A stretch of 64,000 nt of DNA from an uncultured Candidatus Saccharibacteria bacterium (GTDB lineage: Bacteria; Patescibacteriota; Minisyncoccia; Phycocordibacterales; Phycocordibacteraceae), in contig CAYSUL010000001.1 of NCBI GenBank assembly GCA_964434255.1, positions 104,856-168,855 on the forward strand. Reading direction: 5' to 3'. Both the position numbers and the translations under genes were made by a program. Positions 1 through 64,000 of the stretch are shown piece by piece; positions within the stretch are counted from its first letter, which is position 1, and each line of letters starts with the position of its first letter. A model generated the notes under the pieces. It did no database searches. It saw nothing but the letters and a program-made list of their open reading frames with translations, and was not told the DNA's origin.

Positions 1-123
1 TTCCAAGTGCTTATCCTCCTTGGTGAACGCAGGGAACGAGAAGCCGAGAAGCGAATAGAAGTTCACTGTGCTCCCGAAGTCCGAACTCGTTACCCCAATG
101 GCGTCCAGTCGCATAGGCGAGGA

Positions 124-1338
124 TTAAAGCTCGTCAACCGCGTCGTCGGCGAGATTGCGCGCATCCTTCGCGAGGTCCATGGCTTCGTCATAGTCCTCGT
201 CATCGTATGCTTCTTCCGCTTGCTCGAAGGTATCCTCCGCTTCCTCGAGGAGCTCCTGAGCATCGTCGACATCATCGCCGTCGTCCTCCGCTTCCTCTAT
301 CGCCTCCTGTGCGTCATTGATAGCGTTCTCCGCCTTGTCGAGCTCCTTCTTCGCGGACTGCTTCTCGCTTGAGCCTATAGCGTCTATGGCATCATCGACC
401 AAGTCGTCCGCTTCCTCCGCGAGATCCTTCGCATCGTCGAATTCTTCATCGTCGAATGCAGTTTGCGCTTGTTCGAGCATGTCCTCCGCTTCCTTGAGCG
501 TATCTTCCGCCTCATCCGTCTCCTTGTCGTCATCCTTCGCGTCGTCCAGGGTTTCCCATGCCTGCTCTATGCGCTCTTCCAGATCGTCGAGGAAGTCCTC
601 GGCTTCGTCCTCCGACGAGACACCGCCCGCTTCCTCGAAGGCATCTTCGGCGTTGTCCTTCGCGTCATCGGCGTGCTCAAGCGCCTTTGCGTAGTCTTTC
701 CTGAAATACGCGACGACTGCCTCGAACAGGTCATCCTTCGCGTCCTCAACTTCCGCTTCTGCGGTTCCGATAGCTCTGCCCTCATCGGCTGCATCCTCTA
801 TCTCCTCCTCGGCTTCCTCGATAGCTTCGAGTGCCTGTTCTATCAGTGCACGTGCATCCTTATCGGACGCTGAAGCCGGCGCCGTGGTCTGGCTTCCTTT
901 GAGCGACTCCACCTGCGCAAGCAGCTGCGCGAGCTGGGCCTTGAGGGCCGCTTCGCTATCGGTCGCGGGCGTGGTCGGTGCAGGTGTCGTCGTCACTCCG
1001 CTCATGAGCGCTCCATACTTCTGGCGCGAGAGCGGCCCGAAGTATCCCGTTGCAGGCGAGAGACCGCTCGCGGTCTGCCACTTGATGAGGGCGAGCTTCG
1101 TCTTATCGCGGAACTGGGTGGTCTCCTTGCCGGGAGAGCCAACACCCTCGGTGCTTATGACGAAGCCTGCACCGTTCAGGTACTTCTGGAGGCAGCGTAT
1201 GTCCTCACCGTCCTGGCCTAGCTCGAGATCGCGCTTGAAATCACACGTGGGCACAGCCGCAGAAACGGGCATCGAGAGGACGAACGAGAGGGCTATGGCG
1301 AATAGAGTGGCGAGAGGAAGGACTCTTGAGACGGTCAT
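124..1338 (-). CDS. Secreted peptidoglycan-binding (PG_binding_1-like) protein with long acidic D/E/A-rich repeat tail
   Basis: N-terminal signal/TM segment (LPLATLFAIALSFVLSMPVSA). PG-binding-like region with conserved W/G pattern (LQKYLNGAGF...LIKWQTASGL...GYFGP). About 270 aa of low-complexity EEAEEEIEDAADE-type repeats follow. Confidence 0.6.
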   Translation of the reverse strand: MTVSRVLPLATLFAIALSFVLSMPVSAAVPTCDFKRDLELGQDGEDIRCLQKYLNGAGFVISTEGVGSPGKETTQFRDKTKLALIKWQTASGLSPATGYFGPLSRQKYGALMSGVTTTPAPTTPATDSEAALKAQLAQLLAQVESLKGSQTTAPASASDKDARALIEQALEAIEEAEEEIEDAADEGRAIGTAEAEVEDAKDDLFEAVVAYFRKDYAKALEHADDAKDNAEDAFEEAGGVSSEDEAEDFLDDLEERIEQAWETLDDAKDDDKETDEAEDTLKEAEDMLEQAQTAFDDEEFDDAKDLAEEADDLVDDAIDAIGSSEKQSAKKELDKAENAINDAQEAIEEAEDDGDDVDDAQELLEEAEDTFEQAEEAYDDEDYDEAMDLAKDARNLADDAVDEL

Positions 1339-1443
1339 AGGGAGGGACGGATTAGTAAGACGAACGTTGTATGCCGTCTATGATAGAACGCGGCCGCGCT
1401 CTTAACAACACGGTCGCGCTTCATTAAGCGTGGCTATCGGCTG

Positions 1444-2355
1444 CTAGGGAGCGGTTCCTTCGTACGCAGCCTCGAGCGCGGCGAGATCAAACTTCTTCAT
1501 CGCAAGGAAGGCTTTCGTGACGCGCTCTATCTGCTCGGGGGTTCCTGCCCGCATCATCTCATTCATCCTGGTCGGGACTATCTGCCATGCGACACCGTGA
1601 ACGTCCTTGAGCCATCCGCACTGCTCCGCTTCTGGCACAAAAGAAAGCCGTTCCCAGTAATAATCGATCTCTTCTTGGGAGTCACACTCGACCATGAGCG
1701 AGACGGCCTCGTTGAAGGCGAAGTCGTGCTGGTGGGCGCTCTCCATCGCCGCGAACCATTGCCCCTCAAGCTGGAAATCCGTGAACATGACCGCCCCCTC
1801 CTTATCCGGCTCCATGCCTGCGGGGTACCGCGCGAGCGTGCCGCGTTTCGAATCCTTGAAGATAGAGAGATAGAAATCAGTCGCCTCCTCGGCCTTGCCG
1901 TATGCGTCCTTAACGAACATGAAGAAAGGAATGATGAACGGGCGCTCCTCCCCTTCAGGGTTCGTGAGCATGAGCTGCCAGGACACCCCATACTTATCCT
2001 GTATCCATCCGTACCGCTTGCTGAACGGATACTCGTCGAGCGGCATGAGCGCTTTCCCGCCGCTCGAGAGCTTCTCCCAGAGCTCGTCGAGATGCTCGAG
2101 CGCCTCTGCGTCCCTCGAAGGATCGAAATTCAACAGGAAGGATATCGAGGGATTGAGCTTGAAATAGGGCCCGGCGCTGATGGCCATGAACGAATAGCCG
2201 GACAGGTCGAACGAGACGGTATCGGCATCGCCGGACGGCGTGTCGTGAAGCGTCGTTACATTCGTGATCTTGGAGTCCTTGAAGGCCGAGACGTAGAATT
2301 CTGCAGCCTCCTTCGCTTCCGTATCGAACCAGAGGTGCGGGATTATCTTTTGCAT
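1444..2355 (-). CDS. VOC/PhnB-like (3-demethylubiquinone-9 3-methyltransferase domain) family protein, tandem domains
   Basis: Two repeated glyoxalase/PhnB-like halves (IIPHLWFD...YGVSWQL and IIPFFMF...HGVAWQI). The ORF extends to 2493, but the start was chosen at MQKIIPHLWF (2355). Confidence 0.55.
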   Translation of the reverse strand: MQKIIPHLWFDTEAKEAAEFYVSAFKDSKITNVTTLHDTPSGDADTVSFDLSGYSFMAISAGPYFKLNPSISFLLNFDPSRDAEALEHLDELWEKLSSGGKALMPLDEYPFSKRYGWIQDKYGVSWQLMLTNPEGEERPFIIPFFMFVKDAYGKAEEATDFYLSIFKDSKRGTLARYPAGMEPDKEGAVMFTDFQLEGQWFAAMESAHQHDFAFNEAVSLMVECDSQEEIDYYWERLSFVPEAEQCGWLKDVHGVAWQIVPTRMNEMMRAGTPEQIERVTKAFLAMKKFDLAALEAAYEGTAP

Positions 2356-2556
2356 ATGCTCGAATCGTATCACGCAGCGCTGTACGAATCGTGAAGCCGC
2401 AGCGATACTAGACGATTCCATGAGCCCTGCTGCTACCGCCTGCGCGCCGTCCGGAGCTCGAATACCTGGTTCCTGACGTGCTCTTTCATGCACATGAACG
2501 GTACCGATAAGGAGCGGGGGCGTTAACTAGTACTGCGAGCGCTTCGCGTGCCGTAT

Positions 2557-2946
2557 CTATGCTTCGAACGTGACCTGGAAGCTGTACATCCCCATGGCGC
2601 AGACCCCTTGCAGCGTGCTGCCTATCTTCTGCGGAGGCACCGTGACTTCGGTAACGCCGCTCGGCTCCATGGTCGTGCTATAGCCGAGACTCGGGATGCG
2701 GATGGCGGCCGAACAATCGTAGGTGCCGCTCGTCTTCACCCGAAGCACGGTGGGAACATCCGCTCGGGCGGTGCTCAGCTTGGGCGCATAGCCCCCCTTC
2801 GCATCGATCTCGATGACCTGCGTCTCCCCTTCCATGCGGACGTTAGCTGCTTGAGCTACGGGCTCGCCTTTGCTGGCGAACATCACGGCCCCACCGATAA
2901 CGAAGGCTGCGATGAGTATGGACGCCATAAGCGGAAGCTGCTTCAT
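2557..2946 (-). CDS. Membrane-anchored cupredoxin-like domain protein
   Basis: N-terminal TM helix followed by a beta-rich 100-aa domain typical of cupredoxin-like proteins encoded next to Cu-ATPases. It is the last gene of the csoR-copA operon. Confidence 0.5.
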   Translation of the reverse strand: MKQLPLMASILIAAFVIGGAVMFASKGEPVAQAANVRMEGETQVIEIDAKGGYAPKLSTARADVPTVLRVKTSGTYDCSAAIRIPSLGYSTTMEPSGVTEVTVPPQKIGSTLQGVCAMGMYSFQVTFEA

Positions 2947-2958
2947 ATGCCGATTGTA

Positions 2959-3975
2959 CTAGAAACTGATAAGCGGTGGAATGAGCCCTGCAGCCACCAG
3001 GCTATTCATGAGATTGAAGAGCCCGAAGAATATCACCACGAGCCCCGCCGTCTTATAGAACACGCCGGTCTGCATCTTCTTGAGGCTAAGCGCGCCGAAC
3101 GAGAGGAACGCGAGCACCGGAAGCGTGCCGAGCGCGAAGATGGTCATGGTGAGCGCTCCGGTAAGGAAGCTTCCCGTGGTGAGCGTATAGAGCTGCATCG
3201 ACTGCGTGAACCCGCAGGGCAGGAAGAAGGTCGCTGCACCGATGAGGAACGGCATGAAGGCATTGTTCACGCTCTTCAGGGCTCCTATCCGCTTGGCGAA
3301 CGCGCTCGGGAGCGCAAGCTGGAACTTCTTGGTGGCCGGCAGCACATCGAGCAGGTTGATGCCGAGGATGAGAAGGACGACCGCAACGATGAGGCCGAGC
3401 ACGAATGTGCCCGTCCCGCCGAGCACGAAGAACGAGCCGAGCGCTCCGATGGCCCCGCCGAGCACGAAGAACGAGACGAGGCGGCCGATATGGAATAGCA
3501 CCTGCGGCCCTGTGCCCTTCCCCTCCTTGGCATACGTCGCTGACATCGAGAGCACGAGGCCGCCCACGACCGCCATGCAGGTGGAGACCGAGGCGATGAG
3601 GCCGATCACGAACGCGGTCGTATACGTCATGTCTCCCGTCCCGGCGAGGTTCACGATGCCGAGCTTCTGCAGCACGATGAACAGGGCGATGAAGACGGCC
3701 GCAGCAGGAACGGCATAGGTGAAGTCCGCCCAGCGCACCTGATGCTTCTTCCGTTCCAGACTCACCGTGTATCCGTGCCTTGCGAGCGGTTCGGTCAGGT
3801 ATGCCGCAATCTCTAGAGGCGTGCGGTCGCCGAACTCCCCAGCGACGTCGACCGTATGGGTAGCGAGCGACGACTCCGCATGCGTGACCTCCGGCAGGTC
3901 CATGAGCTCTCCCTCGGTGAGGGCGATGCATGCCTTGCAGTGCATGCCGTGGACGTGAAAGGTATAGGTTTCCAT
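2959..3975 (-). CDS. HMA (heavy-metal-associated) domain fused to DsbD_2/CcdA-like polytopic membrane domain
   Basis: N-terminal GMHCKAC metal-binding motif. The C-terminal part has 6-8 TM helices with conserved membrane cysteines (STCMAVVGG and FFLPCGF). Its start is 3 nt from the copA stop. Confidence 0.6.
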   Translation of the reverse strand: METYTFHVHGMHCKACIALTEGELMDLPEVTHAESSLATHTVDVAGEFGDRTPLEIAAYLTEPLARHGYTVSLERKKHQVRWADFTYAVPAAAVFIALFIVLQKLGIVNLAGTGDMTYTTAFVIGLIASVSTCMAVVGGLVLSMSATYAKEGKGTGPQVLFHIGRLVSFFVLGGAIGALGSFFVLGGTGTFVLGLIVAVVLLILGINLLDVLPATKKFQLALPSAFAKRIGALKSVNNAFMPFLIGAATFFLPCGFTQSMQLYTLTTGSFLTGALTMTIFALGTLPVLAFLSFGALSLKKMQTGVFYKTAGLVVIFFGLFNLMNSLVAAGLIPPLISF

Positions 3976-3977
3976 AG

Positions 3978-6272
3978 CTAGAGCGTAACGGCCTTTAATC
4001 GAAGCGAATTGAGCACCACCGACACGCTCGAGAGCGCCATCGCGAGCCCCGCGATGACCGGGGACAAGAGTATCCCGAAGAACGGAAACAGGATGCCGGC
4101 AGCGATAGGAATACCGACGAGGTTGTAGAAGAATGCCCAGAACAGGTTCTGCTTGATGCCGCGCATCGTGAGGCGCGAGAGCTTTATGGCCTTCACAAGC
4201 TTCCCGATATCGCCTCCAAGGAGCGTGATCCCGGCCGTTTCTATCGCAACGTCCGTGCCCGTGCCCCTGGCCCTGCCTACAGCCGCTTGCGCGAGCGCCG
4301 GGGCATCGTTGCCGCCATCGCCCGCCATGGCCACGACATCCCCCTTCGCCTGGGTCCCCCGTAACGCTTCGAGCTTCACGTCGGTCCGGACTTCGGCCCC
4401 CGCCCCCTCCAGTCCCAACTCTCGGGCGAAAGCCGCTGCCGTTTGTTTATTATCGCCGGTAAGCATGACTATCGTGATGCCCATATGGTGCAGCGCCGCC
4501 ACTGCCGCTACGGACTCGGGCTTTATCGCGTCTGCGACGAGCACCAGAGCGATTATCTCTTTTTTGGTCGCGAGAACGATCGGCGTCCGTCCTTTAGCCG
4601 TATGCATCGCGAGCGAGTCCGTATCGAGCGGAAGCTTGAGATCACCGATGAGCTTCGTATTGCCCGCGAAGTATTCCGTTCCCTCCACGAGAGCTCGGAC
4701 CCCCTTCCCTTGGATGACTTCGAACCGCTCCGTCCGCACGGGCTCGACCGAGCGCTCGTGCGCATACGCGAGGACAGCCGTTGCGACCGGGTGCTCGGAC
4801 TTCTGCTCAAGCGAGGCGAGTATCCGTAGCACGTCCGTCTCGGTATGGTTCCCGTACGCCTCCACCACGACCACTTCGGGCTTTCCCTTCGTGATCGTGC
4901 CGGTCTTATCGACAACGATAGTATCCACCTCCTGGAGCTTCTGGAGCGTCGCGGCGTCCTTGATGAGGATGCCCTCCTGCGCTCCCTTGCCCACGCCCAC
5001 GATAACGGCGATAGGCGTCGCGAGCCCGAGCGCGCACGGGCACGCAATGACGAGGATGCCGACGAAGGACGTAAGGCCGAGCGAGAGCGCTGCAGCGAAC
5101 CCGAGCGCGGGTATGCCAAGGACAAGCCATGCCGCAAGTACGAGCACCGCGAATACGAGCACGATCGGGACGAAGACGCTCGAGAGCTTGTCGGCGAGCC
5201 CCTGTATAGGCGCCTTGCTGCCCTGCGCTTCGCCTACCATCCGTATGATGCTTGCAAGCAGGGTTTCAGAACCGACCTTCGTCGCCTTGAATATGAAATG
5301 GCCGTTCGTGTTTAGCGTGCCTGCCACGACGGTATCTCCCGGGTTTTTCTCCGCCGGCATCGGCTCGCCCGTGACCATGGACTCGTCTACGTACGAACTT
5401 CCTTCGGTGAGCACGCCGTCGACCGGAATCTTCCCGCCGGGCCGCACGACGACGAGGTCGCCATGCGTCACCTGGTCTACTGGAACGGACACCTCCTTCC
5501 CGTCCCGCATCAGGAATGCGGTCTTCGCCTGGAGGTTGAGCAGTTTCTCGATGGCGTCGCCGGTCTTGAGCTTCGAACGGGCTTCGAGGTATTTGCCGAG
5601 CGCGATGAATGCGATCACGACGATCGTGACGTCGTAGTAGGTTTGGTCGACGTTCAGCAGGCCTCGGAGCGGCTCCTCGAAGGCTGTAAGGATGAAGCTG
5701 TAGAGGAACGCGACCGAGGTGCCGATGCCGATGAGCGTATCCATGTTCGCCTTGCCGTAGCGGACGAAGCGGTAGAAGCCGAGCAGATAGGGCTTCCCTA
5801 CCACCACCATGGTGTAGGTCGCGAAGATAGGCAGGAGATGGTGGAAGAACTCGTACCAGATCAGAGGCATGGCAGCGAGCACACCGAACTCTCCCAGCAT
5901 CTCCCAACCCATGACGAAGACGCTGAACGCAGCGAGCGGCAGCACCGAGAGCACCTTCCATTGCATATCCTTAATCTCTTCGAGCTTCTCCGCCTTCGAT
6001 TGAGTGATGCCGGTGTGCGCGGCATGCTCGTCAGGGGACATATTCATGCTTTCGGCGGTAGGCACGACGAGCGAGTAGCCGAGGGGTTGTATCTGTTTGG
6101 AAAGCTCGTGGGGGTCCGTCTTCGACTCGTCGAACGCAATCTTCGCCGTTTCGGTGCCGTAACTGACTTCGACGTGCTCCACGCCCGCCACCTTCTTGAC
6201 CGCTCGCTCGATGATGCTCGCGCAGGAGGCGCAGTGCATTCCCTTGATCCGGTAGGTCTTATGGTCGCTCAT
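3978..6272 (-). CDS. copA: Copper-translocating P1B-type ATPase
   Basis: N-terminal HMA (GMHCASCA), the membrane CPC motif ([12 protein letters not shown]), DKTGTIT phosphorylation site and the [10 protein letters not shown] hinge. Total length 764 aa. Confidence 0.92.
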
Positions 6273-6278
6273 AGTATT

Positions 6279-6545
6279 TTATTTACGCTTCAGGCGATAC
6301 ACGGCAAGAATCTCCTTCTTCGCCTTCGCGATATTCCCAGCCTTGATCTGCTTCGACGCGCAGGTGTCGAGATGGTTCTCGAGGAGCAGGTCCTCGACGC
6401 CGGACAGCGCGCTCTTTATCGCGGAGGTCTGGGTAATGACATCGATGCAGTAGGTTTCCTTCTCTACGAGCTCCTGCAGGCCCCGCACCTGGCCCTCGAT
6501 ACGACGCAGGCGATTCTGCAAAAGCTTTTTTGTTTCCGTCTTCAT
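6279..6545 (-). CDS. csoR: CsoR-family copper-sensing transcriptional repressor
   Basis: An 88-aa protein with the Cys-His-Cys signature (YCIDV ... ENHLDTC) of Cu(I)-sensing CsoR/RcnR. It lies immediately upstream of copA. Confidence 0.8.
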   Translation of the reverse strand: MKTETKKLLQNRLRRIEGQVRGLQELVEKETYCIDVITQTSAIKSALSGVEDLLLENHLDTCASKQIKAGNIAKAKKEILAVYRLKRK

Positions 6546-6553
6546 ATGCCCAA

Positions 6554-6574
6554 TATACCCCCAGGGGGTATATT
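6554..6574. promoter_or_regulatory. Putative CsoR operator: 21-bp palindrome ATATACCCCCAGGGGGTATAT in the csoR / DUF305 divergent promoter region
   Basis: A perfect 10-1-10 inverted repeat. Its GC-core/AT-flank architecture resembles known CsoR operators (TACCC..GGGTA). It lies between the csoR start (6545) and the DUF305 start (6609). Confidence 0.5.
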
Positions 6575-6608
6575 GTCAACGGACAAGGATGCGCTACGCT
6601 ACGAGCAT

Positions 6609-7058
6609 ATGAACCACAGCAAGAACTACCACCGACTCGCACTCATGTTCGGACTCCACCTCATCGCGATGTACATCCTCATGTACGCGATGGTGAATAC
6701 CTTCGCAAACGCGGTCCCGAACCATAATCAGCTCTATATGGCCGTGCTCATGGCCTCCCCGATGCTCGTGCTCGAGCTCTGGCTCATGGGTTCTATGTAT
6801 CAGAATAAGAAGCTGAACGGCGGGATCATCATTGCAGGGCTTCTCTTGCTTGTTGGCTCGTTCTTTTTCATCCGGCAGCAGACCGCCATTGCCGACGAGC
6901 AGTTCTTAAAATCGATGATCCCCCACCATGCCGGGGCCATCCTCATGTGCGAAAAGGCCGATCTCACGGATCCTCAAATAAAAGAGCTGTGCGGGAATAT
7001 CGTATCCGGCCAGCAGGCGGAGATAGATTGGATGAGGGCGAAGCTGGAAACGCTATAG
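6609..7058 (+). CDS. DUF305 family protein (copper-resistance associated, ferritin-like)
   Basis: Contains the HHxxAI motif (IPHHAGAILMC) with N-terminal TM helices. ATG at 6609-6611. Only the C-terminal 149 aa of the long 5463..7058 ORF is credible; the rest is antisense to copA. Confidence 0.65.
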   Translation: MNHSKNYHRLALMFGLHLIAMYILMYAMVNTFANAVPNHNQLYMAVLMASPMLVLELWLMGSMYQNKKLNGGIIIAGLLLLVGSFFFIRQQTAIADEQFLKSMIPHHAGAILMCEKADLTDPQIKELCGNIVSGQQAEIDWMRAKLETL

Positions 7059-7460
7059 AGCTAGCTCGTCGGTAGTCCCGCCTTCGTAGTGCTCATCATC
7101 CTTCTCGGCGTCCTTCTTGGTCTTGTGGACTATCGCATCCTCGTGGTGGGGCGGCGCGTAGAGAGTATAGAGCTTGAGGGCATCGCTTGAGGACAGGTTC
7201 TTGATATTGTGGCGCACGCCCGCGGGGATCACCACTGCCGATCCGTCGGTGAGATCGCGCTCGACGCCATCGAGGACGCTCTGCCCTTCCCCTTCCTCGA
7301 TGCGGATGAACTGATCGACGTCATGCACCTCCTCCCCGATGTCTTCGCCCGCTGGGATCGACATAAGGACGAGCTGGCAGTGCTCTGCGGTATACAGCAC
7401 GCGCCTGAAGTCCTCGTTCTCAAGGGTCTCGGCTTCTATATTGGTTACGAATCCTTTCAT
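7053..7460 (-). CDS. Cupin domain protein
   Basis: Two cupin motifs (G(x)5HxH-like: EEVHDVDQF; PAGVRHNIKN). Confidence 0.55.
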   Translation of the reverse strand: MKGFVTNIEAETLENEDFRRVLYTAEHCQLVLMSIPAGEDIGEEVHDVDQFIRIEEGEGQSVLDGVERDLTDGSAVVIPAGVRHNIKNLSSSDALKLYTLYAPPHHEDAIVHKTKKDAEKDDEHYEGGTTDELAL

Positions 7461-7470
7461 ATGTATTTAG

Positions 7471-8139
7471 TTATTGCGCCGTATCCTGCAGGCGCATGCT
7501 GGTAACTATCTGATCGATATGTGTATCGGGTATCTCCGACTTTCCAGACCGGTCATACCACACGACGACGACCGGATAATCCGGGTTCTTCGTTTCGATG
7601 AAGTTGATGAAGAATACCTGGTCGTCGCATACCTCGAACCCATTGCAGGCAGGAGAGTAGCCGACCTTCACGTACTCAAGACCGTGCTCATTCGTCATCT
7701 TCGCGCAGGAAAGCGGGAGCGGGCCACGCGCGCAGAAATCCTCGATGTCCTTCTCGCTGAACGTGTCCTCATAGCGCCGCTCGCGTGGCAGCGGATGGAG
7801 CGAAAATAGGCGGCTCTCCGCCGAAAAGAACCAGCGCGGTTCGTTCGCGCGCGTCGTCCCGAGGTAGCGGTGCTCGCACCCGTCGCTTGCCGTCAGCAAG
7901 GAGTCGTCGCACTCACCAAGCTCCTGCGCTTCTTCCCTGATTTCGCCCAGCTCCGAGGAATACTCGAAGGCGATCCCCATGGCTGGGCTTGCATAGGTCT
8001 CGGTAGTCGGCACTGCGAGCGGGAACGTACCCCCTTCGCGGCGCACGCCAGCATAGAAGCTCATGCCAGCGATGAGGGTAAAGATGACGATGAAGAGCGC
8101 GATTCGTGCAGGGAGCGATTGTTTGATGTACGCGATCAT
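7471..8139 (-). CDS. Hypothetical membrane-anchored cysteine-rich protein
   Basis: N-terminal TM helix followed by an extracytoplasmic domain with about 8 Cys. No family recognised. Confidence 0.4.
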   Translation of the reverse strand: MIAYIKQSLPARIALFIVIFTLIAGMSFYAGVRREGGTFPLAVPTTETYASPAMGIAFEYSSELGEIREEAQELGECDDSLLTASDGCEHRYLGTTRANEPRWFFSAESRLFSLHPLPRERRYEDTFSEKDIEDFCARGPLPLSCAKMTNEHGLEYVKVGYSPACNGFEVCDDQVFFINFIETKNPDYPVVVVWYDRSGKSEIPDTHIDQIVTSMRLQDTAQ

Positions 8140-8150
8140 AGGCCAAGTGA

Positions 8151-8915
8151 TTATGCGGCAAGCCAGCCGCCGTCCACATAGAATGTCGCGCCGGTCACGT
8201 AGCTCGCTTCATCCGAAGCGAGGAACACTACCATCGGGGCGACCTCGTCGGACGTACCGATCCGGCGCAGCGGCACATGCTGGGCAAGGAACGCATCCAT
8301 GTCTTCCTTGGAGAGACGACGGGCCCGGCTCATGTCCGTATCGATAGCTCCTGGTGCGACTGCATTAACGTTGATACCGAGCGGTGCCCACTCGGCTGCG
8401 AGGCTTTCGGTCATTGCGATGATGCCGCCCTTGGTCGCGGCGTAGTGCGCGCCGCCCACGAGCCCGACGCCCACCTGCCCGGATGCGACGGAGGCGATAT
8501 TGATGATCCTTCCTGACCCCTGCTTCGCCATTTCCTTCGCCGCACGTTGGGCGCACAGGAACTCGCCCCTGAGATTAACGCGCATGGTTTGCTCCCATTC
8601 CTCTTCCGTTATATCGAGTGCGGGCGTGGGGCGATATACACCTGCGTTATTCACGAGAATATCGAGCTTTCCCCAGGTTTCGACGGTCTTCGTGATGACT
8701 TCGTCGATCTGAGCCTTGTTAGCCACATCCATCGCAAAGCACAGCGCTTCTCCGCCTGCCGCAGTTATCTCGCCCGCGACCAGCGCGCAGCCATCGACTC
8801 CTACGTCGGTGACCACCACCCTGGCCCCCTGAGAAGCGAGCGCGAGCGCATGGGCACGCCCCATGCCTCGCTGAGCGCCCGTTACGAGTGCGACCTTACC
8901 GGTGAGATCAAACAT
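8151..8915 (-). CDS. SDR family oxidoreductase (FabG-like 3-oxoacyl-ACP reductase fold)
   Basis: TGAQRGMGRA Rossmann motif, NNAG and the S...YxxxK catalytic triad (YAATKGG). Start chosen at MFDLTGK. Confidence 0.8.
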   Translation of the reverse strand: MFDLTGKVALVTGAQRGMGRAHALALASQGARVVVTDVGVDGCALVAGEITAAGGEALCFAMDVANKAQIDEVITKTVETWGKLDILVNNAGVYRPTPALDITEEEWEQTMRVNLRGEFLCAQRAAKEMAKQGSGRIINIASVASGQVGVGLVGGAHYAATKGGIIAMTESLAAEWAPLGINVNAVAPGAIDTDMSRARRLSKEDMDAFLAQHVPLRRIGTSDEVAPMVVFLASDEASYVTGATFYVDGGWLAA

Positions 8916-8994
8916 ATGTAGAGTGTAGCACCGCCTCCTATGGACCAATACGGGATATGGCTCGAAAGGGCCGCGGCCCGGGTAGTGTAGACTC

Positions 8995-9459
8995 TTGTAT
9001 ATGACCCAGGATCAAACAGGACGCGCCCGTTCGTTCCTATTGAAGAATACGACCGGGGTGCTCGCCACCGCCACACAAGGAGGAGGTGTGCGTGCTCGCA
9101 CCGTTCACTACGCCGCCAACGATGCCTTCGAGCTCTATTTCCTTACGCTCGCCGGTACGCGCAAGGTCGAGGATATCGCTGCGAATCCCCGGGCGGCCTT
9201 CGTGGTCTCGGATCCACAGGCTCCGTGGACGCTTCAGATTGAAGGCACCCTATCCGAGCAGCCTGACACGACCATTATCGACCCCATGGTCCAGAAGCTC
9301 ATGGACACCCTTATGGAGAAGGGCGACGCCTTTGCCCCGCTCACGCATCTTGATCCGAATAAGATCCTCTTCTACAAACTCACTCCTACCTGGATACGCC
9401 TCGGTGAGTTCGCTAGGGGCGAAGGTACGAAAGAGGTATTCTCGATGATCACTCCGTAG
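8995..9459 (+). CDS. Pyridoxamine 5'-phosphate oxidase-like (general stress protein 26 type) FMN-binding protein
   Basis: PNPOx split-barrel pattern (GVLATA...RTVHYA...LYFLT). Confidence 0.55.
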   Translation: MYMTQDQTGRARSFLLKNTTGVLATATQGGGVRARTVHYAANDAFELYFLTLAGTRKVEDIAANPRAAFVVSDPQAPWTLQIEGTLSEQPDTTIIDPMVQKLMDTLMEKGDAFAPLTHLDPNKILFYKLTPTWIRLGEFARGEGTKEVFSMITP

Positions 9460-9901
9460 GCGTCTTCTCGAACTCCCAAGGGCGCTCCTCCTCCCCTACC
9501 TTATGGAGGAACATGGACCGTGCGGTCTTCACGGCGAAATAGAACGCGAGCACGAGGAGCACGACCTCGACCTCGCGTACGAGAAGAAGCTGGAACGAGT
9601 CCCGCGCGTGATAGGTAATTGCCGTTGCCTCGACGAGAAGGGCCCCCACGCCTGCCGCCACTGCGTTGAGCACCATGACGACCTTGCTGTGGGGGTTGGT
9701 GAGGCCGGCTAAGAGCACGAGGATAAGGCCGCCGGCTATCTGAGTGAAAAGGCCGAACGGGAGCAAATCGCCCCATATCGGGAGCGCGACAAACGAGACC
9801 ACGGCGGCAGCAAGGAAGCAGAAGCGGACGTAGTCGCCGTAGTAATGCCGTATGCCGGGTTTTGGTTCGGTCATTTTATAGTCGGAGTAACCATCAGTCA
9901 T
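9449..9901 (-). CDS. Hypothetical integral membrane protein
   Basis: 4 predicted TM helices. No recognisable family. Confidence 0.4.
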   Translation of the reverse strand: MTDGYSDYKMTEPKPGIRHYYGDYVRFCFLAAAVVSFVALPIWGDLLPFGLFTQIAGGLILVLLAGLTNPHSKVVMVLNAVAAGVGALLVEATAITYHARDSFQLLLVREVEVVLLVLAFYFAVKTARSMFLHKVGEEERPWEFEKTPTE

Positions 9902-9911
9902 ACGTAGAATA

Positions 9912-10424
9912 TTATTTCTTCTTGCGCGCTGCCTGCGCTTTTTTAATGTTCGCCTTTTGCGCCCTCTTCATCGCGGGTGTCGGCTTCGCCTTTTCGGGGA
10001 CGTTCTTCACCGGATGCGCGTGGAATATGTCGCCTTTCACCTGCGTAATCTTCCCACTTATCGCCTTAGAAAGAGCGGCTCGCTCTTTCGCATTATCTAT
10101 AACCAGCTGACCACCGGGGGTAACGTGGGCATGCTTCTTGTCTATGAGCCAGGTGGCGGTATCCCAGCTTCCGCTCGAACGTCTTCCGGCGATGCGCTCC
10201 AATCCGCCCTTCTTTCCAACGTCTTGCGTCCGGAAGGAGGTGAACTGCCCCTTAGGCCGCACTTCTACGCGATAGAATTTTCCCTCTCCGCCGGTGCCCG
10301 GCTTCTTGCGTCCCCTCCCCTGCGGCTGGGCGAGCGTGCGCTGCCGCGGGCTCATGCTCTTCCACTTCGCTGACGCTTTCTTGACGTTCTTCTTTGCTGC
10401 CGAAACCTGTTTTTTTGTAGCCAT
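9912..10424 (-). CDS. Lysine-rich basic hypothetical protein (possible nucleic-acid-binding)
   Basis: K/A/R-rich N- and C-termini (AAKKNVKKASAK..., ...KKAQAARKKK) flank a globular core. Confidence 0.4.
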   Translation of the reverse strand: MATKKQVSAAKKNVKKASAKWKSMSPRQRTLAQPQGRGRKKPGTGGEGKFYRVEVRPKGQFTSFRTQDVGKKGGLERIAGRRSSGSWDTATWLIDKKHAHVTPGGQLVIDNAKERAALSKAISGKITQVKGDIFHAHPVKNVPEKAKPTPAMKRAQKANIKKAQAARKKK

Positions 10425-10559
10425 ACGACTAAAGATTAGGAGCTGACAGTTGCGTTGTTAGTACTGGACAAGCGAGCCTTCCAAAAAACTATAGTGGAGT
10501 TGATAGGATAGAGCCACTCGGTGGGGCTTTATTTTCAGCTTCTCCATCTTATAAATATA

Positions 10560-10581
10560 CCCCCTTATTAGGGGGCTTTTA
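10560..10581 (-). terminator. Hairpin CCCCC-TTATTA-GGGGG with U-rich flank; probable terminator for the peptidase gene
   Basis: 5-bp G/C stem with a 6-nt loop, 20 nt downstream of the 10601 stop, followed by T/A-rich sequence on both strands. Confidence 0.35.
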
Positions 10582-10600
10582 TCGCGGAGTCGGATATTGA

Positions 10601-11215
10601 CTATGAAGCCGGATATATTTCTATATAGCGCTTTTTCCAGGCCTTGGTGAAGGTGTCCACTGAGATGGTCCCGCCACCCTCTCGCTCTGCAGGGTCGTTG
10701 TAATACACTGTTTCTCCCTCGATCCTATTGATAACGACCAGGTGCGGGATAGGATTGCTTGGCTCAAACGTGTAATGCACGGAGGCAATGACCGGTCCCC
10801 GTCCTACCGCTTCCTTAAATTGCGCAAAAGCCTCGGCATTCCCGGCAAGGTCATGACTCTCTCCGGTAAACCCATACGCGCTTGAGACACCTATCAGTCC
10901 CTTATACGTCCAGCCCGCCTCTGAATAGGCTCCCTGCTCAATACCGTCTGCAAGCAATGCATCAACCGAAACGGTACCGGGCTTGTAATACTCCATGATC
11001 ATGCCGAGGCTTGCGATACCGCAACCCACCTTTTGCCACTTAGGAGAGCTGATGTCCGTGAATTGTGAAAAGAATGGGACACTGGTTGGCTGGTACGTCT
11101 CAAGAATCGCCTTTGGGGGAAGCGTGTTTGTCTGCGCAACCGCGGGAGTTGCAGACGTGAATCCAGGCGCACTAAGCAAGAGCAACCCGGTTAGGAGCAA
11201 AGAGAGAAAGGCCAT
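10601..11215 (-). CDS. Secreted papain-like cysteine peptidase, C39-like domain
   Basis: Signal peptide and a catalytic Cys context (KVGCGIASLGMIMEYY) typical of the Peptidase_C39_2 family. Confidence 0.55.
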   Translation of the reverse strand: MAFLSLLLTGLLLLSAPGFTSATPAVAQTNTLPPKAILETYQPTSVPFFSQFTDISSPKWQKVGCGIASLGMIMEYYKPGTVSVDALLADGIEQGAYSEAGWTYKGLIGVSSAYGFTGESHDLAGNAEAFAQFKEAVGRGPVIASVHYTFEPSNPIPHLVVINRIEGETVYYNDPAEREGGGTISVDTFTKAWKKRYIEIYPAS

Positions 11216-11256
11216 AACTCGAACATCCTACTGCCCCTCACCACATCCCGCAATGC

Positions 11257-12183
11257 CTAATCTTCTACGATGATGACGGTTCCTAACTCAGCCCAATCAT
11301 AGAGCTCCTTCGCCTTGTCCGGCGGCAGGTTTACGCATCCGTGGGAATACCTGCCTCCAAAGCTGGAGTGCCAATATGCACCGTGAATGACCGCGCCTTC
11401 ATGAGTGAAGTAGAGATTCCACGGCACACCAGGAAGGTCGTAGTAATCGCTTGGAACGCCAGGGATCGGTCCCTGCATATAACGGCTCGGTGTTTTCTTG
11501 AAAACAGCGAACGTGCCGCGCGGCGTCGGCGTAAGCTCAAGGCCGGTAGAAATCGCCGTTTCCATGAATACGGTATCGCCATCGTATGCAATCAATGTCT
11601 GCTCGCTACGATCCACGACGATACGCTTCGTCGTCGTTGCCGTCTCGTGCTCCCATATCGTCTTATCCCCTTCGTCCAGAACAACGCGCACATAGTCAGC
11701 AGCGACGTACCAGTCGCCCGTAACTCGTTCGGGATACCTGAGCGATTCATCGAATACGACCTTGAACCAGCTTTTTCCATCTCGCTCAACCTTCCCGCTG
11801 ATTTTCAGTACAACATGATTTCGTAGACGCGTAACAACCGGAAAGTCAGTGCCCGGACCCGAGCGCACATGGACGCATTCTCCTTGGAAATGCTCCGCGC
11901 AACTATCAATGACTTCGATATATTCAAAGAGCACGTTCGTTAGCGGCAGTAAGCGTGCGCCCGCTTCTGTCGATGAGTCGATGAGCACTGCTTCTTCGGG
12001 TCGAACGAAAGAAGTCTGCGGCGCTTCCCAATACGCAGCTTCTGGTTCATCTATATACTGCTGCGCTTCTCCAAGTCCGTGCGGAGCTGAGGCATACTTA
12101 TCAAGAAGCAGGTACGTGCCTGCGCCAACCGCGGCGAGTATGAGCGCCCACAGTATCAACGGCCGATGAGCTGATGCCTTCAT
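11257..12183 (-). CDS. L,D-transpeptidase (YkuD domain) with N-terminal SH3-like domain
   Basis: Catalytic motif HGAYWHSSFGGRYSHGCVNL. N-terminal TM/signal segment. Confidence 0.8.
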   Translation of the reverse strand: MKASAHRPLILWALILAAVGAGTYLLLDKYASAPHGLGEAQQYIDEPEAAYWEAPQTSFVRPEEAVLIDSSTEAGARLLPLTNVLFEYIEVIDSCAEHFQGECVHVRSGPGTDFPVVTRLRNHVVLKISGKVERDGKSWFKVVFDESLRYPERVTGDWYVAADYVRVVLDEGDKTIWEHETATTTKRIVVDRSEQTLIAYDGDTVFMETAISTGLELTPTPRGTFAVFKKTPSRYMQGPIPGVPSDYYDLPGVPWNLYFTHEGAVIHGAYWHSSFGGRYSHGCVNLPPDKAKELYDWAELGTVIIVED

Positions 12184-12321
12184 AGGCGCACTATATATGA
12201 TTTAGTTTTCTTAAGGAAACAGTGCGGCAAGGGTGGTGCTGTAATCTGGCACGAATTTGCTGGTCATCTGAGGTGGTATCCGAACTGGTTCCGCTCTCCG
12301 TATACCCGAATATCTACTACG

Positions 12322-13005
12322 CTATTCAGGCTGGAATGGCCTCGGGATCTCCTTGTCCAAGATCTCACGCTGCAGGTACTTCTTCTTGGTGCGTATCGTT
12401 GCGCCCTTCTCCGGCGATCTATCCTTAGCAGCTTCCATACGCTTCAGTTCAAGCCACTCCTCGAGTCTCCGCTTTTCCTTCTGCTGCTTCTCGTACGCTT
12501 CGGTGGTGCGCGCCTGATTCTTTTCCCTCTCGATGAGATAGCTGGCGTAATCGCCCGTATAGGAACTGATCGAGCGAGTCGAAGGATGTATCTCGAGGAT
12601 ACGCGTCACACGCGCAGCATGCATGAGCTTTGAATTCTCCGAAGCTAGAAGTAGCCCTCCACGGAATCCTGCGATGAAGCGTATGATAGCCCCGACATCC
12701 ACGGAATCGCTCAAACCCTGCGCGTCGATGACGAGGAAGGTGGGTCGCGCGTGGAGTATCTGCACGAGCGAGTCCGCGCCTCCCTGGATACCTTCAGGAG
12801 AGATATATGCGAGACGCTCTCCGTCATGGGTGACGGAGCCTCCATCCATCTCGTCTTCATCCGCGATAATACGAAGGAATGTTCCCGTATCGCCTTCCCT
12901 GACACCCAATACGCCCACGCGCTCTCCCGGACGCATAACAAGATTGACCTTCTCGAAGAGAGGTTCGCCGAGCGCATCCACGCGCAAATCCTTAACGACG
13001 ATCAT
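12322..13005 (-). CDS. Degenerate ABC-F-like ATPase half (pseudo-ATPase)
   Basis: ABC fold order with Walker A degenerated (GVLGVREGDTG), no LSGGQ signature and Walker B without the catalytic Glu (FLVIDAQ). An ABC-F-type charged linker follows (EKQQKEKRRLEEWLE). Confidence 0.4.
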   Translation of the reverse strand: MIVVKDLRVDALGEPLFEKVNLVMRPGERVGVLGVREGDTGTFLRIIADEDEMDGGSVTHDGERLAYISPEGIQGGADSLVQILHARPTFLVIDAQGLSDSVDVGAIIRFIAGFRGGLLLASENSKLMHAARVTRILEIHPSTRSISSYTGDYASYLIEREKNQARTTEAYEKQQKEKRRLEEWLELKRMEAAKDRSPEKGATIRTKKKYLQREILDKEIPRPFQPE

Positions 13006-13109
13006 GGAGCCTTACTATAACGTGCTGGGGGTTTGGTACGACGTGGGAACTTTTATTAAATAGAAGAGCCGCCGTTCCCTTTCGGAAACAGGCGGCCCCA
13101 GAGTTCTGT

Positions 13110-13688
13110 TTAGTTGAACATGTTCCAGTAAGCGGAAGGGTTCTTCCAGTCGGGATAGTGTTCTTCCAACCAGTCGTTGATTTTCTTTTGCAGCTCCTTC
13201 AGAGAAGCTTCTCTTGTCTCTTTAGGAATGCGAACTTCGTATTCCCCATACAGACGTTCTCCATAAGGATTTTCGATCCATTGAGAGCGCGTCGTGTAGG
13301 ATTCATCTTCACCCGCACTGAACCCTGTCCACTGGGTGAGAGCGTACTGTAAGCGGAGTACGGGAGGTTTGAATCTCCACCGTTTCAGCCGCCCATCAGC
13401 GTGAGTACCAGGCATGTAATGATTGGGGCGCAGTGCGTCCAGAATCCTACCGCGAAGCTGCTCACGTTCGTCCAGCAGAAGCGGCCGGCCGTTTTCCAGT
13501 AGTATGTGCCAGCCCTTAGGCAAACTCACGGTCTGCCAGCCCTGATGATCACCTGATTGTCCGAACTCGCGCCCGAATGGAGTGATGCCCAAAGTGCGAA
13601 GTATTGTTTCGACATCTTCGTCATCAACCTCGTTCATTACGATTTTGAGTGGAATCTCATTCCAACGATCTTGCGTTCTGGGCATTGC
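13110..13688 (-). CDS. Hypothetical protein
   Basis: ORF with good coding periodicity. Start chosen at MPRTQDRW. No family recognised. Confidence 0.35.
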   Translation of the reverse strand, partial: AMPRTQDRWNEIPLKIVMNEVDDEDVETILRTLGITPFGREFGQSGDHQGWQTVSLPKGWHILLENGRPLLLDEREQLRGRILDALRPNHYMPGTHADGRLKRWRFKPPVLRLQYALTQWTGFSAGEDESYTTRSQWIENPYGERLYGEYEVRIPKETREASLKELQKKINDWLEEHYPDWKNPSAYWNMFN

Positions 13689-13755
13689 CCGCCTCCAGTG
13701 TGAGTGGTTCCTGTTCTGAGTATTAAAATAGCACACTATACATAAAAGTCAATTG

Positions 13756-13826
13756 CTGCGAGACTAGGACTCGAACCTAGATAACATCCTCCAGAGGGAT
13801 GCGTCCTACCATTAGACGATCTCGCA
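13756..13826 (-). tRNA. tRNA-Gln (anticodon CUG)
   Basis: Cloverleaf folded by hand: U1-A72 acceptor (typical bacterial tRNA-Gln), anticodon loop CUCUGGA, T-loop TTCGAGT, discriminator G. Its translation appears as an artefact in the ORF track. Confidence 0.8.
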
Positions 13827-13893
13827 ATGACGAAGCGGCTCACGCCGCCGTCGAGGACACAATACTGGAAAATAGCCCGTTCTTCAACCGTAT

Positions 13894-13929
13894 AAAAAGT
13901 ACTAAGTCCTGGCGGAGCCAGGACTTAGT
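13894..13929 (-). terminator. Rho-independent terminator (12-bp perfect stem ACTAAGTCCTGG/CCAGGACTTAGT + U-tract on minus strand)
   Basis: Hairpin at 13901-13929 with the AAAAAGT tract on the plus strand (a U-run on the minus strand), downstream of the DUF1761 gene. Confidence 0.5.
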
Positions 13930-13994
13930 CCAAGTACTTTATACCGAACACCTCGTACGCGCCAGGGCCGCGAAGACGATATGGGGATAACAAT

Positions 13995-14438
13995 CTATGC
14001 CGGGAACGAGGCCAGGATGGCGCCCATAACGAGCAGGTTCACGAGATAGTAGCCGGAGGTGATGAACCAGTACTTCCAGCTCTTGTTCTCCCAGAGCACG
14101 GGACCGAGCGATACCGGCATGACGAAGCCGAGCCAGCTCCAGAAACCGGCCATGAGCCCTGCGGCGATACCGACTGTCTGCGTATATGCCGAGGAGAATG
14201 CGAGTGCATATGCGAGAACATACGCCATGACGACGCTTCCAAGCGTCATGAGCGCATAGCTCCTGAGCATCGCGCTCTTAGCGGACGGATCGGTCTTTGC
14301 CTTCATCATGTCGTCCGTGGTGAGGCCCACCTCCTTCATCCAGGCTTTCCCGAACAGCGGACCGTACCAGAGCGAGCCGAGTACGACTGCGGTTACGACC
14401 GCTCCCAAGATGGCTAGATAGTTTATTGCTACTTCCAT
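13995..14438 (-). CDS. DUF1761-like integral membrane protein
   Basis: 4 TM helices with a W/Y-rich pattern (LWYGPLFGKAW ... KYWFITSGYYLVN). Confidence 0.5.
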   Translation of the reverse strand: MEVAINYLAILGAVVTAVVLGSLWYGPLFGKAWMKEVGLTTDDMMKAKTDPSAKSAMLRSYALMTLGSVVMAYVLAYALAFSSAYTQTVGIAAGLMAGFWSWLGFVMPVSLGPVLWENKSWKYWFITSGYYLVNLLVMGAILASFPA

Positions 14439-14562
14439 ACGGAAATAATTAATGGATACACAAAAAGTATAGCGCCGCCTAAACCCATTGACTTCATCCT
14501 ATATACAGGTTAGAATGCTACTATCTCGTTCGGGCAATCACGCCACCAAAGGGAGAGAGTGC

Positions 14563-14994
14563 ATGAGTTTTAAATTGGTTCTTAAGGGCGCGTATAGCCA
14601 GGTGACTTATGAATTTCTCCTGGCCGCAGGTATCCGTATGGAGCCGTTCGAAGCGGCCCAGAGGGTATCGCTCGGAGATGAGCGCCTATGGGAACTGTCC
14701 AGGTGCGTTCCTCGCTTCCTGGTTGAGGGCAATCTTCAGGACCCCGACGAGTTGTGCGTCGTGCTTGATGTCGAGGAGGATTCGTTGGAGTCGCTCGATC
14801 ATCTCTATGAGAAGCCGGTTCCGCATCTGCGGCTCCACGTCGAACGCAACAAATGCGTCATTCGACGTGAGGACGCCGCTCCTCCCGGCGGGAAAATCGT
14901 TCGCGTGAGGGACTTGGCTTTCTGGCCGCGTGCTCCAAAAGAGAACGATGAGCTCCGGGCATTCTTTTCGCCAGCACAACAGCAAGCGGCATAA
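14563..14994 (+). CDS. Hypothetical protein
   Basis: ATG at 14563 is preceded by GGGAGAGAG (an RBS). No family recognised. Confidence 0.35.
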   Translation: MSFKLVLKGAYSQVTYEFLLAAGIRMEPFEAAQRVSLGDERLWELSRCVPRFLVEGNLQDPDELCVVLDVEEDSLESLDHLYEKPVPHLRLHVERNKCVIRREDAAPPGGKIVRVRDLAFWPRAPKENDELRAFFSPAQQQAA

Positions 14995-15025
14995 ACAGAT
15001 CTTTCGGCGCAAGTACGCCAACTAG

Positions 15026-15055
15026 GCTTCCCTTCGGGGAGGCCATTCTTTTTAT
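15026..15055 (+). terminator. Rho-independent terminator (GGCTTCCC-TTCG-GGGAGGCC + T-run)
   Basis: 8-bp stem with a TTCG tetraloop followed by ATTCTTTTTATATTT, after the 14994 stop. Confidence 0.45.
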
Positions 15056-15067
15056 ATTTACGATGTC

Positions 15068-16720
15068 TTATCCCCTAAAGTCCGCACGCTTCTGCGCCGC
15101 CTCGAGGAACTTCGTGAAAAGTGGGTGCGGCGTGAGTGGACGCGCCTGAAGCTCCGGATGGAACTGGCAGCCCAGATAGAACGGATGTTCGGTCTTAGGA
15201 AGTTCCGCTATCTCCATGAGCACGCCGTCAGGTGACTTCCCCGAGAATACGAGACCCTTCTGGGTAAGCCGCTCGATGTATTCCGGATTTATCTCGTACC
15301 GATGGCGATGGCGCTCTTCTACGACGTCAGCTCCGTATGCTTCCTGCGCAATAGTGCCCTTCGTGAGGTGCGCGGGATACGAACCGAGGCGCATAGTGCC
15401 GCCATACTTCCCCTCGGCGATAAGCGCCTTCTGGTCCGGCATCACGTCGACGACCGGGTGCGCAGCATTCGGGTCTATCTCCACCGTGTGCGCTCCCTCG
15501 AGCCCGAGCACATTGCGTGCGTACTCGATAACGAGCATATGCATGCCATAGCAGAGGCCGAAATACGGGATACGGTGCGTCCTCGTATATTCCGCCGCCT
15601 TTATCTTCCCTTCTATCCCGGTCTCGCCGAACCCGCCCGGTACGATGACGCCGTCATACTGCTCAAGCTTCTCAGCATCTTCCTTCGTTTCTATATCCTT
15701 GGCGTTCACCCATTCGATGATGGCCTTAACGCCGACTGCAGCAGCCGAGAACTTGAGCGCCTCGATGACGGAAAGATAGGCGTCTGAGAGCACGAAATCG
15801 CCCGTATCAAAGTACTTCCCGACGATACCTATCTTCACCGTCGGTTTCTCCACCTTCGTCCTGTCCACAAACTCCTTCCAGTCCGAGAAATCGGCAGCCT
15901 TGTCCTTCGGGAGCGAAAGCGCATCGAGGAGCAAGTCGCCGAGATTATCCTTCTCGAAGTTGAGCGGCACGTCATAGATGCTCGCGACGTCAGGTGCCGA
16001 GATGATGTGGTCAGGGCGCACGTTGCACCAGATGGCGAGCTTCTCCTTCCGCTTCTCGTCCATCGTGTTGTTGCTGCGCGCAAGGATGAAATCCGGCTGC
16101 ACTCCATACGAGTTAAGTTCGCGGACGGCCGATTGAGTGGGCTTGGTCTTCATCTCCCCTATCGTATTAGGCACCGGCAAGTATGAAACGAGCACGAAAC
16201 GCACGTCGTCGGGCTTCTTGAGACGCATCACGCGTGCCGCTTCGATGAAGAGCGCATTCTGGAAGTCGCCCACCGTCCCGCCTATCTCTATAACGGAGAT
16301 GCGGCTGCCGTTGTGTGCAGCCGCCGTTTCCAGGCGCTCGATGATTTCATCACGGACGTGCGGGATAGCCTCGACGAACTTGCCCTTGTAGCCGAGCGCG
16401 CGCTCGCGGTTGATGACCGACTGGTACACCATACCGCTCGTCATGTAGTCCTCAGGACCCAGATCGCGTCCGAGGAAGCGCTCGTAGTTGCCCATGTCCT
16501 GGTCGGTCTCGAGCCCGCTCTTGAGCACGAACACCTCGCCGTGCTCGGTCGGGTTCATGGTGCCCGCGTCCACATTGAGGTACGGGTCTATCTTCACGAG
16601 ATTCACGTCGTACCCGCGCTCCTTGAGAATGAGCCCCATTGAGGAGGTGGCGATGCCCTTGCCCACGCCGCTCATCACGCCGCCCAGAACGAATATGTAC
16701 TTATGACCTTCCTTCGCCAT
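15068..16720 (-). CDS. pyrG: CTP synthase
   Basis: N-terminal synthetase domain (YIFVLGGVMSGVGKG) and C-terminal glutamine amidotransferase (GLCYGMH...HPE). Length 550 aa. Confidence 0.92.
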   Translation of the reverse strand: MAKEGHKYIFVLGGVMSGVGKGIATSSMGLILKERGYDVNLVKIDPYLNVDAGTMNPTEHGEVFVLKSGLETDQDMGNYERFLGRDLGPEDYMTSGMVYQSVINRERALGYKGKFVEAIPHVRDEIIERLETAAAHNGSRISVIEIGGTVGDFQNALFIEAARVMRLKKPDDVRFVLVSYLPVPNTIGEMKTKPTQSAVRELNSYGVQPDFILARSNNTMDEKRKEKLAIWCNVRPDHIISAPDVASIYDVPLNFEKDNLGDLLLDALSLPKDKAADFSDWKEFVDRTKVEKPTVKIGIVGKYFDTGDFVLSDAYLSVIEALKFSAAAVGVKAIIEWVNAKDIETKEDAEKLEQYDGVIVPGGFGETGIEGKIKAAEYTRTHRIPYFGLCYGMHMLVIEYARNVLGLEGAHTVEIDPNAAHPVVDVMPDQKALIAEGKYGGTMRLGSYPAHLTKGTIAQEAYGADVVEERHRHRYEINPEYIERLTQKGLVFSGKSPDGVLMEIAELPKTEHPFYLGCQFHPELQARPLTPHPLFTKFLEAAQKRADFRG

Positions 16721-16722
16721 AC

Positions 16723-17637
16723 CTAGACCTTCAGATACCTACGCACCGCGAGCCACGAAGCGAGCGCCCCTATCAAGATGCCGGAGCCCACGAGTATGCC
16801 GAACACCATCGCGAAGTTCGAGACGTAGTAGTCGAAGAGGTTGAATCCGCCGAGCCAGCTTGAGAGCGCGCTCCCGGCGTACCACGTCGCAGGATAGAAC
16901 AGGAGGAGCGCTATGACAGCAGCCATGATTCCCGAGAGGATACCGGCCACGATAAATGGACCCCGGATGTACATATTCGATGCTCCCACGAGCCGCATGA
17001 CCGCAATCTCGTCGCGTGCGCTGTATATCGCGAGGCGGATGGTCGCAAGTGCGATGATGACTGAAGCGCCGGCGAACAAGATGACAACGAAGAGACCTGC
17101 CTTCTCCATAGTCTCTATGGCGCCCGTAAGGCGGTCGATGACCGACTTGTTCTGGTAGTAGTTGATACGATCGACGATGTCGGTACCGCTCGGGTCGTCA
17201 GCGAGATGGTTCACGATGGACTCGTACTGGCTCGGATCCTTCGCCTTTATAGCAAGCGATGCCCCGAGCGGGTTCTCACCGAGCTCCTCAAGCGCCTGAA
17301 GCGTGAGCTGGTCGTTCGCATGGCGGGTCTTGAATTCCTCGAGCGCCGCGTCGCGTGACGTATAGGTGACGGTCGCTACTTCTGGCAACTCCTCCAGCGA
17401 GTCCTGGATGGCAAGGATGTCTCCTTCGGCTGCGTCGACGGTGAAGTACACGTTCACGTCCACCTTGTCCTGCACGAGCGCGAGCGTGTGGGTGAGGAGC
17501 GCGGAAAGGAAGATGAGGAAGCCGACGATGACAAGCGTCACCGTCATGATGAGCACGGTCGCGAACGATACGGCCCCGCTCCGGGCGAAGTTCTTCGCGC
17601 CGCTCGATGCTATCCGTTTAAGTGAGGTCCAAAGCAT
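16723..17637 (-). CDS. ftsX: Cell division ABC transporter permease FtsX
   Basis: 4-TM FtsX topology with a large extracytoplasmic loop. Immediately downstream of ftsE. Confidence 0.85.
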   Translation of the reverse strand: MLWTSLKRIASSGAKNFARSGAVSFATVLIMTVTLVIVGFLIFLSALLTHTLALVQDKVDVNVYFTVDAAEGDILAIQDSLEELPEVATVTYTSRDAALEEFKTRHANDQLTLQALEELGENPLGASLAIKAKDPSQYESIVNHLADDPSGTDIVDRINYYQNKSVIDRLTGAIETMEKAGLFVVILFAGASVIIALATIRLAIYSARDEIAVMRLVGASNMYIRGPFIVAGILSGIMAAVIALLLFYPATWYAGSALSSWLGGFNLFDYYVSNFAMVFGILVGSGILIGALASWLAVRRYLKV

Positions 17638-17642
17638 AAAAT

Positions 17643-18326
17643 CTATAGTACGTACTGACCCTGCAGGTCATCGCGGATAATCCGTCCCTTGTCCATCGTC
17701 ACCACACGCTTGCCGAGGGAGTCCACGACGCCCTTATTATGCGTCGTGATGAGCACCGTGGTGCCCACGAGTTCGTTGATCTTCTTGAGGATATCCATGA
17801 TCTCGAACGTGTTCATCGGGTCGAGGTTGCCCGTCGGCTCGTCGGCCACGATGACGTCCGGCTGATTGATGATGGCGCGACCGATAGCGACGCGCTGCTG
17901 CTCCCCGCCTGAGAGCTGGTGCGGGAAGTGCCATGCCTTGTCCGTCAGGTCGACGAGGCCGAGGATGTGCGGAACGTCGGAGTCTATCTCCTCCTGAGGC
18001 CGGCCTGCCGCTTCCATTGCGAACGCGATGTTCTCATACGCGGTCTTATGCGGGATGAGTCGGAAGTCCTGGAACACCATGCCTATCTTCCGGCGATAGT
18101 GGTGAAGCGCGCTGCGCGGTACGGCATGCACATCGATGTCTTCGAAGAAGACCGAGCCCTCGGTAGGCCGATCCTCAGCAAGCAGCATACGGAGGAGCGT
18201 GGTCTTCCCTGCTCCTGAGTGACCGACGATGGAGACGAATTCCTTAGGCGCTATCTTGAGGGTCACCGCATCGAGCCCGGAAGTCCCGTCGCGATGTATT
18301 TTGGTGACCCGGTCGAAATAGATCAT
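17643..18326 (-). CDS. ftsE: Cell division ATP-binding protein FtsE
   Basis: Walker A GHSGAGKTT, LSGGEQQRVAIGRA signature and Walker B VIVADEPTGNLD. Confidence 0.9.
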   Translation of the reverse strand: MIYFDRVTKIHRDGTSGLDAVTLKIAPKEFVSIVGHSGAGKTTLLRMLLAEDRPTEGSVFFEDIDVHAVPRSALHHYRRKIGMVFQDFRLIPHKTAYENIAFAMEAAGRPQEEIDSDVPHILGLVDLTDKAWHFPHQLSGGEQQRVAIGRAIINQPDVIVADEPTGNLDPMNTFEIMDILKKINELVGTTVLITTHNKGVVDSLGKRVVTMDKGRIIRDDLQGQYVL

Positions 18327-18346
18327 AGGTTAAACAACGGAAAGCA

Positions 18347-19216
18347 TTATACCCCACCCTCGCGGGAAGCGTCTATAAAATCATCCAGGTCACCCGCAAG
18401 GACGGCGTCCGGATTACCGGATTCGTGCCCCGTCTCGTGGTCCTTCACCATCTTATACGGATGCAGGACGTAGGAACGCATCTGGGAGCCCCATTCGTTG
18501 GCAGTGGACGGCGCTATGGAGCGGCCTTTCGCCTCGGCTTCGCGGCGTTCCTCCTCCATACGGAACAGCTTCGCTTGGATGAACTCGAGCGCCTTCTCCC
18601 GGTTGGCGAGCTGGCTCCGCTCGCTCGACACATGGACCGATACGCCGCTCGGGGTGTGGGTAATACGCACCGCGGTCTCCCGCTTATTCACGTTCTGGCC
18701 GCCAGCTCCCCCTGACTTCGCGAACTGGATATCGAGGTCGTCCGACCGGAGCTCCACCTTGTGCTGTGCATCGAGCTTCGGGAGCACCTCGACCAGCGCG
18801 AATGAGGTCTGGCGCTTGTCGTTGGCGTTAAACGGCGAGATACGCACGAGACGATGTACGCCCGCTTCGTTCTTCAGCCTCCCGTATACCCCCTTCCCCG
18901 TTATTTCAAGGAGAAGGTTGCGGAACCCGCCATGATTGTTCTCGTTCGCATGGAGTTCGAGCACGCTCCATCCTTTCGACTTCGCGTATCCCTCGTACAT
19001 ACGGCGGAGCATGGCAGCGAAGTCCTCCGCATCATCGCCACCCGCGCCTGCGAGTATCGCGAGGGTCGCGCTCCCGCCGTCGAGCGAGTCTCCATCCCCT
19101 CCCTCCTTGAGTGATTGGTATTCAGCGACACGGCGCTGCGCTTCGTCTTTATCCGCCCAGAAGTCAGGACTCGCCATGAGCGCCTCTATCTCCTTCATCC
19201 GCTCCTCGGGATTCAT
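18347..19216 (-). CDS. prfB: Peptide chain release factor 2 (short domain-1 form, no programmed frameshift)
   Basis: SPF tripeptide (RISPFNAN) and GGQ (SGGAGGQNVN). 289 aa with domain 1 about 55 aa shorter than E. coli RF2. No upstream CUU-UGA frameshift cassette is present. Confidence 0.85.
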   Translation of the reverse strand: MNPEERMKEIEALMASPDFWADKDEAQRRVAEYQSLKEGGDGDSLDGGSATLAILAGAGGDDAEDFAAMLRRMYEGYAKSKGWSVLELHANENNHGGFRNLLLEITGKGVYGRLKNEAGVHRLVRISPFNANDKRQTSFALVEVLPKLDAQHKVELRSDDLDIQFAKSGGAGGQNVNKRETAVRITHTPSGVSVHVSSERSQLANREKALEFIQAKLFRMEEERREAEAKGRSIAPSTANEWGSQMRSYVLHPYKMVKDHETGHESGNPDAVLAGDLDDFIDASREGGV

Positions 19217-19548
19217 TGAGGGAGTATAGCAAAGCGGCGCCCGAGGGCGCCGCAGTCGCTAATTGAGACCGGCGGAGCGCTGGAGACGGATGAGCCCGCC
19301 AACTACGCACTCCTCTGGATCGAATGGTTCTGCCAACACGAGGTAATACGGATGGGAATCGCCACTGATCCAATATCGCGTGTCTGCCGGAGACGGAGTA
19401 GTGAGAAGTTTTGTAAAAGCCGGTTCGGTCGTGCAGTCGCGGAAGACCATTGCCCCGCTCGCATCCACGAATTCGAGGGAGACTCGCATGGGGAAACCTC
19501 TCTGCATGCTGTTGCGGGTTACACCTGCAATAAGGATAGCACCTGCTT

Positions 19549-19624
19549 TGGAGCCGAAGGGGAGATTCGAACTCCCGACATTTCGCTTACGATGCGAACG
19601 CTCTACCAACTGAGCTACTTCGGC
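19549..19624 (-). tRNA. tRNA-Thr (anticodon CGU)
   Basis: 76-nt cloverleaf with anticodon loop AUCGUAA and an encoded CCA end. The ORF-track artefact EVAQLVERS is its translation. Confidence 0.85.
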
Positions 19625-19641
19625 GAAGTGTAGGGAATATA

Positions 19642-20112
19642 TCATAATCCCGAATTCTTGCGAGAGCGTTTTCTATAAAGAAGGCCTGCCTCCTTCGCAC
19701 GATTACTGATAGCTCGGTTGGGCCTACCCTTACCTTTGTTTAAGGCAGCAAACGTGGTGGTAAGTGCATCACAATTCGGACAGAGAAGCCGTAGGTTCCC
19801 TTCAGAATTATTCCTCCAATTACCATCAATATGATCCGCCACGAGCGGCGCCTCTCCTGTTTTTGGGTTCTTTTCCGACCATCCGCACACACAGCATTTA
19901 TTTTCGAACTTCTCACGTAAATACCTTTTGACTGTCTTGTTGACCAAGCCAATACTAGTCAGTCCAGCTACTTCCCCAGATTTCCATCGCTTTATAAATA
20001 TCCTGTTTTGATATACGAACTGACACTTATTGCTGCAATATTTATAAGTGGAACGCGGAGTTTCTCCGCCACAAGCGAGACAGGGCGTCCTCGGCTTCTT
20101 CGGGTTCGGCAT
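19642..20112 (-). CDS. HNH endonuclease (low-GC, probably horizontally acquired)
   Basis: HNH motif (ADHIDGNWRNNSEGNLRLLCPNC) with N-terminal CxxC...C zinc-ribbon-like cysteines. Local GC about 45% versus about 60% background. Directly adjacent to tRNA-Thr. Confidence 0.7.
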   Translation of the reverse strand: MPNPKKPRTPCLACGGETPRSTYKYCSNKCQFVYQNRIFIKRWKSGEVAGLTSIGLVNKTVKRYLREKFENKCCVCGWSEKNPKTGEAPLVADHIDGNWRNNSEGNLRLLCPNCDALTTTFAALNKGKGRPNRAISNRAKEAGLLYRKRSRKNSGL

Positions 20113-20153
20113 ACCCCACCTCTATACCAGATAGAGATAATGAAAATATGAAA

Positions 20154-20750
20154 TTACGCGTGCTTCTTCCAGTAGAACAGGCCGATAAGCGTACCGATGA
20201 TGCTTCCGATGAGATTCACGACGAGATCGATCGCGGTGTTGTAGTAGCCGCCAACATCGGTGTCCGGGATGGTGAGCTTCGCTATGAACTCGATTATCTC
20301 GTTCGCGGCGCCGATGCCCATCGCACCGAATATGGTCAGGAGCGCGAGACCGATGGGGTGGAACTTCCCGTCGCGGGCGAGGAAGAAATAGACGGCGAGT
20401 GCCGCGATGATGGAGCCATACGTATGAACTATCTGATCGAACTTGATGAACGTGAGCCCGGTCGGATTATCGAGCGGCATGACCACATAGTTATAGAGGA
20501 CGTCATTCGCCACCTGTATGCCGCCACCGAGTATATGGAGGAGCATCTGGAGCGAGAGCATCCAGAGGAGCCAATCGGGCAGGCACGTCCATTTGAGCGT
20601 GCAGGCGACGAGCGCCAATATGAGGGCAACCGCAGCGATATATCCCAAGAACTCCGTGTTCCCTACCGATATGAAATAGAACACCGCAATGACGATGTAT
20701 GCGAGCGTGAATAGGCCGAGCGCTATCCGGGAGGGGGTGATGATATTCAT
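20154..20750 (-). CDS. Hypothetical integral membrane protein
   Basis: 5-6 TM helices. No confident family. Confidence 0.4.
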   Translation of the reverse strand: MNIITPSRIALGLFTLAYIVIAVFYFISVGNTEFLGYIAAVALILALVACTLKWTCLPDWLLWMLSLQMLLHILGGGIQVANDVLYNYVVMPLDNPTGLTFIKFDQIVHTYGSIIAALAVYFFLARDGKFHPIGLALLTIFGAMGIGAANEIIEFIAKLTIPDTDVGGYYNTAIDLVVNLIGSIIGTLIGLFYWKKHA

Positions 20751-20814
20751 GCTCTTGCTGTTGAGTCTCCGTAGCTAATACTACTGACCATGAAGAATAG
20801 TTGAATTCGAGTTG

Positions 20815-20886
20815 AGCCGATGGGCAGAATTGAACTGCCGACCTACTCCTTACCATGGAGTTGCTCTACCCCTGAGCTACATCGGC
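20815..20886 (-). tRNA. tRNA-Thr (anticodon GGU)
   Basis: Cloverleaf with anticodon loop AUGGUAA and T-loop TTCAATT. Confidence 0.85.
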
Positions 20887-20982
20887 GATGTCGCCCGAAG
20901 GCGACCTTCGCAGACTACGGCATTTCCGGTACTTTTTCAAACTTCACCATTCCCCCACCACCTCTCCATATACTGGATCAGA

Positions 20983-21711
20983 ATGCGCATAGCCGTGATA
21001 AATCTCCAGTCCGGCATCGGCACCACGAAAGGCTACGGCCAATATGCCACCTCGGGATGGAAATACGTCCTTCCGCACGGAGCGAAGTATGTACGCGAAG
21101 CAGGGGCGCTTGTCGCTGCTGAGGATATCGATATCGCCCTCATTACGGAAGTGGACGACCGAGGCCTTCGTTCAGGCTTCCTTCCTCAGAGCGAAACCCT
21201 CAGTGAATACTCGGGTATTCCGCATACCAGGTTCTTCCCGACCCGTACCATTGCCCCGCTCGTGGTCGAGGGGAACACCATTCTCTCTCGGTATCCGATA
21301 ACCCATACGGAGACGCACCCACTTTCCATCGGGACTATCCCCCGCGTTATGGGAGAGATCATCGTCCATGTCGAGGAGCAACGGGTGCATGTATTCGTTG
21401 CGCACCTGGGCATACGCAACATCGCACGCGCGAAGCAGATACAAGATATCCATCGCATCATTACGGAACGCGACGAGCCCGTCATACTCGGCGGGGACTT
21501 CAATGAACGCGATCACGAAGCGTTCGAGATACTGCGGACTGCGGGCTTCGCGCATATAGTCGCGCTCCCCACCTTCCCGTCATGGAAGCCGGTCCATTCA
21601 CTCTCGGTACTTTTCCTATCGGATCACTTCCACGCTCCGACATCATCCATACCTGACGCCGCTTCTTTCTCGGACCATTTGCCGCTGCTGGCTGAAACTA
21701 GCTTTCGATAG
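20983..21711 (+). CDS. Endonuclease/exonuclease/phosphatase (EEP) family protein
   Basis: EEP pattern (INLQSG..., GGDFNE, SDHLPL). The track ORF starts at 20812, but the 5' 57 codons are antisense to the tRNA; ATG at 20983 was chosen. Confidence 0.6.
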   Translation: MRIAVINLQSGIGTTKGYGQYATSGWKYVLPHGAKYVREAGALVAAEDIDIALITEVDDRGLRSGFLPQSETLSEYSGIPHTRFFPTRTIAPLVVEGNTILSRYPITHTETHPLSIGTIPRVMGEIIVHVEEQRVHVFVAHLGIRNIARAKQIQDIHRIITERDEPVILGGDFNERDHEAFEILRTAGFAHIVALPTFPSWKPVHSLSVLFLSDHFHAPTSSIPDAASFSDHLPLLAETSFR

Positions 21712-21760
21712 TAGTTTCTTGCAAACACAAAACCGCCCACATGGACGGTTTTGTGAAGTG

Positions 21761-22042
21761 CGCGGTCGACCGGACTTGAACCGGCAACCTTCCGCGTGCA
21801 TGCTACCCCCCTACTTTCGTAGGGGCATGGACTATATCTTCACCATAGGTTTCCCCGTAGGTGCTCCGGTATCTAGTCTCTACGGCGCCCCCCTCCGAGT
21901 GAGGGGGTTCCCTCGGTATTCGCATATCCTGGTAGACCAGGACTTAGCATTCACCGATATCCCAGAGAGTTTCAACTTGACTTTCGAACAAGAAGCTGCC
22001 TAATCGACAGGCGGATGCTCTAACCAGTTGAGCTACGACCGC
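21761..22042 (-). tRNA. tRNA-Asp (anticodon GUC) interrupted by a 208-nt group I intron in the anticodon loop
   Basis: Exon 1 (22042-22007) is GCGGTCGTAGCTCAACTGGTTAGAGCATCCGCCUGU. Exon 2 (21798-21761) is CACGCGGAAGGTTGCCGGTTCAAGTCCGGTCGACCGCG. The spliced product folds as tRNA-Asp with loop CUGUCAC and discriminator G73. Confidence 0.6.
21799..22006 (-). ncRNA. Group I self-splicing intron (ORF-less, compact) within tRNA-Asp
   Basis: Contains group I core elements in the correct order: R-like GTAGAGACTAGA, a P4-like CGGGGAAACC and the S element AAGATATAGTCC. P1 can form between exon CUGU|C and intron GGCAG with a U-G pair at the splice site. The intron ends in G before the 3' exon. Confidence 0.55.
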
Positions 22043-22120
22043 ACTATGCTGAATATCAATCCCTTAACCGACTAACGCGCACGAGTCGAATATAGCCTGG
22101 AATCAGACTATAGACAACTC

Positions 22121-22197
22121 TGGTGCCGACGGCAGGGAACGATCCTGCGACCTTAGCTTTATGAGTGCTACGCTCTAACCAACTGAGCTACGTCGGC
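22121..22197 (-). tRNA. tRNA with CAU anticodon (elongator Met or Ile2/lysidine type), atypical A54/U58 T-loop
   Basis: Cloverleaf with acceptor GCCGACG/CGTCGGC, anticodon loop CUCAUAA and T-arm GCAGG-ATCGTTC-CCTGC. CCA is encoded. No initiator features (G1-C72). Confidence 0.7.
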
Positions 22198-22876
22198 AAT
22201 TCTCGATTTGAGCAATGCGCTCTATATAGGCCAATATCTTGTCTCTAATATCTGTACCCTTTGAGACACGCAATGCCAGAACACCATAATACACATCGCG
22301 GTTCTCGTAAATCTTTTTCCCTCTATCTAGGAAGGTGGTGCGTCGGAATTGACTAATCGGAATATCGAGAGCCTTGCTCCAAAACCGTAGAATGTCTGTC
22401 TCGCGGTCGCGATGCGTGTCGCTTATGAATATCCGTGGCATGAAACGAGACTTCTCCACCTCGAGACATTCCATGAACCAACGACTCATGAGTTGAATGA
22501 CCCGTGGGTCTGAATTTATCAGAGCGAGCGACCCAGAGTTCGATTTAACGCCCTCTCCCCAGTACAAGCCTATCCCGATTAGGAACAGCTCCCTATCCGT
22601 AAGATCAGGCAGAATGTTGATAGCTTCTTCCTGCGCGACTTTCAGACGATTCGATCGCTTCATTCTATTCATCTCAGCCCCAATCATCCGTCCGCGATGG
22701 CCTGCCACTATCTGTTTCGCATGAAGTACCTCCTTTTGCTCCGGTGTTAACTCGATATCTCGAAGCCACAAACTGACCGTGCTGGGAGCGATTTTTATCG
22801 CCCGGCCTATTTCCTTAACGCTCATCCCTTTCCGCCTCAGTTCGATAGCCCTTCGTTTCTCCTCTGGTTTAGCCAT
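22175..22876 (-). CDS. HTH domain protein with LAGLIDADG-like (GLYWGEG) motif; putative free-standing homing endonuclease (paralog of 59121..59795)
   Basis: N-terminal HTH (MSVKEIGRAIKIAPSTVSLWL) followed by FLIGIGLYWGEGVKS, resembling the LAGLIDADG block (cf. GLWIGDG). Low local GC. Its 3' end overlaps the first 23 nt of the downstream tRNA. Confidence 0.45.
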   Translation of the reverse strand: MAKPEEKRRAIELRRKGMSVKEIGRAIKIAPSTVSLWLRDIELTPEQKEVLHAKQIVAGHRGRMIGAEMNRMKRSNRLKVAQEEAINILPDLTDRELFLIGIGLYWGEGVKSNSGSLALINSDPRVIQLMSRWFMECLEVEKSRFMPRIFISDTHRDRETDILRFWSKALDIPISQFRRTTFLDRGKKIYENRDVYYGVLALRVSKGTDIRDKILAYIERIAQIENCRRSSVG

Positions 22877-23031
22877 ATGTATCGCTATCATTTTCCTGCA
22901 GGCCTCATCATCATTTCCTGGAATTTATATAAAGGAAATCTGGAATAGTAATCGTCTCGCTATGCCCACCACACCTCTTTCCTTCGTCCCATTCGCGAAG
23001 CTCCCTGTTACAATCCACTCAACATAGCCGC

Positions 23032-23700
23032 ATGAGAGTTCTTGTCGTCGAAGATGAGCAGCAGATCGCAGACTTCCTCAAGGAATCCTTCGAGGCGGAG
23101 TATTTCGTAGTCGATGTCGCGAGCGATGGCGAGCGTGGTTCCTATTACGCCCGCACGAACGACTACGACCTCATCGTGCTCGATAACATGCTGCCGAAGA
23201 AGGAGGGTGCGCAGGTGTGCCGAGAGGTCCGCGCAGCCGGCCGCCTCATGCCCATACTCATCGTATCGGTCCGGAGCCATACGCTGGATAAGGTGGAGCT
23301 GCTCGATGCCGGCGCGGACGACTATCTCGCCAAGCCCTTCGCACTTGAGGAGCTTATGGCCCGCTCGCGCGCATTGCTCCGCCGGCCGCAACCGCTCGAG
23401 GGAGATATCCTCCAGATAGAGGACATCGTACTCGATACGAGGTCAGGCATCGTCCGCAAGGGAGAAAGCGACATCCGCCTTACGCGCAAAGAATACATGC
23501 TCCTGCGCTATCTCATGAAGAATCCCGGTATCGTACTTTCGCGCGGCATGATACTCGAGCATGTATGGGACATGGAAGTCGATATCTTCTCCAACACCAT
23601 CGAGTCCCATATCCTCTCGCTTCGGAAGAAGATGGGAAACCGGGGGCGGGATAGCCTTATCCAGACCATTTCCGGAAGAGGCTATCGCATGGGCACCTAA
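23032..23700 (+). CDS. OmpR-family two-component response regulator
   Basis: Receiver domain (VLVVEDE...D...LDNMLP) and a winged-helix output domain. Confidence 0.85.
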   Translation: MRVLVVEDEQQIADFLKESFEAEYFVVDVASDGERGSYYARTNDYDLIVLDNMLPKKEGAQVCREVRAAGRLMPILIVSVRSHTLDKVELLDAGADDYLAKPFALEELMARSRALLRRPQPLEGDILQIEDIVLDTRSGIVRKGESDIRLTRKEYMLLRYLMKNPGIVLSRGMILEHVWDMEVDIFSNTIESHILSLRKKMGNRGRDSLIQTISGRGYRMGT

Positions 23701-23794
23701 AGATTTCTTTATCTTTTCTCCAGGAAAATTTTAACAATGGCTTCGTATCATTCTGGGTAATGACGTATTGCACGACTAGGTAACGATTCAGCGG

Positions 23795-24970
23795 ATGGAG
23801 TCACCTGAAAGGCCGACCGCACTCGGTATCCTTGCTTTCGCTCGTTCTTGGTGGACGGGTTTCTGTTCCATCGTCCAGAACGATGATTACGACCATGCCG
23901 AAATCCTGCATTCACTCAGCGAGATACTCTATACGAACCTCGAGTTCAGCGACCTCATACGCGAGTCTGAGAAAAGCCTTGCGAAGATACTCAGGGCCGA
24001 ATCGGTCACCATCCGATTCTCCGAAGAGCACGGTATCGATACCCCTGATTTCGATGCACTCGCTACCGAACATATCGTGGCGATACCCATCGTCATCGGC
24101 ACGCACACCATCGGTACCATATCGTTCGAGAAGCGGCTTTCCGGAAAGCCGTACAGCGAGAATGACCTCAAACTCCTCAAGACGTTCTCGTACCAGGCAG
24201 CAACCGCCTTCCATCGTGCGCATCTCCATACGAAGACGAAAGAGCACGCGAACGAGCTCGAACGCATTGTCGCTAAGCGTACGCGTGCGCTTCGCAGGGC
24301 GCAGGCGTACGAACGGAGGATGATAGTCGATCTTTCGCACAATCTCCAGACGCCCCTTACCGTCTTCCGAGCGAAGCTCGAACAGCTCAAGTCGCAGGAC
24401 AAGGAAACGGAAGCGCTTGAGCTCGCGCTGAACGAGCTCTCCGGCTTCATTCATGACCTCCTGGCCCTCGCGCGCCTCGATGGTGAGCCCGCACAGGAAC
24501 ATGTTCCCTTCGACGTCTCCCTGCTGCTTCGGGATATCGTGGACGAGGTCGGCATCATTGCTGCGGCCAATGTGCGGATAGAGAGCGATATACCGAGCGG
24601 AATCATGATCTGCGGCGACGACAAGCGATTGCGGGAGGCGGTGCTGAATATCGCGAGTAATTCCCTCAACTATATGCGGGAAGACGGGGATAGGCGGCTT
24701 TCCTTCTCCCTCGGACAGGATGCGGGGACGATCAGAATCGCTATCCGCGATACCGGCATCGGCATACCGCAATCCGAGCTAGCGCGTGTCTTCGATCGCT
24801 TCTATCGAGGCACGAACGTGCCGCTTCCCGTACTTGGGAGCGGACTCGGGCTATCGATAGCCAAGCGCATTAGCGAGCAGCATGGCGGCCGTATCTTCAT
24901 AGAAAGCACGCAGGGCGTCGGCACGAACGTTTCGCTCCACCTTCCTGCTGGGACGGCGCTCCACGTATAG
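23795..24970 (+). CDS. Sensor histidine kinase (cytoplasmic, GAF-like N-terminal region)
   Basis: H-box (LSHNLQTPLT), an N box and G1/G2 boxes (DTGIGIP, GSGLGLSIAKR). No TM segment. Confidence 0.8.
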   Translation: MESPERPTALGILAFARSWWTGFCSIVQNDDYDHAEILHSLSEILYTNLEFSDLIRESEKSLAKILRAESVTIRFSEEHGIDTPDFDALATEHIVAIPIVIGTHTIGTISFEKRLSGKPYSENDLKLLKTFSYQAATAFHRAHLHTKTKEHANELERIVAKRTRALRRAQAYERRMIVDLSHNLQTPLTVFRAKLEQLKSQDKETEALELALNELSGFIHDLLALARLDGEPAQEHVPFDVSLLLRDIVDEVGIIAAANVRIESDIPSGIMICGDDKRLREAVLNIASNSLNYMREDGDRRLSFSLGQDAGTIRIAIRDTGIGIPQSELARVFDRFYRGTNVPLPVLGSGLGLSIAKRISEQHGGRIFIESTQGVGTNVSLHLPAGTALHV

Positions 24971-24980
24971 TCGACAAGCG

Positions 24981-25949
24981 CTAACTCACCGCGAACCGGG
25001 CAAGGTTCACGAACTGGATAGCGAGAAATACCCCATAGAAGAGAAGCAGGGCTACACCTTCTCTACGCGAAAGGATTGAACGAGAACGGGCGAAGAAATA
25101 GAACGCGGTGAATCCTACGAACATAAGGAGTGCGGATGCTACGAACTCGCTGCTCTCGACGACGAATCCCCCTGACAAGAGCGCGAGCATTCCGAAGATG
25201 GGAACGTTCGCAGCAGCGGAGCCCAGATAATCACCGAACGCGATGTCCTTGCGCTTCTCGAGCACAGCACGGACCGCGATGACGATCTCGGGGATATTGG
25301 TCCCCACCGAGAGCAGGATGAGCCCGATAAGCGAAGATGGTACGTCAATAAGGCGCGCGACCTCGACGGTCTGCTCGACGAGGAAATGCGATGCGACGAA
25401 TATCGCTCCGGCGCTCAAGAGTATCTTCCCAGTATCGATGAGGAGACCGCGCTTGCCGCCTGCGGCTTCTGGTATGCATACGTTCGTCTCGGTAGCCTCG
25501 GGGCGGTTCCGTATCGAGTACGCGAGCGCCGCGTACGCCAGGACGGCGAACGCGCCCTCGAGCATGGTCACGCGCCCGTCCGCGAGCAGGAGCACCGGGA
25601 GCAGGACGACTAGGAGAGTGAACGCGAGCATCTCCTTCGAGACCAGTCCCTTGAGCGATATGCCGTTACCGGCGACCGCGAGGAATGGAACGATGAGCAG
25701 GAGGATGACGAACGATGCGCCGACGAGATTGCCGGCGGAGACCCCAGGCACTCCGGCGAGCCCCGCGTTCATGGCGACCGATATCTCGCTAATGGAAGTG
25801 AGGAATCCGAGCAGGAAGAACGCAGTTCCAAACCCCGAGCGGCAGAGCCGCATGGAGATGCGCCCCACGGTATCGAGAAGGACGCCCGCGAAGAACCAGA
25901 CGACCCCTATCGAAAGCAGGAATACAAGGAGATGGGAGACCAGAGACAT
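24981..25949 (-). CDS. Na+/Ca2+ (CaCA family, YrbG-like) antiporter
   Basis: Two internal alpha-repeat halves, each with a G(S/T)N(I/V)PE-like motif (GTNIPEIVI), and about 10 TM helices. Confidence 0.65.
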   Translation of the reverse strand: MSLVSHLLVFLLSIGVVWFFAGVLLDTVGRISMRLCRSGFGTAFFLLGFLTSISEISVAMNAGLAGVPGVSAGNLVGASFVILLLIVPFLAVAGNGISLKGLVSKEMLAFTLLVVLLPVLLLADGRVTMLEGAFAVLAYAALAYSIRNRPEATETNVCIPEAAGGKRGLLIDTGKILLSAGAIFVASHFLVEQTVEVARLIDVPSSLIGLILLSVGTNIPEIVIAVRAVLEKRKDIAFGDYLGSAAANVPIFGMLALLSGGFVVESSEFVASALLMFVGFTAFYFFARSRSILSRREGVALLLFYGVFLAIQFVNLARFAVS

Positions 25950-26013
25950 ATGACCGGAATATTGTACCCCAGGGCAATCGATGCGGTTCCCGAGGGGTTA
26001 GAAACGCGTTCGC

Positions 26014-27237
26014 TTAGTGCCCATGCCCCGGAACGATGACGCCATCGTATATTTCCTTATTCTCTTCCCCCGATACCGTAAGGACTCCCCACGCTCCCTT
26101 CTCCATGCGTGCGAGCGCATGATCGACTAACACATAGTTCCCTGGAACCTGCGTATCGAACTCCACGACCGAGGCGCCGCCCGCAGGAACGATGGTCGTT
26201 TGAACATCGGTATGCGGAATGGAAGTCAATGATGCTTCTGGGAACACCCGATCGAATACTTCTCCGATGACGTGGAAGGACGATACGAGGTTCACGCCGC
26301 CGTTGCCGAAGTAAATGCGCGTGGTTTCGCCAGTGTTCGCCTGCATACGATCCGAGAGCCCGCCGATTTTGCCGTTGAAGACGACGTACGTAGGGTTGCC
26401 ATCAAGCATCGCCTTGGCGTCGAAGAGCTGGAGGCCCTTTCGACCCATGCCCCCGGTCGCATAGTATTCTCCCTGCATTACGTAATATTCGTTATCTACG
26501 GGCGCCAATCCTTCTTCCGGCTCTACGAGGATCAAGCCGTACATGCCATGCGTCATGTGGTTCGCGACGTTCGGCGTCGCGCAATGGTAGACGAACAGTC
26601 CGGGATGAAGCGCCTTGAAGGTGACGGTGGCTGATTCCCCCGGCGCGACCATAGTGGACACTGCTCCACCACCAGGACCCGTGACCGCATGCAAGTCGAT
26701 ATTGTGGTGGTGCAAGCTGGTCGGATCGTTATGGAGCGTAAGCTCGACCGTGTCGCCCTCGCGAACGCGGAGCATCGGTCCCGGGATCTTCCCATCAAAG
26801 GTCCAGTAGTTAACGAATACCCCTGGCGCCATCTCAGCGATGACTTCTTTTGCGGTTAGTTCTACTTTCACGCGTTCGGATACCGTCCGCTCGATTGGTG
26901 GCGGGACTTCGTTCGGGTCGCGAGCGATATCATCCACACGTTCGATCTCATCGAAATGAGTGAGCAATCCCCACACATTCGACAGCGGGAGTACCGGCCC
27001 TTCTGCCGGCCCGTACGTAATGAGAGAAAGTGGGTACTCGAGATTCCGCGGCAACCCATTGGGTACATAGAACACGATCGAAACGGCGAGGAACACGACG
27101 ACGAGCGCAATGCGCATCGAATACCACCGTAGGTGCCGCAACGAGAGATAGATGAAGATGCCAGCGAAGATGAAGGCGATGAACAATCCAGCAGCTTGGA
27201 CGAAGTACGACCAGGTGTACGAGAGCAATTGCAGCAT
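26014..27237 (-). CDS. nirK: Copper-containing nitrite reductase (NirK-type multicopper oxidase) with N-terminal membrane anchor
   Basis: Type-1/type-2 Cu ligand motifs (HNIDLHAVTG, YHCATPNVANHMTHGMYG, SFHVIGE). Two N-terminal TM helices. Confidence 0.7.
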   Translation of the reverse strand: MLQLLSYTWSYFVQAAGLFIAFIFAGIFIYLSLRHLRWYSMRIALVVVFLAVSIVFYVPNGLPRNLEYPLSLITYGPAEGPVLPLSNVWGLLTHFDEIERVDDIARDPNEVPPPIERTVSERVKVELTAKEVIAEMAPGVFVNYWTFDGKIPGPMLRVREGDTVELTLHNDPTSLHHHNIDLHAVTGPGGGAVSTMVAPGESATVTFKALHPGLFVYHCATPNVANHMTHGMYGLILVEPEEGLAPVDNEYYVMQGEYYATGGMGRKGLQLFDAKAMLDGNPTYVVFNGKIGGLSDRMQANTGETTRIYFGNGGVNLVSSFHVIGEVFDRVFPEASLTSIPHTDVQTTIVPAGGASVVEFDTQVPGNYVLVDHALARMEKGAWGVLTVSGEENKEIYDGVIVPGHGH

Positions 27238-27246
27238 AAATAGGAT

Positions 27247-27600
27247 TTAGAAAGGGATTTTACATTCGTCGAAGCAATGCGCGCTCCGGTTAAGGCGATA
27301 GACCCGCTCGCGCCCCTGGTCGGTGCTCTCGACGGCATCGACGGAACGCAACGCATTGAGGTGATGGGTCACGGTCGGCTGGGCAAGCTTAAGTTTTTTG
27401 GTAAGCGCCGAGACGGTCATTCCATTCGCTTCCTTCCCCAGGAGGCACACGAGCGTATACCGGCTCTTCGAACCGACCACCTTAAAGCAGTCCGGGCAAA
27501 GCTCCTCTTCCGAGGTAACCGATTTCTTAACCCATGCAGGCCTCTTATACGTGCGCTCGCTTGCCGGCTTCTTCGTTGTCCCCACCTTTTTTTGATTCAT
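27247..27600 (-). CDS. ArsR/SmtB-family metal-sensing transcriptional regulator
   Basis: wHTH (VSALTKKLKLAQPTVTHHLNAL) plus N- and C-terminal Cys clusters (CPDC, CFDEC). Confidence 0.6.
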   Translation of the reverse strand: MNQKKVGTTKKPASERTYKRPAWVKKSVTSEEELCPDCFKVVGSKSRYTLVCLLGKEANGMTVSALTKKLKLAQPTVTHHLNALRSVDAVESTDQGRERVYRLNRSAHCFDECKIPF

Positions 27601-27664
27601 AGATGACCATCTATTGATACACTGATAAACCCATAGACGCTTATCAATATATCACCTTACTTTT

Positions 27665-29947
27665 ATGCCACGAACGAAATCCACATACCCCGCCTCGATC
27701 ATCAAGCGAGATGGGTCGAGCGCCCCATTCGAGCTTGAAAAGATTGCCCGTGCTATCGCGAAAGCGCTTGCGGCAGCGAGCGAAGGATCGAGCGAGGAAT
27801 CGATAACCGTCGCACGATCGGTCGCGGCTTCACTCCAAGGCGCGCTCGAACAAGGCGCGCGAACGGTGCCTTCGGTGGAGCAGGTGCAGGATATAGTCGA
27901 GGCGGAACTCATGAAGGCCGGGTACGTCGCGACCGCCAAGGCGTACATCCTGTATCGCGAGCATCACGCGAAGCTGCGCAAGGAAGCGTCCGACGTATCG
28001 CCCGCCATCCGCGCCGTCGTTTCCAAGAGTAAGGAATACTTCCCCAACCAGCTCTCCGAATTCGTCTACTACAGCACGTATTCCAGATGGCTCGACGACC
28101 AGGGCCGGCGCGAAGCCTGGGTCGAGACGGTCGACCGCTATATATCATTCATGCGGGAGAACCTGGGCGACAGGCTTACGCAGGACGAGTATCAGGAAGT
28201 ACGCGAGTACATGCTCGCTATGAAGGCGATGGGATCGATGCGGCTCCTGTGGAGCGCCGGCGCGCCGGCCCGGACATCGAATGTCTGCGTCTACAACTGC
28301 TCGTTCATAGCGCCCGCATGCTGGCAGGATTTCGCCGAAATAATGTACATCTCCATGTGCGGAACAGGCGTCGGCTTCTCGGTGGAGCGCCAGACCGTCG
28401 AGGCGCTTCCGGTAATCGAACAGCAGACCGGCGCTACCCTTCCCCAATACGTGATCGAAGATAGCAAGGAGGGCTGGGCGGATGCGCTTGCGTACGGCAT
28501 GGACGCCTGGGCGTCTGGCTCGGACGTTTCCTTCGATTACGGCCATATCCGCCCGCGAGGAGCGCGCCTCAAGACCATGGGTGGACGGGCCTCGGGACCG
28601 GAACCCTTGAAGAATCTCCTTGAGTTCGCGCGCGAGCGCATGCTGGAGCACCAAGGACGCCATCTCTCCACGCTCGATGTGCACGACCTGGTCTGCAAGA
28701 TCGGCGAGATCGTAGTGGCTGGAGGCGTGCGCCGAAGCGCTCTCATCTCCCTCTCCGACCTCGATGATATAGAGATGCGCGAGGCGAAGAACGGCCAGTT
28801 CTACCTGACGAATCCGCAGCGCGCTATGGCGAATAACTCCGCGGTCTATAACGAGAAGCCGACGGCAATCGAATTCATGGAGGAGTGGCTCAACCTGGCG
28901 AAGAGCGGGTCCGGCGAGCGCGGCATCTTCAATCGCGGAAGCCTTGAGAAGCAGCTGCCCGCACGCAGGTGGCCGCTCTTCGCGAAGGACCTCGCCCGAA
29001 GCGGCACGAACCCGTGCGGCGAGATCATCCTCAAGTCCAAACAATTCTGCAACCTGAGCGAAGTCGTGGTGCGCCCTGAGGATACGCTCGAGACCCTGGC
29101 TGCGAAGGTGCGTATCGCGACCATCCTTGGCACCTATCAAGCATCGCTCACTGATTTCCCGTACCTTTCGCCCGAATGGAAGAAGAATTGCGAAGAGGAG
29201 GCATTGCTCGGGGTGTCCATGACCGGGCAATGGGACAATGCGGCCGTACGCGATCCTGGCGTCCAACGCGCTCTCAAGGAAGTGGCCCTCGAGACGAACC
29301 AAATCTATGCGAAGCGCTTCGGCATCAATCCTTCCACGGCGATCACGGCAGTGAAGCCGTCCGGCAACGGCTCGCAGCTCTTCGATTGCGCATCCGGCAT
29401 GCACCCGCGGCATTCTAAATACTACCTGCGGCGCGTGCGCATCGAGGGACACAATCCGCTCAAGCGGCTCCTTGAGGACGCGGGCGTCCCTTGCGTGCCT
29501 GAAGTCGGGCAAACGAAGGATACCGCCACGACGTGGGTGCTCGAGTTCCCGGTGAAAGCGCCGGAAGACGCTGCCGTTAAGGGCGATCACACCGCGCTCG
29601 ATCAGCTTGAGTATTGGAAGATGGTGAAGGAGGAGTATTGCGAGCACAACCCTTCAGTGACCGTCACCATAGCCGCCGATGAATGGTTCGCGGTCGGCGA
29701 GTGGGTCTATGCGCATTGGGACATCGTCGGCGGGCTGTCGTTCCTGCCCAAAAGCGAGCATGTCTACCAACTCGCGCCGTACGAGGAGATAAGCAAGGAG
29801 CGGTACCTTGAGCTCGCCTCCGTCTTCCCCGCTATCGACTTCGCCCAACTGGTCCGCTACGAAACGGAGGACGCCACTACCGGAGCGAAGGAGCTTGCCT
29901 GCGTATCGGGCACCTGCGAGATCGACGTGCCTGCCCCGACTAACTGA
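27665..29947 (+). CDS. nrdJ: Ribonucleotide reductase with N-terminal ATP-cone; class II (adenosylcobalamin-dependent) NrdJ-like
   Basis: ATP-cone (VIKRDGSSAPFELEKI). The active-site loop TNPCGEII is typical of class II (class I has NLCSEI-type). No nrdB gene is nearby. Confidence 0.7.
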   Translation: MPRTKSTYPASIIKRDGSSAPFELEKIARAIAKALAAASEGSSEESITVARSVAASLQGALEQGARTVPSVEQVQDIVEAELMKAGYVATAKAYILYREHHAKLRKEASDVSPAIRAVVSKSKEYFPNQLSEFVYYSTYSRWLDDQGRREAWVETVDRYISFMRENLGDRLTQDEYQEVREYMLAMKAMGSMRLLWSAGAPARTSNVCVYNCSFIAPACWQDFAEIMYISMCGTGVGFSVERQTVEALPVIEQQTGATLPQYVIEDSKEGWADALAYGMDAWASGSDVSFDYGHIRPRGARLKTMGGRASGPEPLKNLLEFARERMLEHQGRHLSTLDVHDLVCKIGEIVVAGGVRRSALISLSDLDDIEMREAKNGQFYLTNPQRAMANNSAVYNEKPTAIEFMEEWLNLAKSGSGERGIFNRGSLEKQLPARRWPLFAKDLARSGTNPCGEIILKSKQFCNLSEVVVRPEDTLETLAAKVRIATILGTYQASLTDFPYLSPEWKKNCEEEALLGVSMTGQWDNAAVRDPGVQRALKEVALETNQIYAKRFGINPSTAITAVKPSGNGSQLFDCASGMHPRHSKYYLRRVRIEGHNPLKRLLEDAGVPCVPEVGQTKDTATTWVLEFPVKAPEDAAVKGDHTALDQLEYWKMVKEEYCEHNPSVTVTIAADEWFAVGEWVYAHWDIVGGLSFLPKSEHVYQLAPYEEISKERYLELASVFPAIDFAQLVRYETEDATTGAKELACVSGTCEIDVPAPTN

Positions 29948-29955
29948 AAACGCCT

Positions 29956-30498
29956 ATGAATATCTCCCTCTCGATGACCGCACGTATCGCTCTATTCTGC
30001 GCGCTCCTGGCGCTCGGCATAGGTTCGCGCTTCATTCCGCATCCGCCGGACATGACGGCATTGACCGCGGTCATATTCGCGGGCGCGCTGTATCTCGGGC
30101 CGCGGATGTCGCTCGTGCTCGCACTGTCCCTTCTCCTGGTGTCCGACGCGCTCATTGGTAGTTACGAACTGCCGGTGATGCTCTCCGTCTACGGCACCTT
30201 CCTCCTGATCGCGGGAGCTGGAATCCTTTTCGCGCGTTCAGGAAGCGTCGGCAACAAGGCTCTCGCGCTTGCGGGTGCCTCGCTACTGTTCTTCCTCGTC
30301 ACGAATGCCGCTGTGTGGTATTTCACGCCCTGGTACCCGAAGGATATCGGAGGGCTCATGGCCTCGTACACGCTTGGCCTTCCCTTCCTTAAGAACATGC
30401 TTATCGGCGACTTCATCTATACGCCGGCGCTGCTCGCTGCGCTCGCGCTCGTACTGAAGCCGTACCCGGCGCCGGCGCACTCTACGTATGCGGCATAG
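29956..30498 (+). CDS. Small polytopic membrane protein (possible ECF-type S-component / vitamin capture protein)
   Basis: 180 aa with 5-6 TM helices. Sits between nrdJ and the DUF4430/transcobalamin-like genes. Confidence 0.35.
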   Translation: MNISLSMTARIALFCALLALGIGSRFIPHPPDMTALTAVIFAGALYLGPRMSLVLALSLLLVSDALIGSYELPVMLSVYGTFLLIAGAGILFARSGSVGNKALALAGASLLFFLVTNAAVWYFTPWYPKDIGGLMASYTLGLPFLKNMLIGDFIYTPALLAALALVLKPYPAPAHSTYAA

Positions 30499-30925
30499 AA
30501 CGCTCATGGTCGGCAGCGTCGCGCTTGCAGCAGGGATAGCCGGCACTCTGCTAGCCCTTGAGGCTAGCGGGCCTTATCCTCCTACGCAGCCGCACGGAGC
30601 GGACGGGCATATGCATGCGGCGCCCCCGCATACGGACTCGCCTGCAGGAAAGATTCGCGATGCGGTCCCTGACCGTTCCTACGTTTTTGTCGCGGAGGCT
30701 ACAGGAACCGTAGAGACCCTCATGCAGGAAAAGCGGGCGGACGGTTCTCTCGCCTTCACAAGCAAGGAGTACCCAACGCTTGGTTCGTTCCTTGAATCAG
30801 TGAACGGAGTACGGAACGAGAACGGCGAATATTGGATGCTGCATATTAATGGAACGCGCTCTTCCGTCGGGATGTCGAGTGCTCCGGTAGTCCCTGGCGA
30901 CCGTATCGAATGGCGCTATGAATAG
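30488..30925 (+). CDS. DUF4430 domain protein (transcobalamin beta-domain-like; B12-uptake associated)
   Basis: N-terminal TM/signal segment. C-terminal pattern YWMLHINGTRSSVGMSSAPVVPGDRIEWRY matches the DUF4430 signature. Confidence 0.55.
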   Translation: MRHRTLMVGSVALAAGIAGTLLALEASGPYPPTQPHGADGHMHAAPPHTDSPAGKIRDAVPDRSYVFVAEATGTVETLMQEKRADGSLAFTSKEYPTLGSFLESVNGVRNENGEYWMLHINGTRSSVGMSSAPVVPGDRIEWRYE

Positions 30926-32870
30926 ATTCCTCTTCATCGCTCTCGCGGCCGTTCTTTCCGTAAGCGCTCCGCTCGGAGTGCGTGCCGACGAGATTGCCAC
31001 GACCTCGCCTGGAACGATCACGGATCCCATTGAAATTCCGGTCGAGCCGATCGTCGAGAGCACCACCTCGGCCGAGCCTATGATGGAGAGCGGTACCTCG
31101 ACCGAACCAATTGATGCGCCTGCGCCAGCGATCTCGATTCGGCTCAGCATCGAGAGCCACAGCGAAACGCTCTTCGATGGACCGCTGACCGTGACCGCGT
31201 GCCCGCGTTCCCCGGGCGACGCGACGGAGTCCATCAGCGGATACTGCGCCCTCGAGCAATCGGGCGTTGCCACGCGATGGTCCTGGTACGGGAATGACGC
31301 GTTCATCGACTCGATCGGAGGGGTGGCGAACGACCATGCCGCAAGCGCGTACTGGAACTGGTTCTCGGATCTTTCCTTCGGAGCGACTGCGCTTAACGCG
31401 CACGAGCTTCACGAGGGTGAATCACTACTCCTTACGATTGAACGATTCCCGCTGCGCGTGTCCCTCTCGCCGGACACGCTCGTCGCGAATAGCACGACAA
31501 CTGTGTCCGTGCTGCAGTTCGGATTCGATACGAGCTTCAACCCTGTATGGGAGCCTGCACCAGGAAGCATCGTCCTCATAAACGAAGAGTCGCATCAGGC
31601 CGATGTCGCAGGAACATTCGCCTACGTCCCTCCTGTAGCTGGAGAACTCACGATCGCCGCGACCAAGGAAGGGTACCTGTCAGCAGGCCCCGTCACGACG
31701 CACGTCGAGAATGCAGCCCTTCCCGCGCCAGACACGGACAATGGTAGCGGAAGCACCGCACCTCCTCAGCCTGAGGAGGATCCGGTCGCTAGCGCCCTTG
31801 AGTTCCTCCTTCATTATCAGCGGACGGACGGCTCCTTCCCGAATCCCCTGCTCACGGATTGGGCTGCGATAGCGCTCAAGAGCACGGGCGCCCCCACGAA
31901 GTCGCTGAAGAAGTACCTGACTGCGGCGTCCGACCCCTTGGAGACCGCGACAGATTTCGAACGAAGGGCGATGGCGCTTATGTCGCTTGGTATCGATCCG
32001 CAGGAGATGATCGAGGAAATAACCGATCGCTTCGATGGCACGCAGATCGGCGACCCCTCGCTCGTGAATGACGATATCTTCGGGCTCATAGCGCTCTCTC
32101 ACGCCGGGTACACCGACGCTGATGAGATCACGAAGGAAGTCACGTCCTTCGTCCTTGGCAGGCAGAAATCGAACGGCTCATGGGAAAGCGCTGACCTTAC
32201 CGCAGCAGCGATACAGGCGCTCGCTCCCCTCGATGCTCTCCCGGGCGTATCTAGCGCGGTATCGAAAGCGCGGGACTATCTCGCCTCAAACCAGCGACAG
32301 GACGGCTGCTTCGGCAACAGCTTCACGACCAGCTGGGGTATCATGGCTATCGTTGCGCTCGGCGACTCTCCTGACGGATGGCGTTCGGCTAGCGGGATAT
32401 CGCCGCTTGCGTGCCTGCGATCGCTCCAGGCTGCTGATGGTGGATTCGAGGAGGGAGCGGACGGAAATACACGAGCATGGGCGACCGCATACGCGATACC
32501 CGCCCTTGAAGAAGATACCTGGAACAAGCTGCTCGGCCAGTATCAAAGATCCATACCCCCAAAGGTCGAAGACGATGAGGCTCACCTCGTCGCGGCACTC
32601 CCCTTGGAATCAGAGCGCGCGACGACCACGGTCGAGGTATTTCCAGAAGCTCCTCTCCCCATGCTACCGATAGCCGTAACGGAACCGGCTATCTCTCGGA
32701 CGAGCGAGCAGGTTGTGCCTGGACCTCCTGCGCGGACATTAGCCGCAGCGGCCGTACTCGCGCTTCCAGAAGCGGTACCTGAACGGAGCGCGAGCATATG
32801 GTCGTTCTTCGCTGACATCGCTGCATTCTTCCTGAGCGGGATATACAATCTTCTATCGAAGACAGACTAG
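30918..32870 (+). CDS. Large secreted/anchored protein: DUF4430-like domain + prenyltransferase/terpene-cyclase-like alpha6/alpha6 repeats (transcobalamin-like architecture)
   Basis: Signal peptide and a DUF4430-like segment (YWNWFSDLSFGATALNAHELHEGESLLL). Four Q-x-x-DG-(F/W) repeats follow (QRTDGSF, QKSNGSW, QRQDGCF, AADGGF). A hydrophobic segment lies near the C-terminus (IWSFFADIAAFFLSGIYNLL, 20 aa before the end). Confidence 0.5.
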   Translation: MNRFLFIALAAVLSVSAPLGVRADEIATTSPGTITDPIEIPVEPIVESTTSAEPMMESGTSTEPIDAPAPAISIRLSIESHSETLFDGPLTVTACPRSPGDATESISGYCALEQSGVATRWSWYGNDAFIDSIGGVANDHAASAYWNWFSDLSFGATALNAHELHEGESLLLTIERFPLRVSLSPDTLVANSTTTVSVLQFGFDTSFNPVWEPAPGSIVLINEESHQADVAGTFAYVPPVAGELTIAATKEGYLSAGPVTTHVENAALPAPDTDNGSGSTAPPQPEEDPVASALEFLLHYQRTDGSFPNPLLTDWAAIALKSTGAPTKSLKKYLTAASDPLETATDFERRAMALMSLGIDPQEMIEEITDRFDGTQIGDPSLVNDDIFGLIALSHAGYTDADEITKEVTSFVLGRQKSNGSWESADLTAAAIQALAPLDALPGVSSAVSKARDYLASNQRQDGCFGNSFTTSWGIMAIVALGDSPDGWRSASGISPLACLRSLQAADGGFEEGADGNTRAWATAYAIPALEEDTWNKLLGQYQRSIPPKVEDDEAHLVAALPLESERATTTVEVFPEAPLPMLPIAVTEPAISRTSEQVVPGPPARTLAAAAVLALPEAVPERSASIWSFFADIAAFFLSGIYNLLSKTD

Positions 32871-32995
32871 CCGACCGGGCGTGATGCAGATGCGCCGCCG
32901 CTAGACTGTTGGATCTCTGGGTGGAAAAGCGAAAGCCCGACTTTCGTCGGGCTTTCGCTTGCTTATTGCACTGGTAGGACAGGATTGGCACCAGA

Positions 32996-33952
32996 TCAAC
33001 CTTTGGGTACAGGCATGCTTCTAACTGAACGTCGAGGATCCTTCTTCGAGAACACGCTATTGATGGGCGTTTTCAGGAACGGAACACCCGTCTCCCTATC
33101 GAGAGTAATCTCCCCCGCACGCATATTCACCTGAAGCGAGGGAATTATGAGGCGCGGTACGCCAAGCGTCGTATCCCGCTGTATGCGAAGCGTAGTAAAT
33201 TCCTCAATGCTCGTGCGTGCGTTCAAATGCACATTGGTGCGCTTCTGTTCTCCGACCGTCGTCTCGTACCGGTATTCGGAACGACCTTCAGGAAGGTAAT
33301 CATGGCACATGAACATTCGCATTTCTTCAGGGAGCATGAAGAGCTTCTGGGCTGATGCATGCATATCCTTTGCACTCCCACCCGGAAAATCAACACGTGC
33401 AGTTCCATAGTCCGGCATGAAGAGGGTGTCCCCCGGAAATACCGCATCCCCTATCACATAGGTGACGTCTGCGGGTGTGTGGCCCGGGGTATAGAGTACC
33501 CGTACCGGGATATTCCCTATCGAAAACGTATCGTCTTCCTTGAACAATCGATCGAACTGGCTTCCGTCGCGTTGGAATTCCGTGCCTTCATTGAACACCT
33601 TGCCGAACACCTCCTGAACTTCGAGAATTCGTTCACCGATAGCCATCTTCCCGCCCAGCCGCTCCTTTAGGTACGGTGCCGCCGAGAGGTGATCCGCGTG
33701 TACATGTGTCTCAAGAATCCAGTCGACCGCATATCCGTGTTCTTCAACATAGCGGATGATACTGTCTGCACTCTCATACGAAATGGTTGCGCTATGCGGC
33801 TCGTAATCAAGCACACTATCGATAATGGCGCATCGCTTGGTCTCTCTGTCCGCGACCACGTAGCTCACGGTATTGGTCGCGTGGTCGAAGAATCCCTTGA
33901 CGGAGGGAGGATGGTTGAGGAACGATTCATAGCGATGCATAGGCAGATTCAA
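32996..33952 (-). CDS. MBL-fold metallo-hydrolase (persulfide dioxygenase-like)
   Basis: HxHxDH motif (ETHVHADHL) with downstream His/Asp ligands. Confidence 0.65.
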   Translation of the reverse strand: MNLPMHRYESFLNHPPSVKGFFDHATNTVSYVVADRETKRCAIIDSVLDYEPHSATISYESADSIIRYVEEHGYAVDWILETHVHADHLSAAPYLKERLGGKMAIGERILEVQEVFGKVFNEGTEFQRDGSQFDRLFKEDDTFSIGNIPVRVLYTPGHTPADVTYVIGDAVFPGDTLFMPDYGTARVDFPGGSAKDMHASAQKLFMLPEEMRMFMCHDYLPEGRSEYRYETTVGEQKRTNVHLNARTSIEEFTTLRIQRDTTLGVPRLIIPSLQVNMRAGEITLDRETGVPFLKTPINSVFSKKDPRRSVRSMPVPKG

Positions 33953-34477
33953 TTAGTCCTTATTCCAGGGCATACGCATAAGCAGCATGCTCATCCCGCA
34001 CCAGCCAGTGAGCCCGGCAAAAAGGAGCCCTGCCCCCACTACGGCAGAGAGAGCAAGCCACAGCGGCGAAGCGAGCAGGGCGAACACGTGCGCGAGGATA
34101 ACAAGCGCGCCAGCGACCAAGAGTGTCTGCCGCATGAGCGAAAGTCGTGAAGAAATCCGTTCCGTTCCGTACCCCGCCTGTTCCCAGGCGAGCAGGCCGC
34201 CCTCCACATTCACCAGCTCGGCCTGTATCCCGAGCGCAGAGAGCTTCTCTATCGCAGTACTGCCCCTACGCCCCGAACGGCAGTGCACGTAGATGGTCTT
34301 CTTATCCTTGAACTCGGCTATATGACGCTCCAACTCATCAAGCGGTACTGAACGTACCCCGCTTATATGCTTCTCCTTATACTCCTCAGGCGTACAGACA
34401 TTGATAAAATCGACCGACGGATTGTTCTTCTCTACATCTACGACCTCTTTGAATGACGATACGGAAATATGCTTCAT
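33953..34477 (-). CDS. Rhodanese-domain sulfurtransferase with C-terminal membrane anchor (YgaP-like)
   Basis: Active-site loop YVHCRSGRRG and two C-terminal TM helices. Confidence 0.7.
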   Translation of the reverse strand: MKHISVSSFKEVVDVEKNNPSVDFINVCTPEEYKEKHISGVRSVPLDELERHIAEFKDKKTIYVHCRSGRRGSTAIEKLSALGIQAELVNVEGGLLAWEQAGYGTERISSRLSLMRQTLLVAGALVILAHVFALLASPLWLALSAVVGAGLLFAGLTGWCGMSMLLMRMPWNKD

Positions 34478-34481
34478 ACGA

Positions 34482-34742
34482 TTAGGTAGTTAGAGTAATG
34501 ACGGCTCGTGCAAGGTTCGTATAGTCGCGAGAGGCGGTCTTGTAATAGACGTGGCGGCCGCTCGTGCGCGTGCGCACAACTCCTGTCTTACGCAGCACCG
34601 CGAGGTGCTGCGAGAGAGCGCTCTGGCTCAGATCGCATTTCTCGAGGAGGCCGGTCACCGTGCTCTCGCGTGCAAGGCACGCTACGAGCCGTACCCGCTC
34701 CGGGTTCCCGAACGCGCTACATAGTTCCCTTAACTTCATCAA
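34482..34742 (-). CDS. ArsR-family transcriptional regulator (sulfur/persulfide-responsive candidate)
   Basis: wHTH (SQSALSQHLAVLRKTGVV) and a Cys pair. Heads the rhodanese-MBL operon. Confidence 0.65.
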   Translation of the reverse strand: MMKLRELCSAFGNPERVRLVACLARESTVTGLLEKCDLSQSALSQHLAVLRKTGVVRTRTSGRHVYYKTASRDYTNLARAVITLTT

Positions 34743-34801
34743 TACATATTAGCGAATACTAATGTATTTGCAAGCACGTCACCGCTCTCGACTGGAAATG
34801 C

Positions 34802-34827
34802 AAAAGTCCGGCACGGGCCGGACTTTT
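34802..34827 (-). terminator. Rho-independent terminator (AAAAGTCCGGC-ACGG-GCCGGACTTTT), bidirectional
   Basis: Perfect hairpin flanked by A-run and T-run, just 3' of the tRNA-fMet. Confidence 0.55.
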
Positions 34828-34835
34828 GCTTCTTG

Positions 34836-34906
34836 TTGCGGGGGCCGGAATCGAACCGGCGTCTGGAGGTTATGAGCCTCCCGAGGTACCTCTCCTCTAC
34901 CCCGCT
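34836..34906 (-). tRNA. Initiator tRNA-fMet (anticodon CAU)
   Basis: 1:72 mismatch (A1 with A72), A11:U24 in the D-stem and anticodon loop CUCAUAA. The T-arm and acceptor 3' strand are nearly identical to E. coli tRNA-fMet (GGTTCGATTCCGGCCCCCGCAA). Only two G-C pairs at the base of the anticodon stem. Confidence 0.7.
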
Positions 34907-34952
34907 ATATCTATGTTATACGCCACAAAAACCCTCTTCGCAACCCATACAT

Positions 34953-35549
34953 CTATATCTCGCCGTGCTCCCGCATCACCGCCTCATATTTGTGTATCGT
35001 CCTATACGCCAGGTGGTCGTTCAGCTGGTACGCCGATCCTTCATGCGCGATGGAGTTACGCACCATATGCGCGTCCCATGCGTCCCGGATGGTCTTGAAG
35101 TGCGCCGGGTCCACCGCCTTGAGCTTCTCCCCTACCGAAGTTCCTAGGTACCCGAGCTGCGTAAGCAGGTCATCGAGCATGATATCGGCTTCGAGTATGG
35201 CTTGTCGCCAATCGTTCTCGTGCGGGCTCTCGATAAGCTCCATGACATGCGCCCAGCGGTTATGGTCGCGCTTGGTCTCGACGACCGCAGGATGCTGCGT
35301 CGCGTACTTCGGTGCCTCCTGCCGCTTAGTCTCAAGCATGCGGATAGTGGAGTGAATGAGCACCGCAAGCGCGGCAAGCGATATAAAGAAGCAGAGGATG
35401 GTCACGACCACCCAAAGAGCGCCTGTGAACGCGACGAAGTCGCCCCATGCGTCACCAGTCCCGCCGACCCTACCCCCCGTGAAGAGCTCGTAGAGAAGAC
35501 GGAAGAAGTAGGAAACGTTGAGGAAATGGATATCGGAATCGCTTCCCAT
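34953..35549 (-). CDS. Hypothetical membrane protein
   Basis: One or two TM helices then a soluble domain. No family recognised. Confidence 0.35.
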   Translation of the reverse strand: MGSDSDIHFLNVSYFFRLLYELFTGGRVGGTGDAWGDFVAFTGALWVVVTILCFFISLAALAVLIHSTIRMLETKRQEAPKYATQHPAVVETKRDHNRWAHVMELIESPHENDWRQAILEADIMLDDLLTQLGYLGTSVGEKLKAVDPAHFKTIRDAWDAHMVRNSIAHEGSAYQLNDHLAYRTIHKYEAVMREHGEI

Positions 35550-35555
35550 TAGTCT

Positions 35556-36992
35556 CTAGTATAGCGTCTCGCCGGTGACTGCAGCACCTATCTTGAACAG
35601 AAGATCATCAGCTCCGTGAGGCGCGGTGAAATGGATGCCAGTCGGAAGCGTGCTTCCCTCGCGCACTACCGTTCCCATCGGTACCGAAATGGCCGGCATG
35701 CCAGTCAGGTTCGCAGTCACCGTAAAGATATCCTCGATGTACATGGAGACCGGATCGCTCTTCTCGCCGAACTTGAACGCGGGCGACGGCGTGGTCGGGA
35801 ACGCGATTACATCCACATCCGCGAAGGCCGCATTGTATTCGTTCGTGAGTACGAGACGTGCGGCATCCGCCTTGCGGTAATACGCATCGATATAGCCTGA
35901 GGAGAGCACGAACGTGCCGAGCAGTATGCGGCGCTTGGTCTCCGCACCGAATCCTTCGGTGCGCGCCTGTATGTAATCCTGGAGCAGGTCCTTACCGCGC
36001 GCAGCATGCCCGTACCGTATACCATCGAAGCGTGCGAGGTTGGTGGAGGCTTCGGCCGGCATGATGACGTAGTACACGGGGAGTGCGGACGCGCTGGTCG
36101 GAAGCGAGACTTCGGTCACTTCGTGGCCTGCGGCCGTAAGAGCATCGAGCGTCGCATCGAAATGGGCACGCACATCCGCATCTACCCCTTCGGAAAGAAG
36201 GTGCATCGGTACCCCGATACGGAGTTTCTCTCTCACCTCTTTCTTTGGATAGGTATCGTCCCCGATGCTCGTCGAATCAAGGGGATCTTTCCCGCGAATG
36301 GTTTCGTACAACGCCTTCGCATCAGCTACCGTGCGTGCGAGCGGTCCTGCCTGGTCGAGCGAACTTCCGAGCGCGATGAGACCGCTTCGCGAGACCGCAC
36401 CATACGTCGGCTTCATACCGACGAGTCCGCAGTGGGCCGCGGGCTGACGAATGGAGCCGCCCGTATCGGTACCAAGCGCAGCGAGCGCCATGTTGGCCGC
36501 AGCGGCAGCGGACGAGCCGCCGGACGAGCCGCCTGGAACTCGTGCAGTATCGAGCGGGTTCAGGACCTTCCCGAATGCAGAGTGCTCGGTGGAGCTTCCC
36601 ATCGCGAACTCGTCCATGTTCGTGCGCCCTACGAAAAGCGCGCCTGCTTCTTTGAGCTTATGGGTCACGGTCGCGTCATACGTGGCCGTATAGTTCGCAA
36701 GCATCTTCGAGGCCGCGCTCGCGATATGGCCTTCGATGAGGATGTTGTCCTTCATCGCAAGCGGGATGCCGCACAAGAGCGGGGCGGCGTCCCCTTCCTC
36801 ATCGATACGCTTCTGCGCGTACGCTATCGCTTGCTCGTCCGCTTCGAAGATCTCGAGGTATGCATTCAATTCCGGATTGCGCTTAACCGCTTCAGCTGCC
36901 ACCGCGTCCCACAGCTCGTGTACCGTTATCTCCTTGGCGCGGAGCTTCTTCCCCGCCTCGATTATGGAAAGCTCGTTCAGTAGCTTACTCAT
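35556..36992 (-). CDS. gatA: Glutamyl-tRNA(Gln)/Asp-tRNA(Asn) amidotransferase subunit A
   Basis: Amidase signature (GGSSGGSSAAAAA...) with the Ser-cisSer-Lys triad context. 478 aa. Confidence 0.9.
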   Translation of the reverse strand: MSKLLNELSIIEAGKKLRAKEITVHELWDAVAAEAVKRNPELNAYLEIFEADEQAIAYAQKRIDEEGDAAPLLCGIPLAMKDNILIEGHIASAASKMLANYTATYDATVTHKLKEAGALFVGRTNMDEFAMGSSTEHSAFGKVLNPLDTARVPGGSSGGSSAAAAANMALAALGTDTGGSIRQPAAHCGLVGMKPTYGAVSRSGLIALGSSLDQAGPLARTVADAKALYETIRGKDPLDSTSIGDDTYPKKEVREKLRIGVPMHLLSEGVDADVRAHFDATLDALTAAGHEVTEVSLPTSASALPVYYVIMPAEASTNLARFDGIRYGHAARGKDLLQDYIQARTEGFGAETKRRILLGTFVLSSGYIDAYYRKADAARLVLTNEYNAAFADVDVIAFPTTPSPAFKFGEKSDPVSMYIEDIFTVTANLTGMPAISVPMGTVVREGSTLPTGIHFTAPHGADDLLFKIGAAVTGETLY

Positions 36993-37284
36993 GGGTAAGT
37001 ATCTTCTTCACGAGAAGATGGTTGCCATCCTTGTCCGGGAACTGCTCGACAAGTGCCTGGGTGTATTTCCCCCCCTCATGCGGCTCGCCGTCCTCGCGGA
37101 ACACATTGCGGACAACACCAGCAGTCGGCGTCTCGTGCGCAAGCGTGAGCTCATCGAGCTTTCCCACGTACGCGAGGACCGCGTCGAATTCCTTAGTAAA
37201 CGAGGCGAGCTCGGCCTCGGGCACTTCTATACGCGCGAGCGCCGCGAGCTTCTGTACGTCTTCGGGAGTAGCCATTGCCGCCAC
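36985..37284 (-). CDS. gatC: Glutamyl-tRNA(Gln) amidotransferase subunit C
   Basis: 99-aa GatC pattern (LARIEV...). Overlaps the gatA start. Confidence 0.8.
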   Translation of the reverse strand: MAAMATPEDVQKLAALARIEVPEAELASFTKEFDAVLAYVGKLDELTLAHETPTAGVVRNVFREDGEPHEGGKYTQALVEQFPDKDGNHLLVKKILTHE

Positions 37285-37288
37285 TTTA

Positions 37289-39331
<2,043 letters not shown>

Positions 39332-39787
39332 TTAGTACGTGACCTTAAGGCCACGCTCCACGCGCCGTTGATCAGTCGTCAAACAGCTACTATATCCGGT
39401 CGCGTATATACCAGTAGCACCCGACGTATTCTTGGTTATCGTCACGCGCGCGTTCGAACCCGTTGGCGAGCAAGGAATAGTCATCGTGGAAGTGCGTACC
39501 GCTCCAGCAGTGCTTGCCGTAACAGCCACCGTCTGGTTATTGCATCTGATGCTCGTCGTCGCGACCGCGGTACTGAACGCATTGAACTGCTGATCGACAT
39601 ATAGCCCGCATTCGAGGGCGGAGTCGGCGTTATAGAATGCGACCTGAGAGTTACGCGCGGTCGAGGAAAGGATGACCTGCTTGTATGCGATGTCGACGAG
39701 CGCAAGACCGACCGCAACAAGCACGGAACTCAAGATGACCGCGATAAGGAGGGTGAAGCCGCGAGGAGAGATGGTCATCATAGCCAA
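39332..39787 (-). CDS. Type IV minor pilin / pseudopilin
   Basis: Prepilin-type N-terminus (RGFTLLIAVILSSVLVAVGLAL). Confidence 0.5.
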   Translation of the reverse strand: MAMMTISPRGFTLLIAVILSSVLVAVGLALVDIAYKQVILSSTARNSQVAFYNADSALECGLYVDQQFNAFSTAVATTSIRCNNQTVAVTASTAGAVRTSTMTIPCSPTGSNARVTITKNTSGATGIYATGYSSCLTTDQRRVERGLKVTY

Positions 39788-40308
39788 TTATAGAGATTAT
39801 CGGTGACCGTGACCGTAAATGGAGTATGCGCAGTATTGAAGGTAACCGTGACCGTGAGCTGCGTCTCGTTCGAGCTTATGGACGTGAGTTTCACTTTCCG
39901 GGTGAAGCGGGTGGCGGTAAAACTGCTACCCGTCTGCTGGGTATAGAGAGAGCCCGAGCTCACCGTCATGACGGGACAGGTAGCTCCGCACACAAGCACG
40001 TTCGTCGTGCCCGTTGGATCGACGACGCATCCATTAGTCGTGGTGCAGTTAGCGCTCCCGCCCGTACCATCGACACCGAAGAGCCATGAGCGCGGCGTAG
40101 TAGGATTCGCGAGGTTGTACAGATAGTTCCCGTCCCGTATGGCCCGTACGTACTCGATACCCTCTTCTGCCAGTGCCGTCGCTATTAATTGGTCGCGCGC
40201 CGCATACGAAGTCAGCAATCCCTGCTGGACCATCTGGAACGGCCCGAGCACCGCTATCACTATGATGGTGATAGCAACGAGGGTCTCGACGAGAGTAAAG
40301 CCTTTCAT
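39778..40308 (-). CDS. Type IV minor pilin (prepilin-type N-terminal methylation domain)
   Basis: MKGFTLVETLVAITIIVIAVLG leader/TM. Confidence 0.55.
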   Translation of the reverse strand: MKGFTLVETLVAITIIVIAVLGPFQMVQQGLLTSYAARDQLIATALAEEGIEYVRAIRDGNYLYNLANPTTPRSWLFGVDGTGGSANCTTTNGCVVDPTGTTNVLVCGATCPVMTVSSGSLYTQQTGSSFTATRFTRKVKLTSISSNETQLTVTVTFNTAHTPFTVTVTDNLYNWL

Positions 40309-40309
40309 A

Positions 40310-40891
40310 TTACGGGATATCGAGCAGTCGCTGCGTACCGCTCGTCTGGATGACGAACGAGGCGGTCTTGCCCGCATCGGTCTCCATAGTACCGCGCACC
40401 GAAACAGTCACCTGAGGCTGTACGAGCGCGTTTGCGCCGGTAACTCCAACACCGCGCACATTGAAAGAAAGGCTCGTGATAGTTATGCGAGGATCCGTAA
40501 GCGGGATGGCGGTCGCGTCCGAGCAGGTAGTGACCGCGGACCCGCTGCACTGGCCGATGGTTCCGGTGCTGTTCAACCGATAGTGCATCGGCTGATCCTG
40601 GCTATCGCAGAATGTAAGTCGATTGAACGTACCGTTCGTGCCGCTACCCGCCGCGGCGCAGTTAACGGTCGTCGTGCCGCCCGTATAGTGCGTACCCGTG
40701 CGCACGTTACGCACCATACTCTCGATGCCGAACGAAAGGTTCGCAACGAGCTGATTGGTCGCCCGCGCCTCGCGGTCATGACTGATAAGCGCGAGATAGA
40801 GTCCCATCACGACGAGCATGACCATGCTGAAGAGCCCGATAGAGACGATGAGCTCGAGCAGCGTGTATCCGCGGGCAGGGGTACGCATCAT
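40310..40891 (-). CDS. Type IV minor pilin (PilW-like)
   Basis: ARGYTLLELIVSIGLFSMVMLVV N-terminus. Start chosen at MMRTPARGYTLLEL. Confidence 0.5.
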   Translation of the reverse strand: MMRTPARGYTLLELIVSIGLFSMVMLVVMGLYLALISHDREARATNQLVANLSFGIESMVRNVRTGTHYTGGTTTVNCAAAGSGTNGTFNRLTFCDSQDQPMHYRLNSTGTIGQCSGSAVTTCSDATAIPLTDPRITITSLSFNVRGVGVTGANALVQPQVTVSVRGTMETDAGKTASFVIQTSGTQRLLDIP

Positions 40892-41601
40892 AGGCAATCG
40901 GTGACAGCGACCTGACCTACTTTCGAGACGACGACGCAACGCTCAGCGGCACCGTCCGGCGAGCGCAGGTATATCTTCGCATCAGTGAGCGAATGCAGCG
41001 TTGTTCCGCCTGTCGTCCTCCCGAAGATGATGGTATCGGTCGACGGTCGCATGAACGTTATATGCATCGTCTCAAAATCACCGGTAGTGGAGCAGAGTAG
41101 CGCCCCGCCGATCGCGTGGCCACAGAACTTATATATGTTGAATCCCCTGTTGAGCGAATAGGTGCGGACGAGCTCGGCAGGAGTGGCCGACGGGTCATAG
41201 ATGCAATCGCCCGGATGGGCTTCAGGTGAGGTTGCTGACAATTGAGTATGGCCAGGACACAGTCCAGATTGCGTGCTGCCAGGCGAAGCGGGCGAAGTAT
41301 CGGCGAATAAAATATACGACGTAGGAGTGAGACTCGAGAACCGCACGCCATACCCCGCCCCGTATACGCTACCCGAGATACGGCTCGAAAGACCGAGTGT
41401 CTGCGCTTCGCGCACGGAAAACGCGATGGTATACGTCGTATCGGTGAGAAGAAGCGAGCGATTGAAGGTGCTCTGCCCCATCACGGCGATAAGCGTGACG
41501 ACCACGATTATGGAAAGGACGACGAGCATCTCGACCAAGGAGAAGCCGCGACTCGCAGATGGATGTACTTTCGTATCTCTTAGAAAAGGAATGGGTTCCA
41601 T
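40888..41601 (-). CDS. Type IV minor pilin (GspH/FimT-like)
   Basis: SRGFSLVEMLVVLSIIVVVTLIAV N-terminus. Confidence 0.5.
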   Translation of the reverse strand: MEPIPFLRDTKVHPSASRGFSLVEMLVVLSIIVVVTLIAVMGQSTFNRSLLLTDTTYTIAFSVREAQTLGLSSRISGSVYGAGYGVRFSSLTPTSYILFADTSPASPGSTQSGLCPGHTQLSATSPEAHPGDCIYDPSATPAELVRTYSLNRGFNIYKFCGHAIGGALLCSTTGDFETMHITFMRPSTDTIIFGRTTGGTTLHSLTDAKIYLRSPDGAAERCVVVSKVGQVAVTDCL

Positions 41602-42329
41602 TGAGTGAAGAATGCGAGCAGGAAGCCGGCGGCCAGGAACGGCACGAACGGCACCTCAATACCTATTCTATGCCCCCTCGGCGTAGCTACCAATATAGCA
41701 ATGCCGCACAACGCCCCTATCCAGAACGAGAAGATGAGGCCAGGGAACGCCGCCGCGAACCCCACAAGGAGCGCGAGACCGAGCGCGACCGGGCTATCCC
41801 CGAGCCCCATCAACCGCCCGCGCGAGAGCGCATAGAAGACGAAGAAGGCAGCACCGATGATGCCGGCAAAGAGAAGGGTGAGCCCGAAGTCCCTTAGATC
41901 GAACGAGTTCAGATAGCTCGTGATAACGGCCAGGGCGACGAAGAGCGATGACGCTACGGGCGGCACCACCGTATGCCGCATATCGTAGAGGACGATGAAC
42001 GCGAGGACGCAGAGCGCTCCGAGGAACGGGATAAGTACGAGGGTGAGCCCGAATGTAAGGTAGGAGAGAGCGAAGAGTATCCCGAGCGCGGCTTCCGTAA
42101 CCACATAGCTTATAGGAAGCCTGACCCCGCAGTATCCGCACCGCCCATAGGTCGCGAGCCAGGAAGCGACAGGAACGAGGTCGAGGAATCCGAGCTGAGT
42201 GCTGCATGAATTGCAGCGGGAGCGATCGCTCGCCCATCGCTCGCCCGTATAGAGGCGCTCGGCGAGCACGCCGATGAAGCTCGCGAGTATGGCGCCGAGA
42301 ACTCCGAACGCGAAGGCGAGAAGCGTCAT
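41580..42329 (-). CDS. pilD: Prepilin peptidase (A24 family)
   Basis: N-terminal CxxC...CxxC zinc motif (CNSCSTQ...CGYCGV) and polytopic A24 peptidase membrane topology with the catalytic Asp pair. Confidence 0.8.
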   Translation of the reverse strand: MTLLAFAFGVLGAILASFIGVLAERLYTGERWASDRSRCNSCSTQLGFLDLVPVASWLATYGRCGYCGVRLPISYVVTEAALGILFALSYLTFGLTLVLIPFLGALCVLAFIVLYDMRHTVVPPVASSLFVALAVITSYLNSFDLRDFGLTLLFAGIIGAAFFVFYALSRGRLMGLGDSPVALGLALLVGFAAAFPGLIFSFWIGALCGIAILVATPRGHRIGIEVPFVPFLAAGFLLAFFTQWNPFLF

Positions 42330-42352
42330 GCGTTCAGTATAACCTCACGAGA

Positions 42353-42823
42353 CTACTGGCAATCAAGGTCCGCACTCGACTGCAGGAGTGCGACCGACGA
42401 AGTCGCAACACCTCCAACACTATCGACGCAGTAGAATCCGCCCGTCTTGAGCGCGGCTTCCGCTGCCCACAATGCGTCGTCCGAATTGCATGAGGACTGC
42501 AACTCGGTCGTCGGGCCCGTCCCTATCGCGTTCCCTCCCCCCGCAAGCGTCGCGCCCCACACGAGCGTATAGATGCTCTTCACTTCAGCGCCCGCATTAT
42601 CGATGCACACATTCGCGAAGCTCTTGTTGTTCGCATCATGGTACAGCTCCGCCTGCGCACGGATACCGCTCAAGTTCGACCTGACCGCGGCATCCTGACC
42701 CTTATCGCGCGCGACACGTATGGAAGTGAGCACCACCGACGAGAGGATGCCGATGATAGCGATCACGACGAGGAGCTCGATGAGGGTGAAACCCTTCCGA
42801 GCGGAAGATGTTACAGGATGCAT
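42353..42823 (-). CDS. Type IV major pilin (PilA-like), copy 1
   Basis: Leader MHPVTSSARK then G|FTLIELLVVIAIIGILSSVVL. C-terminal Cys pair (disulfide loop). Confidence 0.8.
   Translation of the reverse strand: MHPVTSSARKGFTLIELLVVIAIIGILSSVVLTSIRVARDKGQDAAVRSNLSGIRAQAELYHDANNKSFANVCIDNAGAEVKSIYTLVWGATLAGGGNAIGTGPTTELQSSCNSDDALWAAEAALKTGGFYCVDSVGGVATSSVALLQSSADLDCQ
42728..42793. repeat. 66-nt exact direct repeat (copy A) encoding the conserved pilin N-terminal helix
   Basis: Identical to 43330..43395 (gagcaccaccgacgagaggatgccgatgatagcgatcacgacgaggagctcgatgagggtgaaacc). Confidence 0.7.
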
Positions 42824-42878
42824 GCGACGAAGGTGATTGGTATGAGCGTAAGTATAACGTGCGCATGAGAGGTAAAAA

Positions 42879-42906
42879 CAAAGAGCCCCGTTCGGGGCTC
42901 TTTGTT
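42879..42906 (-). terminator. Rho-independent terminator (AAAGAGCCCCG-TTCG-GGGCTCTTTG + U-run)
   Basis: Perfect hairpin 19 nt downstream of pilin copy 2 stop. On the minus strand it is followed by GTTTTT. Confidence 0.5.
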
Positions 42907-42924
42907 CATCCTATATACGTAGGA

Positions 42925-43437
42925 CTAGTAGGTGGCGTCAGTGTCGCAGTTCGCGTCTGAGACAATGGAAGGACCAGGGTTGGTGCTGCTTGCGAAGCCT
43001 GTGGAGTCAACGCAGTAGATTTCAGTCGTGGTCGTCTTGAGGGCGACCATAGCTGCCCAACGCTCTGAGTTCGCGTAGCAAGAGGTTGCAAGCGTTGCAG
43101 AGCTACCAGAAGCACTGAGAGCCGCATTCACGCTATCGCCGATGACGTTCGAGCCAGTTGCGGCGCAGACGCCCGTACCGCCAGTACCAGTCATGGTAGG
43201 GGCCGTAACGGTCGTTGAATAACGGTTATTGTTGCTGTCGTAGAAGATTTCCGCCTCAGCGCGAGCTGAAGAGAGGTTCGATTTGACCGCCGCGTCCGCA
43301 CCCTTATTGCGCGCGGTGTTGAGCGATGCGAGCACCACCGACGAGAGGATGCCGATGATAGCGATCACGACGAGGAGCTCGATGAGGGTGAAACCTCGAA
43401 GATGTCCTTGTCGGATGCCTGAAGGTGCAAGATTCAT
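42925..43437 (-). CDS. Type IV major pilin (PilA-like), copy 2
   Basis: Leader then G|FTLIELLVVIAIIGILSSVVL. The N-terminal 25 residues after cleavage are identical to copy 1. Confidence 0.8.
   Translation of the reverse strand: MNLAPSGIRQGHLRGFTLIELLVVIAIIGILSSVVLASLNTARNKGADAAVKSNLSSARAEAEIFYDSNNNRYSTTVTAPTMTGTGGTGVCAATGSNVIGDSVNAALSASGSSATLATSCYANSERWAAMVALKTTTTEIYCVDSTGFASSTNPGPSIVSDANCDTDATY
43330..43395. repeat. 66-nt exact direct repeat (copy B)
   Basis: See 42728..42793. Confidence 0.7.
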
Positions 43438-43560
43438 AATTATGAAGTGATGGTTACGCGGTTACGAGTAAAAATATCCGCTTGCTTCTATTGTACGAGA
43501 TGATATCTCGCTTGTTTTGATGCGTGTGGATAAGGGTCATCCGCAGCGGAACGAAACTGG

Positions 43561-44766
43561 CTAGATCGAACCGGCGAGATTGTAGATAGGAACGAGCACC
43601 GACGCGAGCAGGACGCCCACACCAAGGCCAAGAAGCACGATCATCATCGGCTCGATGAGGTCGACGAGCGTGTCGACGGCGTTGCTCACCTCACGACGAT
43701 AGAACTTTGCGAGCGTCGTGAGAATGTTGCCGAGCTCTCCTGTCTCCTCGCCCACCTTCACCATGGCACTCATGATTCCTGGTATCTCCGGGTGGCGCGA
43801 GAGCGCGTCCGATATGGGTGCGCCGCCCTTCACCTGGTCACCCACGTCTTTGAGTACCGCTTCGTAGCGCGCGTTACCCACCACCGATGCGGTTATCTCC
43901 ACCGACTCCACCACCGGCACACCCGACATGAGCATCGTTGCGAAGTTGTCCGCGATGCGGGAGAGGTAGAGCTTCTCGTAGAGGTCACCGATGTATGGGA
44001 CTTCGAGCTTCAGATCATCGAAGAAGAGACGGCCGGGCGGGGTCTGGCCCCAACGGTACGCGAAGACGCCGCCGACGACGAGCGCCACGAGGAAGAAGAA
44101 CCCGTAATTCACGAGGAACATGGAAAGCCCGATGACTATCTGCGTGTAGAGCGGTACTTCCTGACCCGAGTCTATGAGTATCTGGCTCACCTTCGGAATG
44201 ACCATGGTGAGCATGAGCGCCATCACCACGAAGAACACCGTTATCACGAACGCCGGATAGATGAGCGCGTTCTGCGCCTTGCTCGCGACTTCATAGGTGC
44301 GATCGAGATAGTCGGCGAGGTACCCGAACGTCTCGGAAAGCTTTCCGGACTCTTCGCCCGAGCGCACCATGTTCACATAGAAGGTGGTGAACACCTTTGG
44401 GTGGCGCGCCATCGCCTTGCTGATGGGGCTTCCTCCCTGCAGGTCGTCAGCCACCTGCGTGAGTATCTCAGAGAGGTGGCGGTTATCGACCTCGGCCGCG
44501 AGCAGGCGGAACACGCGGAGCGCGGAGACCTGCGCTTCGAACAAAGTCGCTATCTGCCGCGACAGTATGACGATGTCTTTGTTCGAAACGCTCTTAAGGA
44601 AGCTGAGCTCCACCTTGAGCGGTCCCTTCTTCCCCATCGGTTCTATCGAAGAGACGATGAGATTGCGGCGCTGGAGCGTCGACACCGCGACGTCCATGGA
44701 CAAGGCCTCGATAGTCCCCTGACGCTCATGCCCATCGGTATCGAGTGCTCGGTATGAAAAAAGCAT
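43561..44766 (-). CDS. pilC: Type IV pilus assembly platform protein PilC (GspF family)
   Basis: Two GspF repeats and 3 TM segments. 401 aa. Confidence 0.85.
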   Translation of the reverse strand: MLFSYRALDTDGHERQGTIEALSMDVAVSTLQRRNLIVSSIEPMGKKGPLKVELSFLKSVSNKDIVILSRQIATLFEAQVSALRVFRLLAAEVDNRHLSEILTQVADDLQGGSPISKAMARHPKVFTTFYVNMVRSGEESGKLSETFGYLADYLDRTYEVASKAQNALIYPAFVITVFFVVMALMLTMVIPKVSQILIDSGQEVPLYTQIVIGLSMFLVNYGFFFLVALVVGGVFAYRWGQTPPGRLFFDDLKLEVPYIGDLYEKLYLSRIADNFATMLMSGVPVVESVEITASVVGNARYEAVLKDVGDQVKGGAPISDALSRHPEIPGIMSAMVKVGEETGELGNILTTLAKFYRREVSNAVDTLVDLIEPMMIVLLGLGVGVLLASVLVPIYNLAGSI

Positions 44767-44769
44767 AGG

Positions 44770-45831
44770 TTAGAGGTATCGCTCGAAGGTCTTGGGGTCC
44801 ATCGCGCGTTCGTACGCATGCTCGATGGTGACTTCTCCCTTGCGTACGAGCTCGGCGAGCGAGCGGTCCATGTCTATCATCCCCTCCTGGCTCGACGTCT
44901 GCACAACCGTCGATATCTCGTGGGTGCGGCCTTCGCGGATGAGGTTCGCAACCGCGCTGTTGTTGATGAGAAGTTCGTACGCCGGGACCTGACCACCCGA
45001 TATGCGCGGCACGAGACGCTGCGAGAATATACCGGCGAGGGAACCCGCGAGCTGCACGCGCACCTGCGCCTGCTGGTTCGGCGGGAACATGTCGATAATG
45101 CGGTCAATGGTCTGCGCCGCGTTATTAGTATGAAGCGTCGACAGCACGAGGTGACCCGTCTCAGCCGCGGTGACGGCTGCGGAAATGGTCTCGTAGTTAC
45201 GCATCTCTCCCACCATGATGACGTTCACGTCCTCGCGGAATGCCGAGTTGAGCGCGGCCGCGAAGTCAGGCGTATCGATATGCACCTCGCGCTGATGGAT
45301 GAGCGACTTCTTCTGCTCGAAGAGGTACTCGACCGGATCCTCGATGGTGACGATGTGCTCGGCACGCGTCTCGTTGATGCGGTCGATGATAGCGGCGAGC
45401 GTCGTCGACTTACCCTGCCCTACCGGCCCTACCACGAGGAAGAAGCCCTGCTGCTTCTGGCTGAATACTTCGAGCACCGAAGGGAGATTGAGATCCGTGA
45501 ACGTACGTATCTCCTTCGGGATGAGACGCATCGCGATAACGACCGCGCCCTGCACCACATATCCATTCACGCGGAAGCGATTGCCATCCGTATGCGCGAG
45601 CGAGAAGTCGACGGCCTGCTCGGCCTCGAACTTCGGCCACATGTTCTGCGGGGCCACCGATTTCAGCATTTCCTTCGTCTCATCAGGCGTAAGCACCGCT
45701 TCCTGCACGAGCGGCACGAGCGCGCCCGATACACGGATGATAGGAGGAGAGCCGACCGATATATGGAGGTCGGAGCCACCTTCGCGTACGACCGTATCAA
45801 GGAGCGTTTGTATACGATTCATCGAGGTCAT
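44770..45831 (-). CDS. pilT: Twitching-motility retraction ATPase PilT
   Basis: Walker A GPVGQGKST and the Asp/His boxes of the secretion ATPase family. 353 aa with no N-terminal GSPII_E_N domain, consistent with PilT. Confidence 0.85.
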   Translation of the reverse strand: MTSMNRIQTLLDTVVREGGSDLHISVGSPPIIRVSGALVPLVQEAVLTPDETKEMLKSVAPQNMWPKFEAEQAVDFSLAHTDGNRFRVNGYVVQGAVVIAMRLIPKEIRTFTDLNLPSVLEVFSQKQQGFFLVVGPVGQGKSTTLAAIIDRINETRAEHIVTIEDPVEYLFEQKKSLIHQREVHIDTPDFAAALNSAFREDVNVIMVGEMRNYETISAAVTAAETGHLVLSTLHTNNAAQTIDRIIDMFPPNQQAQVRVQLAGSLAGIFSQRLVPRISGGQVPAYELLINNSAVANLIREGRTHEISTVVQTSSQEGMIDMDRSLAELVRKGEVTIEHAYERAMDPKTFERYL

Positions 45832-46214
45832 GCAGGCTGAGTTTCTATTATCTTTATGGTTTCGGTGAATACTTCGGACGGAATGGCGGAAGCCTTGATG
45901 ATGTATCCATCTGCCTTAAGCTCCTTCGCACGATTGAGATCGGCGTCCTGTCCCTGGTTCGAGAGGATGATGACCTTCATGCCAGGCGCAAGATTCTCCT
46001 TACGGATGACATCGAGTATGTCGAATCCGCTCATTCCCGGCATCACGACGTCGAGAAGGAGCGCGTTCGGTGCCGGCTGCTCACGGAGCGCAGCGAGGAG
46101 CTCCTCGCCCTTTGAGAATGCCGTCACTTCATGGCCCGCAGCCTTGAATTTGACGGCGTACATATCGAGCAGGAAACGATCATCATCTACGAGATAGAGG
46201 CGATAGGTGTTCAT
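45828..46214 (-). CDS. CheY-like single-domain response regulator (PilH-like)
   Basis: Receiver domain (LVDDD...D...K) with no output domain. Embedded between pilT and pilB. Confidence 0.7.
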   Translation of the reverse strand: MNTYRLYLVDDDRFLLDMYAVKFKAAGHEVTAFSKGEELLAALREQPAPNALLLDVVMPGMSGFDILDVIRKENLAPGMKVIILSNQGQDADLNRAKELKADGYIIKASAIPSEVFTETIKIIETQPA

Positions 46215-47977
46215 ACGACTGGTTCAGGGAGGGTATCTTCAGGTTCGTCGACTGCGAAATACGTGCCGCCCAAGGTATTGACTTCCTCGAACGGTATCTC
46301 GCCAGCGAGTGCCTTCATGATAGCATCCTCGCGCATCGTATACATGCCTTTTGCACGCGCTGCCGCGAACACTTTCTCCTCCTGCGGCTGGGCGAGCACC
46401 ACCTGCTCGAGCTCCTTATCCATCTCGAGGAATTCAAAGACAGCGAGGCGTCCGCGGGTGCCGTTCGGGCAGTCAGGCGTCGCCTGGGCATGGTAGATAT
46501 TCTCGAATTTAGGGAGATTCACCTTCGCGTGCTCCGGCAGGTCCTCGAACTCCTTCTCGAGCAGCACGCGGATGGAGTCGGAGACCGGCACCGCCTGTCC
46601 GGCACCCGGACACAGCTTACGCACGAGGCGTTGGCCAACGGCGGCGATGAGGGTCGGTGCGATGAGGTACGGGTCGACGCCCATGTCGATGAGGCGCGGA
46701 ATGACACCGGCGGCGGTGTTCGTGTGGATGGTCGAGAAGACGAGGTGACCGGTGAGCGCGGCCTGTATGGCGAGCTGCGCCGTTTCCTTGTCGCGGATCT
46801 CTCCCACCATGATGACGTCAGGGTCCTGACGCAGGATGGAACGGAGTCCCGACGCGAACGTGTAGCCTATTTCAGGACGGACCTGCGACTGCGCGACGCC
46901 CGGTATCTCATACTCGACCGGATCCTCCACCGACACCACGTTCGAGGCCTCCCTATCGAGAGCCGAAAGCATAGCGAACAGAGTCGTCGACTTACCCGAA
47001 CCGGTCGGTCCCGCGACGAGGATGATGCCGTACGGCTTGCGGATGATGTCCTTCACGCGCGCGAGATCCGACGGGGAAAGACCGAGATCCTCAAGCGATG
47101 CGATGGATTTCGCGCGATCGAGGATACGCATCACCACCTTCTCTCCGTCAGGCGTCGGGAATGTCGAGACACGGAAGTCTATCCTTCGCCCTTCCACGGT
47201 CGCCGAGAAGCGTCCATCCTGCGGCTTACGCTTCTCATCGAGACGCATCTGCGAAAGTATCTTGATACGCGCGACGACCGCAGGGTGCACCTTCGTCGGG
47301 AGCTCGAGCGAGGTGTGGAGCTCGCCGTCCATACGGAAGCGTACACGGGTCTTCTCGTCGGTCGGCTCGATGTGGATATCGGATGCGCCGCCCTCCACCG
47401 CGTACCGGAGGATGGTCGCCACGATCTTGGTGACCGGCGCGTCCGCTTTTATCGCCTGTTCCTCGACGATGCCCGTGTCGTCCTCCTTATCCTGCTGCAT
47501 ATCTATCTCGAGCGTGCCCTCGTATTCAGTCAACGCCTCGCCCACTTCGCCCGTGAGATTCTCGTATTCCTTTATGACGCGGGCGAAATCAGTCTCGCTG
47601 ATGAGCGAGAGCTTGTATGGCATGCCAACGCGCGACGATATGAACTGCAGCGCATCGAGCGCTTCGAGATTATCCGGATCGACGATACCGACCTCGAGCG
47701 CAGCGTCGGCAATTGCGAGCGGGACGAATCGGTAGTGGCGCGCGGATTCTTCCGGGATGAACTCGAGCGCCTCGTGCGCTATCTCCTGCGACGGAAGTAT
47801 CTTGTACGGCATGTCGTACCGTTCGCTCTTCGCTTTCAGCATCTGCTCGACCGTGATGCCGCGCTTCTCGAGCAGCGTCTCGATGGAGGTCGCAGAACCC
47901 TTGGCTTCCGCAGTAATAGCAGCCGCGTCCTCCTGTTTAAGGAGTCCGGTGTCTACGAGAAGCGAGAGCGTATTCAT
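46211..47977 (-). CDS. pilB: Type IV pilus assembly ATPase PilB (GspE family)
   Basis: N-terminal GSPII_E_N domain and Walker A GPTGSGKST. 588 aa. Confidence 0.88.
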   Translation of the reverse strand: MNTLSLLVDTGLLKQEDAAAITAEAKGSATSIETLLEKRGITVEQMLKAKSERYDMPYKILPSQEIAHEALEFIPEESARHYRFVPLAIADAALEVGIVDPDNLEALDALQFISSRVGMPYKLSLISETDFARVIKEYENLTGEVGEALTEYEGTLEIDMQQDKEDDTGIVEEQAIKADAPVTKIVATILRYAVEGGASDIHIEPTDEKTRVRFRMDGELHTSLELPTKVHPAVVARIKILSQMRLDEKRKPQDGRFSATVEGRRIDFRVSTFPTPDGEKVVMRILDRAKSIASLEDLGLSPSDLARVKDIIRKPYGIILVAGPTGSGKSTTLFAMLSALDREASNVVSVEDPVEYEIPGVAQSQVRPEIGYTFASGLRSILRQDPDVIMVGEIRDKETAQLAIQAALTGHLVFSTIHTNTAAGVIPRLIDMGVDPYLIAPTLIAAVGQRLVRKLCPGAGQAVPVSDSIRVLLEKEFEDLPEHAKVNLPKFENIYHAQATPDCPNGTRGRLAVFEFLEMDKELEQVVLAQPQEEKVFAAARAKGMYTMREDAIMKALAGEIPFEEVNTLGGTYFAVDEPEDTLPEPVV

Positions 47978-48059
47978 ATATTAAGCCTGCGAACGATGCA
48001 TGCGTCCATGATAGCGCACGAACGCGTTGCATTCGTGCATAAGATTGTAGCGGCTGTGG

Positions 48060-48368
48060 TTAGCGACCGAGCGGCGCGAACGGATCGTTGCGTCCTGGCA
48101 CCTCAGGCGTGATGGCGGTATGGATATCGATGAGCGCGAGGAAACGCGGGTCGCTGAAGATGCTCGTATCGAAGACGATGGAGTCGAGCTCGCCTGCGAG
48201 CGTCACAAAGTTCGCTTCGCTTGCGGTAGCAGCACCTCCGGTTACCGACACGGTGCTGTCGGACTCATCGTTCTTCATGAGCGTGTACCCAACCGCAAGC
48301 GCGATGATAACAGCGAGCGCGACCAGGACTGCTACGGTTCGCGAGATATGGAAAGAGTTCGGGTTCAT
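48060..48368 (-). CDS. Hypothetical small membrane-anchored protein within pilus locus
   Basis: TM helix plus a 70-aa domain. Position suggests a PilP-like role, but there is no sequence support. Confidence 0.35.
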   Translation of the reverse strand: MNPNSFHISRTVAVLVALAVIIALAVGYTLMKNDESDSTVSVTGGAATASEANFVTLAGELDSIVFDTSIFSDPRFLALIDIHTAITPEVPGRNDPFAPLGR

Positions 48369-48375
48369 ATGATAG

Positions 48376-48930
48376 TTAGCGGAGCCAGTAGAGGCGGAAC
48401 GTCATGTTGTAGGTATAGACCCCCGTCTCGGTGGTCTGCACATCGAGCGCGATGAGATCGAGCGGACGCAGGCTCACCTCGACATTATCGAGGAAGGTAC
48501 GGAAGGCGGCGTAGGTGCCCTTGCCGCTCATCGTGAGCTCGATGGAATCGACCGGATGATCGCTCGGCGTTATGACCCCGTCCGCCGCATCGTTAGCAGC
48601 ATCAACGGCAACCTCGGTCGTGTCGAAATTGCCAAGCTGGATGCCCGAGCGCGTCGCGAGCGCGTCGAGGTCGAGGATGAGCTGCACGTTATCGACGCCG
48701 TCTGGAAGGAACGCTTCGAGGCGCGCGAGCGACTCCGGAGGTATGTTGCTACGCTCCTGGGAGAGCTGTGCTTCCTTCTGCCTGAAACGATCGGCGGCTG
48801 CGAGCGCACTGTCGTAGTCCTGTATCTGCTGCTTCGCTACCGCTATGGGGCCCGTAAGCGTCGGATTGATATACCCGAAGAAGAGGCCGATTGCGAGGAG
48901 GATGCCGATGACGGGGATGAGACGTGACAT
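48376..48930 (-). CDS. pilO: Type IV pilus inner-membrane component PilO
   Basis: N-terminal TM, coiled coil and ferredoxin-like C-terminal domain. Gene order is pilM-N-O. Confidence 0.6.
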   Translation of the reverse strand: MSRLIPVIGILLAIGLFFGYINPTLTGPIAVAKQQIQDYDSALAAADRFRQKEAQLSQERSNIPPESLARLEAFLPDGVDNVQLILDLDALATRSGIQLGNFDTTEVAVDAANDAADGVITPSDHPVDSIELTMSGKGTYAAFRTFLDNVEVSLRPLDLIALDVQTTETGVYTYNMTFRLYWLR

Positions 48931-48934
48931 AGAG

Positions 48935-49558
48935 TTATGGTTGCGTAGGCAGGGCTTCGGCCGGAGGCGCGACTGGCGCTACCGGGCCTCTCCATATAAG
49001 TACTGATGGGTCGATCTCAGCGGATAGCGTGAAATCGATCAACCCCTTCTCCTGGGTCGTGATTCCCGAGAAGATAGCCCGCTTTATGCGCTTCTCGGCC
49101 GCGAATGCGGACGATTGCGCAGCGAGCGCATTGAAATTACGGGCGCTTCCGGTCATCTCCAAGGTTGCGGTCCTATCCTCCTTCACCGCAACCTTGAGCG
49201 AATCGAACATTACGCTCTGGAGCGTAAGCGTTTCGAGCACATCGAAGTACTGCGAGAGCGCGACATGCTGGTCGAGGAGCATGCCGGTTGAAGAGAATCG
49301 GTTACGGAGCCGGAGGAATTCCTCGACCGTCGCACGACTGATGCTCGCTTCCGCATCACGCAGCTCTTCCGCCTTAGCATCACGTGAGGACTCGAGGAAT
49401 TTCAGGTAGCCAAATATGCCGGCTGAAGCCAGGAGCGCGAGCCCCGCGACTATCATCGCGACGACCATGAACACGTTCACGCCGGAACGAGCACGGCGCG
49501 TGGTCGCGACGGGCTGCTTCGGCACGAACGAGGTAGGTACGGTAGGAGGTAGTGCCAC
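48935..49558 (-). CDS. pilN: Type IV pilus inner-membrane component PilN
   Basis: Single TM after a short cytoplasmic N-terminus. Immediately downstream of pilM. Confidence 0.6.
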   Translation of the reverse strand: MALPPTVPTSFVPKQPVATTRRARSGVNVFMVVAMIVAGLALLASAGIFGYLKFLESSRDAKAEELRDAEASISRATVEEFLRLRNRFSSTGMLLDQHVALSQYFDVLETLTLQSVMFDSLKVAVKEDRTATLEMTGSARNFNALAAQSSAFAAEKRIKRAIFSGITTQEKGLIDFTLSAEIDPSVLIWRGPVAPVAPPAEALPTQP

Positions 49559-49610
49559 GATGTTCAGTATACGCGGTCAAATAATGGAATGTATGCCTTT
49601 ATACACACCG

Positions 49611-50717
49611 TTACTCGAGCTCCTCGAGCTTGCGCAGCGCAAGCCCGACGGCAACGGCGAACTCCGGCCCTATTTCTTTCAGGACCGGCTGCATGAATGC
49701 GGGCGTCTGCGTCTTGCTGAACGGATCCGCCACCTGCACATCGAGAGAGAAGAATGATTTCGCGTACGCGCCAAGCTCTTTCGTCACCCCGCCTCCGCCC
49801 GTGAGAATGAGCGTGGAGATGGATTTGCTCTCCCCCGCCTCGTACTGCATCATGGCGCGCTTCGCTTCCTCGAAGATGCGGGAGAACACGAGCTCGATGG
49901 TACTGCGGTCGTACGACGAGGCGCCCGCAGCACGGAAGCCATGTTCCTTCTTGAGGATCTCTGCCTTCTGTATGGTCATGCTGTGCGCAGCCGCGATGGT
50001 ACGCGTCACGTCCTGGCCGCCCTTAGGTATGTTGTGCGAGAGCGCGACCACGCCGTGCTCGACGACGTAGACCTTTGTCGCGGATGCACCGATATCGAGC
50101 ACGAGCACCGGCTTCACCGGCTCGTCAACGACAGAGCGTATGGTGCTGAATATCTCTATCTCATAGAACGTCGCCTGGAGCTCGGCGCCCGTTACGACCT
50201 GTTCGAGCAGCTTGAGCTCATCGTTGTGCACCGCGACCAATAGCACGTCGACTTTCTGGGGCGCTTCCTTCAGCGCATCCTTGCCGCCCTCGGGTATAGG
50301 CTGCGGGAGGATGAACCAGTCGAGTTGCACCTCGGAGACGGGTACCGGAATGTACTTCCTCGCCTCGAGCTCGATGATGGTCTTCTGCTCGTCCGGATTC
50401 TCCCTATACGGGAGGGTCACGAGCGTAAGCAGTGAGCGGGAGAATGGGATAGAGACGCCCGCCTCGTTCGTCGTGACATTCGCCTCACGAAGGAGGTCCT
50501 TGAGGGATTCCGTTATCTTCGCGGCAGGAAGATTCGTCGCGGTGCCCACTTCGCCGCCCGAATACGGGCCGAGCGCGAGCTCGCCATACGTTTCAAGCAC
50601 AGCAGTCCCTCCTTCGCGGCGAAGCTGGACCACTTTTAGCGATGAAGAGCCGACGTCGATGCCGATAACGCTCTTGCTCTTCTTCGTGCTTGCGAACAGC
50701 TTCGAAAGAAAGCTCAT
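49611..50717 (-). CDS. pilM: Type IV pilus assembly ATPase-like protein PilM (actin/FtsA fold)
   Basis: GIDVGSSSLKVV N-terminal actin-like motif. 368 aa. Confidence 0.8.
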   Translation of the reverse strand: MSFLSKLFASTKKSKSVIGIDVGSSSLKVVQLRREGGTAVLETYGELALGPYSGGEVGTATNLPAAKITESLKDLLREANVTTNEAGVSIPFSRSLLTLVTLPYRENPDEQKTIIELEARKYIPVPVSEVQLDWFILPQPIPEGGKDALKEAPQKVDVLLVAVHNDELKLLEQVVTGAELQATFYEIEIFSTIRSVVDEPVKPVLVLDIGASATKVYVVEHGVVALSHNIPKGGQDVTRTIAAAHSMTIQKAEILKKEHGFRAAGASSYDRSTIELVFSRIFEEAKRAMMQYEAGESKSISTLILTGGGGVTKELGAYAKSFFSLDVQVADPFSKTQTPAFMQPVLKEIGPEFAVAVGLALRKLEELE

Positions 50718-51369
50718 GGGGCGATTGTATCATGCAGGTATGCGCATACTGTCGCGATTGCTCGACCTTCTCTTCCCTCCGCGCCCGACAGCGAGGCTTG
50801 CGCGCGATGCCGCTTCTGCTTCCGTCGCCCCGCTCATATCGCCCGAAGCACGCTCCATAGCCGGGCACGAAGGCGCCGCGCTGCTGCCTTACCGCCATCC
50901 GCTCGTGCAGGCTCTCGTCATCGAGGCGAAGTACCATGGAAACCGACACGCGCAGTCGCTACTCGGCACTGCTCTTGCGGACTATCTCGCTGACTTCATA
51001 CGTGACATGCACGCGTTTTCCGAGCGACGTATCGTGCTTGTGCCGATACCGCTTGGAGCAGCGAGGTTACGCGAGCGCGGATATAACCAGACAGAACGCA
51101 TATGCAGGGCCGCGATTGGCAACGGAATTGAAATGAATCCTGAAATCCTTATGCGCACTAGAAATACCGTACCTCAAACAACGCTGTCCAAATCAGAGAG
51201 ATTGAAGAATATGATTGGCGCATTCGTCGTCCGAGGCTCTATCGACCCATCCGCTACCTATGTAGTGTTCGATGATGTCGTTACCACGGGTACGACCCTC
51301 ACGAGCGCTATTTCCGCGCTCAGAAAAGCCGGAGCACGTCATGTTTCTGCGCTTGCACTCGCCCATTAG
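50716..51369 (+). CDS. comFC: ComF family protein (phosphoribosyltransferase domain), ComFC-like
   Basis: PRTase motif (VVFDDVVTTGTTL) in a ComFC-like C-terminal domain. An alternative start at 50740 is possible because ATG 50716 overlaps the pilM start by 2 nt. Confidence 0.6.
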   Translation: MGRLYHAGMRILSRLLDLLFPPRPTARLARDAASASVAPLISPEARSIAGHEGAALLPYRHPLVQALVIEAKYHGNRHAQSLLGTALADYLADFIRDMHAFSERRIVLVPIPLGAARLRERGYNQTERICRAAIGNGIEMNPEILMRTRNTVPQTTLSKSERLKNMIGAFVVRGSIDPSATYVVFDDVVTTGTTLTSAISALRKAGARHVSALALAH

Positions 51370-51434
51370 ATTACCCTCATCTTTTCATGAACCTGATTGT
51401 TTAGGACGCTGAAGTGAAGTAGGATAGCCGGAAA

Positions 51435-51523
51435 GGATGGGTGTCTGAGTGGCCGAAAGAGATGGATTGCTAATCCATTATACGGGTTAAACCGTATCGA
51501 GGGTTCGAATCCCTCCCCATCCG
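51435..51523 (+). tRNA. tRNA-Ser (anticodon GCU)
   Basis: Class II tRNA with a long variable arm (TATACGGGTTAAACCGTATC), anticodon loop UUGCUAA and T-loop TTCGAAT. Confidence 0.8.
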
Positions 51524-51561
51524 CAGCGTTTTTACTTCCGTAGAGCGTTATCACAAACACC

Positions 51562-52422
51562 ATGAAAAGCTGGGTGAGGAGAACCATATTCATACTCATA
51601 GGGCTCTTCGCCCTCATCGGACTCGCTTTCACCGCGGTGTTCATCGCCATGCAGTTCGATCTATTGAATGTGCGCGGATCGATACTCGAACGGAACCACT
51701 TCTTCGCGAACGTAGCGAGCGCACCGATCATTCCCGCAGCCCTAGCCCAGCCCTGCGTCGATGCCGCCAAGAAGAAGTGCGACTGGAACGAGACGCCGGA
51801 GTGGGCGGTCGTCGCTGGAGGCCTGGAAAAGGATGCTTTCATCATCGAACGCGTCGCGAAGGAGACCGATGTAGATGCGCGCCTCATCGCAGCCGCGGTC
51901 ATTCCTGAACAGCTCCGGTTCTTCACCTCCGAACGCGAGGTGTTCAAGCGGTACTTCGAACCGCTCAAGATACTCGGTTCCCTCTCCCAGTTCTCGCTCG
52001 GCGTTTCCGGCATCAAGCAGGAGACGGCGAAGGAGATAGAGCGCCATGCGCTTGACGCTGCTTCCCCGTTCTACCCAGGACCCGAATACGCCAAGCTCAT
52101 CGAATACCCAGAAGGCGCTAACGCCGACGCTGAACTCTACAGGCGGCTGACCGACGCGAAGGACCACTACTACTCCTATCTCTACACCGCGCTCTATATA
52201 AAGGAAGTCGAAGCGCAGTGGGAACGTGCCGGGTTCGGAAGTGAACTCACCCCCGATATCGCTATCACCCTCTTCAACATCGGGTTCGAACGCTCCAACC
52301 CCAATCCGATGCCAGTCGCCGCGGGCGCGTCCATACAGGTAGGTGGACGAGCGTACCCATTCGGCGTACTTGGCGGCGAGTTCTATCGCTCCGAAGTGCT
52401 GCTCGATATCTTCCCGCGATAG
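51562..52422 (+). CDS. Hypothetical membrane-anchored protein
   Basis: N-terminal TM then a 250-aa domain. No family recognised. Confidence 0.4.
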   Translation: MKSWVRRTIFILIGLFALIGLAFTAVFIAMQFDLLNVRGSILERNHFFANVASAPIIPAALAQPCVDAAKKKCDWNETPEWAVVAGGLEKDAFIIERVAKETDVDARLIAAAVIPEQLRFFTSEREVFKRYFEPLKILGSLSQFSLGVSGIKQETAKEIERHALDAASPFYPGPEYAKLIEYPEGANADAELYRRLTDAKDHYYSYLYTALYIKEVEAQWERAGFGSELTPDIAITLFNIGFERSNPNPMPVAAGASIQVGGRAYPFGVLGGEFYRSEVLLDIFPR

Positions 52423-52787
52423 CTTCATAGAGCGCTCATGCATGAGCGCATAGGATGCAGGAATGAAGAAAACGAGCCGAATAAGCATCGAAGGACGCCT
52501 ATCCCGCACTCCCTCTCGTACCGATCTAATCGCCCGTTTCGAGCGATTGCTTGGCATACAGCTTCCACGCCTCGGCGCTCCTACCCCTCGCCCTACGTGG
52601 ATACACTTCCCACCCCTCGTTACATAACGACGAGCATGGAGTGGGTGTAGAATCGACTGTACGATTATCCTTCACATAGTCCGTATGCATACGAGAATCC
52701 TGTGGGCGCCTCCTACCATCGTCTTCCGGGATATCTCCGCCGCGCTTGCGGGGCTGCAGTATCTGAAGCCTCGGGCTGCGCTATAGC

Positions 52788-53234
52788 ATGTATATGGAGC
52801 CCATACGAACACGTTCGGCGGGGGGTATCGTCATCGGCGATGGCGGAACCATTGCGCTCGTGCAGAGCCGTAGCAGCGGGTTCTGGACCTTCCCGAAAGG
52901 CCACGTGGACGAAGGTGAGACGGATGAGCAGGCCGCACGACGCGAGATACAAGAGGAGGCCGGATTAACGGATCTAGAATATATCGACGACCTCGGCGAG
53001 TTCGAGCGTCCGCACATCCTCCCTGATGGTTCGGACGATTCGAAGGAGATAAAAATAATCAAGATGTTCCTCTTCGCTGCAGTGCCGCATTCCGTGCTCG
53101 CACCCTCGATGGAGATGAAGGATGCCAAGTGGGTACCGTTCCGTGAACTCGCAGACCACATCGTCTATCTCAAGGATAGAGCGTGGCTCGCAACAGTCGC
53201 GCCACGTATACGCGAAGCAATACAACGCGACTAA
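52788..53234 (+). CDS. NUDIX hydrolase
   Basis: Nudix box GHVDEGETDEQAARREIQEEAGL. Confidence 0.75.
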   Translation: MYMEPIRTRSAGGIVIGDGGTIALVQSRSSGFWTFPKGHVDEGETDEQAARREIQEEAGLTDLEYIDDLGEFERPHILPDGSDDSKEIKIIKMFLFAAVPHSVLAPSMEMKDAKWVPFRELADHIVYLKDRAWLATVAPRIREAIQRD

Positions 53235-53671
53235 GAGAGGCTCAAGAAAAGGAAGAGTGCGATGGGTGCGACCCACACTGCCCAATCAGCGACGCTTTTG
53301 CGCCAGAGCTGACCATAGTATTTAGGATGGAGGTAAAACTCCTGGAACGAGATGAAGAGTACCGCGAGCGCGAGCAGCAAGTAGAGCGCCGTCTCGCTGC
53401 CGAAGATATCCTTGGCCACGAGCGTCGTGAAAATGATAAGGAGAAGTGCCCCCGCAAGATGGCAGGCCTGCCTGTACGCGAGCACCTTATACCCAAAATG
53501 GCCGGGACCGAGTTTGCGGCGCGCCCGAGCGAGCGCTAGGTCGTACGAGCGCTTGCCTCGCACCCACTCTCCCTTTATCTCGTTCCGGAACGGATAGAAC
53601 CTGTCCGGGAGCGTAATGAGGAATGGATAGACCCCACCCCGTTGACTCTTCTTGGCTCGAGCTTTTTTCAC
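53231..53671 (-). CDS. Hypothetical integral membrane protein
   Basis: 3 TM helices. No family recognised. Confidence 0.35.
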   Translation of the reverse strand: MKKARAKKSQRGGVYPFLITLPDRFYPFRNEIKGEWVRGKRSYDLALARARRKLGPGHFGYKVLAYRQACHLAGALLLIIFTTLVAKDIFGSETALYLLLALAVLFISFQEFYLHPKYYGQLWRKSVADWAVWVAPIALFLFLSLS

Positions 53672-53686
53672 GCACTAAGTATAGCG

Positions 53687-54832
53687 CTACTTCCGTACAG
53701 CTCCCGCGACAGCCTTCACTACCCGCTTATCGAGGATATCGGGGATTATTTTTGAGACGGTGGGCTTCGATACGAGCGCCGCAAGTACCTTAGCCGCCCG
53801 AAGCTTCGAAGCGTCCGTAATGCGTGTTACTCCCTTATCAAGCGCTCCCCGGAATATGCCCGGGAACACGAGCGCGTTGTTTATCTGGTTCGGGAAATCC
53901 GAGCGTCCAGTCGCGATAACCATAGCCCCGCCCTTCTTCGCCTCTTCAGGCAGAATCTCTGGCACCGGGTTCGAGAGCGCGAACACGATAGCCTTCTCGT
54001 TCATGAGCTTCACGTCCTCGGCCTTGAGGAGATTGGGGCCTGACACACCGATGAATACGTCGGACTCGACGAGCGCTTTGCGGAGGTCGCCCTCCTCGCC
54101 TGCATTGACGAGCCCTTCGTCGATAAGCGCCTGCTTGGTCGGATTCAAATCCTTCCTTCCTTTCCCTATGATGCCGCGACTATCGACCGCAAGGATATTC
54201 ACCTTGGGCTGATACAGCTTGAGGAGCCGGATGATGGCGACGCCTGCCGCCCCGACCCCGCTTATCGTTATCCGTGTGCCGTTCCACTTCTTCCCGACCA
54301 CCTGCATCGCGTTGATGAGACCGGCGAGCACGACGATAGCGGTACCATGCTGGTCGTCATGCATGACTGGGATATCGAGTGCTTCGATGAGACGCTTCTC
54401 GATGTCGAAGCATTCCGGCGCCTTGAAGTCCTCGAGGTTGATGCCGCCCCACCCGGGCGCTATCGCCGTGATAGTTCGCACTATCTCATCGGGATTCTGC
54501 GTATCTAGCACGATGGGCCACGCGTCGATGCCTGCAAGCTCCCGGAAGATGAGCGCCTTCCCCTCCATGACCGGGAGTGCGCCGTACGGACCGATGTTGC
54601 CGAGACCGAGCACCGCCGACCCATCCGATATGACCGCGACGGAGTTCTTCTTTACCGACATGAGTCGAGCGTCCTTCGGATACCTTGCGAGATGAAGCGA
54701 TGCAGCACCTACGCCCGGGGTGTAGTAGAGGGCGAAGTCCTCTTTCGTCTTCATCTTCACGCGACTCTTCGTCTCGATACGGGCTCCGGTCTTCTTGAAC
54801 GCGTCTACTATCTGTTTCGGTGTCTTAGCCAT
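53687..54832 (-). CDS. NAD(P)-dependent malic enzyme (short bacterial form)
   Basis: Malic enzyme N-terminal domain (YTPGV...) and NAD-binding domain (GVGAAGVAI). 381 aa. Confidence 0.8.
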   Translation of the reverse strand: MAKTPKQIVDAFKKTGARIETKSRVKMKTKEDFALYYTPGVGAASLHLARYPKDARLMSVKKNSVAVISDGSAVLGLGNIGPYGALPVMEGKALIFRELAGIDAWPIVLDTQNPDEIVRTITAIAPGWGGINLEDFKAPECFDIEKRLIEALDIPVMHDDQHGTAIVVLAGLINAMQVVGKKWNGTRITISGVGAAGVAIIRLLKLYQPKVNILAVDSRGIIGKGRKDLNPTKQALIDEGLVNAGEEGDLRKALVESDVFIGVSGPNLLKAEDVKLMNEKAIVFALSNPVPEILPEEAKKGGAMVIATGRSDFPNQINNALVFPGIFRGALDKGVTRITDASKLRAAKVLAALVSKPTVSKIIPDILDKRVVKAVAGAVRK

Positions 54833-54910
54833 GAGTAGGAGTTAGAGGCTCAGTATATAAAGAAAGCGGCCCCGCACCACTGTGGATGCGGGACCGTTGC
54901 TTTCTAAGGT

Positions 54911-56515
54911 TTATTTACACACTGCGAGAAGCGCTTTCGCGGTCATAGGACCCACGATGCCGTACCCTGCGCTACCTGCGGCGGCTATCTTATTCTTCAC
55001 CTGGAAGGCCTTCACCGCCTTGTCCGTTGCTGGCCCGAAGTACCCGGTCACCTTTCCTTCCGGATAAATGGTCTTGTCCTGCGCCAGTATCTTCTGGAGA
55101 CGCGTCACTTGTCCCTTCGTTTTCGCGTCAGTGCTCTCGAGCTCGAGCGAACCCGTGAATGCTGCGCAAGAGCTAGAGACAGTGGTGGGCGCAGGTACGA
55201 GCGTAACCGGGTCCGTTGTAGCAATAACCGGCACCAGGCTATACCGCGCGTTAAGTATATTGCGCGTCGTCGCATCGAGCGTGCCGCTCTCCTTGATGCC
55301 TCTCGCTTTCTGATATGCCCTAAGCGCGTCCGTTACGCACTCTCCCATCCGTCCGTCGAGTGGGCAGTTTATGAGCGTAGAGGGCGCAGCTGGATAGTAT
55401 CCCTCCGCCTTGAGTGCGTGCTGGAGCGCGTAGATAGCGATGCTTGAAACGGGTTCAGGCGTAACGGCAGCACTGGTCGGCGATTGTTCTGGGTTTGCGA
55501 GCGCATAGGGTTGCGGTTCCAGAGCCGCGACTACATCGCTCCTCCACGTATGCGGGAGCGCTTTCGTCTCATATGTGCCCGACGCATTGCCTCCGAAGAA
55601 GTCGTGTACGCCGCGCGCGGTCTGGAGCGCGTAATCGGTAAAGACGGTGGTGCGGATGTTCTCGTCGATGAACTTCGGTTCGTATATATAGCCGTATTCG
55701 ATGAGGATGCTCGCAACGGCCGACGTACTGTTCGCACCCAGCGCGATGAGCTCCTGATCCTCGACAACGCCCTTATCCTCGATAGGAAGCGTGGACTTCG
55801 CCGTGAGCTTCGTTACCTTGTCGAATACATCCTCGGCGATGTCCTTGGATACATCCCCGTTCCCGAACTGGCTATCTGGCACGTATATGGCGAGGCCGGA
55901 GTACTTTCCTACGCCGCTAGCGGTGCGGTCGCCCGCATCATTGAGATGCACATGGATCATGAGGTCGACATCGTTCTCATTCGACCACTTCGTGATTCCG
56001 TACAGACGATATGCAACGTCGCCCGGTGCGACATTGTGCCCTGCCTGCTCTTCGTTCTTCTCCACCTTCCCGCGCTTAAGCAGCTTCTTCATCTCCTTCT
56101 TATGCGTTTCGACGAATTTCTTTATCGTCTTCATGTTCCGCTTGAAGTACGGGGCGAGGTCGTCGTTCCACCCGGTCATGTCGCGCGCAACGAGCACCTC
56201 GAGGTTCGGGTCTGCGCGGAGTTCAGTGGCGAGCTTCTCCGAAAGCATGAGGGCGAGTTCGCGTTCGTAGTATCCAGCGTACTGCGCGCCGCCATAGGTG
56301 GGTTCGTGGCCCGGAACGATAAGGATGCGCACCCTGTCGCCTCCCGCCGCCGCTTCCTGATACGCGGCCTTCAGTTCAGCTGATGTGGGTGCCTCGCTCG
56401 ATGCGAGCCTCGTCTTGGTCGCTGCTTGTATGAATGCGGTCGGGAATGCGAACAGGAACGAAACGATGAGCGCGACCGCGATGACGATGGACCAGTGACG
56501 TGAGTAGCGGAACAT
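54911..56515 (-). CDS. Cell-wall hydrolase: N-acetylmuramoyl-L-alanine amidase (Amidase_3) with two C-terminal peptidoglycan-binding domains
   Basis: Signal/TM (SIVIAVALIVSFLFAF), amidase_3 core (ILIVPGHEP...MIHVHLNDAGD) and two PG_binding_1-like repeats. Start set to ATG 56515 because the ORF's 5' 172 codons overlap the recG promoter/5' region. Confidence 0.65.
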   Translation of the reverse strand: MFRYSRHWSIVIAVALIVSFLFAFPTAFIQAATKTRLASSEAPTSAELKAAYQEAAAGGDRVRILIVPGHEPTYGGAQYAGYYERELALMLSEKLATELRADPNLEVLVARDMTGWNDDLAPYFKRNMKTIKKFVETHKKEMKKLLKRGKVEKNEEQAGHNVAPGDVAYRLYGITKWSNENDVDLMIHVHLNDAGDRTASGVGKYSGLAIYVPDSQFGNGDVSKDIAEDVFDKVTKLTAKSTLPIEDKGVVEDQELIALGANSTSAVASILIEYGYIYEPKFIDENIRTTVFTDYALQTARGVHDFFGGNASGTYETKALPHTWRSDVVAALEPQPYALANPEQSPTSAAVTPEPVSSIAIYALQHALKAEGYYPAAPSTLINCPLDGRMGECVTDALRAYQKARGIKESGTLDATTRNILNARYSLVPVIATTDPVTLVPAPTTVSSSCAAFTGSLELESTDAKTKGQVTRLQKILAQDKTIYPEGKVTGYFGPATDKAVKAFQVKNKIAAAGSAGYGIVGPMTAKALLAVCK

Positions 56516-56542
56516 ATATAAGAGACTATACCTCAGTAGACG

Positions 56543-58768
56543 ATGAGGAATGCGTGTTCTTTCATGAAGGCGCGCGGACATCGAAAATCGTATACTTCTC
56601 GTATGCAACCGGAGGACCCTATCGAGAAGCATTTCACGCGCTTGAAGCCCGACCAGAAGAAAGCGCTCGCGAAGCTCGGTCTTGCGACCGTGCGTGACCT
56701 CCTCTACCACTTCCCCGCGCGCTACGAGGCAGCAGGGCCCACCGGCACCATCATAGGTGCTACTCCGGGCACTGACGTCACCCTCTATGGGACGGTCAGG
56801 AAACCAGAGACCCGCAAAGCATGGAAGAGCCGCCGGCCGATAGCGGAAGCATGGCTTGAGGACGCGTCGGGACGCATCAAGATGATGTGGTTCAACCAGC
56901 CCTATATCGCGAAGACGCTTCAGGATGGCATGGTCATCCGAGCGACCGGGAAGATCGCAGGCGAGGGCGCGAAGCGATACCTCGCGAACCCGGAGATAGA
57001 CAGGACGCCCATTACGAGCGAGGACGTGCATGACACGCTCTTCACCGAAGCGAGCGTCGAAGGCGAGAACACGCTCTACGCCATATACCCCGAATCGAAA
57101 GGTGTCTCATCGCTCTGGTTCCTGCACGCGCAGAAGCGGTTGTTCGAGGGAAGGCTCCACGAGACGATACCGGACCCTATCCCCGCTGACATACTCGAGC
57201 GATACAACCTTCCCTCCCTTTCCACCGCGCTCGTATGGATGCACGCACCCCGCAAGCTACCGGACGCGCAAGCTGCAAGGAAGCGCTTCGCGTTCGAGGA
57301 AGTGTTCGCGATACAGCTCGGCATGCAGCGCGAGCGCAGTTCAGCCGTACAGGAGAAGGCGCTTTCGGTCGAGACCGACCGCACGACACTCAACGAGTTC
57401 ATCGCATCGTTCCCCTTCCCGCCGACCGCAGCGCAGACGCGCTCGATAGAGAGCGTCGCGCTCGACTTCGAGCAATCGCATCCGATGCGTCGCTTGCTCG
57501 AGGGTGACGTGGGTAGCGGGAAGACCGCGGTCGCAGCGGCGACCGCATATATGGTGGCGACGTCGAGGCCACCCGGACGCAAGAGCGGCACGCTCCAGGT
57601 CGCCTATATGTGCCCGACCGAGATACTCGCGAAGCAGCACTTCTCCACCTTCGTCTCGTACTTCAAGGACCATCCTATCCCTATCGGCCTCATCACCGGA
57701 AGCGAGTGCCGCAAGTTCCCGAGCAAGGTACACAAAGAAGAGTCGACGAAGATATCCCGCGCGCAGTTCAGCAAATGGGTCAAGAACGGTGAGATTCCCA
57801 TCGTTATCGGTACGCACGCGCTCGTCTACAAGTCCCTTGAGTTCCAGAATCTCGCATACGCCATCATCGACGAGCAGCATCGCTTCGGTAAGGCGCACCG
57901 GCAGAAGCTCGTGAAGAAGGATGGTATCTCGCCGCACCTTCTCTCTATGACCGCGACCCCTATCCCTCGCACGCTCGCACTCACCATATATGGCGATCTG
58001 GATATATCGCTCCTCGACGAGATGCCTGCGGGGAGGAAGCCGGTCATAACGGAGATACTCGATATAAAAACACGCGAGAAGGCGTATGAGCGCGTACGAA
58101 GCGAGCTAGCGGAGGGTCGCCAAGCATATGTCATCTGTCCCCGCATCGATGAGCCTGATCCAACGAAGGAGCTCGCTATGCAAGCCAAGTCCGTTAAGGC
58201 GGAAGCCGAGCGATTGAAAAACGAAGTCTTCCCTGGCGTTTCCATAGATATCCTCCACAGCAAGATGACGCCTATAGAGAAAGAGAAAGCGATGGAGCGC
58301 TTCGAGAAGAACGAGGTGCAGATATTGGTCGCGACGTCCGTCGTCGAAGTCGGCGTGAATGTGCCGAACGCGACCGTCATCCTCATCGAGGGCGCGGAAC
58401 GTTTCGGTCTCGCCCAGCTCCATCAGCTCCGCGGTCGCGTCATACGCTCGACGCACCAGGCGTACTGCTTCGCGCTGCCGGAGAAGTTCAGCGGCCAGAC
58501 GAAGGAGCGATTGAAGGCACTCGTTACCGCGAAGAACGGCTTCGAGCTCGCCGAGTACGACCTCGCGCTCCGTGGTTCCGGCGAGCTCTATGGCGCTCGC
58601 CAGTGGGGCGTGTCGGACATCGCGATGGAAGCGCTCAAGAATATAAAGATGGTGGAGGCTGCCCGGACCGAGGCTGGACGGCTCATTCGGGAAGACCCAG
58701 AACTCACGGACTATCCCGCACTCAAGGAGCTCGCGCTTGAGGCTATGGCGCACGTGCATCCGGAGTAG
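56543..58768 (+). CDS. recG: ATP-dependent DNA helicase RecG
   Basis: Wedge/OB domain, helicase motifs (GDVGSGKT, DEQHRFG) and a TRG motif. 741 aa; true start may be at 56603 (MQPEDP). Confidence 0.85.
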   Translation: MRNACSFMKARGHRKSYTSRMQPEDPIEKHFTRLKPDQKKALAKLGLATVRDLLYHFPARYEAAGPTGTIIGATPGTDVTLYGTVRKPETRKAWKSRRPIAEAWLEDASGRIKMMWFNQPYIAKTLQDGMVIRATGKIAGEGAKRYLANPEIDRTPITSEDVHDTLFTEASVEGENTLYAIYPESKGVSSLWFLHAQKRLFEGRLHETIPDPIPADILERYNLPSLSTALVWMHAPRKLPDAQAARKRFAFEEVFAIQLGMQRERSSAVQEKALSVETDRTTLNEFIASFPFPPTAAQTRSIESVALDFEQSHPMRRLLEGDVGSGKTAVAAATAYMVATSRPPGRKSGTLQVAYMCPTEILAKQHFSTFVSYFKDHPIPIGLITGSECRKFPSKVHKEESTKISRAQFSKWVKNGEIPIVIGTHALVYKSLEFQNLAYAIIDEQHRFGKAHRQKLVKKDGISPHLLSMTATPIPRTLALTIYGDLDISLLDEMPAGRKPVITEILDIKTREKAYERVRSELAEGRQAYVICPRIDEPDPTKELAMQAKSVKAEAERLKNEVFPGVSIDILHSKMTPIEKEKAMERFEKNEVQILVATSVVEVGVNVPNATVILIEGAERFGLAQLHQLRGRVIRSTHQAYCFALPEKFSGQTKERLKALVTAKNGFELAEYDLALRGSGELYGARQWGVSDIAMEALKNIKMVEAARTEAGRLIREDPELTDYPALKELALEAMAHVHPE

Positions 58769-58810
58769 GAAGTGCTAGAGTCCCAGGTAGAAGTCACGGA
58801 GGAGCTCGCC

Positions 58811-58978
58811 ATGAGCGACCAAAGGAAGAAACAGGAGTTCGACGCGGACTTTAGCCCGTCCAATCCGGTGAACCGTCAGGCTGCCGAATACCACGGACTT
58901 CGTTTCGATTCCCGCAAGAAGGCGTACGTTGATGAGGGCGGCTGTCTCGTTCGCGATCGCTTCGGTCAAAAACTATGA
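58811..58978 (+). CDS. Possible small protein (55 aa)
   Basis: ATG at 58811 with a GGAGG 9 nt upstream. Followed by the terminator at 59002. Confidence 0.25.
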   Translation: MSDQRKKQEFDADFSPSNPVNRQAAEYHGLRFDSRKKAYVDEGGCLVRDRFGQKL

Positions 58979-59001
58979 AGATTCCCCAAGGGAATGAGGG
59001 A

Positions 59002-59034
59002 CTCAGGCGCTCGCGCCTGAGTCGTTTCCTTTTG
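59002..59034 (+). terminator. Rho-independent terminator (CTCAGGCG-CTCG-CGCCTGAG + TCGTTTCCTTTT)
   Basis: 8-bp G/C stem with a tetraloop and T-rich tail. Confidence 0.5.
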
Positions 59035-59108
59035 TGCGCCCGGCAGGGCACGATCCTGCGACCCCCCGGATATAAGCCGGGTGCTCTGACCAACTGAGCT
59101 ACGGGCGC
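59035..59108 (-). tRNA. tRNA-Ile (anticodon UAU), atypical A54/U58 T-loop
   Basis: Acceptor GCGCCCG/CGGGCGC, anticodon stem CCCGG/CCGGG with loop CUUAUAU. The D-arm and T-arm (GCAGG-ATCGTGC-CCTGC) are nearly identical to the CAU tRNA at 22121..22197. Confidence 0.65.
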
Positions 59109-59120
59109 TCCATCATGGAA

Positions 59121-59795
59121 TCACGGAGGTAAGTTCCGTGCAAATGTATCGCGAATACTTTCGAGGCATGCGTGCACATATTCGGATACATCGCGATTCC
59201 CATAGAGGATATTGCAGGTTCCATGAGTGAACCGTTGCGTGTAGGTAAGTCCGCTTCGGCTCGATGACTTGATGTATGGTTTTCGGAAAGCCGTTCTCGG
59301 CAGATCTAGTACCTCTGACCAATAATTCAATTCGGCTTCCGCATCCATGTCCTGATAAAGATGTATGCACACCTTCAATTTCTCTCTCGGCACGCCGAAC
59401 ATTTCCAGCCATTTGATAAAGAAGATCAATACCGCGGGATCCGTGTTCGATATAGCAGTAAGAGTATTCTGAGTCTTACTCCCTTCACCCCAATATAGAA
59501 ACAGGCCCGCTATGAACATTTCACGTTCGGACAGTGTAGAGACATCTTTCGCTGCGCGTTCATAGACTCCCTCAAGTCGTGTGCGTTTCTTCAGCGCCTT
59601 CGTCTCTCGACACTTCTCAATCCTGCGCTCACTCCATCCACGCAGCTCGTTGATTCGCTCTCGAGAAAGCGGATAGTCCTGCAACCAGATACTTAGTGTC
59701 CCCTTACTTACACCAAGCGCCGCTTTTATCTGGCTGTAGCTCATCTGCTGCATCCGCATTTCAAGCGCTCGCGCCTTTAATTCTCGTTTAGCCAT
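59121..59795 (-). CDS. HTH domain protein with LAGLIDADG-like (GLFLYWGEG) motif; putative homing endonuclease (paralog of 22175..22876)
   Basis: Collinear similarity to the 22175..22876 product (MAKxE..., LSIWLQD, FIAGLFLYWGEGSK, ISNTDP, WSEVLDLP). Low GC. Located 13 nt upstream of tRNA-Ile(UAU). Confidence 0.45.
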   Translation of the reverse strand: MAKRELKARALEMRMQQMSYSQIKAALGVSKGTLSIWLQDYPLSRERINELRGWSERRIEKCRETKALKKRTRLEGVYERAAKDVSTLSEREMFIAGLFLYWGEGSKTQNTLTAISNTDPAVLIFFIKWLEMFGVPREKLKVCIHLYQDMDAEAELNYWSEVLDLPRTAFRKPYIKSSSRSGLTYTQRFTHGTCNILYGNRDVSEYVHACLESIRDTFARNLPP

Positions 59796-59914
59796 AGTAC
59801 TTAGGAGTAGTGCACACAAAGTACTAACTCCTAGTTCAAATATTCCTGGAGAAATAATAGGGGAAAGCTGAAAACCGCCGAGACATATGTCTCGGCGGTT
59901 TTCATGTGAGTTAC

Positions 59915-61888
59915 CTAAATGTCTATCTTCGGCGACTCCTCGTCCTCTTTCGTCTTGGGTGTTATGCCGTTCGCAATGAGGAGCTTCTCGAATTCCTCGC
60001 GTTCGAGCGTCTCCACTTCGACGAGCTTCTCCGCGATGGCGTCGAGTGCCTTGCGATGCTCGGTGAGGACACGCCGCGCGCTTTCTTTCGCCTCTTCGAT
60101 GATACGGGTGACCTCAGCATCTATCGTCGCGGACACGTTCTGCGAGTAGATAGCGTCGCTATGGGCGCGGTCTGCGGCGAACGCGACCGGCCCTATCTTA
60201 TCCGACATGCCGTAGCGGGCGACCATGTCGCGCGCGAGTCCCACGACCACCGCAAGGTCGTTGGATGGTCCTGTCGTGAGGTCATCGAATACCATCTCTT
60301 CCGCGACATAACCGCCGAGCGTTGCGGCAATGTCGTCGAGGAATTCTTTCTTCGACTGCATTCTCCTGTCCTCGAACGGAAGCTTGAGCGTGTAGCCGCC
60401 TGCGCGTCCGCGACTGATGATGGAAATCTTGTGCACTGGGTCAGCGTACGGAAGCACCGACGAGACAAGCGCGTGACCTCCTTCGTGGTATGCGGTGACG
60501 AGCTTCTCCTTCTTCGAGAGAAGGTGGCTCTTTCGTTCGGGCCCGAGCATCACCTTCTCGATGGAGCGGATGAGGTCGTACTGCGTTATCTCCTTGCGGT
60601 TCTCGCGTGCAGCCAGGATTGCGCCCTCGTTCATGAGCGAGTAGAGCTCAGCGCCCGAGAAGCCTGGCGTGCGTTCCGCGATGACTTCAAGGTTCACGTC
60701 AGGACCGAACGGCTTCTTGCGGGAATGCACGGAAAGTATCGCGAGACGGTCCTTGCGATCCGGAAGATCGAGCATGACGCGCCTATCGAAGCGACCAGGA
60801 CGAAGGAGCGCTGGGTCGAGCACATCAGGACGGTTGGTTGCCGCGAGGATGATGACTTTCTCGTTCGGATCGAATCCATCCATCTCGACGAGTATCTGGT
60901 TCAACGTCTGCTCGCGCTCGTCGTTGCCGCCGCCAACACCCGTGCCACGCACGCGACCTACCGCGTCTATCTCATCCACGAAGATGATTGCCGGAGCGAC
61001 CTTCTTCGCCATGTTGAAGAGGTCGCGCACACGTGACGCCCCGACTCCCACGAACATCTCCACGAACTCGGAGCCCGAGATGGAGAAGAACGGTACGCCT
61101 GCCTCGCCCGCAACAGCGCGCGCAAGCATCGTCTTTCCCGTTCCTGGGGCGCCCATGAGAAGAATGCCCTTCGGGATGCGTGCACCTATATCGAGGAACT
61201 TCTTCGGGTTCTTGAGGAAGTCCACGACTTCCATGAGCTCTTCCTTCGCCTCCTTCGCGCCTGCGACGTCTGCGAACAATATGCGCTGCGTCGTATCAGC
61301 CGGGTCTATCATCTTCGCCTTGGACTGACCGAAACTGAACGCTTGCATGCCCGCTCCGCGCACCTGGCGCGTGAGGAACCAGAAGAGGATAGCGAGGAAG
61401 AGGATGGGAAGAAGTATCGGCGCGAGGTTGAAGAACCAATACTTGAAGCCCGACTCCGTCGCGATGGTTATCTGCGTACGAGTGAGCTCCTCTGGAGTGA
61501 CGCCGTATACTGCGAGCGTCTCGGGAAGTCCCTGATCCGGGTCCTTCATCGACTTCTTCTCCGTGCCGTCCGCGTACGTGAGCAGAAGCTCGTTCCCTTC
61601 TATCTTCACGACGGTGAGCGAGCCCGCCTTCACGTCCTGTGCTACCTGCGAGAGCGCTATCTCCTCCTTCGCCTTATCTCCTCCGAACAAAAGGGAGAAG
61701 ATGCTCATTAAGAGAAGGAACACGAGCACCGTCGAAAGGAGGTTGCCCATGAAGCCTGGGGTGCCAGGCGTGAGGAAATTGCGCGGGCCCTTGCCCTTGC
61801 CTGGTTTCTTGCCGCTCCCCTTCTTTGCCGATCCACCAGTCGGTGGAGTATTCGGCGAGGCTTTCTTGTTTGGGGTGATGGATGCCAT
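59915..61888 (-). CDS. ftsH: ATP-dependent zinc metalloprotease FtsH
   Basis: Two N-terminal TM helices, AAA module ([11 protein letters not shown]) and the HEGGH zinc site. 657 aa. Confidence 0.92.
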
Positions 61889-61932
61889 TTTTTGAGCTTA
61901 CTTCCCGACACTATACAATAAGGCGAATTGCT

Positions 61933-62802
61933 ATGGAAACGATGAAGAGAGAGCCTATCGCCATCATCACATCAGGTGGCGGCATGAAATGCGCGTATTC
62001 AGCGGGCGCTCTCGTCGCGCTCGCGAAAGAACTGAAGCTCACCTCGCCCGACATCTTCGTCTCGGCATCGGGCTCGGTGGGCGCCATGTTCTACTACCTC
62101 GCCGGCCAGTACGACGACATAGAGAAAGCGTGGACGCGGTATCTTCCCTCTCCGCAGTTCATCCGGTACGCACCATTCCCTGCGCTCCGAATCAATTACA
62201 TGGTCGATACCGTCCTCAAGCAATATCTCCCGCTCGATGTCGAGAAGGCGGAAGCGAGCAAGACGAAGTTCCTCGTGCCAGTCACCGATATACGCTCCGG
62301 CGATACACGCTTCATCGGCAATGACCTCTGGCTCAACCCGTACGAAGTGATGCGTGCCGCCACCGCGATACCGCTTCTGTATAACGGGCATGTGAATCTG
62401 GGCAGTCACAGCTATCTCGATGGCGATTTCACGACCGGTATCGCCGACCTCATCACGGCCGCCATCAACGCCGGAGCGAAGCGCATCGTCTGCATCACGA
62501 ACACCGACGCGCCCACGAAGGTGGGCAAGGCCATCCTTCGGGTATATGGAGCGCTTCTCTCTCCGGGGCTGCGCCGTGCGCTCCTGCGCGATATGGCGAT
62601 GACGCAGGATATCGAATGGCCCGGCGGCATCAAGTTCTCGCTCATCTCCCCCACCTCTCCGCTCCCGACCGTGCTGTATAGCAGGGAGCGCAGGAAGGTG
62701 GTCGAGGCGTTCACGATGGGATACGAGGACTTGCTCGCGAAGCGCGAGGAGATAGAGGAGCTATTCGGTGCCGAGCCCACTCGCGATACAGTATCGGTAT
62801 GA
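61933..62802 (+). CDS. Patatin-like phospholipase family protein
   Basis: Oxyanion GGGMKCAYSAG and nucleophile elbow (SASGSVGA), with a downstream Asp in a DGG/DGD context. Confidence 0.5.
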   Translation: METMKREPIAIITSGGGMKCAYSAGALVALAKELKLTSPDIFVSASGSVGAMFYYLAGQYDDIEKAWTRYLPSPQFIRYAPFPALRINYMVDTVLKQYLPLDVEKAEASKTKFLVPVTDIRSGDTRFIGNDLWLNPYEVMRAATAIPLLYNGHVNLGSHSYLDGDFTTGIADLITAAINAGAKRIVCITNTDAPTKVGKAILRVYGALLSPGLRRALLRDMAMTQDIEWPGGIKFSLISPTSPLPTVLYSRERRKVVEAFTMGYEDLLAKREEIEELFGAEPTRDTVSV

Positions 62803-63245
62803 GCCTCATACAGAACAAGAAAGCGCACCTGCGGTTCGAGGTACTCGAGTCGTATGTCGCGGGCATGGAGCTTACCGGCGGCGAAGTGAAGAGTTTGCGT
62901 GCTAAGCATGGCTCTCTTGAAGGGGCTCGGGTGATAGTCCGAGGCGGCGAGGCGTACGTGGCCGGCATGACTATTCCCCCATACCAGGTGAAGAACACAC
63001 CCGAGGCGTATGACCCGGAGCACGTGCGCCGCCTGCTCCTTTCCAAGAAGGAAATAAGCGAGCTTTCTGACGCAGAGTCCAAGAAGGGCTTGACAGTAGT
63101 GCCTTTGGAAGTGTATAATAGTGGGAGGTACCTGAAGCTCAAGGTCGCTATCGTGCGCGGCAAAGGAAAAGCCGATAAACGAGAGGACTTGAAGCGAGCG
63201 GACGCCAAGCTCGACATCGAGCGGGCGCTTCGCGGGAAGAAATAA
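62799..63245 (+). CDS. smpB: SsrA-binding protein SmpB
   Basis: 148 aa with conserved SmpB motifs (GxEVKS, basic C-terminal tail). Directly precedes the tmRNA. Confidence 0.85.
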   Translation: MSLIQNKKAHLRFEVLESYVAGMELTGGEVKSLRAKHGSLEGARVIVRGGEAYVAGMTIPPYQVKNTPEAYDPEHVRRLLLSKKEISELSDAESKKGLTVVPLEVYNSGRYLKLKVAIVRGKGKADKREDLKRADAKLDIERALRGKK

Positions 63246-63292
63246 GCGGGCCAGTCGCGTTCCGGACACCATCTCCTGATAGTGTCCGGAAC

Positions 63293-63699
63293 GGGGGTGA
63301 CCGGCTTTGACGGTCTGTACTTTGAGAGACGTGCGACGCGATGGAAGATTGCTGACCATCTAAATCCCGCAATCAACCAATACTTGCAAACAAAACTGTT
63401 GCAAGCGTAAAGTCTCCGTACTTCGGTAAGGAAAGCTTTGCGTTCGCTTACGCGTAAAAGCTTCGCGCTTTCGCCTAAGCGACGTCTTTTTCTCTCGGTT
63501 CTCGTAGCGAGGGGAAGGGGCGGAATCTTCTACGGGATCGGCTCGTGCTCTCCTAGGCACCGAGCTTAAACAACAGGATCAGGAAGGAGCGTTTTCGCTA
63601 GCGTTCTTATTCTCCTTCTGAAGCATCAACACTAGCTATGCGTCGTAGATTCGTCCTCAAAGCCAGATTCGGACCGGAGTTCAACTCTCCGCACCTCCA
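63293..63699 (+). ncRNA. ssrA: tmRNA (SsrA)
   Basis: 5' GGGGGUGACCGGCUUUGACGG resembles the tmRNA 5' end. The 3' tRNA-like T-arm GGAGTTCAACTCTCC is followed by acceptor CACCUCC-A-CC, giving the alanine determinant G3-U70. An internal tag ORF appears to end ...FAFAYA-stop. Located after smpB. Confidence 0.7.
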
Positions 63700-63796
63700 C
63701 CTAGTTTCACTAAAGGCCTCGAAAGAGGCCTTTAGTGTTGGCGTGTCTTGATGGATTGGAGGTTCTAATCTTTCGCAGCAACCTCTAAAAATTCCC

Positions 63797-64000
63797 CTAC
63801 CTCTCAGCCACAAAGATTGCATCCATGCCGTTCCTGAAAATTCGTTCTATCTTCTTAAACTCATACTTTTCTAAGAAAGCTTTTTGTTCACTTTCGGTGA
63901 ATTTAATCTTCTCGTCTTGAAGGTAATGCTTAGTCCATTCTTCTTTGACGTCCGGCCTTCCTATTTCGTCGTACACCTCGAACGCCTCAATCTGCTCCTG
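63797..64000 (-). CDS. Partial CDS (C-terminal 68 codons; runs off window), low-GC, hypothetical
   Basis: Open frame from the window edge to TAG at 63797-63799 (…KIERIFRNGMDAIFVAER*). GC about 40% versus about 60% background. Lies directly 3' of ssrA. Confidence 0.3.
   Translation of the reverse strand, partial: QEQIEAFEVYDEIGRPDVKEEWTKHYLQDEKIKFTESEQKAFLEKYEFKKIERIFRNGMDAIFVAER

Follow-up and report, generated by a model that had tools for sequence, protein, structure and literature searches.

We describe, from a Patescibacteria-type bacterium with a tiny genome, a four-gene operon on the forward strand (27665-32870 of the window, the 64-kb stretch of DNA analysed here) that is very likely a module for capture and uptake of corrinoid (vitamin B12), co-transcribed with an enzyme that needs the cofactor. 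The three envelope proteins most likely capture B12 outside the cell and then import it. In lactobacilli a related system has been described, of which the operon is a divergent form. It is not a new kind of system, since a 2007 study had predicted B12 scavenging by this architecture in Gram-positive bacteria (PMC1796856) and proof for CbrT followed in 2018; the uncharacterised family DUF6580 would gain a function, B12 import. The preliminary description had proposed a surface B12-scavenging system feeding nrdJ, and this proposal is supported by kinship to CbrT, an S-component fold, riboswitches elsewhere, a DUF6580-toroid fusion and gene context, with the context in other genomes bearing most of the weight.

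The four genes, nrdJ and three others, lie where they had been placed before and are tightly packed, with one gap of 8 nt followed by overlaps of 11 and 8 nt (Table 1). The intergenic region ahead of nrdJ, presumably the promoter/operator region of the operon, holds an 8-bp inverted repeat read from the sequence (TATTGATA, 27612-27619; TATCAATA, 27642-27649); neither a match to the sigma-70 consensus nor a riboswitch was found in these 64 nt. Between the large gene and a convergent metallo-beta-lactamase gene sits a hairpin with a folding energy of -28.5 kcal/mol with its flanks. It was not listed by a simple terminator scan, and is probably a bidirectional terminator closing the operon. No nrdB or cobalamin-synthesis gene was recognisable in the 64 kb (ORFs read by eye, with Pfam on 19 ORFs). 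The window also contains no ECF module, no adenosyltransferase gene and no cobalamin riboswitch, the last of which had been suggested for the region upstream of 29956. The earlier statements that the organism probably cannot synthesise cobalamin and that the reductase is obligately B12-dependent draw on general knowledge about Patescibacteria and were not derived from the window sequence.

Table 1. Coordinates of the operon, its domains and its flanking elements.
Feature	Position	Strand	Basis or remark
ArsR-type regulator gene	27247-27600	-	divergent from nrdJ
Divergent intergenic region	27601..27664		64 nt, ArsR-type regulator gene to nrdJ
nrdJ, 760 aa	27665..29947	+	Pfam, NCBIfam, PDB matches
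DUF6580 membrane protein, 180 aa	29956..30498	+	PF20221, E 6.5e-36
Small membrane-tethered DUF4430 protein, 145 aa	30488..30925	+	PF14478, E 2.6e-12, above Pfam cut-off
Large secreted and anchored protein, 650 aa	30918..32870	+	AF2 pLDDT 82.5, domain boundaries
DUF4430-like (SLBB) domain, aa 72-175	31131..31442	+	Pfam and hhalign
Beta-sandwich spacer domain (Ig/CarboxypepD_reg-like), aa 178-265	31449..31712	+	AF2
Alpha6/alpha6 toroid, aa 289-540	31782..32537	+	AF2 model
C-terminal helix, aa 627-649, IWSFFADIAAFFLSGIYNLL	32796..32864	+	AF2 helix
GC-rich hairpin, perfect 13-bp stem, then TTGCTTATT	32929..32958		found and folded

The first gene was correctly recognised as encoding a class II ribonucleotide reductase with a TNPCGE motif. 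Pfam recognises in its product an N-terminal ATP-cone, RNR_Alpha, PF21995 (RNR-II_ins_dom, the insertion domain of B12-dependent RNR) and the RNR barrel; TNPCGE lies at aa 448 and CVSGTC at the C-terminus. In the PDB, RTPR of L. leichmannii (1L1L, E 3.9e-40) is the top match; the top NCBIfam model is TIGR02505 RTPR (E 2.2e-81), at 274 bits and below the 340-bit cut-off. Judged by its sequence, NrdJ is an adenosylcobalamin-dependent class II enzyme of the monomeric, RTPR-like type, and it is presumed to be the consumer of the imported B12.

The second gene encodes the small membrane protein to which 5-6 TM segments had been assigned, and its AF2 model (pLDDT 88.5) is a bundle made up entirely of helices, as is typical for proteins with six TM segments. 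Among PDB entries the DUF6580 family profile matched only 6FNP_A (CbrT; E 1.1e-7), and hhalign aligned the family with the N-terminal half of CbrT (95.1%, E 3.4e-8). Only the N-terminal half is covered by this similarity; the motifs R-x(2-4)-P-x-P-N-x-[TQ]-P and S-[DN]-x(2)-L-G-F are common to both families. The structure 6FNP shows ECF-CbrT, for which transport of Cbl/Cbi is proven (PMC5997447). At the level of sequence, DUF6580 is a distant but detectably homologous relative of CbrT, a proven B12-specific ECF S-component. CbrT had been one of the candidates named beforehand; BtuM, another, gave no match to the DUF6580 profile in the PDB at E <= 10. When the model was compared with the PDB by Foldseek, the 13 best matches were all ECF/CbiM-type S-components (TM-score 0.39-0.67, normalised to query), and the protein is modelled as having the S-component fold. 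No Cys is conserved in DUF6580, nor is the AxxxA motif in helix 1, which is present in CbrT. Members of the family are found in Planctomycetes and Bacteroidota as well. We propose that the DUF6580 protein is a corrinoid translocator.

The remaining two genes encode the extracytoplasmic proteins. The small one, already described as a DUF4430 protein, has an N-terminal TM/signal-anchor segment (aa 5-26) and a C-terminal DUF4430 domain, whose fold is that of the transcobalamin beta-domain (SLBB); it is the counterpart of the lactobacillal 'cbrS' product. The large one, which has 235 homologues, nearly all in Patescibacteria, begins with the hydrophobic signal sequence expected from the preliminary description, followed by a disordered linker, the DUF4430-like domain, the beta-sandwich, the toroid, a second disordered linker and a C-terminal hydrophobic helix. 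Pfam finds DUF4430 at aa 125-173 (E 0.003, 18.4 bits), below the cut-off; the family's N-domain matched the small DUF4430 proteins by hhalign (96.7%, E 3.7e-10), controls with the beta-sandwich and toroid were negative, and the earlier claim of a second DUF4430-like segment stands. The beta-sandwich domain is modelled as all-beta with pLDDT of about 90-97, and CarboxypepD_reg was matched by two of 55 homologues and at locus L077. The helix at the C-terminus is moderately hydrophobic (Kyte-Doolittle mean 1.46 for the top 19-residue window, under the 1.6 threshold) and is probably a membrane anchor.

The toroid is the alpha6/alpha6 barrel recognised previously. It contains the four repeats reported, with a motif one residue longer than QxxDG(F/W), namely Qxx[D/N]Gx[F/W] (aa 301, 416, 459 and 504), and an invariant N-D-D-I-F motif (aa 384-388). 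Its asserted likeness to the transcobalamin domains held insofar as the toroid resembles IF, TC and HC, with PF01122 matched by 41 of 55 relatives; the window's own protein reached only E 0.069 against PF01122, and class II terpene cyclases are at least as similar to the toroid as B12 carriers are.

To characterize the gene context, we examined 80 species-level DUF6580 loci, counting genes within 3 kb. DUF4430 was present at 70 of these and a toroid protein at 27. Class II reductases were represented by RTPR-like nrdJ (17/80) and dimeric NrdJ_Z (8/80), adenosyltransferases by the PduO type (16/80) and the CobA/BtuR type (7/80), and B12-binding radical SAM genes were found at eight loci. In 43 of the 80, DUF6580 had one or more genes for a B12 enzyme or an adenosyltransferase as neighbours. 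For any one single-copy gene in a genome of ~1 Mb, we estimate that chance would give about two of 80 loci. Cobalamin-class riboswitches lie directly 5' of the DUF6580 operon at four of 36 loci scanned: RF00174 at L075 (96.7 bits) and at L077 (43 bits; gene order DUF4430, toroid, DUF6580), RF01482 at L079, and RF01689 at L036, where it is followed by genes for a toroid-DUF4430 protein, a 183-aa beta-rich/TM protein, DUF4430 and DUF6580. At L021, DUF6580 and the toroid are encoded in a single uninterrupted ORF of 1091 aa. A Lactobacillus CbrT locus reads nrdJ-DUF4430-DUF4430-cbrT-pduO, in agreement with the published L. delbrueckii nrdJ-cbrS-cbrT-pduO cluster. One planctomycete-like locus has a DUF4465 gene just 5' of DUF6580; B12 binding by this family has been published (PMC13398666).

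We propose that the large protein is an extracellular corrinoid trap. In animal transcobalamin, intrinsic factor and haptocorrin, B12 is sandwiched between alpha and beta domains. The anchored 650-aa protein would bind free cobalamin outside the cell, with its alpha/alpha toroid on one side of the ligand and, on the other, a DUF4430/SLBB beta-grasp domain, either its own N-terminal domain or that of the small tethered protein. The latter, the CbrS counterpart, would hand the ligand to the membrane, and the DUF6580 protein would bind it and move it across by toppling, a movement typical of S-components. A cytoplasmic adenosyltransferase, whose gene adjoins the module in many relatives and is missing from the 64 kb, would make adenosylcobalamin for the RTPR-like NrdJ. 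For the window's proteins, we infer the identity of the ligand, the order of hand-off and the source of energy.

With respect to that energy, we slightly favour a mode in which DUF6580, like BtuM, needs no ECF ATPase module. Counted in favour of independence were the lack of any ECF-type ATPase within 10 kb of DUF6580 in 83 loci, the non-conservation of CbrT's helix-1 AxxxA, and the occurrence of the family in Planctomycetes and Bacteroidota, which to our knowledge generally lack ECF modules. Solitary B12 transporters resembling S-components also have a precedent in BtuM (PMC6072759). It is nevertheless quite possible, if a little short of an even chance, that DUF6580 belongs to the ordinary group II ECF S-components and is served by a shared EcfA-EcfA'-EcfT module elsewhere in the genome, as for CbrT. 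Such dependence would fit the CbrT homology, the S-component fold and the finding that SLBB and CbiO/CbiQ genes occur together in Gram-positive bacteria (Burroughs et al., PMC1796856); moreover, because genes for group II S-components are typically unlinked to the module (PMC5997447), its absence from DUF6580 loci says little. This alternative concerns the energy-coupling step only.

That the machinery imports another tetrapyrrole instead of B12, for example heme or some non-cobalamin corrinoid precursor, is improbable. For L. sakei Lsa1836-1840, where an ECF-type transporter is accompanied by distinct proteins resembling the transcobalamin alpha and beta domains, a preprint argued from docking and physiology that heme is taken up (10.1101/864751); cobinamide is also carried by CbrT (PMC5997447), and Burroughs et al. 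allowed 'B12 or its precursors' (PMC1796856). However, the genes linked to DUF6580 are cobalamin-specific (two AdoCbl-dependent RNR classes, two corrinoid adenosyltransferase classes and B12-radical-SAM), four cobalamin/AdoCbl riboswitches precede its operons, and heme-related genes do not recur among the neighbourhood clusters. Uptake of cobinamide alone would call for salvage genes of the CobU/S/T type, which did not turn up at the loci. We consider it highly unlikely that the operon position of the large protein is unrelated to B12 and that it serves at the surface as an enzyme (for instance a catalyst of the terpene-cyclase/prenyltransferase-like kind) or in protection (for instance as a trap resembling the alpha2-macroglobulin TED). 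The toroid's top sequence and structure matches are squalene-hopene cyclase, drimenyl-diphosphate synthase and complement TED domains, and the invariant N-D-D (aa 384-386) may recall the DxDD of class II cyclases, but the first Asp is missing (V-N-D-D), and the protein is secreted, has a single toroid and is fused to a DUF4430 domain. Toroid relatives, moreover, stand behind cobalamin riboswitches (L036, L077), are fused to DUF6580 (L021) and largely match PF01122, a cobalamin-binding family.

The proposed B12 module can be compared with several known systems. In the Bacteroides BtuJ/BtuH/BtuG-to-BtuB relay (PMC13616437), several surface binders likewise relay B12 to a transporter in the membrane, with riboswitches in control, and a further likeness is the DUF4465 neighbour of DUF6580 at one planctomycete-like locus (PMC13398666 for the family); the folds are unrelated (beta-propeller, DUF4465), the envelope is diderm and import is TonB-dependent, making this an analogy only. 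BtuM of Thiobacillus denitrificans (PMC6072759, PDB 6FFV) is a small B12 transporter of S-component fold without an ECF module, but its invariant cobalt ligand, Cys80, has no counterpart in DUF6580, and in proteobacteria its partner is BtuB, an outer-membrane transporter.

Transcobalamin, intrinsic factor and haptocorrin (PF01122 alpha-domain, PF14478 beta-domain; PDB 2BB5/2BB6, 2PMV, 4KKI) are extracytoplasmic and share both folds with the window's proteins, and the L036 relative has the alpha-then-beta order, behind an AdoCbl-II riboswitch. In the window the order is reversed (beta, Ig-like, alpha), a second beta-domain is contributed by another, tethered protein, sequence identities are 13-18% with the toroid equally close to terpene cyclases, and the large protein has its anchor in a bacterial membrane, whereas the animal carriers are soluble. 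Closer in architecture are the proteins of Burroughs, Balaji, Iyer and Aravind 2007 (PMC1796856), which have signal peptides, SLBB fused to the toroid on either side, Ig-domain inserts and a paralogous SLBB gene in the same operon; these features match the window, and their hosts do not make B12, as may also hold for the source of the window. These proteins and L. sakei Lsa1839/Lsa1840 (10.1101/864751), whose functions, like those of the window proteins, are all predicted, come from Gram-positive bacteria and some archaea rather than Patescibacteria, and are accompanied by CbiO/CbiQ-type (ECF) genes instead of a DUF6580 partner without ATPase genes.

ECF-CbrT, whose cbrT gene lies in the L. 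delbrueckii nrdJ-cbrS-cbrT-pduO cluster, was predicted by Rodionov in 2009 and established by Santos et al. in 2018 (PMC5997447, PDB 6FNP). The window's membrane protein differs from CbrT in belonging to PF20221, its sole match in Pfam, instead of PF12822 (matched by CbrT's N-terminal fragment), in resembling it only over the N-terminal half and in the non-conserved AxxxA; the window also lacks pduO and any ECF module in sight, places DUF6580 before DUF4430 and adds the 650-aa toroid protein. In both, an RTPR-type nrdJ is followed by one or more DUF4430 genes and a gene for a small six-helix membrane protein of S-component fold, and in many relatives of the window a PduO adenosyltransferase is part of the operon as well.

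Four plus-strand ORFs arranged head to tail between 27665 and 32870 form a single operon, in which the two junctions downstream of the DUF6580 gene overlap by 11 and 8 nt (see the table). A sigma-70 promoter scan of the region returned no site, and the terminator scan of the same tool overlooked the hairpin that follows the last gene. The preliminary description had read nrdJ as a class II ribonucleotide reductase, and this assignment holds: besides an ATP-cone, RNR_Alpha and the barrel PF02867, the protein has the B12-dependent RNR insertion domain PF21995 (E 5.2e-8), its active-site finger-loop cysteine lies in TNPCGE at aa 448, and its best solved structure is the Lactobacillus leichmannii RTPR, 1L1L (E 3.9e-40). 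The best curated model is also that of RTPR (TIGR02505, E 2.2e-81), with a score of 274 bits against an equivalog cut-off of 340; a close relative in locus L009 likewise falls below the cut-off, at 314 bits. The window's nrdJ belongs to a divergent RTPR-like clade with an extra ATP-cone. Almost all homologues of the four proteins derive from metagenome bins of Patescibacteria (CPR). Partial annotation outside the operon reveals type IV pilus genes, gatCA, ligA, ftsH, recG, tmRNA and a NirK-like copper oxidase, and these remaining genes are consistent with a Patescibacteria-type organism. The visible genome comprises these 64 kb, in which tblastn gave no match to PduO-type or CobA-type adenosyltransferases or to a B12-radical-SAM protein.

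Features of the window, with domains and motifs of the large protein in amino acid coordinates
Feature	Position	Strand	Details
P-type ATPase with HMA (764 aa), HMA-DsbD_2 membrane protein (338 aa), small secreted beta protein	2557-6272	-	copper-handling cluster
tRNA gene	22124-22197		adjoins HTH_23 gene
HTH_23 protein, paralogue 1	22175-22891	-	about 235 aa
NirK-like multicopper oxidase (407 aa) and ArsR-type regulator (117 aa)	26014-27600	-	divergent from nrdJ
Divergent intergenic region			64 nt, common to the ArsR-type regulator gene (opposite strand) and nrdJ
8-bp inverted repeat	27612-27619 and 27642-27649		within the 64-nt intergenic region
nrdJ	27665-29947	+	RTPR-like class II reductase
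DUF6580 gene	29956-30498	+	membrane protein, 180 aa
Small DUF4430 gene	30488-30925	+	tethered DUF4430 protein, 145 aa
Large gene	30918-32870	+	secreted toroid protein, 650 aa
Large protein, signal sequence and disordered stretch	N-terminal
Large protein, beta domain	aa 72-175
Large protein, beta-sandwich	aa 178-265
Large protein, alpha/alpha toroid	aa 289-540		AF2
Large protein, four repeats	aa 301, 416, 459, 504		Qxx[D/N]Gx[F/W]
Large protein, toroid motif	aa 384-388		N-D-D-I-F
Large protein, 70-residue disordered linker, then hydrophobic helix	C-terminal
Hairpin, 13-bp, GC-rich, then T-rich stretch	32929-32958		-28.5 kcal/mol; between operon and convergent metallo-beta-lactamase gene
Metallo-beta-lactamase-fold protein, rhodanese with C-terminal membrane domain, ArsR-type HTH protein	32996-34742	-	small operon, convergent with the B12 module
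tRNA gene	59035-59108		adjoins HTH_23 gene
HTH_23 protein, paralogue 2	59121-59819	-	about 235 aa

The second gene encodes a clean member of Pfam DUF6580 (PF20221, E 6.5e-36), a family for which NCBIfam holds no model and of which the literature searched contained no mention. In a search of all PDB sequences (E <= 10), a profile of 20 DUF6580 proteins matched one entry only, chain A of 6FNP (E 1.1e-7). This 182-residue "membrane protein" is the S-component CbrT in the ECF-CbrT complex of Lactobacillus delbrueckii, for which transport of cobalamin and cobinamide has been shown (PMC5997447). The N-terminal halves of DUF6580 and CbrT align locally (hhalign 95.1%, E 3.4e-8) and have two motifs in common, R-x-x-(x)-P-x-P-N-x-[TQ]-P in loop 1 and S-[DN]-x-x-L-G-F in helix 3. 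Invariant residues of DUF6580 are R25, P28, H29, N32, S63, D64, Y79, T116, N117, W121 and Y127. An AF2 model of the DUF6580 protein (pLDDT 88.5) adopts the six-helix S-component fold, and its 13 best Foldseek matches in the PDB are S-components (query-normalised TM-score 0.39-0.67), including 4huq_S, RibU, PanT, ThiT, FolT and CbiM/NikM-type proteins. In Pfam, the window protein matches PF20221 only and not PF12822, which an N-terminal fragment of CbrT matches along with PF07155. Judged by sequence, DUF6580 is a relative of CbrT yet distinct from it. CbrT and BtuM had both been named as candidates for this protein, and only CbrT survives, as a distant relative. BtuM of T. denitrificans has an invariant cobalt-ligating cysteine, Cys80 (PMC6072759), whereas no cysteine is conserved in 119 DUF6580 sequences, and BtuM did not appear in the PDB profile search.

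From N- to C-terminus, the small protein comprises a membrane segment, a linker rich in proline and a DUF4430 domain (PF14478, 47.5 bits against a Pfam cut-off of 23.8), which is the C-terminal domain of TCN proteins, a beta-domain of the transcobalamin type (PMC4350170; PMC1796856). Searching PDB sequences with the small or the large protein as a single query yielded nothing useful; for both, signal came from profiles and structure models only. The AF2 model of the large protein was built from 55 homologues (pLDDT 82.5). Its beta domain is a DUF4430 relative, since hhalign against the small DUF4430 proteins gave 96.7% (E 3.7e-10); the beta-sandwich and the toroid, used as controls, were both negative. 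The preliminary description, which had proposed DUF4430 in the small protein, a second such segment in the large one and four terpene-cyclase-type repeats, was therefore borne out in all its checkable details of genes, domains and repeats.

Intrinsic factor is among the top 50 Foldseek matches of the toroid (3kq4_A, E 3.5e-7; 2pmv_B, target-normalised TM-score 0.66), as are haptocorrin (4kki, 1.7e-6) and transcobalamin (2bb6 and 7qbg), and 41 of the 55 family members match the Pfam family "eukaryotic cobalamin-binding protein" at E <= 0.01. Searched against PDB sequences up to E <= 10, the family profile of the large protein returned terpene cyclases and alpha2-macroglobulin-like proteins and no B12 carrier; thus, the link to transcobalamin rests on the fold, the PF01122 matches in relatives and the genomic context. 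At the beginning of an inner helix lies the motif N-D-D-I-F, in which D385, D386 and F388 are invariant across 55 toroid proteins and N384 and I387 nearly so; among the invariant toroid residues are also W315, W473 and W521. This motif could be a ligand-contacting element.

A species-representative collection (one genome per species) contains at least 568 DUF6580 loci, the best 80 of which were fetched. Because these 80 are the loci most similar to the window protein, the counts from them describe mainly Patescibacteria; several MAG taxon labels, such as "Saccharibacteria" and "Gammaproteobacteria", stem from automated binning and are unreliable. Neighbours within 3 kb of DUF6580 were counted with HMMs and with phmmer searches built from the window's proteins. 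Among these best 80 of at least 568 loci, a DUF4430 gene is present at 70, a toroid protein at 27, an RTPR-like nrdJ at 17 and a dimeric NrdJ_Z, scoring over the TIGR02504 cut-off, at 8. Adenosyltransferases of the PduO type (16 loci) and the CobA/BtuR type (7 loci) and B12-binding radical SAM genes (8 loci) were found in the same set, and 43 of the 80 have at least one B12 enzyme or adenosyltransferase gene; by our own estimate, about 2 in 80 would be expected by chance for a single-copy gene in a genome of about 1 Mb. The DUF4430-DUF6580 pair also occurs outside the CPR, for example in Pirellulimonas nuda.

Two further architectures were observed in other genomes. In locus L021 (6493-9765), DUF6580 and a toroid are encoded in one uninterrupted ORF of 1091 aa that runs off the contig end; unless this is an assembly artefact, it represents a transporter covalently joined to its own surface trap. 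Two more domains are encoded in this ORF, one peptidoglycan-binding and one of the bacterial Ig-like type. In the planctomycete-like loci L091/L092 (1-5558), a DUF4465 protein of more than 2000 aa, which also has dockerin and planctomycete extracellular motifs, is encoded about 290 nt upstream of DUF6580. B12 binding has been published for the DUF4465 family (PMC13398666).

In 4 of the 36 fetched loci that were scanned with Rfam, a riboswitch of the cobalamin class immediately precedes the DUF6580 operon. RF00174 precedes genes for a secreted T9SS-tail protein, DUF6580, VWA and AAA proteins in L075 (Bacteroidota; 96.7 bits), and genes for DUF4430, a DUF4430-toroid protein and DUF6580 in L077 (labelled Actinomycetes; 43 bits). 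RF01482 is followed by DUF4430 and DUF6580 in L079, and RF01689 by a toroid-DUF4430 protein, a 183-aa beta-rich/TM protein, DUF4430 and DUF6580 in L036. In L075, where these features occupy 8329-13199, the secreted protein is 430 aa long with no Pfam domain besides its T9SS tail; the AAA protein there is Mg-chelatase-like, and the VWA and AAA pair is reminiscent of chelatase or MoxR systems. The cobalamin riboswitch that had been suggested as a check upstream of 29956 did not materialise, as none was found at the gathering threshold over the 64 kb or at E <= 10 over 26900-31000. Likewise, none was detected in eight nrdJ-linked relatives or in L091. In the loci scanned, riboswitch-controlled DUF6580 operons are without nrdJ, and nrdJ-linked operons are without a riboswitch. 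This division makes sense, since a reductase that the cell cannot do without ought not to be shut off by its own cofactor.

Several further features of the surroundings were recorded. The NirK-like/ArsR pair also flanks nrdJ in relatives, at 10 of the best 80 of at least 568 loci and at L093/L094 (1-1393); L093 and L094 keep this flank with the gene order nrdJ-pduO-DUF4430-DUF6580. The trio of genes convergent with the module looks like a sulfur (persulfide) handling unit and is also found downstream of the module on contigs with an identical DUF6580 protein (L001 and L003). Taken with the NirK-like oxidase, the copper-handling cluster points to a use of copper that is notable in an organism with a small genome. 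The two HTH_23 (homeodomain-like) paralogues, in which Pfam recognises the N-terminal HTH only, each adjoin a tRNA gene and could be what is left of a mobile element or homing endonuclease. Group I introns (RF00028, 61-66 bits) lie near the B12 module in two Patescibacterial loci, at L006 12953-13202 (-), directly after the large toroid gene, and at L027 17641-17939 (-).

The analysis shows the homologies, the folds, the gene linkage, the fusion and, for other lineages, control by riboswitches; we infer which ligand these proteins bind, in what order it is handed on and what powers its import. In the most likely scheme, the large protein, probably anchored, would hold an extracellular corrinoid between a DUF4430 domain and its own toroid, and the small tethered DUF4430 protein would join the trap or the hand-off. 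DUF6580 would then bind the ligand at the membrane surface and import it by S-component toppling. An adenosyltransferase encoded outside the 64 kb may make AdoCbl for NrdJ; alternatively, AdoCbl might be imported as such. Heme or another tetrapyrrole, as proposed for a similar operon of L. sakei (preprint 10.1101/864751), is contradicted as the ligand by neighbours that are strictly cobalamin-specific and by riboswitches of the cobalamin class. That the toroid protein has a catalytic or protective function is contradicted as well, given that it is secreted and fused to DUF4430 and that operons encoding such proteins are under riboswitch control.

How corrinoid import would be energised allows two readings. 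No ECF gene was found in the 64-kb window, by eye and partial Pfam annotation, or near DUF6580 in 83 loci, where ABC ATPases served as proxy for the ECF module; five such ATPases occur in the 83 loci, none consistently adjacent and two with the length of exporter-type fused proteins. The family is also present in Planctomycetes and Bacteroidota, which to our knowledge usually lack ECF modules. For the coupling step, and for no other, an ordinary ECF-dependent S-component is still a serious alternative, as group II S-component genes are typically unlinked to their module. Nevertheless, we lean slightly towards a BtuM-like solitary mode for DUF6580, because no ECF ATPase or T gene is linked, the docking motif is not conserved, and the family occurs in Planctomycetes and Bacteroidota. 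Provided that it does work without an ATPase module, DUF6580 would add a second solitary vitamin transporter of the S-component type. A bolder proposal is that DUF6580 forms a third, hitherto unrecognised cobalamin-transporter family after CbrT and BtuM, independent of ECF and fed by a two-protein surface "bacterial transcobalamin" of toroid and tethered beta-domain proteins, on which ultra-small Patescibacteria would depend since their DNA precursors would be made solely with B12 from hosts or neighbours; taken as a whole, we consider this rather unlikely.

A large part of bacterial diversity belongs to the Patescibacteria (CPR), which are thought to make hardly any cofactors. For one curated Parcubacterium genome, external B12 was said to be needed and no transporter was named (PMC5220378). 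The operon, with the 70 of the best 80 (of at least 568) loci that have the same core, offers a concrete, testable route for this dependency and links it to DNA-precursor synthesis. It also assigns a predicted function to DUF6580. According to a 2007 prediction by Burroughs et al., transcobalamin-like proteins of bacteria with SLBB and toroid domains scavenge B12 in non-producers (PMC1796856). The riboswitches, the gene fusion and the linkage to RNRs and adenosyltransferases, each of two types, provide the strongest comparative support so far for this prediction on bacterial DUF4430/toroid proteins. CbrT was predicted in 2009 by Rodionov et al., according to Santos et al., who proved its function in 2018 (PMC5997447). 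New here are the probable place of DUF6580 in B12 uptake, with strong comparative support; its apparent ability to do without ATPase genes in linkage; the extent of the system among Patescibacteria, for which a need for B12 had been described and no transporter named; and the fusion and riboswitch evidence tying the toroid protein to B12.

Known systems resemble the operon in different respects. A search of protein databases with a 90-aa CbrT fragment, whose matches were mostly truncated or frameshifted entries, led to a Lactobacillus locus with RTPR-type nrdJ, DUF4430, DUF4430, cbrT and pduO. Since this matches the published layout nrdJ-cbrS-cbrT-pduO (PMC5997447), cbrS is most likely a DUF4430 gene. 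In Patescibacteria, the equivalent of this cluster is the window operon. In L088-L090 (6001-6600), from Lactobacillus, cbrT is called as 135 aa because a shift near codon 135 moves the rest of the coding sequence into another reading frame; this is either a pseudogene in the lineage or a recurrent assembly error.

Transcobalamin, intrinsic factor and haptocorrin have an alpha-then-beta order in one soluble chain, whereas the large protein of the window has the reverse, with DUF4430, an Ig-like beta-sandwich, the toroid and a C-terminal helix. Bacterial SLBB/toroid proteins occur in both orders (Burroughs et al., PMC1796856), and the relative in L036 has the transcobalamin order; in the bolder proposal above, single-chain proteins of this type could be the prokaryotic stock of the animal B12 carriers. 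The toroid's V-N-D-D is reminiscent of the catalytic DxDD of class II terpene cyclases, less its first Asp. Those enzymes are two-toroid and cytoplasmic or membrane-associated; the window protein has one toroid, preceded by a signal sequence. CbrT differs from DUF6580 in that homology is visible at the profile level only and in the N-terminal half only, and in that its helix-1 AxxxA docking motif is not conserved in DUF6580; its B12-related genomic context (nrdJ, cbrS/DUF4430, pduO and a B12 riboswitch) is likewise found for the DUF6580 family.

Follow-up and report, generated by a model that had tools for sequence, protein, structure and literature searches.

The window, a stretch of 64,000 nucleotides from an ultra-small bacterium of the Patescibacteria, holds two cassettes in which an open reading frame (ORF) stands 5' of a tRNA gene (Table 1). 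ORF2 and a tRNA-Ile with the anticodon UAU lie between recG and ftsH, a position that an earlier note on this DNA had given for the duplicated module and that holds for this cassette only; in the other, ORF1 is paired with a tRNA bearing the anticodon CAU. The ORFs and tRNAs themselves sit where that note had placed them, as judged by ARAGORN and the ORF coordinates. The frame listed for ORF2 (59121..59819, minus strand) opens at TTG; its true start is the ATG at 59795, because an identical 224-aa database protein (P0001) exists and all homologues begin with MAK or MAL.

Table 1. Features of the two ORF-tRNA cassettes, in positions of the window.
Feature	Position	Strand	Remarks
G+C-rich hairpin followed by a T-run	59000..59023	+	terminator-like on the + strand; between recG-side genes and tRNA 3' end
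tRNA-Ile, anticodon UAU (tat)	59034..59108	-	anticodon loop CUUAUAU; T-loop A54/U58; ARAGORN and Rfam
ORF2 (family A), 224 aa and TGA stop	59121..59795	-	HTH, then LAGLIDADG-fold domain; ends 12 nt before tRNA-Ile(UAU)
ORF2 C-terminal LAGLIDADG-fold domain, aa 84-224	59124..59546	-	outside every Pfam model
ORF2 motif L-Y-W-G-E-G-S-K, aa 100-107	59475..59498	-	aligns with LYVAEGDK of I-DmoI
ORF2 N-terminal helix-turn-helix (HTH), aa 1-41	59673..59795	-	homeodomain-like / transposase-type HTH_23
Spacer, 119 nt, ftsH stop (59915) to ORF2 start	59796..59914	-	inverted repeat aaaaccgccgaga/tctcggcggtttt at 59871..59902
tRNA(CAU), partner of ORF1	22121..22197	-	elongator type: G1-C72, A31.A39 mismatch, loop CUCAUAA; ARAGORN
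ORF1 (family B), 233 aa from MAKPE	22175..22876	-	paralogue of ORF2; last 23 nt overlap tRNA(CAU)

Both tRNA genes pass the covariance model RF00005 of Rfam (gathering score 29), with 65.6 bits for tRNA-Ile(UAU) (E=4.9e-12; anticodon UAU) and 64.2 bits for tRNA(CAU). The latter is either an elongator tRNA-Met or a lysidine-type tRNA-Ile2, and a second CAU tRNA of the window, at 34835, has an A1.A72 mismatch and on that ground resembles the initiator; the description of the cassette tRNAs as an AUG/AUA-reading pair is correct by anticodon. The tRNA-Asp gene of the window carries a group I intron, and ORF1 lies two genes upstream of it. The cassette tRNAs have the T-loop A54-U55-C56-G57-U58 (GGATCGTKCC) in common and are identical at 22 of 23 positions over the variable and T-arm segments; their full-length identity is 70%, and tRNA(CAU) is 76% identical to tRNA-Thr(CGU). 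The unusual T-arm is thus real in both window tRNAs, but it fails as a mark of the cassette: among 81 ORF-linked tRNA-Ile(UAU) genes (80 GTDB loci and the window), A54/U58 is found only in the window and in L007, with one A54/A58 case in L059, and the remaining genes have the ordinary GGTTCGA. A54/U58 is a peculiarity of this lineage and no cassette signature.

ORF1 and ORF2 are 33% identical over 182 aa in BLASTP (E=2e-27, far below the limit of 0.01 that the earlier note had set for similarity), and their motifs are collinear: MAKxE, LSIWL/VSLWL, LYWGEGxK, ISNTDP/INSDP and WSEVLDLP/WSKALDIP. The two are true paralogues and, as had been proposed, are built alike, with an HTH ahead of a LAGLIDADG-like domain. 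A recent duplication of a nuclease and tRNA module was rejected, since the ORFs share only this 33% and the tRNAs are overall no closer than unrelated tRNAs; because each widespread family also keeps its own tRNA partner across Patescibacteria, the duplication is ancient and not recent in this genome.

The C-terminal domain of ORF2 holds as LAGLIDADG at the level of the fold, with an alpha-beta-beta-alpha-beta-beta-alpha core, which bears out the call made from the letters of the sequence. No match to this domain was found in Pfam, NCBIfam or PHROGs, and none of the Pfam LAGLIDADG models (LAGLIDADG_1/2/3) matches ORF1, ORF2 or 10 two-domain relatives; the Hom_end model matches 3 of 36 members, and those weakly (E about 0.02). 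When compared with PDB sequences, a profile of family A matches I-DmoI, while a profile widened to the domain in families A and B and three other paralogues loses I-DmoI and finds no LAGLIDADG protein, so the sequence link to I-DmoI comes from the family A profile. In that alignment the motif helix (...AGLFLYWGEG) places E104 opposite E117 of I-DmoI, a catalytic residue. Family A shows no variation at E104, G105 or K107, and all members of families A and B have G-E-G; the catalytic-type acid is retained. ORF2 is predicted to act, probably, as a homodimer because it has a single LAGLIDADG domain per chain. Tandem-fused two-domain proteins of 400-576 aa occur within the superfamily (4470 clusters), and fusion of two domains is the usual route from LAGLIDADG homodimers to monomers. 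Transposase models match the HTH only, with scores far under their cutoffs, and an IS630/Tc1-type or other HTH transposase was rejected on the C-terminal LAGLIDADG fold and on the lack of inverted repeats or duplications around ORF-bearing cassettes. An intron- or intein-encoded endonuclease was likewise rejected, as tRNA-Ile(UAU) is uninterrupted and the whole-window Rfam scan gave no intron at the locus.

Families A and B, with more than 2148 and more than 180 database proteins, are old and separate Patescibacteria families, each with its own tRNA partner. Family A adjoins tRNA-Ile(UAU) in 85 of 85 loci (80/80 GTDB loci and 5/5 ORF-bearing metagenome loci), family B adjoins tRNA(CAU) in six of six independent loci, and a third family follows tRNA-Val(UAC) by 45-77 nt in all five of its loci. 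A tie of the L054-paralogue family to tRNA-Phe was rejected, its constant neighbour being tRNA-Val(UAC), upstream. Other paralogues, one canonical LAGLIDADG_3 ORF and one HNH ORF stand sporadically beside other tRNA genes. In the 75 same-strand loci of family A the gap from ORF to tRNA ranges from -15 to +94 nt (median 12), and in 18 of them the stop codon of the ORF is U8-A9-G10 of tRNA-Ile(UAU) itself. The tRNA is inverted in 10 further loci, which fall in at least five separate groups of the family tree; the ORF stop lies 1-4 nt from the tRNA 3' end or overlaps it in seven of these, the other gaps being 16, 48 and 446 nt. Rearrangement has thus happened repeatedly, and each time the ORF has stayed next to the tRNA, at its 5' or its 3' end.

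This linkage is one-way, in that the ORF is always beside the tRNA and the tRNA is often without the ORF. Only 5 of 32 Patescibacteria-like loci retrieved through the tRNA sequence carry the ORF, and 15 tRNA-anchored loci that extend for 750 nt or more to either side hold no intact copy. One of the latter, L143, keeps a decayed remnant: a stop-riddled C-terminal part is all that is left of a gene that is whole in its relatives L019 and L021. Empty sites are seen in L179, L191, L138, L165 and L206, those of L179 and L191 being precise. L030 with the ORF and L179 lacking it are 80% identical at the nucleotide level in ftsH and 96% in the tRNA, with homology resuming 3 nt before the tRNA; the flanks of L058, with the ORF, and L191, lacking it, are 77-80% identical. 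In both ORF-less members of these pairs the tRNA follows ftsH directly. Empty sites and a pseudogene thus exist in close relatives, which upholds mobility in some form, as the earlier note had suspected, although not the intragenomic module duplication that it described, the two ORFs belonging to separate families with 33% identity. Of the signs of insertion that it had proposed to look for, empty sites were found and target duplications were not: ORF-bearing cassettes are free of flanking repeats, target duplications and half-tRNA remnants.

On balance, and with moderate confidence, we consider ORF2 most likely to be a free-standing LAGLIDADG-type homing endonuclease of a new family targeting tRNA genes, with cleavage and target predicted. 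Its nuclease activity and dimerisation, the tRNA gene as the site of cleavage, and homing itself are all predicted, and the pattern of presence is that of a selfish mobile gene living at one tRNA gene. The N-terminal HTH would serve as an extra DNA-binding module, and the tRNA-Ile(UAU) gene would be the home and probably also the target of the enzyme. The ORF2 gene occupies the few bases between ftsH and the tRNA 5' end, is probably co-transcribed with the tRNA and appears to persist as a selfish element. On meeting an ORF-less allele, taken up as DNA for instance, the enzyme would cleave the tRNA gene or the DNA beside it, and recombinational repair from the ORF-carrying allele would copy the ORF in; where such opportunities do not arise, the gene would decay or be deleted. 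ORF1, an old paralogue, would act likewise on the gene for tRNA(CAU). The tRNA alleles with and without a linked ORF do not differ in a way that would suggest resistance: C stands at position 38 in 69% of the ORF-linked ones versus 44% of the ORF-less ones, and this or any other simple tRNA difference was rejected as a resistance mark, as the alleles show no clean split.

Family A looks to be inherited mainly vertically. ORF identity tracks FtsH identity between pairs (r=0.61, 49 loci), and comparison of the two identities among these 49 loci gave no pair suggestive of recent long-range transfer; it could therefore be that every empty site reflects the loss of a gene long resident there. Family members are on average about 51% identical in pairs and have many residues that do not vary throughout a bacterial class, which is high for a purely selfish gene and would also fit a host function. 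ORF2 may instead be a domesticated WhiA-like LAGLIDADG/HTH protein which binds the tRNA gene and regulates transcription of the tRNA or of ftsH and the tRNA, is not mobile, and was lost as a non-essential regulator from the ORF-less genomes. Strong conservation and mostly vertical inheritance with ftsH are what such a regulator would show, the head-to-tail arrangement of ORF and tRNA points to a single transcript, and some members are annotated as transcriptional regulators in databases. However, the LAGLIDADG catalytic-type acid is invariant, whereas WhiA, in the paper on its structure, is reported to have lost it. The gene is also missing from most sampled relatives with the same tRNA in the same place, and has decayed to a pseudogene. 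The tRNA is on the opposite strand in the ten inverted loci and still touches the ORF in seven, and therefore a shared promoter is no explanation; in addition, nuclease genes, some related and some not, are found sporadically beside other tRNA genes. WhiA itself (DUF199) is a conserved housekeeping regulator with two degenerate LAGLIDADG domains, a C-terminal HTH and lost acids, in contrast to the one domain, N-terminal HTH, invariant acid and dispensable gene of ORF2, which does not group with WhiA-like proteins by these features. We regard the regulator as unlikely.

The tRNA-Ile(UAU) locus is a recombination hot spot. At seven ORF-less loci of the Patescibacteria type (L179, L147, L134, L181, L177, L095 and L169), half-tRNAs broken in the anticodon loop surround an intact tRNA-Ile(UAU); the 5' halves end at position 36/37 and/or the 3' halves start at 34-38, some with overlaps of 2-3 nt. 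Of 100 ORF-less tRNA-Ile(UAU) genes, 7 stand between inverted repeats of 8 bp or more, compared with none of 85 ORF-linked ones and 1 of 358 other tRNAs, and in two pairs of close relatives (L058/L191 and L062/L105) the shared site holds differing alleles of tRNA-Ile(UAU). These three observations would suit a mobility enzyme of a small tRNA-carrying element, one which cuts the anticodon loop of the resident tRNA-Ile(UAU) so that a cassette with a replacement tRNA, with or without the ORF, inserts and leaves the nested half-tRNAs as footprints. The transposase-type HTH would suit it as well, as would the partner anticodons of the three families (UAU, CAU and UAC), which are one step apart. The nested structures are confined to ORF-less loci, however, and therefore show no link to an ORF2-type protein, while ORF-bearing cassettes lack both half-tRNAs and inverted repeats. 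Moreover, the flanking repeats vary in sequence by locus and could equally be an RNA stem or transposon ends, and the inner tRNA, whose anticodon loop matches that of the broken outer copy, would be a target too. We regard this element as very unlikely.

LAGLIDADG proteins can double as intron maturases, so that a role directed at RNA can also be conceived, in which the protein is a maturase-like or tRNA-binding factor that processes or stabilises the neighbouring tRNA or, for ORF1, the group I intron of tRNA-Asp. The nearness of ORF1 to the intron-containing tRNA-Asp would agree with this, and so would the fact that the partner tRNAs read the AUA/AUG pair, where accurate decoding needs special handling (PMC3575796). 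The tRNA nevertheless functions without the ORF in most relatives, a trans-acting RNA factor needs no proximity of a few bases on either strand, and the N-terminal domain is a DNA-type HTH. Family B is also found where tRNA-Asp is intron-free (L084, L086, L088-L090), on which ground ORF1 was rejected as the maturase of the tRNA-Asp intron. We regard an RNA-directed role as highly unlikely.

The homing endonuclease reading finds its closest parallels among single-motif LAGLIDADG endonucleases, with one domain per chain, fused two-domain relatives and sporadic presence at a fixed site. Like I-CreI, I-CeuI, I-MsoI and I-DmoI, ORF2 has a motif helix ending in a conserved acid-Gly (LYWGEG here versus LYVAEG in I-DmoI), and like the I-CreI/I-DmoI type it has a conserved Lys three residues after the acid. 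It differs from that type in lying outside any intron or intein, in its added N-terminal HTH and long linker helix, in an additional helix between strands 3 and 4 of the core, and in being unrecognised by Pfam LAGLIDADG models, with nuclease activity predicted. SegB of phage T4 is likewise a free-standing nuclease whose gene is lodged among tRNA genes; it cuts the tRNA region of related genomes, so that its own tRNA region is inherited. What SegB does at tRNA loci is also a topic of PMC13096335. The phage enzyme is of the GIY-YIG type, whereas ORF2 has a LAGLIDADG fold and belongs to a cellular genome; unlike SegB, family A is bound to one tRNA species across a whole bacterial class, and there are several paralogous families with one tRNA each. 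Within the same phylum, rRNA-intron LAGLIDADG endonucleases and tRNA group I introns are also selfish elements in stable-RNA genes (PMC13011429), but those endonucleases are inside introns that split the RNA gene, while tRNA-Ile(UAU) is unbroken and ORF2 lies outside it. In that 2026 survey most tRNA introns lacked endonuclease genes, and 'UAU' appears nowhere in its text (PMC13011429). Literature searches on LAGLIDADG proteins and tRNA in Patescibacteria, on tilS or lysidine in CPR/Patescibacteria, and on free-standing homing endonucleases at tRNA genes yielded no account of the association.

If the homing endonuclease reading is true, the proteins would form a new branch of LAGLIDADG endonucleases, with separate paralogues specialised on tRNA-Ile(UAU), tRNA(CAU) and tRNA-Val(UAC). 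Streamlined Patescibacteria genomes would then offer single tRNA genes, beyond introns, as long-term homes of selfish nucleases, and the rearrangements around the tRNA-Ile(UAU) gene would have a mechanistic reason. The enzyme/target pairs are concrete and testable, and could serve as meganuclease scaffolds of a new kind that carry an extra HTH. The tRNA-Ile(UAU), a less usual bacterial AUA reader, is flagged as a locus of unusual genetic conflict. In Mycoplasma mobile, AUA is decoded by tRNA-Ile(UAU) without TilS (PMC3575796); that system likewise has a bacterial tRNA-Ile gene with an unmodified-type UAU anticodon in place of the usual CAU with lysidine, and differs in having no link to a nuclease-like gene. 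A bolder proposal, which we offer as speculation and consider quite unlikely as a whole, would treat the HTH-LAGLIDADG superfamily as 'tRNA-gene drives': each paralogue would recognise and cut the anticodon stem-loop region of one tRNA gene and travel with or beside a working copy of that tRNA. The spread of tRNA-Ile(UAU) among Patescibacteria, and with it that of AUA decoding independent of TilS, would have been aided by the cassette, and the nested tRNAs, inversions and acceptor-stem swaps at this locus would be scars of such activity.

Clustering at 50% identity divides the superfamily into about 4,500 clusters. Most of its database entries are unnamed or called 'hypothetical protein', and a few are called 'transposase-like' or 'transcriptional regulator'; some sources name family B 'transposase-like'.

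ORF2, the 224-residue family A reading frame beside tRNA-Ile(UAU), and ORF1, its family B relative at tRNA(CAU), align with 33% identity over 182 residues (E=2e-27), and the N-termini of both exceed the cutoff of Pfam HTH_23. The earlier note had described two cassettes, each a reading frame with its tRNA, and this observation is confirmed: both tRNAs are called by ARAGORN and Rfam, the proteins align, and every protein motif it quoted occurs in both ORFs in unchanged order. The odd T-loop (A54/U58) is indeed common to both tRNAs, whose variable-plus-T-arm segments are identical at 22/23 positions; whole-length identity is 70%, and unrelated tRNAs of the window are at least as close. An identical 224-aa database protein and the homologue alignment place the start of ORF2 at the ATG at 59795 (MAKRELK...); the TTG at 59819, its start in the ORF list, was set aside on these grounds. 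Several Patescibacteria tRNA(CAU) genes (L084, L088 and L089) lack the near-universal U54-U55 in their T-loops (TGCAAAT, CGCGACT), so A54/U58 is one unusual form among several in this group. An A31.A39 mismatch is common to all family B partner tRNAs, and in L086, L088 and L090 family B is preceded by a tRNA of the sequence type seen in the window's second CAU tRNA.

Coordinates of features in the window and in comparison loci (L-numbers: loci from GTDB genomes or metagenome contigs)
Feature	Source	Coordinates	Strand	Remarks
ORF2 (family A)	window	ends 59121	-	12 bases upstream of tRNA-Ile(UAU), same strand
tRNA-Ile(UAU)	window	59034..59108	-	ARAGORN and Rfam, 65.6 bits (gathering score 29)
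ORF1 (family B), 233 aa	window	22175..22876	-	last 23 nt overlap tRNA(CAU)
tRNA(CAU), partner of ORF1	window	22121..22197	-	ARAGORN, Rfam
Second CAU tRNA, initiator-like	window	34835..34906	-	A1.A72 mismatch, G+C-rich anticodon stem
HNH endonuclease ORF, 156 aa	window	19642..20112	-	PHROG HNH families, E down to 3e-16; stops 17 nt upstream of tRNA-Thr(CGU)
tRNA-Thr(CGU)	window	19549..19624	-	
tRNA-Asp(GUC), split	window	21760..22042	-	
Group I intron of tRNA-Asp	window	21799..22006		~208 nt, after anticodon position 35; Rfam Intron_gpI 44.9 bits, E=4e-10, slightly below gathering score
tmRNA	window	63293..63701	+	~3 kb past ftsH
Third-family ORF	L054	6225..6908		
Third-family ORFs	L211-L214	1501..~2175		
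Distant paralogue	L086	4612..5304		runs into tRNA-Thr(GGU)
tRNA-Thr(GGU)	L086	~5215..5490		anticodon loop interrupted by ~200 nt
Distant paralogue	L192	13770..14642		adjoins tRNA-Gly(GCC)
LAGLIDADG_3 ORF, canonical two-motif	L048	6670..7386		Pfam E=4e-8; overlaps 5' end of tRNA-Leu(GAG)
Nested half-tRNA locus	L179	2963..3255		
Nested half-tRNA locus	L147	3035..3237		
Nested half-tRNA locus	L134	10086..10393		
Nested half-tRNA locus	L181	136..383		
Nested half-tRNA loci	L177, L095, L169			
tRNA-Ile(UAU) allele	L062	4655..4728		
tRNA-Ile(UAU) allele	L105	5918..5991		inverted
tRNA-Ile(UAU) allele	L058	4706..4779		
tRNA-Ile(UAU) allele	L191	4194..4268		
tRNA(CAU), unusual T-loop	L084	3686..3760		
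tRNA(CAU), unusual T-loop	L089	3676..3750; 2830..2902		
tRNA(CAU), unusual T-loop	L088	3678..3752		

Over 2148 database proteins belong to family A, and almost all are unnamed or 'hypothetical' (two entries read 'predicted transcriptional regulator'), and wherever a source names the organism it belongs to a Patescibacteria/CPR lineage. A scan of GTDB with one genome per species confirmed 397 loci. tRNA-Ile(UAU) immediately follows the ORF in all 80 loci fetched, the best 80 of the 397, and likewise adjoins it in 5/5 ORF-bearing metagenome loci; as the loci were picked via the protein and are mutually related, this 85/85 linkage does not represent independent trials. In the 75 same-strand loci the gap ranges from -15 to +94 nt (median 12), and in 18 of these U8-A9-G10 of the tRNA doubles as the stop codon of the ORF. 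The tRNA is opposite in strand in 10 loci, with the ORF ending 1-4 nt from the tRNA 3' end, or overlapping it, in seven, and gaps of 16, 48 and 446 nt in the other three. In a neighbour-joining tree of family A these ten are scattered over five or more distinct groups; the ORF-tRNA arrangement has therefore been rebuilt several times. ftsH lies upstream of the ORF in 63/81 loci, and the downstream genes vary.

The tRNA is often found without the ORF. Metagenome contigs were scanned with one tRNA-Ile(UAU) D-arm pattern and the first 120 matches used, many being phage tRNA clusters or other phyla, without the ORF. Among these 120, 32 loci were classed as Patescibacteria-like on flanking-ORF similarity (flanking proteins at least 45% identical to reference loci), and the ORF is present in 5 of the 32. 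Fifteen Patescibacteria-like loci whose sequence extends 750 nt or more to either side hold no intact ORF; one of them, L143, whose neighbours are 87-93% protein-identical to those of L019 and L021, retains just a stop-containing remnant of the C-terminus (...SGLSYKQRFAHGTCKVIDNRDLSEKF and two stops) adjoining an identical tRNA. ORF-less L179 and ORF-bearing L030 share 80% of nucleotides in ftsH and 96% in the tRNA, and the ~735 nt with the ORF in L030 sit precisely from the ftsH stop to tRNA position -3. ORF-less L191 and ORF-bearing L058 have flanks 77-80% identical, and in L191 ftsH directly abuts the tRNA; in L138, L165 and L206 ftsH is likewise followed by the tRNA with nothing between. 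The gene therefore depends on the tRNA gene, but the tRNA gene does not depend on it, a pattern that speaks for an element living at the tRNA gene or targeting it, and against any indispensable regulator or processing factor. An RNA-directed role of the protein is highly improbable. Separately, metagenome loci L098, L102, L119, L120, L128, L145, L148, L152, L167, L168, L189 and L198 contain a 5' tRNA half that ends with CTTAT and is uncalled by ARAGORN; they could be tRNA-Ile(UAU) genes of other organisms, either broken or interrupted by an intron.

No model in Pfam, NCBIfam or PHROG covers the C-terminal domain, and the sequence evidence for its LAGLIDADG relationship is thin: a profile of 36 family members matched only I-DmoI in the PDB (E=1.6e-4), with LYWGEGsKT of family A aligned to LYVAEGDKT, the second motif of I-DmoI, a match lost once the profile was broadened and confined to this domain. 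The LAGLIDADG-likeness of the domain is settled by the predicted structure; searches with the full-length AlphaFold model (pLDDT 85) were ambiguous because the HTH dominates. Gly-Glu-Gly closing the motif helix is invariant in families A and B, with a Lys three residues later at least 90% conserved; the catalytic-type acid is therefore retained, in contrast to WhiA, a domesticated relative that has lost it. WhiA joins LAGLIDADG and HTH as here, but is inactive and conserved; that ORF2 is a WhiA-like domesticated DNA-binding protein is rather unlikely. An exhaustive profile search places these proteins in a superfamily of 4470 clusters at 50% identity, in which members of 400-576 aa carry the HTH-plus-domain unit twice per chain (e.g. 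the database proteins P0255, P0257, P0286, P0339 and P0344, none matched by any Pfam LAGLIDADG model). Doubling of the domain within one chain is the usual path from a LAGLIDADG homodimer to a monomer.

On balance, the somewhat favoured reading is that ORF2 encodes a homing endonuclease of LAGLIDADG type, free-standing and single-domain with an extra HTH, that lives at the tRNA-Ile(UAU) gene and probably has this gene as its target; its nuclease activity, dimerisation, target site and homing are what we infer. At tRNA(CAU), ORF1 would play the matching part. In comparisons among the 49 loci where ftsH lies upstream, ORF identity rises with that of FtsH (Pearson r=0.61; means 51% for the ORF vs 63% for FtsH), and in no pair are the ORFs much more alike than the FtsH proteins; thus transmission is mainly vertical, or by exchange among close relatives, and these loci give no sign of long-range transfer. 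Mainly vertical inheritance is the chief weakness of the homing model, since all empty sites could be losses.

Family B has more than 180 proteins, and in 6/6 independent contigs an elongator-type tRNA(CAU) begins within or just past the ORF, followed by tRNA-Asp. A third family (752 database proteins), reached via a paralogue in L054, has tRNA-Val(UAC) 45-77 nt upstream in 5/5 loci and is only sometimes followed by tRNA-Phe. The earlier note took the pair for a duplicated nuclease and tRNA module that suggests intragenomic mobility. As each window ORF's family has its own fixed tRNA, the cassettes go back to an ancient paralogy and did not arise by recent duplication in this genome. Single steps separate the anticodons of the tRNAs that partner the three families (UAU, CAU and UAC). 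Distant paralogues adjoin other tRNAs (L086, L192), the interrupted tRNA-Thr(GGU) of L086 giving no call by ARAGORN or Rfam. The LAGLIDADG_3 ORF of L048 is missing from the rplS-tRNA-Leu junction in L054. The HNH ORF and tRNA-Thr(CGU) form a third nuclease/tRNA pair of the window, of unrelated nuclease fold.

In ORF-less Patescibacteria loci, an intact tRNA-Ile(UAU) is often nested among partial copies of itself. Position 36/37 (CTTAT(A)) is the last one kept in 5' halves, and 3' halves start at 34-38, sometimes with 2-3 nt of overlap; L179 has two successive 5' halves. The inner tRNA often lies between inverted repeats of 11-22 bp; counted from a length of 8 bp upwards, such repeats flank 7/100 ORF-less and 0/85 ORF-linked tRNA-Ile(UAU) copies, and 1/358 other tRNAs. 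Alleles at one site can also differ between close relatives with flanking genes ~80% DNA-identical: between L062 and L105, three acceptor-stem pairs are changed with compensation (GCACGCA vs CCACCCT), the remainder being nearly identical, and the tRNAs of L058 and L191 are quite different throughout. Together, these nested halves, repeats and allele swaps point to recurrent breakage or recombination at tRNA-Ile(UAU), with breakpoints within the anticodon loop. These scars are found where the ORF is absent, and none was found around ORF-bearing cassettes, so that a causal tie to the protein is purely hypothetical. They would suit an enzyme that mobilises a mini-element which carries the tRNA and goes into the anticodon loop, a role that is nonetheless unlikely for ORF2.

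The nearest analogues in fold and motif of the favoured homing endonuclease are single-motif LAGLIDADG enzymes and I-DmoI. T4 SegB is likewise a free-standing endonuclease in a tRNA cluster, but of another fold and phage-borne. Also among the nearest analogues are endonucleases carried in introns, and group I introns of tRNA genes, already described from Patescibacteria (PMC13011429); in that 2026 survey of tRNA introns 'UAU' occurs nowhere. The literature searches brought up no account of a family of HTH-LAGLIDADG genes tied to specific tRNA genes. The group I intron in the window's tRNA-Asp(GUC), a split gene called by neither ARAGORN nor the default Rfam scan, agrees with the 35/36 insertion type reported for Patescibacteria (PMC13011429). 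A tmRNA also lies ~3 kb past ftsH in 15/80 related GTDB loci, and the neighbourhood of tmRNA, ftsH, ORF and tRNA-Ile recurs in L001, L007, L013, L018 and others.

Follow-up and report, generated by a model that had tools for sequence, protein, structure and literature searches.

The decoding of AUA is a textbook case in which one base modification, the lysidine made by TilS, fixes both the codon and the amino acid identity of a tRNA, and tilS is treated as essential and near-universal in bacteria and has been proposed as an antibiotic target. Isoleucine tRNAs whose UAU anticodon is encoded in the gene have been described for 9 bacterial species in three clades (PMC3575796) and counted elsewhere in 19 species (PMC4013482) or 17 genomes (PMC8450103), and direct reading of AUA by bacterial UAU tRNAs has precedent (PMC3575796, PMC3919564, PMC8450103). 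The original prediction had called such an anticodon rare in bacteria, and these surveys bear out its rarity among characterized species.

We analyzed a 64,000-nucleotide stretch of DNA (the window) from a member of the Paceibacteria/Parcubacteria, an ultra-small groundwater lineage of the Candidate Phyla Radiation (CPR), which carries a gene of this kind. The tRNA-Ile2(UAU) of Mycoplasma mobile, with those of M. haemofelis and M. suis in the same class (PMC3575796), resembles it in the encoded UAU, in A37, and in the reading of AUA without lysidine, which we infer here; both are single, chromosomal, vertically inherited genes. M. mobile is AT-rich, lacks tilS, leaves U34 unmodified, and has an IleRS with Arg865 and a ribosome that rejects AUG (PMC3575796), whereas the present host, known from 64 kb alone, is a CPR bacterium of 57% GC in which AUA exceeds AUU, and its tRNA differs further by a T loop with swapped A54/U58 and by a conserved partner gene. 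In Bifidobacterium and Neorickettsia, which have a eukaryote-type (type 2) IleRS and no tilS, tRNA-Ile3(UAU) replaces tRNA-Ile2(CAU) as a trait of the whole clade (PMC3575796; tRNAscan-SE 2.0 survey, PMC8450103). A UAU tRNA is a clade trait here as well and would likewise replace tRNA-Ile2(CAU) in the present host, which belongs to another phylum and is not listed in those surveys (PMC3575796, PMC8450103).

Lactobacillus casei, L. plantarum, Cyanothece PCC 7424, and Ferrimonas balearica carry both tilS and a tRNA-Ile(TAT) gene (PMC3575796), and a suppressor of tilS deletion in Bacillus subtilis is a G34U variant of tRNA-Ile1 (PMC3919564). In these bacteria the UAU tRNA coexists with the lysidine system or rescues its loss, and they provide the model for a redundant decoder; they are, however, sporadic or experimentally selected, whereas the present gene is syntenic across a broad clade with high AUA usage. 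Nanoarchaeum equitans and Korarchaeum cryptofilum (PMC8450103) are small genomes that dispense with the C34-modifying TiaS by encoding UAU, yet they belong to another domain of life with other identity rules. Our literature search found no paper tying CPR or Patescibacteria to tilS, lysidine, or tRNA-Ile(UAU).

The tRNA-Ile(UAU) gene and its orthologues

The gene was identified by ARAGORN, Rfam, folding, covariation, and identical copies in two assemblies:

59035..59108, minus strand: tRNA-Ile with a gene-encoded UAU anticodon

ARAGORN reports a tRNA-Ile(tat) at 59034-59108 on the minus strand, and Rfam RF00005 matches 59035-59108 of the same strand over its full length (model positions 1-71), scoring 65.6 bits where the gathering threshold is 29, with an E value of 5e-12. 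The RNA reads GCGCCCG UA GCUC AGUUGGUCA GAGC A CCCGG CUUAUAU CCGGG GGGUC GCAGG AUCGUGC CCUGC CGGGCGC A, with C32-U33-U34-A35-U36-A37-U38 as its anticodon loop, A73 as the discriminator, and no encoded CCA. All stem pairs are Watson-Crick, and the minimum free energy fold is the cloverleaf with UAU at positions 34-36; another triplet at these positions was ruled out, as no such alternative fold was obtained. An identical gene is present in two other, independent metagenome assemblies (L001 and L011). The locus is a genuine tRNA-Ile with a gene-encoded UAU anticodon and a canonical cloverleaf, as had been predicted from its CUUAUAU loop; neither an alternative fold nor a covariance score below threshold, the two outcomes named beforehand as telling against it, was found.

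Seven distinct orthologues support the same structure, with standard pairs at 98.6% of the cloverleaf and nine stem pairs changed on both sides, a covariation score reached by none of 500 shuffles, while slid controls pair at just 34-50%. The CUUAUA segment is invariant in all seven, as is C4-G69, whereas C29-G41 is not conserved. When a metagenome pattern scan was allowed C or T at position 34, all eight matches had T.

The T loop, AUCGUGC, is unusual in having A54/U58 in place of U54/A58, an atypical arrangement that might impair the function of the tRNA. The same swap is kept in Yanofskybacteria-type orthologues, with compensated T stems. A scan of 185,579 GTDB species genomes with a T-loop-specific pattern, too narrow to gauge the rarity of UAU tRNAs, gave two matches, both Yanofskybacteria. 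The body of the tRNA is strongly unlike that of its closest relative, L012, despite 90% identity in RecG.

By breaking the near-universal U54-A58 pair, and with a fold z-score of just -1.79, the gene could be taken for a decaying, non-functional copy, with AUA left to a different tRNA encoded at some other genomic site. Such decay is very improbable given the Rfam score and the all-Watson-Crick stems, the identical sequence in independent assemblies, the retention of the T-loop variant in diverged orthologues with compensatory T-stem changes, the anticodon loop that is invariant across the clade, and an AUA frequency of 19 per 1000 codons that demands an efficient decoder. We consider it highly probable that the gene specifies a functional minor isoleucine tRNA, of the tRNA-Ile3(UAU) type, from a CPR bacterium of the Paceibacteria (Parcubacteria).

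The identity set of Escherichia coli IleRS, as reportedly laid out by Nureki et al. in 1994, comprises A73, C4-G69, U12-A23, C29-G41, A35, U36, t6A37, and A38. The unmodified bases of this set are all encoded here except that position 38 is U, not A, by E. coli rules that may not be those of a CPR IleRS. From A73, C4-G69, U12-A23, C29-G41, A35, U36, and A37, the tRNA is predicted to be charged by IleRS; A37 is expected to bear t6A, and the CCA end would be added post-transcriptionally. An IleRS adapted to U34 would be expected to have Arg or Lys where E. coli has W905, or to be of type 2; ileS lies neither in the window nor in any other locus examined.

AUA usage and the CAU tRNAs

Among 13,557 codons from ORFs picked by length, not curated genes, we counted 260 ATA, 76 ATT, and 496 ATC, so that AUA amounts to 19 per 1000 codons and to 31% of Ile codons, against 9% for AUU, in DNA of 57% GC; for Leu, TTA contributes 1% and CTA 3%. 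ATA occurs in each of the 38 ORFs counted and is abundant across the housekeeping genes, and the host therefore depends on AUA decoding.

To see which residues occupy these positions, FtsH and PyrG were compared with their homologues from Thermotoga and Thermus. The 23 ATA positions correspond to Ile (9), Val (6), Leu (3), and never Met, the 45 ATC/ATT positions to Ile (20), Leu (10), and Val (8), and the ATG positions are rich in Met. This occupancy, a comparative and thus indirect line of evidence, indicates that AUA means isoleucine in the host, with tRNA-Ile(UAU) as its presumed cognate decoder. A reassignment of AUA, for instance to Met as in many mitochondria, would have the tRNA serve the new meaning, and a U34 tRNA could in principle read both AUA and AUG in a host whose AUA usage is unusually high; it is scarcely credible, however, when none of the 23 ATA positions falls at Met and 18 fall at Ile, Val, or Leu, including the invariant Ile of the DEID Walker B motif, and when ATG positions behave otherwise. 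The idea that the tRNA might reprogram AUA decoding fails likewise: all host genes make heavy use of the codon, and at Ile-type positions, so nothing is reprogrammed.

Since U34 pairs in Watson-Crick fashion with the A of AUA, the codon would be read directly, without the TilS-dependent editing of C34 to lysidine on which most bacteria rely. The order ATC > ATA >> ATT would fit Watson-Crick decoders for AUC (GAU) and AUA (UAU), with G-U wobble for AUU. Misreading of AUG could be avoided by a modification of U34 or, should U34 be unmodified, by a ribosome that discriminates, both being possible.

It is plausible, as originally suggested, that tRNA-Ile(UAU) substitutes for the TilS/lysidine route. 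TilS was not found among the 48 distinct ORFs of the 64-kb window with Pfam/NCBIfam, and the PP-loop motif SGGxDS was absent from all six frames of 287 kb from this clade, results that apply to these sequences. Nor is tilS beside ftsH, its usual place in the order tilS-hpt-ftsH, in the window or in the relatives with ftsH flank sequence. By analogy with M. mobile, Bifidobacterium, and Neorickettsia, tRNA-Ile(UAU) may be the main or only AUA decoder, TilS and tRNA-Ile2(CAU) having been lost; we hold this to be the likeliest arrangement, at about even odds.

The window also encodes two CAU tRNAs:

22121..22197, minus strand: CAU tRNA, here called CAT-a, with acceptor strand GCCGACG, anticodon stem UAGCA/AGCUA with an A31-A39 mismatch, and encoded CCA
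34835..34906, minus strand: second CAU tRNA, of initiator type as read from its sequence (A11:U24, A-A mismatch at 1:72, and G30-C40/G31-C39 in its anticodon stem)

The structural match proposed earlier between CAT-a and tRNA-Ile(UAU) is real: the D arm and T arm (GCAGGAUCGU[G/U]CCCUGC) are nearly identical, and the swapped T loop is common to both. CAT-a was also proposed to be the lysidine-type tRNA-Ile2, and this is less likely than an elongator tRNA-Met. It has G4-C69, A5-U68, and G29-C41 in place of C4-G69, C5-G68, and C29-G41, and its acceptor stem resembles that of elongator Met; because it lacks these pairs and the other CAU tRNA of the window is an initiator, CAT-a is probably the elongator tRNA-Met. 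The CAU anticodon, A37, and A73 are non-discriminating, being common to Ile2 and elongator tRNA-Met, and its nearest cores, in Ile(TAT) and Val(TAC) genes, reach just 70-74% and are not decisive for either identity. TilS determinants vary among species (PMC12514573), and the missing pairs therefore lower the case for Ile2 without excluding it.

The genome might nevertheless retain TilS together with a tRNA-Ile2(CAU) of the lysidine type, which could be the one at 22121-22197, with the UAU tRNA as a second AUA reader, a serious possibility that falls a little short of an even chance. Some Parcubacteria metagenome-assembled genomes in NCBI carry proteins annotated as TilS, which counts in its favor. 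A paralogous HTH gene precedes CAT-a, whose D arm and rare A54/U58 T arm recur in the UAU tRNA; about 98% of annotated bacterial genomes have tilS (PMC12514573), and bacteria with both systems are on record (PMC3575796). Against redundancy, CAT-a is without the E. coli TilS determinants C4-G69 and C5-G68 and without C29-G41, and unless there is a third CAU gene it has to serve as elongator Met; SGGxDS does not occur in the 287 kb of clade sequence, and in no relative with ftsH flank sequence does tilS adjoin ftsH. Streamlined genomes, moreover, seldom keep redundant systems.

The ftsH-recG locus and its HTH gene

The window is ordinary core chromosome, with genes for FtsH, RecG, SmpB/tmRNA, PyrG, LigA, GatA, RNR, and the type IV pilus. 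The tRNA gene is surrounded by the following features, to which a distant paralogue is added:

56603..58768, plus strand: recG, the conserved convergent downstream neighbor; its longest ORF, from 56543, has 20 ATA codons
59000..59023, no strand assigned: GC-rich 10-bp hairpin between the tRNA 3' end and the recG end, followed on the plus strand by a T-rich tail
59121..59795, minus strand: gene for a protein of ~224 residues, HTH_23 plus LAGLIDADG-like (AGLFLYWGEGSKT...SNTDP; Pfam HTH_23, E 2e-6)
59869..59904, no strand assigned: perfect 18+18-nt palindrome, past the ftsH stop codon and ahead of the HTH gene, followed on the minus strand by UUUUCAGCUUU
59915..61888, minus strand: ftsH, the conserved upstream neighbor, with 15 ATA codons including that for the Ile of the Walker B DEID
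22175..22876, minus strand: HTH/LAGLIDADG-like paralogue (33% identity, E 2e-27) whose 3' end runs 23 nt into the start of CAT-a

The order ftsH, gene for the HTH protein (~224 residues), tRNA-Ile(TAT), recG is the same in all eight distinct relatives sampled, with HTH orthologues 53-72% identical, which include Hainich groundwater contigs, the 732-kb scaffold ERZ23486838 CAOS20-1 scaffold_5, the Zambryskibacteria assembly GCA_026394775.1, and GCA_038212075.1. The neighbors diverge in step, with identities of 75-84% for FtsH, 65-90% for RecG, and 55-73% for the HTH protein.

The HTH gene, whose start was set at Met 59795 as in its homologues (the longest ORF extends to 59819), is co-oriented with the tRNA gene and ends 12 nt upstream of it. 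Because this spacer is so short and contains no promoter-like site, the tRNA is probably transcribed with the HTH gene or just behind it. The palindrome at 59869..59904 probably terminates ftsH transcription, so that the HTH gene and the tRNA would form a separate unit. The hairpin at 59000..59023 appears terminator-like for the convergent recG because its T-rich tail follows on the plus strand, and it may also end the tRNA-Ile(UAU) transcript.

The protein has an N-terminal HTH_23 domain. A profile of 34 homologues matches the LAGLIDADG domain of I-DmoI (PDB 2vs7) with an E value of 3.8e-4, aligning E104 and K107 with the EG-K of the I-DmoI motif; within the motif AGLFLYWGEGxK, E104, G105, and K107 are invariant in the 34 sequences. 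Three fold searches returned nothing significant, and the alpha-beta-beta-alpha-beta-beta-alpha fold of LAGLIDADG enzymes was not confirmed. The HTH resembles transposase N-termini weakly, far below cut-off, and no integrase or transposase catalytic domain was found. The 592 homologues, where the organism is named, belong to Pacebacteria, Paceibacterota, or Zambryskibacteria, and all 22 family copies examined adjoin a co-oriented tRNA gene. A tie between the swapped T loop and HTH-gene adjacency was ruled out, since the L012-L019 orthologues abut the HTH gene yet have normal T loops; conversely, tRNAs of the Yanofsky type are swapped even though no HTH gene directly adjoins them.

Free-standing homing-endonuclease genes occur in phage tRNA gene clusters, as exemplified by T4 SegB, and LAGLIDADG genes occur in rRNA introns of CPR bacteria. 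The HTH protein is like homing endonucleases, and I-DmoI in particular, in its LAGLIDADG-type motif, the aligned acidic residue and Lys, and the tRNA-gene setting; it is unlike them in combining a single motif with an N-terminal HTH, in showing no sign of recent mobility, and in keeping a stable, syntenic tRNA partner. Such constancy of gene order speaks against homing in the recent past.

A 15/16-nt direct repeat brackets the module, at 59003-59018 and 59761-59776. As it was found neither in six relatives nor in the paralogous module at 22.1-22.9 kb, we take it to be a chance match, not a cassette boundary.

The original prediction placed the tRNA on a putatively mobile cassette. In this reading, a homing-endonuclease- or transposase-like gene and its tRNA were acquired horizontally and changed or supplemented the AUA decoding of the host. 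It draws on the transposase-like HTH and LAGLIDADG-like motif of the upstream gene, whose GC3 of 0.51 is below the window's roughly 0.71, on the paralogous gene-plus-tRNA module at 22.1-22.9 kb, on the tRNA-gene adjacency of 22 of 22 family copies, on the tRNA body that differs from that of L012 in spite of the 90% RecG identity, and on the repeat on both sides of the module. We nonetheless regard it as improbable: the module occupies the same ftsH-recG site of a core chromosome in eight of eight relatives, with 53-72% protein identity and divergence in step with the neighbors, AUA is abundant in all housekeeping genes of a host that depends on its decoding, none of the relatives examined has the bracketing repeat, integrase and transposase catalytic domains are lacking, and the three fold searches did not confirm a LAGLIDADG fold.

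The adjacent HTH/LAGLIDADG-like gene is the sole element of mobile flavor at the locus, yet its position is conserved among the relatives, and it has diverged in step with the genes around it.

AUA decoding in Paceibacteria

The locus extends a rare but known way of decoding AUA to a further host lineage and is not a mobile cassette that reprograms the codon. Published exceptions with UAU are a handful of species of Mollicutes, Bifidobacterium, and Neorickettsia and a few sporadic cases. They are now joined by Paceibacteria, a large uncultured clade that branches deeply and ranks high in abundance among the CPR groups of groundwater. Its syntenic tRNA-Ile(UAU) is a natural setting in which to ask how U34 is kept from reading AUG and how codon usage responds to a Watson-Crick AUA decoder. 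It matters in practice too, for annotation and for genome-completeness markers that take TilS or Ile2(CAU) for granted in CPR bacteria. Also uncharacterized in these genomes is the HTH/LAGLIDADG-like family linked to tRNA genes.

A joint reading, which we put forward tentatively and consider rather doubtful as a whole, is that much of Paceibacteria lives without TilS and lysidine, that AUA has risen once freed from them, and that the tRNA sits in a module with the HTH gene, a member of a domesticated homing-endonuclease family. If this were true, a gene-encoded tRNA-Ile(UAU) would stand in place of the TilS/lysidine route across a large part of the class, and AUA, freed of the TilS bottleneck, would have become a major Ile codon despite a high genomic GC content (ATA > ATT at 57% GC). 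HTH paralogues would then mark many other tRNA genes in Paceibacteria genomes, where the family could drive tRNA-gene conversion, explaining why T arms are shared and tRNA bodies mosaic, or could alternatively act on tRNA gene expression.

The tRNA-Ile(UAU) gene and its surroundings

ARAGORN detected eight RNA genes in the window, seven tRNAs and one tmRNA. The features relevant to this analysis are as follows:

59034-59108, minus strand: tRNA-Ile(tat) as called by ARAGORN
59035-59108, minus strand: the same gene as matched over the full length of the Rfam tRNA model (65.6 bits, gathering score 29)
59121-59795, minus strand: HTH gene adjoining the UAU tRNA
59869-59904: perfect 18+18-nt palindrome
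22121-22197, minus strand: tRNA with a CAU anticodon, named CAT-a
22175-22876, minus strand: ORF adjoining CAT-a
34835-34906, minus strand: the other CAU tRNA of the window
63293-63701, plus strand: tmRNA beside smpB
18347-19216, minus strand: release-factor ORF (289 aa)

The original prediction of a tRNA with a UAU anticodon in the loop CUUAUAU is confirmed by both searches and by folding. The two weaknesses it envisaged were tested: the cloverleaf is the exact minimum-free-energy structure and keeps UAU, rather than another triplet, at positions 34–36, and the covariance score lies above the threshold. The tRNA reads GCGCCCG-UA-GCUC-AGUUGGUCA-GAGC-A-CCCGG-CUUAUAU- and continues as CCGGG-GGGUC-GCAGG-AUCGUGC-CCUGC-CGGGCGC-A; the CCA end is not encoded and would be added enzymatically. 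Nureki et al. reportedly found in 1994 that E. coli IleRS uses A73, C4-G69, U12-A23, C29-G41, A35, U36, A37, and A38; the UAU tRNA carries all of these up to A37, position 38 being U, not A. The U54-A58 reverse-Hoogsteen pair is near-universal in tRNA T loops. It is swapped to A54/U58, within the T loop AUCGU(G/U)C, in the UAU tRNA, in CAT-a, and in tRNA-Ile(UAU) of Yanofskybacteria-type contigs (L002 7462-7534; L003 7112-7184; L004–L010); normal T loops are seen in the syntenic orthologues (L012–L019) and in the window's five remaining tRNAs.

The UAU tRNA gene starts 12 nt after the stop codon of the HTH gene, and no promoter-like site was found in this 12-nt spacer. The palindrome (TGAAAACCGCCGAGACAT/ATGTCTCGGCGGTTTTCA), followed by a U-rich run, lies between ftsH and the HTH gene and is probably a bidirectional intrinsic terminator, and a GC-rich hairpin separates the UAU tRNA from the convergent recG. 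Flanked by the palindrome toward ftsH and the hairpin toward recG, the HTH gene and the tRNA look like one short transcription unit.

Judged from its gene content, the window (57% GC) is ordinary chromosome. Its genes serve DNA replication and repair as well as nucleotide metabolism (RecG, NAD-dependent DNA ligase, class II ribonucleotide reductase, and CTP synthase). Translation and protein quality control are represented by GatA, a release factor, SmpB, and FtsH, and the cell envelope and division by FtsE/FtsX, a peptidoglycan amidase, and the complete machinery of a type IV pilus (PilB, PilT, PilC, PilM, prepilin peptidase, and pilins). A malic enzyme, a Cu-ATPase, and a two-component system are also encoded. 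The same DNA is contained in an ENA metagenome assembly (L001), and an assembly of 0.1-µm-filtered Hainich groundwater (L011) has an identical tRNA and a neighbouring protein 99.6% identical. Homologues of the HTH protein bear the source names ‘Candidatus Pacebacteria’, ‘Paceibacterota’, and ‘Zambryskibacteria’, and GTDB species genomes, when scanned with a tRNA pattern, yielded related tRNAs only from two Candidatus Yanofskybacteria MAGs, from which we infer that the host is a member of the Paceibacteria/Parcubacteria in the Candidate Phyla Radiation (CPR).

Two other translation genes of the window deserve mention. The N-terminus of the release-factor ORF appears short, since the PCRF domain is matched only from profile position 95 on; the start could be mis-called or the gene could contain a prfB-type frameshift. 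The tag encoded by the tmRNA is long, with 23 residues (ANKTVASVKSPYFGKESFAFAYA), and its core (ASVKSPY...FA) is kept in the relatives L012 (6063-6469) and L019 (6997-7395) as ANTSNASVKSPYFGAKDFAFAYA and ANKNTASVKSPYMGNLAFALA.

AUA codons and their decoding

In 38 long, high-GC3 ORFs (13,557 codons), ATA occurs 260 times, at a frequency of 19.2 per 1000 codons. It makes up 31% of the Ile codons, next to 496 ATC (60%) and 76 ATT (9%), and its share is again 31% in a second, looser ORF set. Other A-ending codons with a second-position T are avoided (TTA 1% and CTA 3% of Leu codons). Relatives carrying the tRNA use 7–19 AUA per 1000 codons. Muraski et al. (2025) regard more than 10 per 1000 as high and give 4.9 for E. 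coli (52% GC) and 0.6 for Burkholderia cenocepacia (67% GC) (PMC12514573). Each counted ORF contains ATA (15 in FtsH, 20 in RecG), so the proposed comparison between host and cassette genes reveals no contrast.

Using HMMER, we aligned FtsH with its Thermotoga maritima homologue and PyrG with the CTP synthase of Thermus thermophilus, and located the codons of both genes on these alignments.

Homologue residues at aligned codon positions
ATA (n = 23): I 9, V 6, L 3, others 5, M 0
ATC/ATT (n = 45): I 20, L 10, V 8
ATG (n = 29): M 7, V 7, L 6, I 3

Among the ATA positions of FtsH are the invariant Walker B Ile (DEID) and the I of ‘ILxxH’. Since ATA positions, including the DEID Ile, align mostly to Ile, Val, or Leu and never to Met, AUA by these alignments behaves as an isoleucine codon in the host. 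A reassignment of AUA is thereby rejected, and the suggestion that the tRNA might reprogram AUA decoding is not borne out.

The host thus has a conserved tRNA with a UAU anticodon and makes heavy use of AUA for isoleucine. The U34 of this tRNA would pair with the third-position A of AUA, so that the codon would be read by a cognate tRNA and conversion of C34 to lysidine would not be needed; A37 is expected to be t6A. The order ATC > ATA >> ATT would fit selection for Watson-Crick decoding if the cell has GAU and UAU tRNAs. In M. mobile, U34 is unmodified, the ribosome discriminates, and the IleRS carries Arg865; Bifidobacterium and Neorickettsia have a type-2 IleRS (PMC3575796).

Domain annotation of the ORFs revealed no gene for TilS, the enzyme making lysidine in tRNA-Ile2(CAU), or for IleRS in the 64-kb window, and none of the six frames of 287 kb of clade sequence contains the PP-loop signature SGGxDS; the sequence covered amounts to a small fraction of a genome. 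In other bacteria, tilS-hpt is often found upstream of ftsH; in the window and every relative covering this flank, the site holds smpB together with a divergent patatin-like gene, or only smpB in the case of L019. We give about even chances to AUA decoding being independent of TilS in the host.

CAT-a had been proposed to be a structural match of the UAU tRNA and possibly the lysidine-type Ile2 tRNA. The match holds: both have a common D arm and the unusual T arm, GCAGG-AUCGUUC-CCUGC in CAT-a and GCAGG-AUCGUGC-CCUGC in the UAU tRNA. The Ile2 reading fares less well. CAT-a differs from the UAU tRNA in its acceptor strand, GCCGACG, and in its anticodon stem, UAGCA/AGCUA, where A31 and A39 are mismatched, and it has no C4-G69, C5-G68, or C29-G41. 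The other CAU tRNA is marked as an initiator by A11:U24 and a mismatch at 1:72. Since the cell requires an elongator tRNA-Met, we favour, with some reserve, this identity for CAT-a over tRNA-Ile2(CAU), which is the less probable one; the missing determinants are not decisive because species differ in the determinants of TilS (PMC12514573).

The 1:72 mismatch of the initiator-type tRNA is A-A, and its anticodon stem has two of the three canonical G-C pairs, 29-41 being A-U. The usual bacterial initiator has a C-A mismatch and three G-C pairs.

Conservation at the ftsH–recG locus

Using six orthologues of the HTH protein (53–72% identical), we found the loci of relatives and read the surrounding DNA. 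In eight of eight distinct loci, a tRNA-Ile(tat) gene lies 4–45 nt behind the HTH gene: L012 and L013 (Hainich groundwater), L014, L015 and L016 (including a 732-kb scaffold), L017 (Zambryskibacteria GCA_026394775.1), L018, and L019 (GCA_038212075.1). The convergent recG always comes next, and ftsH lies upstream of the pair in every locus covering that flank, the contig of L017 stopping short of it. The neighbours diverge in step, with identities of 75–84% for FtsH, 65–90% for RecG, and 55–73% for the HTH protein. By this synteny, the pair is inherited vertically at a fixed locus, with no recent cassette acquisition.

A metagenome pattern scan with the acceptor stem and T loop of the UAU tRNA, permitting C or T at position 34, returned eight genes, all with T. 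When seven distinct orthologous tRNAs are aligned, C32-U33-U34-A35-U36-A37 is invariant, and C4-G69 is the sole other listed IleRS feature invariant across the clade. Both sides have changed in each of the five pairs of the anticodon stem, in three pairs of the T stem, and in one of the acceptor stem; 98.6% of the cells are paired versus 34–50% with the partners slid, and none of 500 shuffles matches the observed covariation. On this comparative evidence, selection maintains the gene as a tRNA with a UAU anticodon.

The orthologous tRNAs of L012 (10653-10727) and L013 (4550-4624), identical between these two independent assemblies, have wholly different anticodon and T stems and two non-pairs in the D stem, U12-U23 and C13-A22. 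As RecG is 90% identical in this closest relative, the tRNA gene evolves much faster than its protein neighbours. Without its acceptor stem, the window tRNA is 88% identical to tRNA-Val(UAC) of L005 (7889-7962), also present in the Yanofskybacteria-like contigs L002, L006, and L010, and is nearer to it than to most orthologous Ile(UAU) genes. The two share the CCCGG anticodon-stem 5′ strand, with 3′ strands one base apart, and the GCAGG/CCUGC T stem, and their anticodons differ at position 36 only. In Yanofskybacteria-like contigs, the Ile(UAU) and Val(UAC) genes lie in tandem, and the likeness may come from tRNA remoulding or from conversion of one tRNA gene by another.

The HTH family and significance of the UAU tRNA

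The HTH gene and the ORF adjoining CAT-a are paralogues (33% identity, E 2e-27), both with an N-terminal HTH_23 domain and a GC3 of 0.51–0.53, below the rest of the window. Members of the family have ~224 aa, with an HTH domain and the LAGLIDADG-like motif AGLFLYWGEGxK...SNTDP; the most specific functional name among 592 homologues is predicted HTH regulator. In the sequences examined, each of the 22 copies has a tRNA gene in the same orientation within 100 nt (Ile-TAT, Met-CAT, Gly-GCC, Arg-TCG, or Val-TAC), those beside Gly, Arg, Val, and Met genes not having been chosen for tRNA adjacency. Besides the two window copies, they include L002 392-1045, 3919-4596, and 6426-7088, L010 1136-1798, 3704-4381, and 7255-7908, and copies in L004, L006, and L007. 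The family may represent domesticated or free-standing homing endonucleases tied to Paceibacteria tRNA genes. The idea of a mobile cassette survives in this selfish-element-like family but not at the locus itself, which is fixed in all eight relatives, and the HTH gene is, by its synteny, an old, stable resident there.

A 15/16-nt direct repeat brackets the HTH gene and the tRNA (59003-59018, TCAGGCGCTCGCGCCT; 59761-59776, TCAAGCGCTCGCGCCT). It is absent from six relatives and from the paralogous module and is therefore probably a chance occurrence, not a cassette boundary.

Gene-encoded UAU isoleucine tRNAs are established in bacteria, and published counts support the predicted rarity: nine tilS-less species in three clades (Taniguchi et al. 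2013), with a few further species having both systems and 371 unassigned metagenomic TAT tDNAs (PMC3575796), 19 species in tRNADB-CE (PMC4013482), and, from the tRNAscan-SE 2.0 survey, 17 genomes belonging to Bifidobacterium, Mycoplasma, and Neorickettsia (PMC8450103). Our full-text literature search found no paper linking CPR or Patescibacteria to this trait. The UAU tRNA is a rare one that possibly replaces TilS. Mechanistically it belongs to a known type, and the new details are its host lineage, its conserved synteny, the frequent use of AUA in GC-rich DNA, and its partner gene. A CPR-wide UAU decoder accompanied by AUA in excess of AUU would be noteworthy to specialists in translation, if not paradigm-changing.
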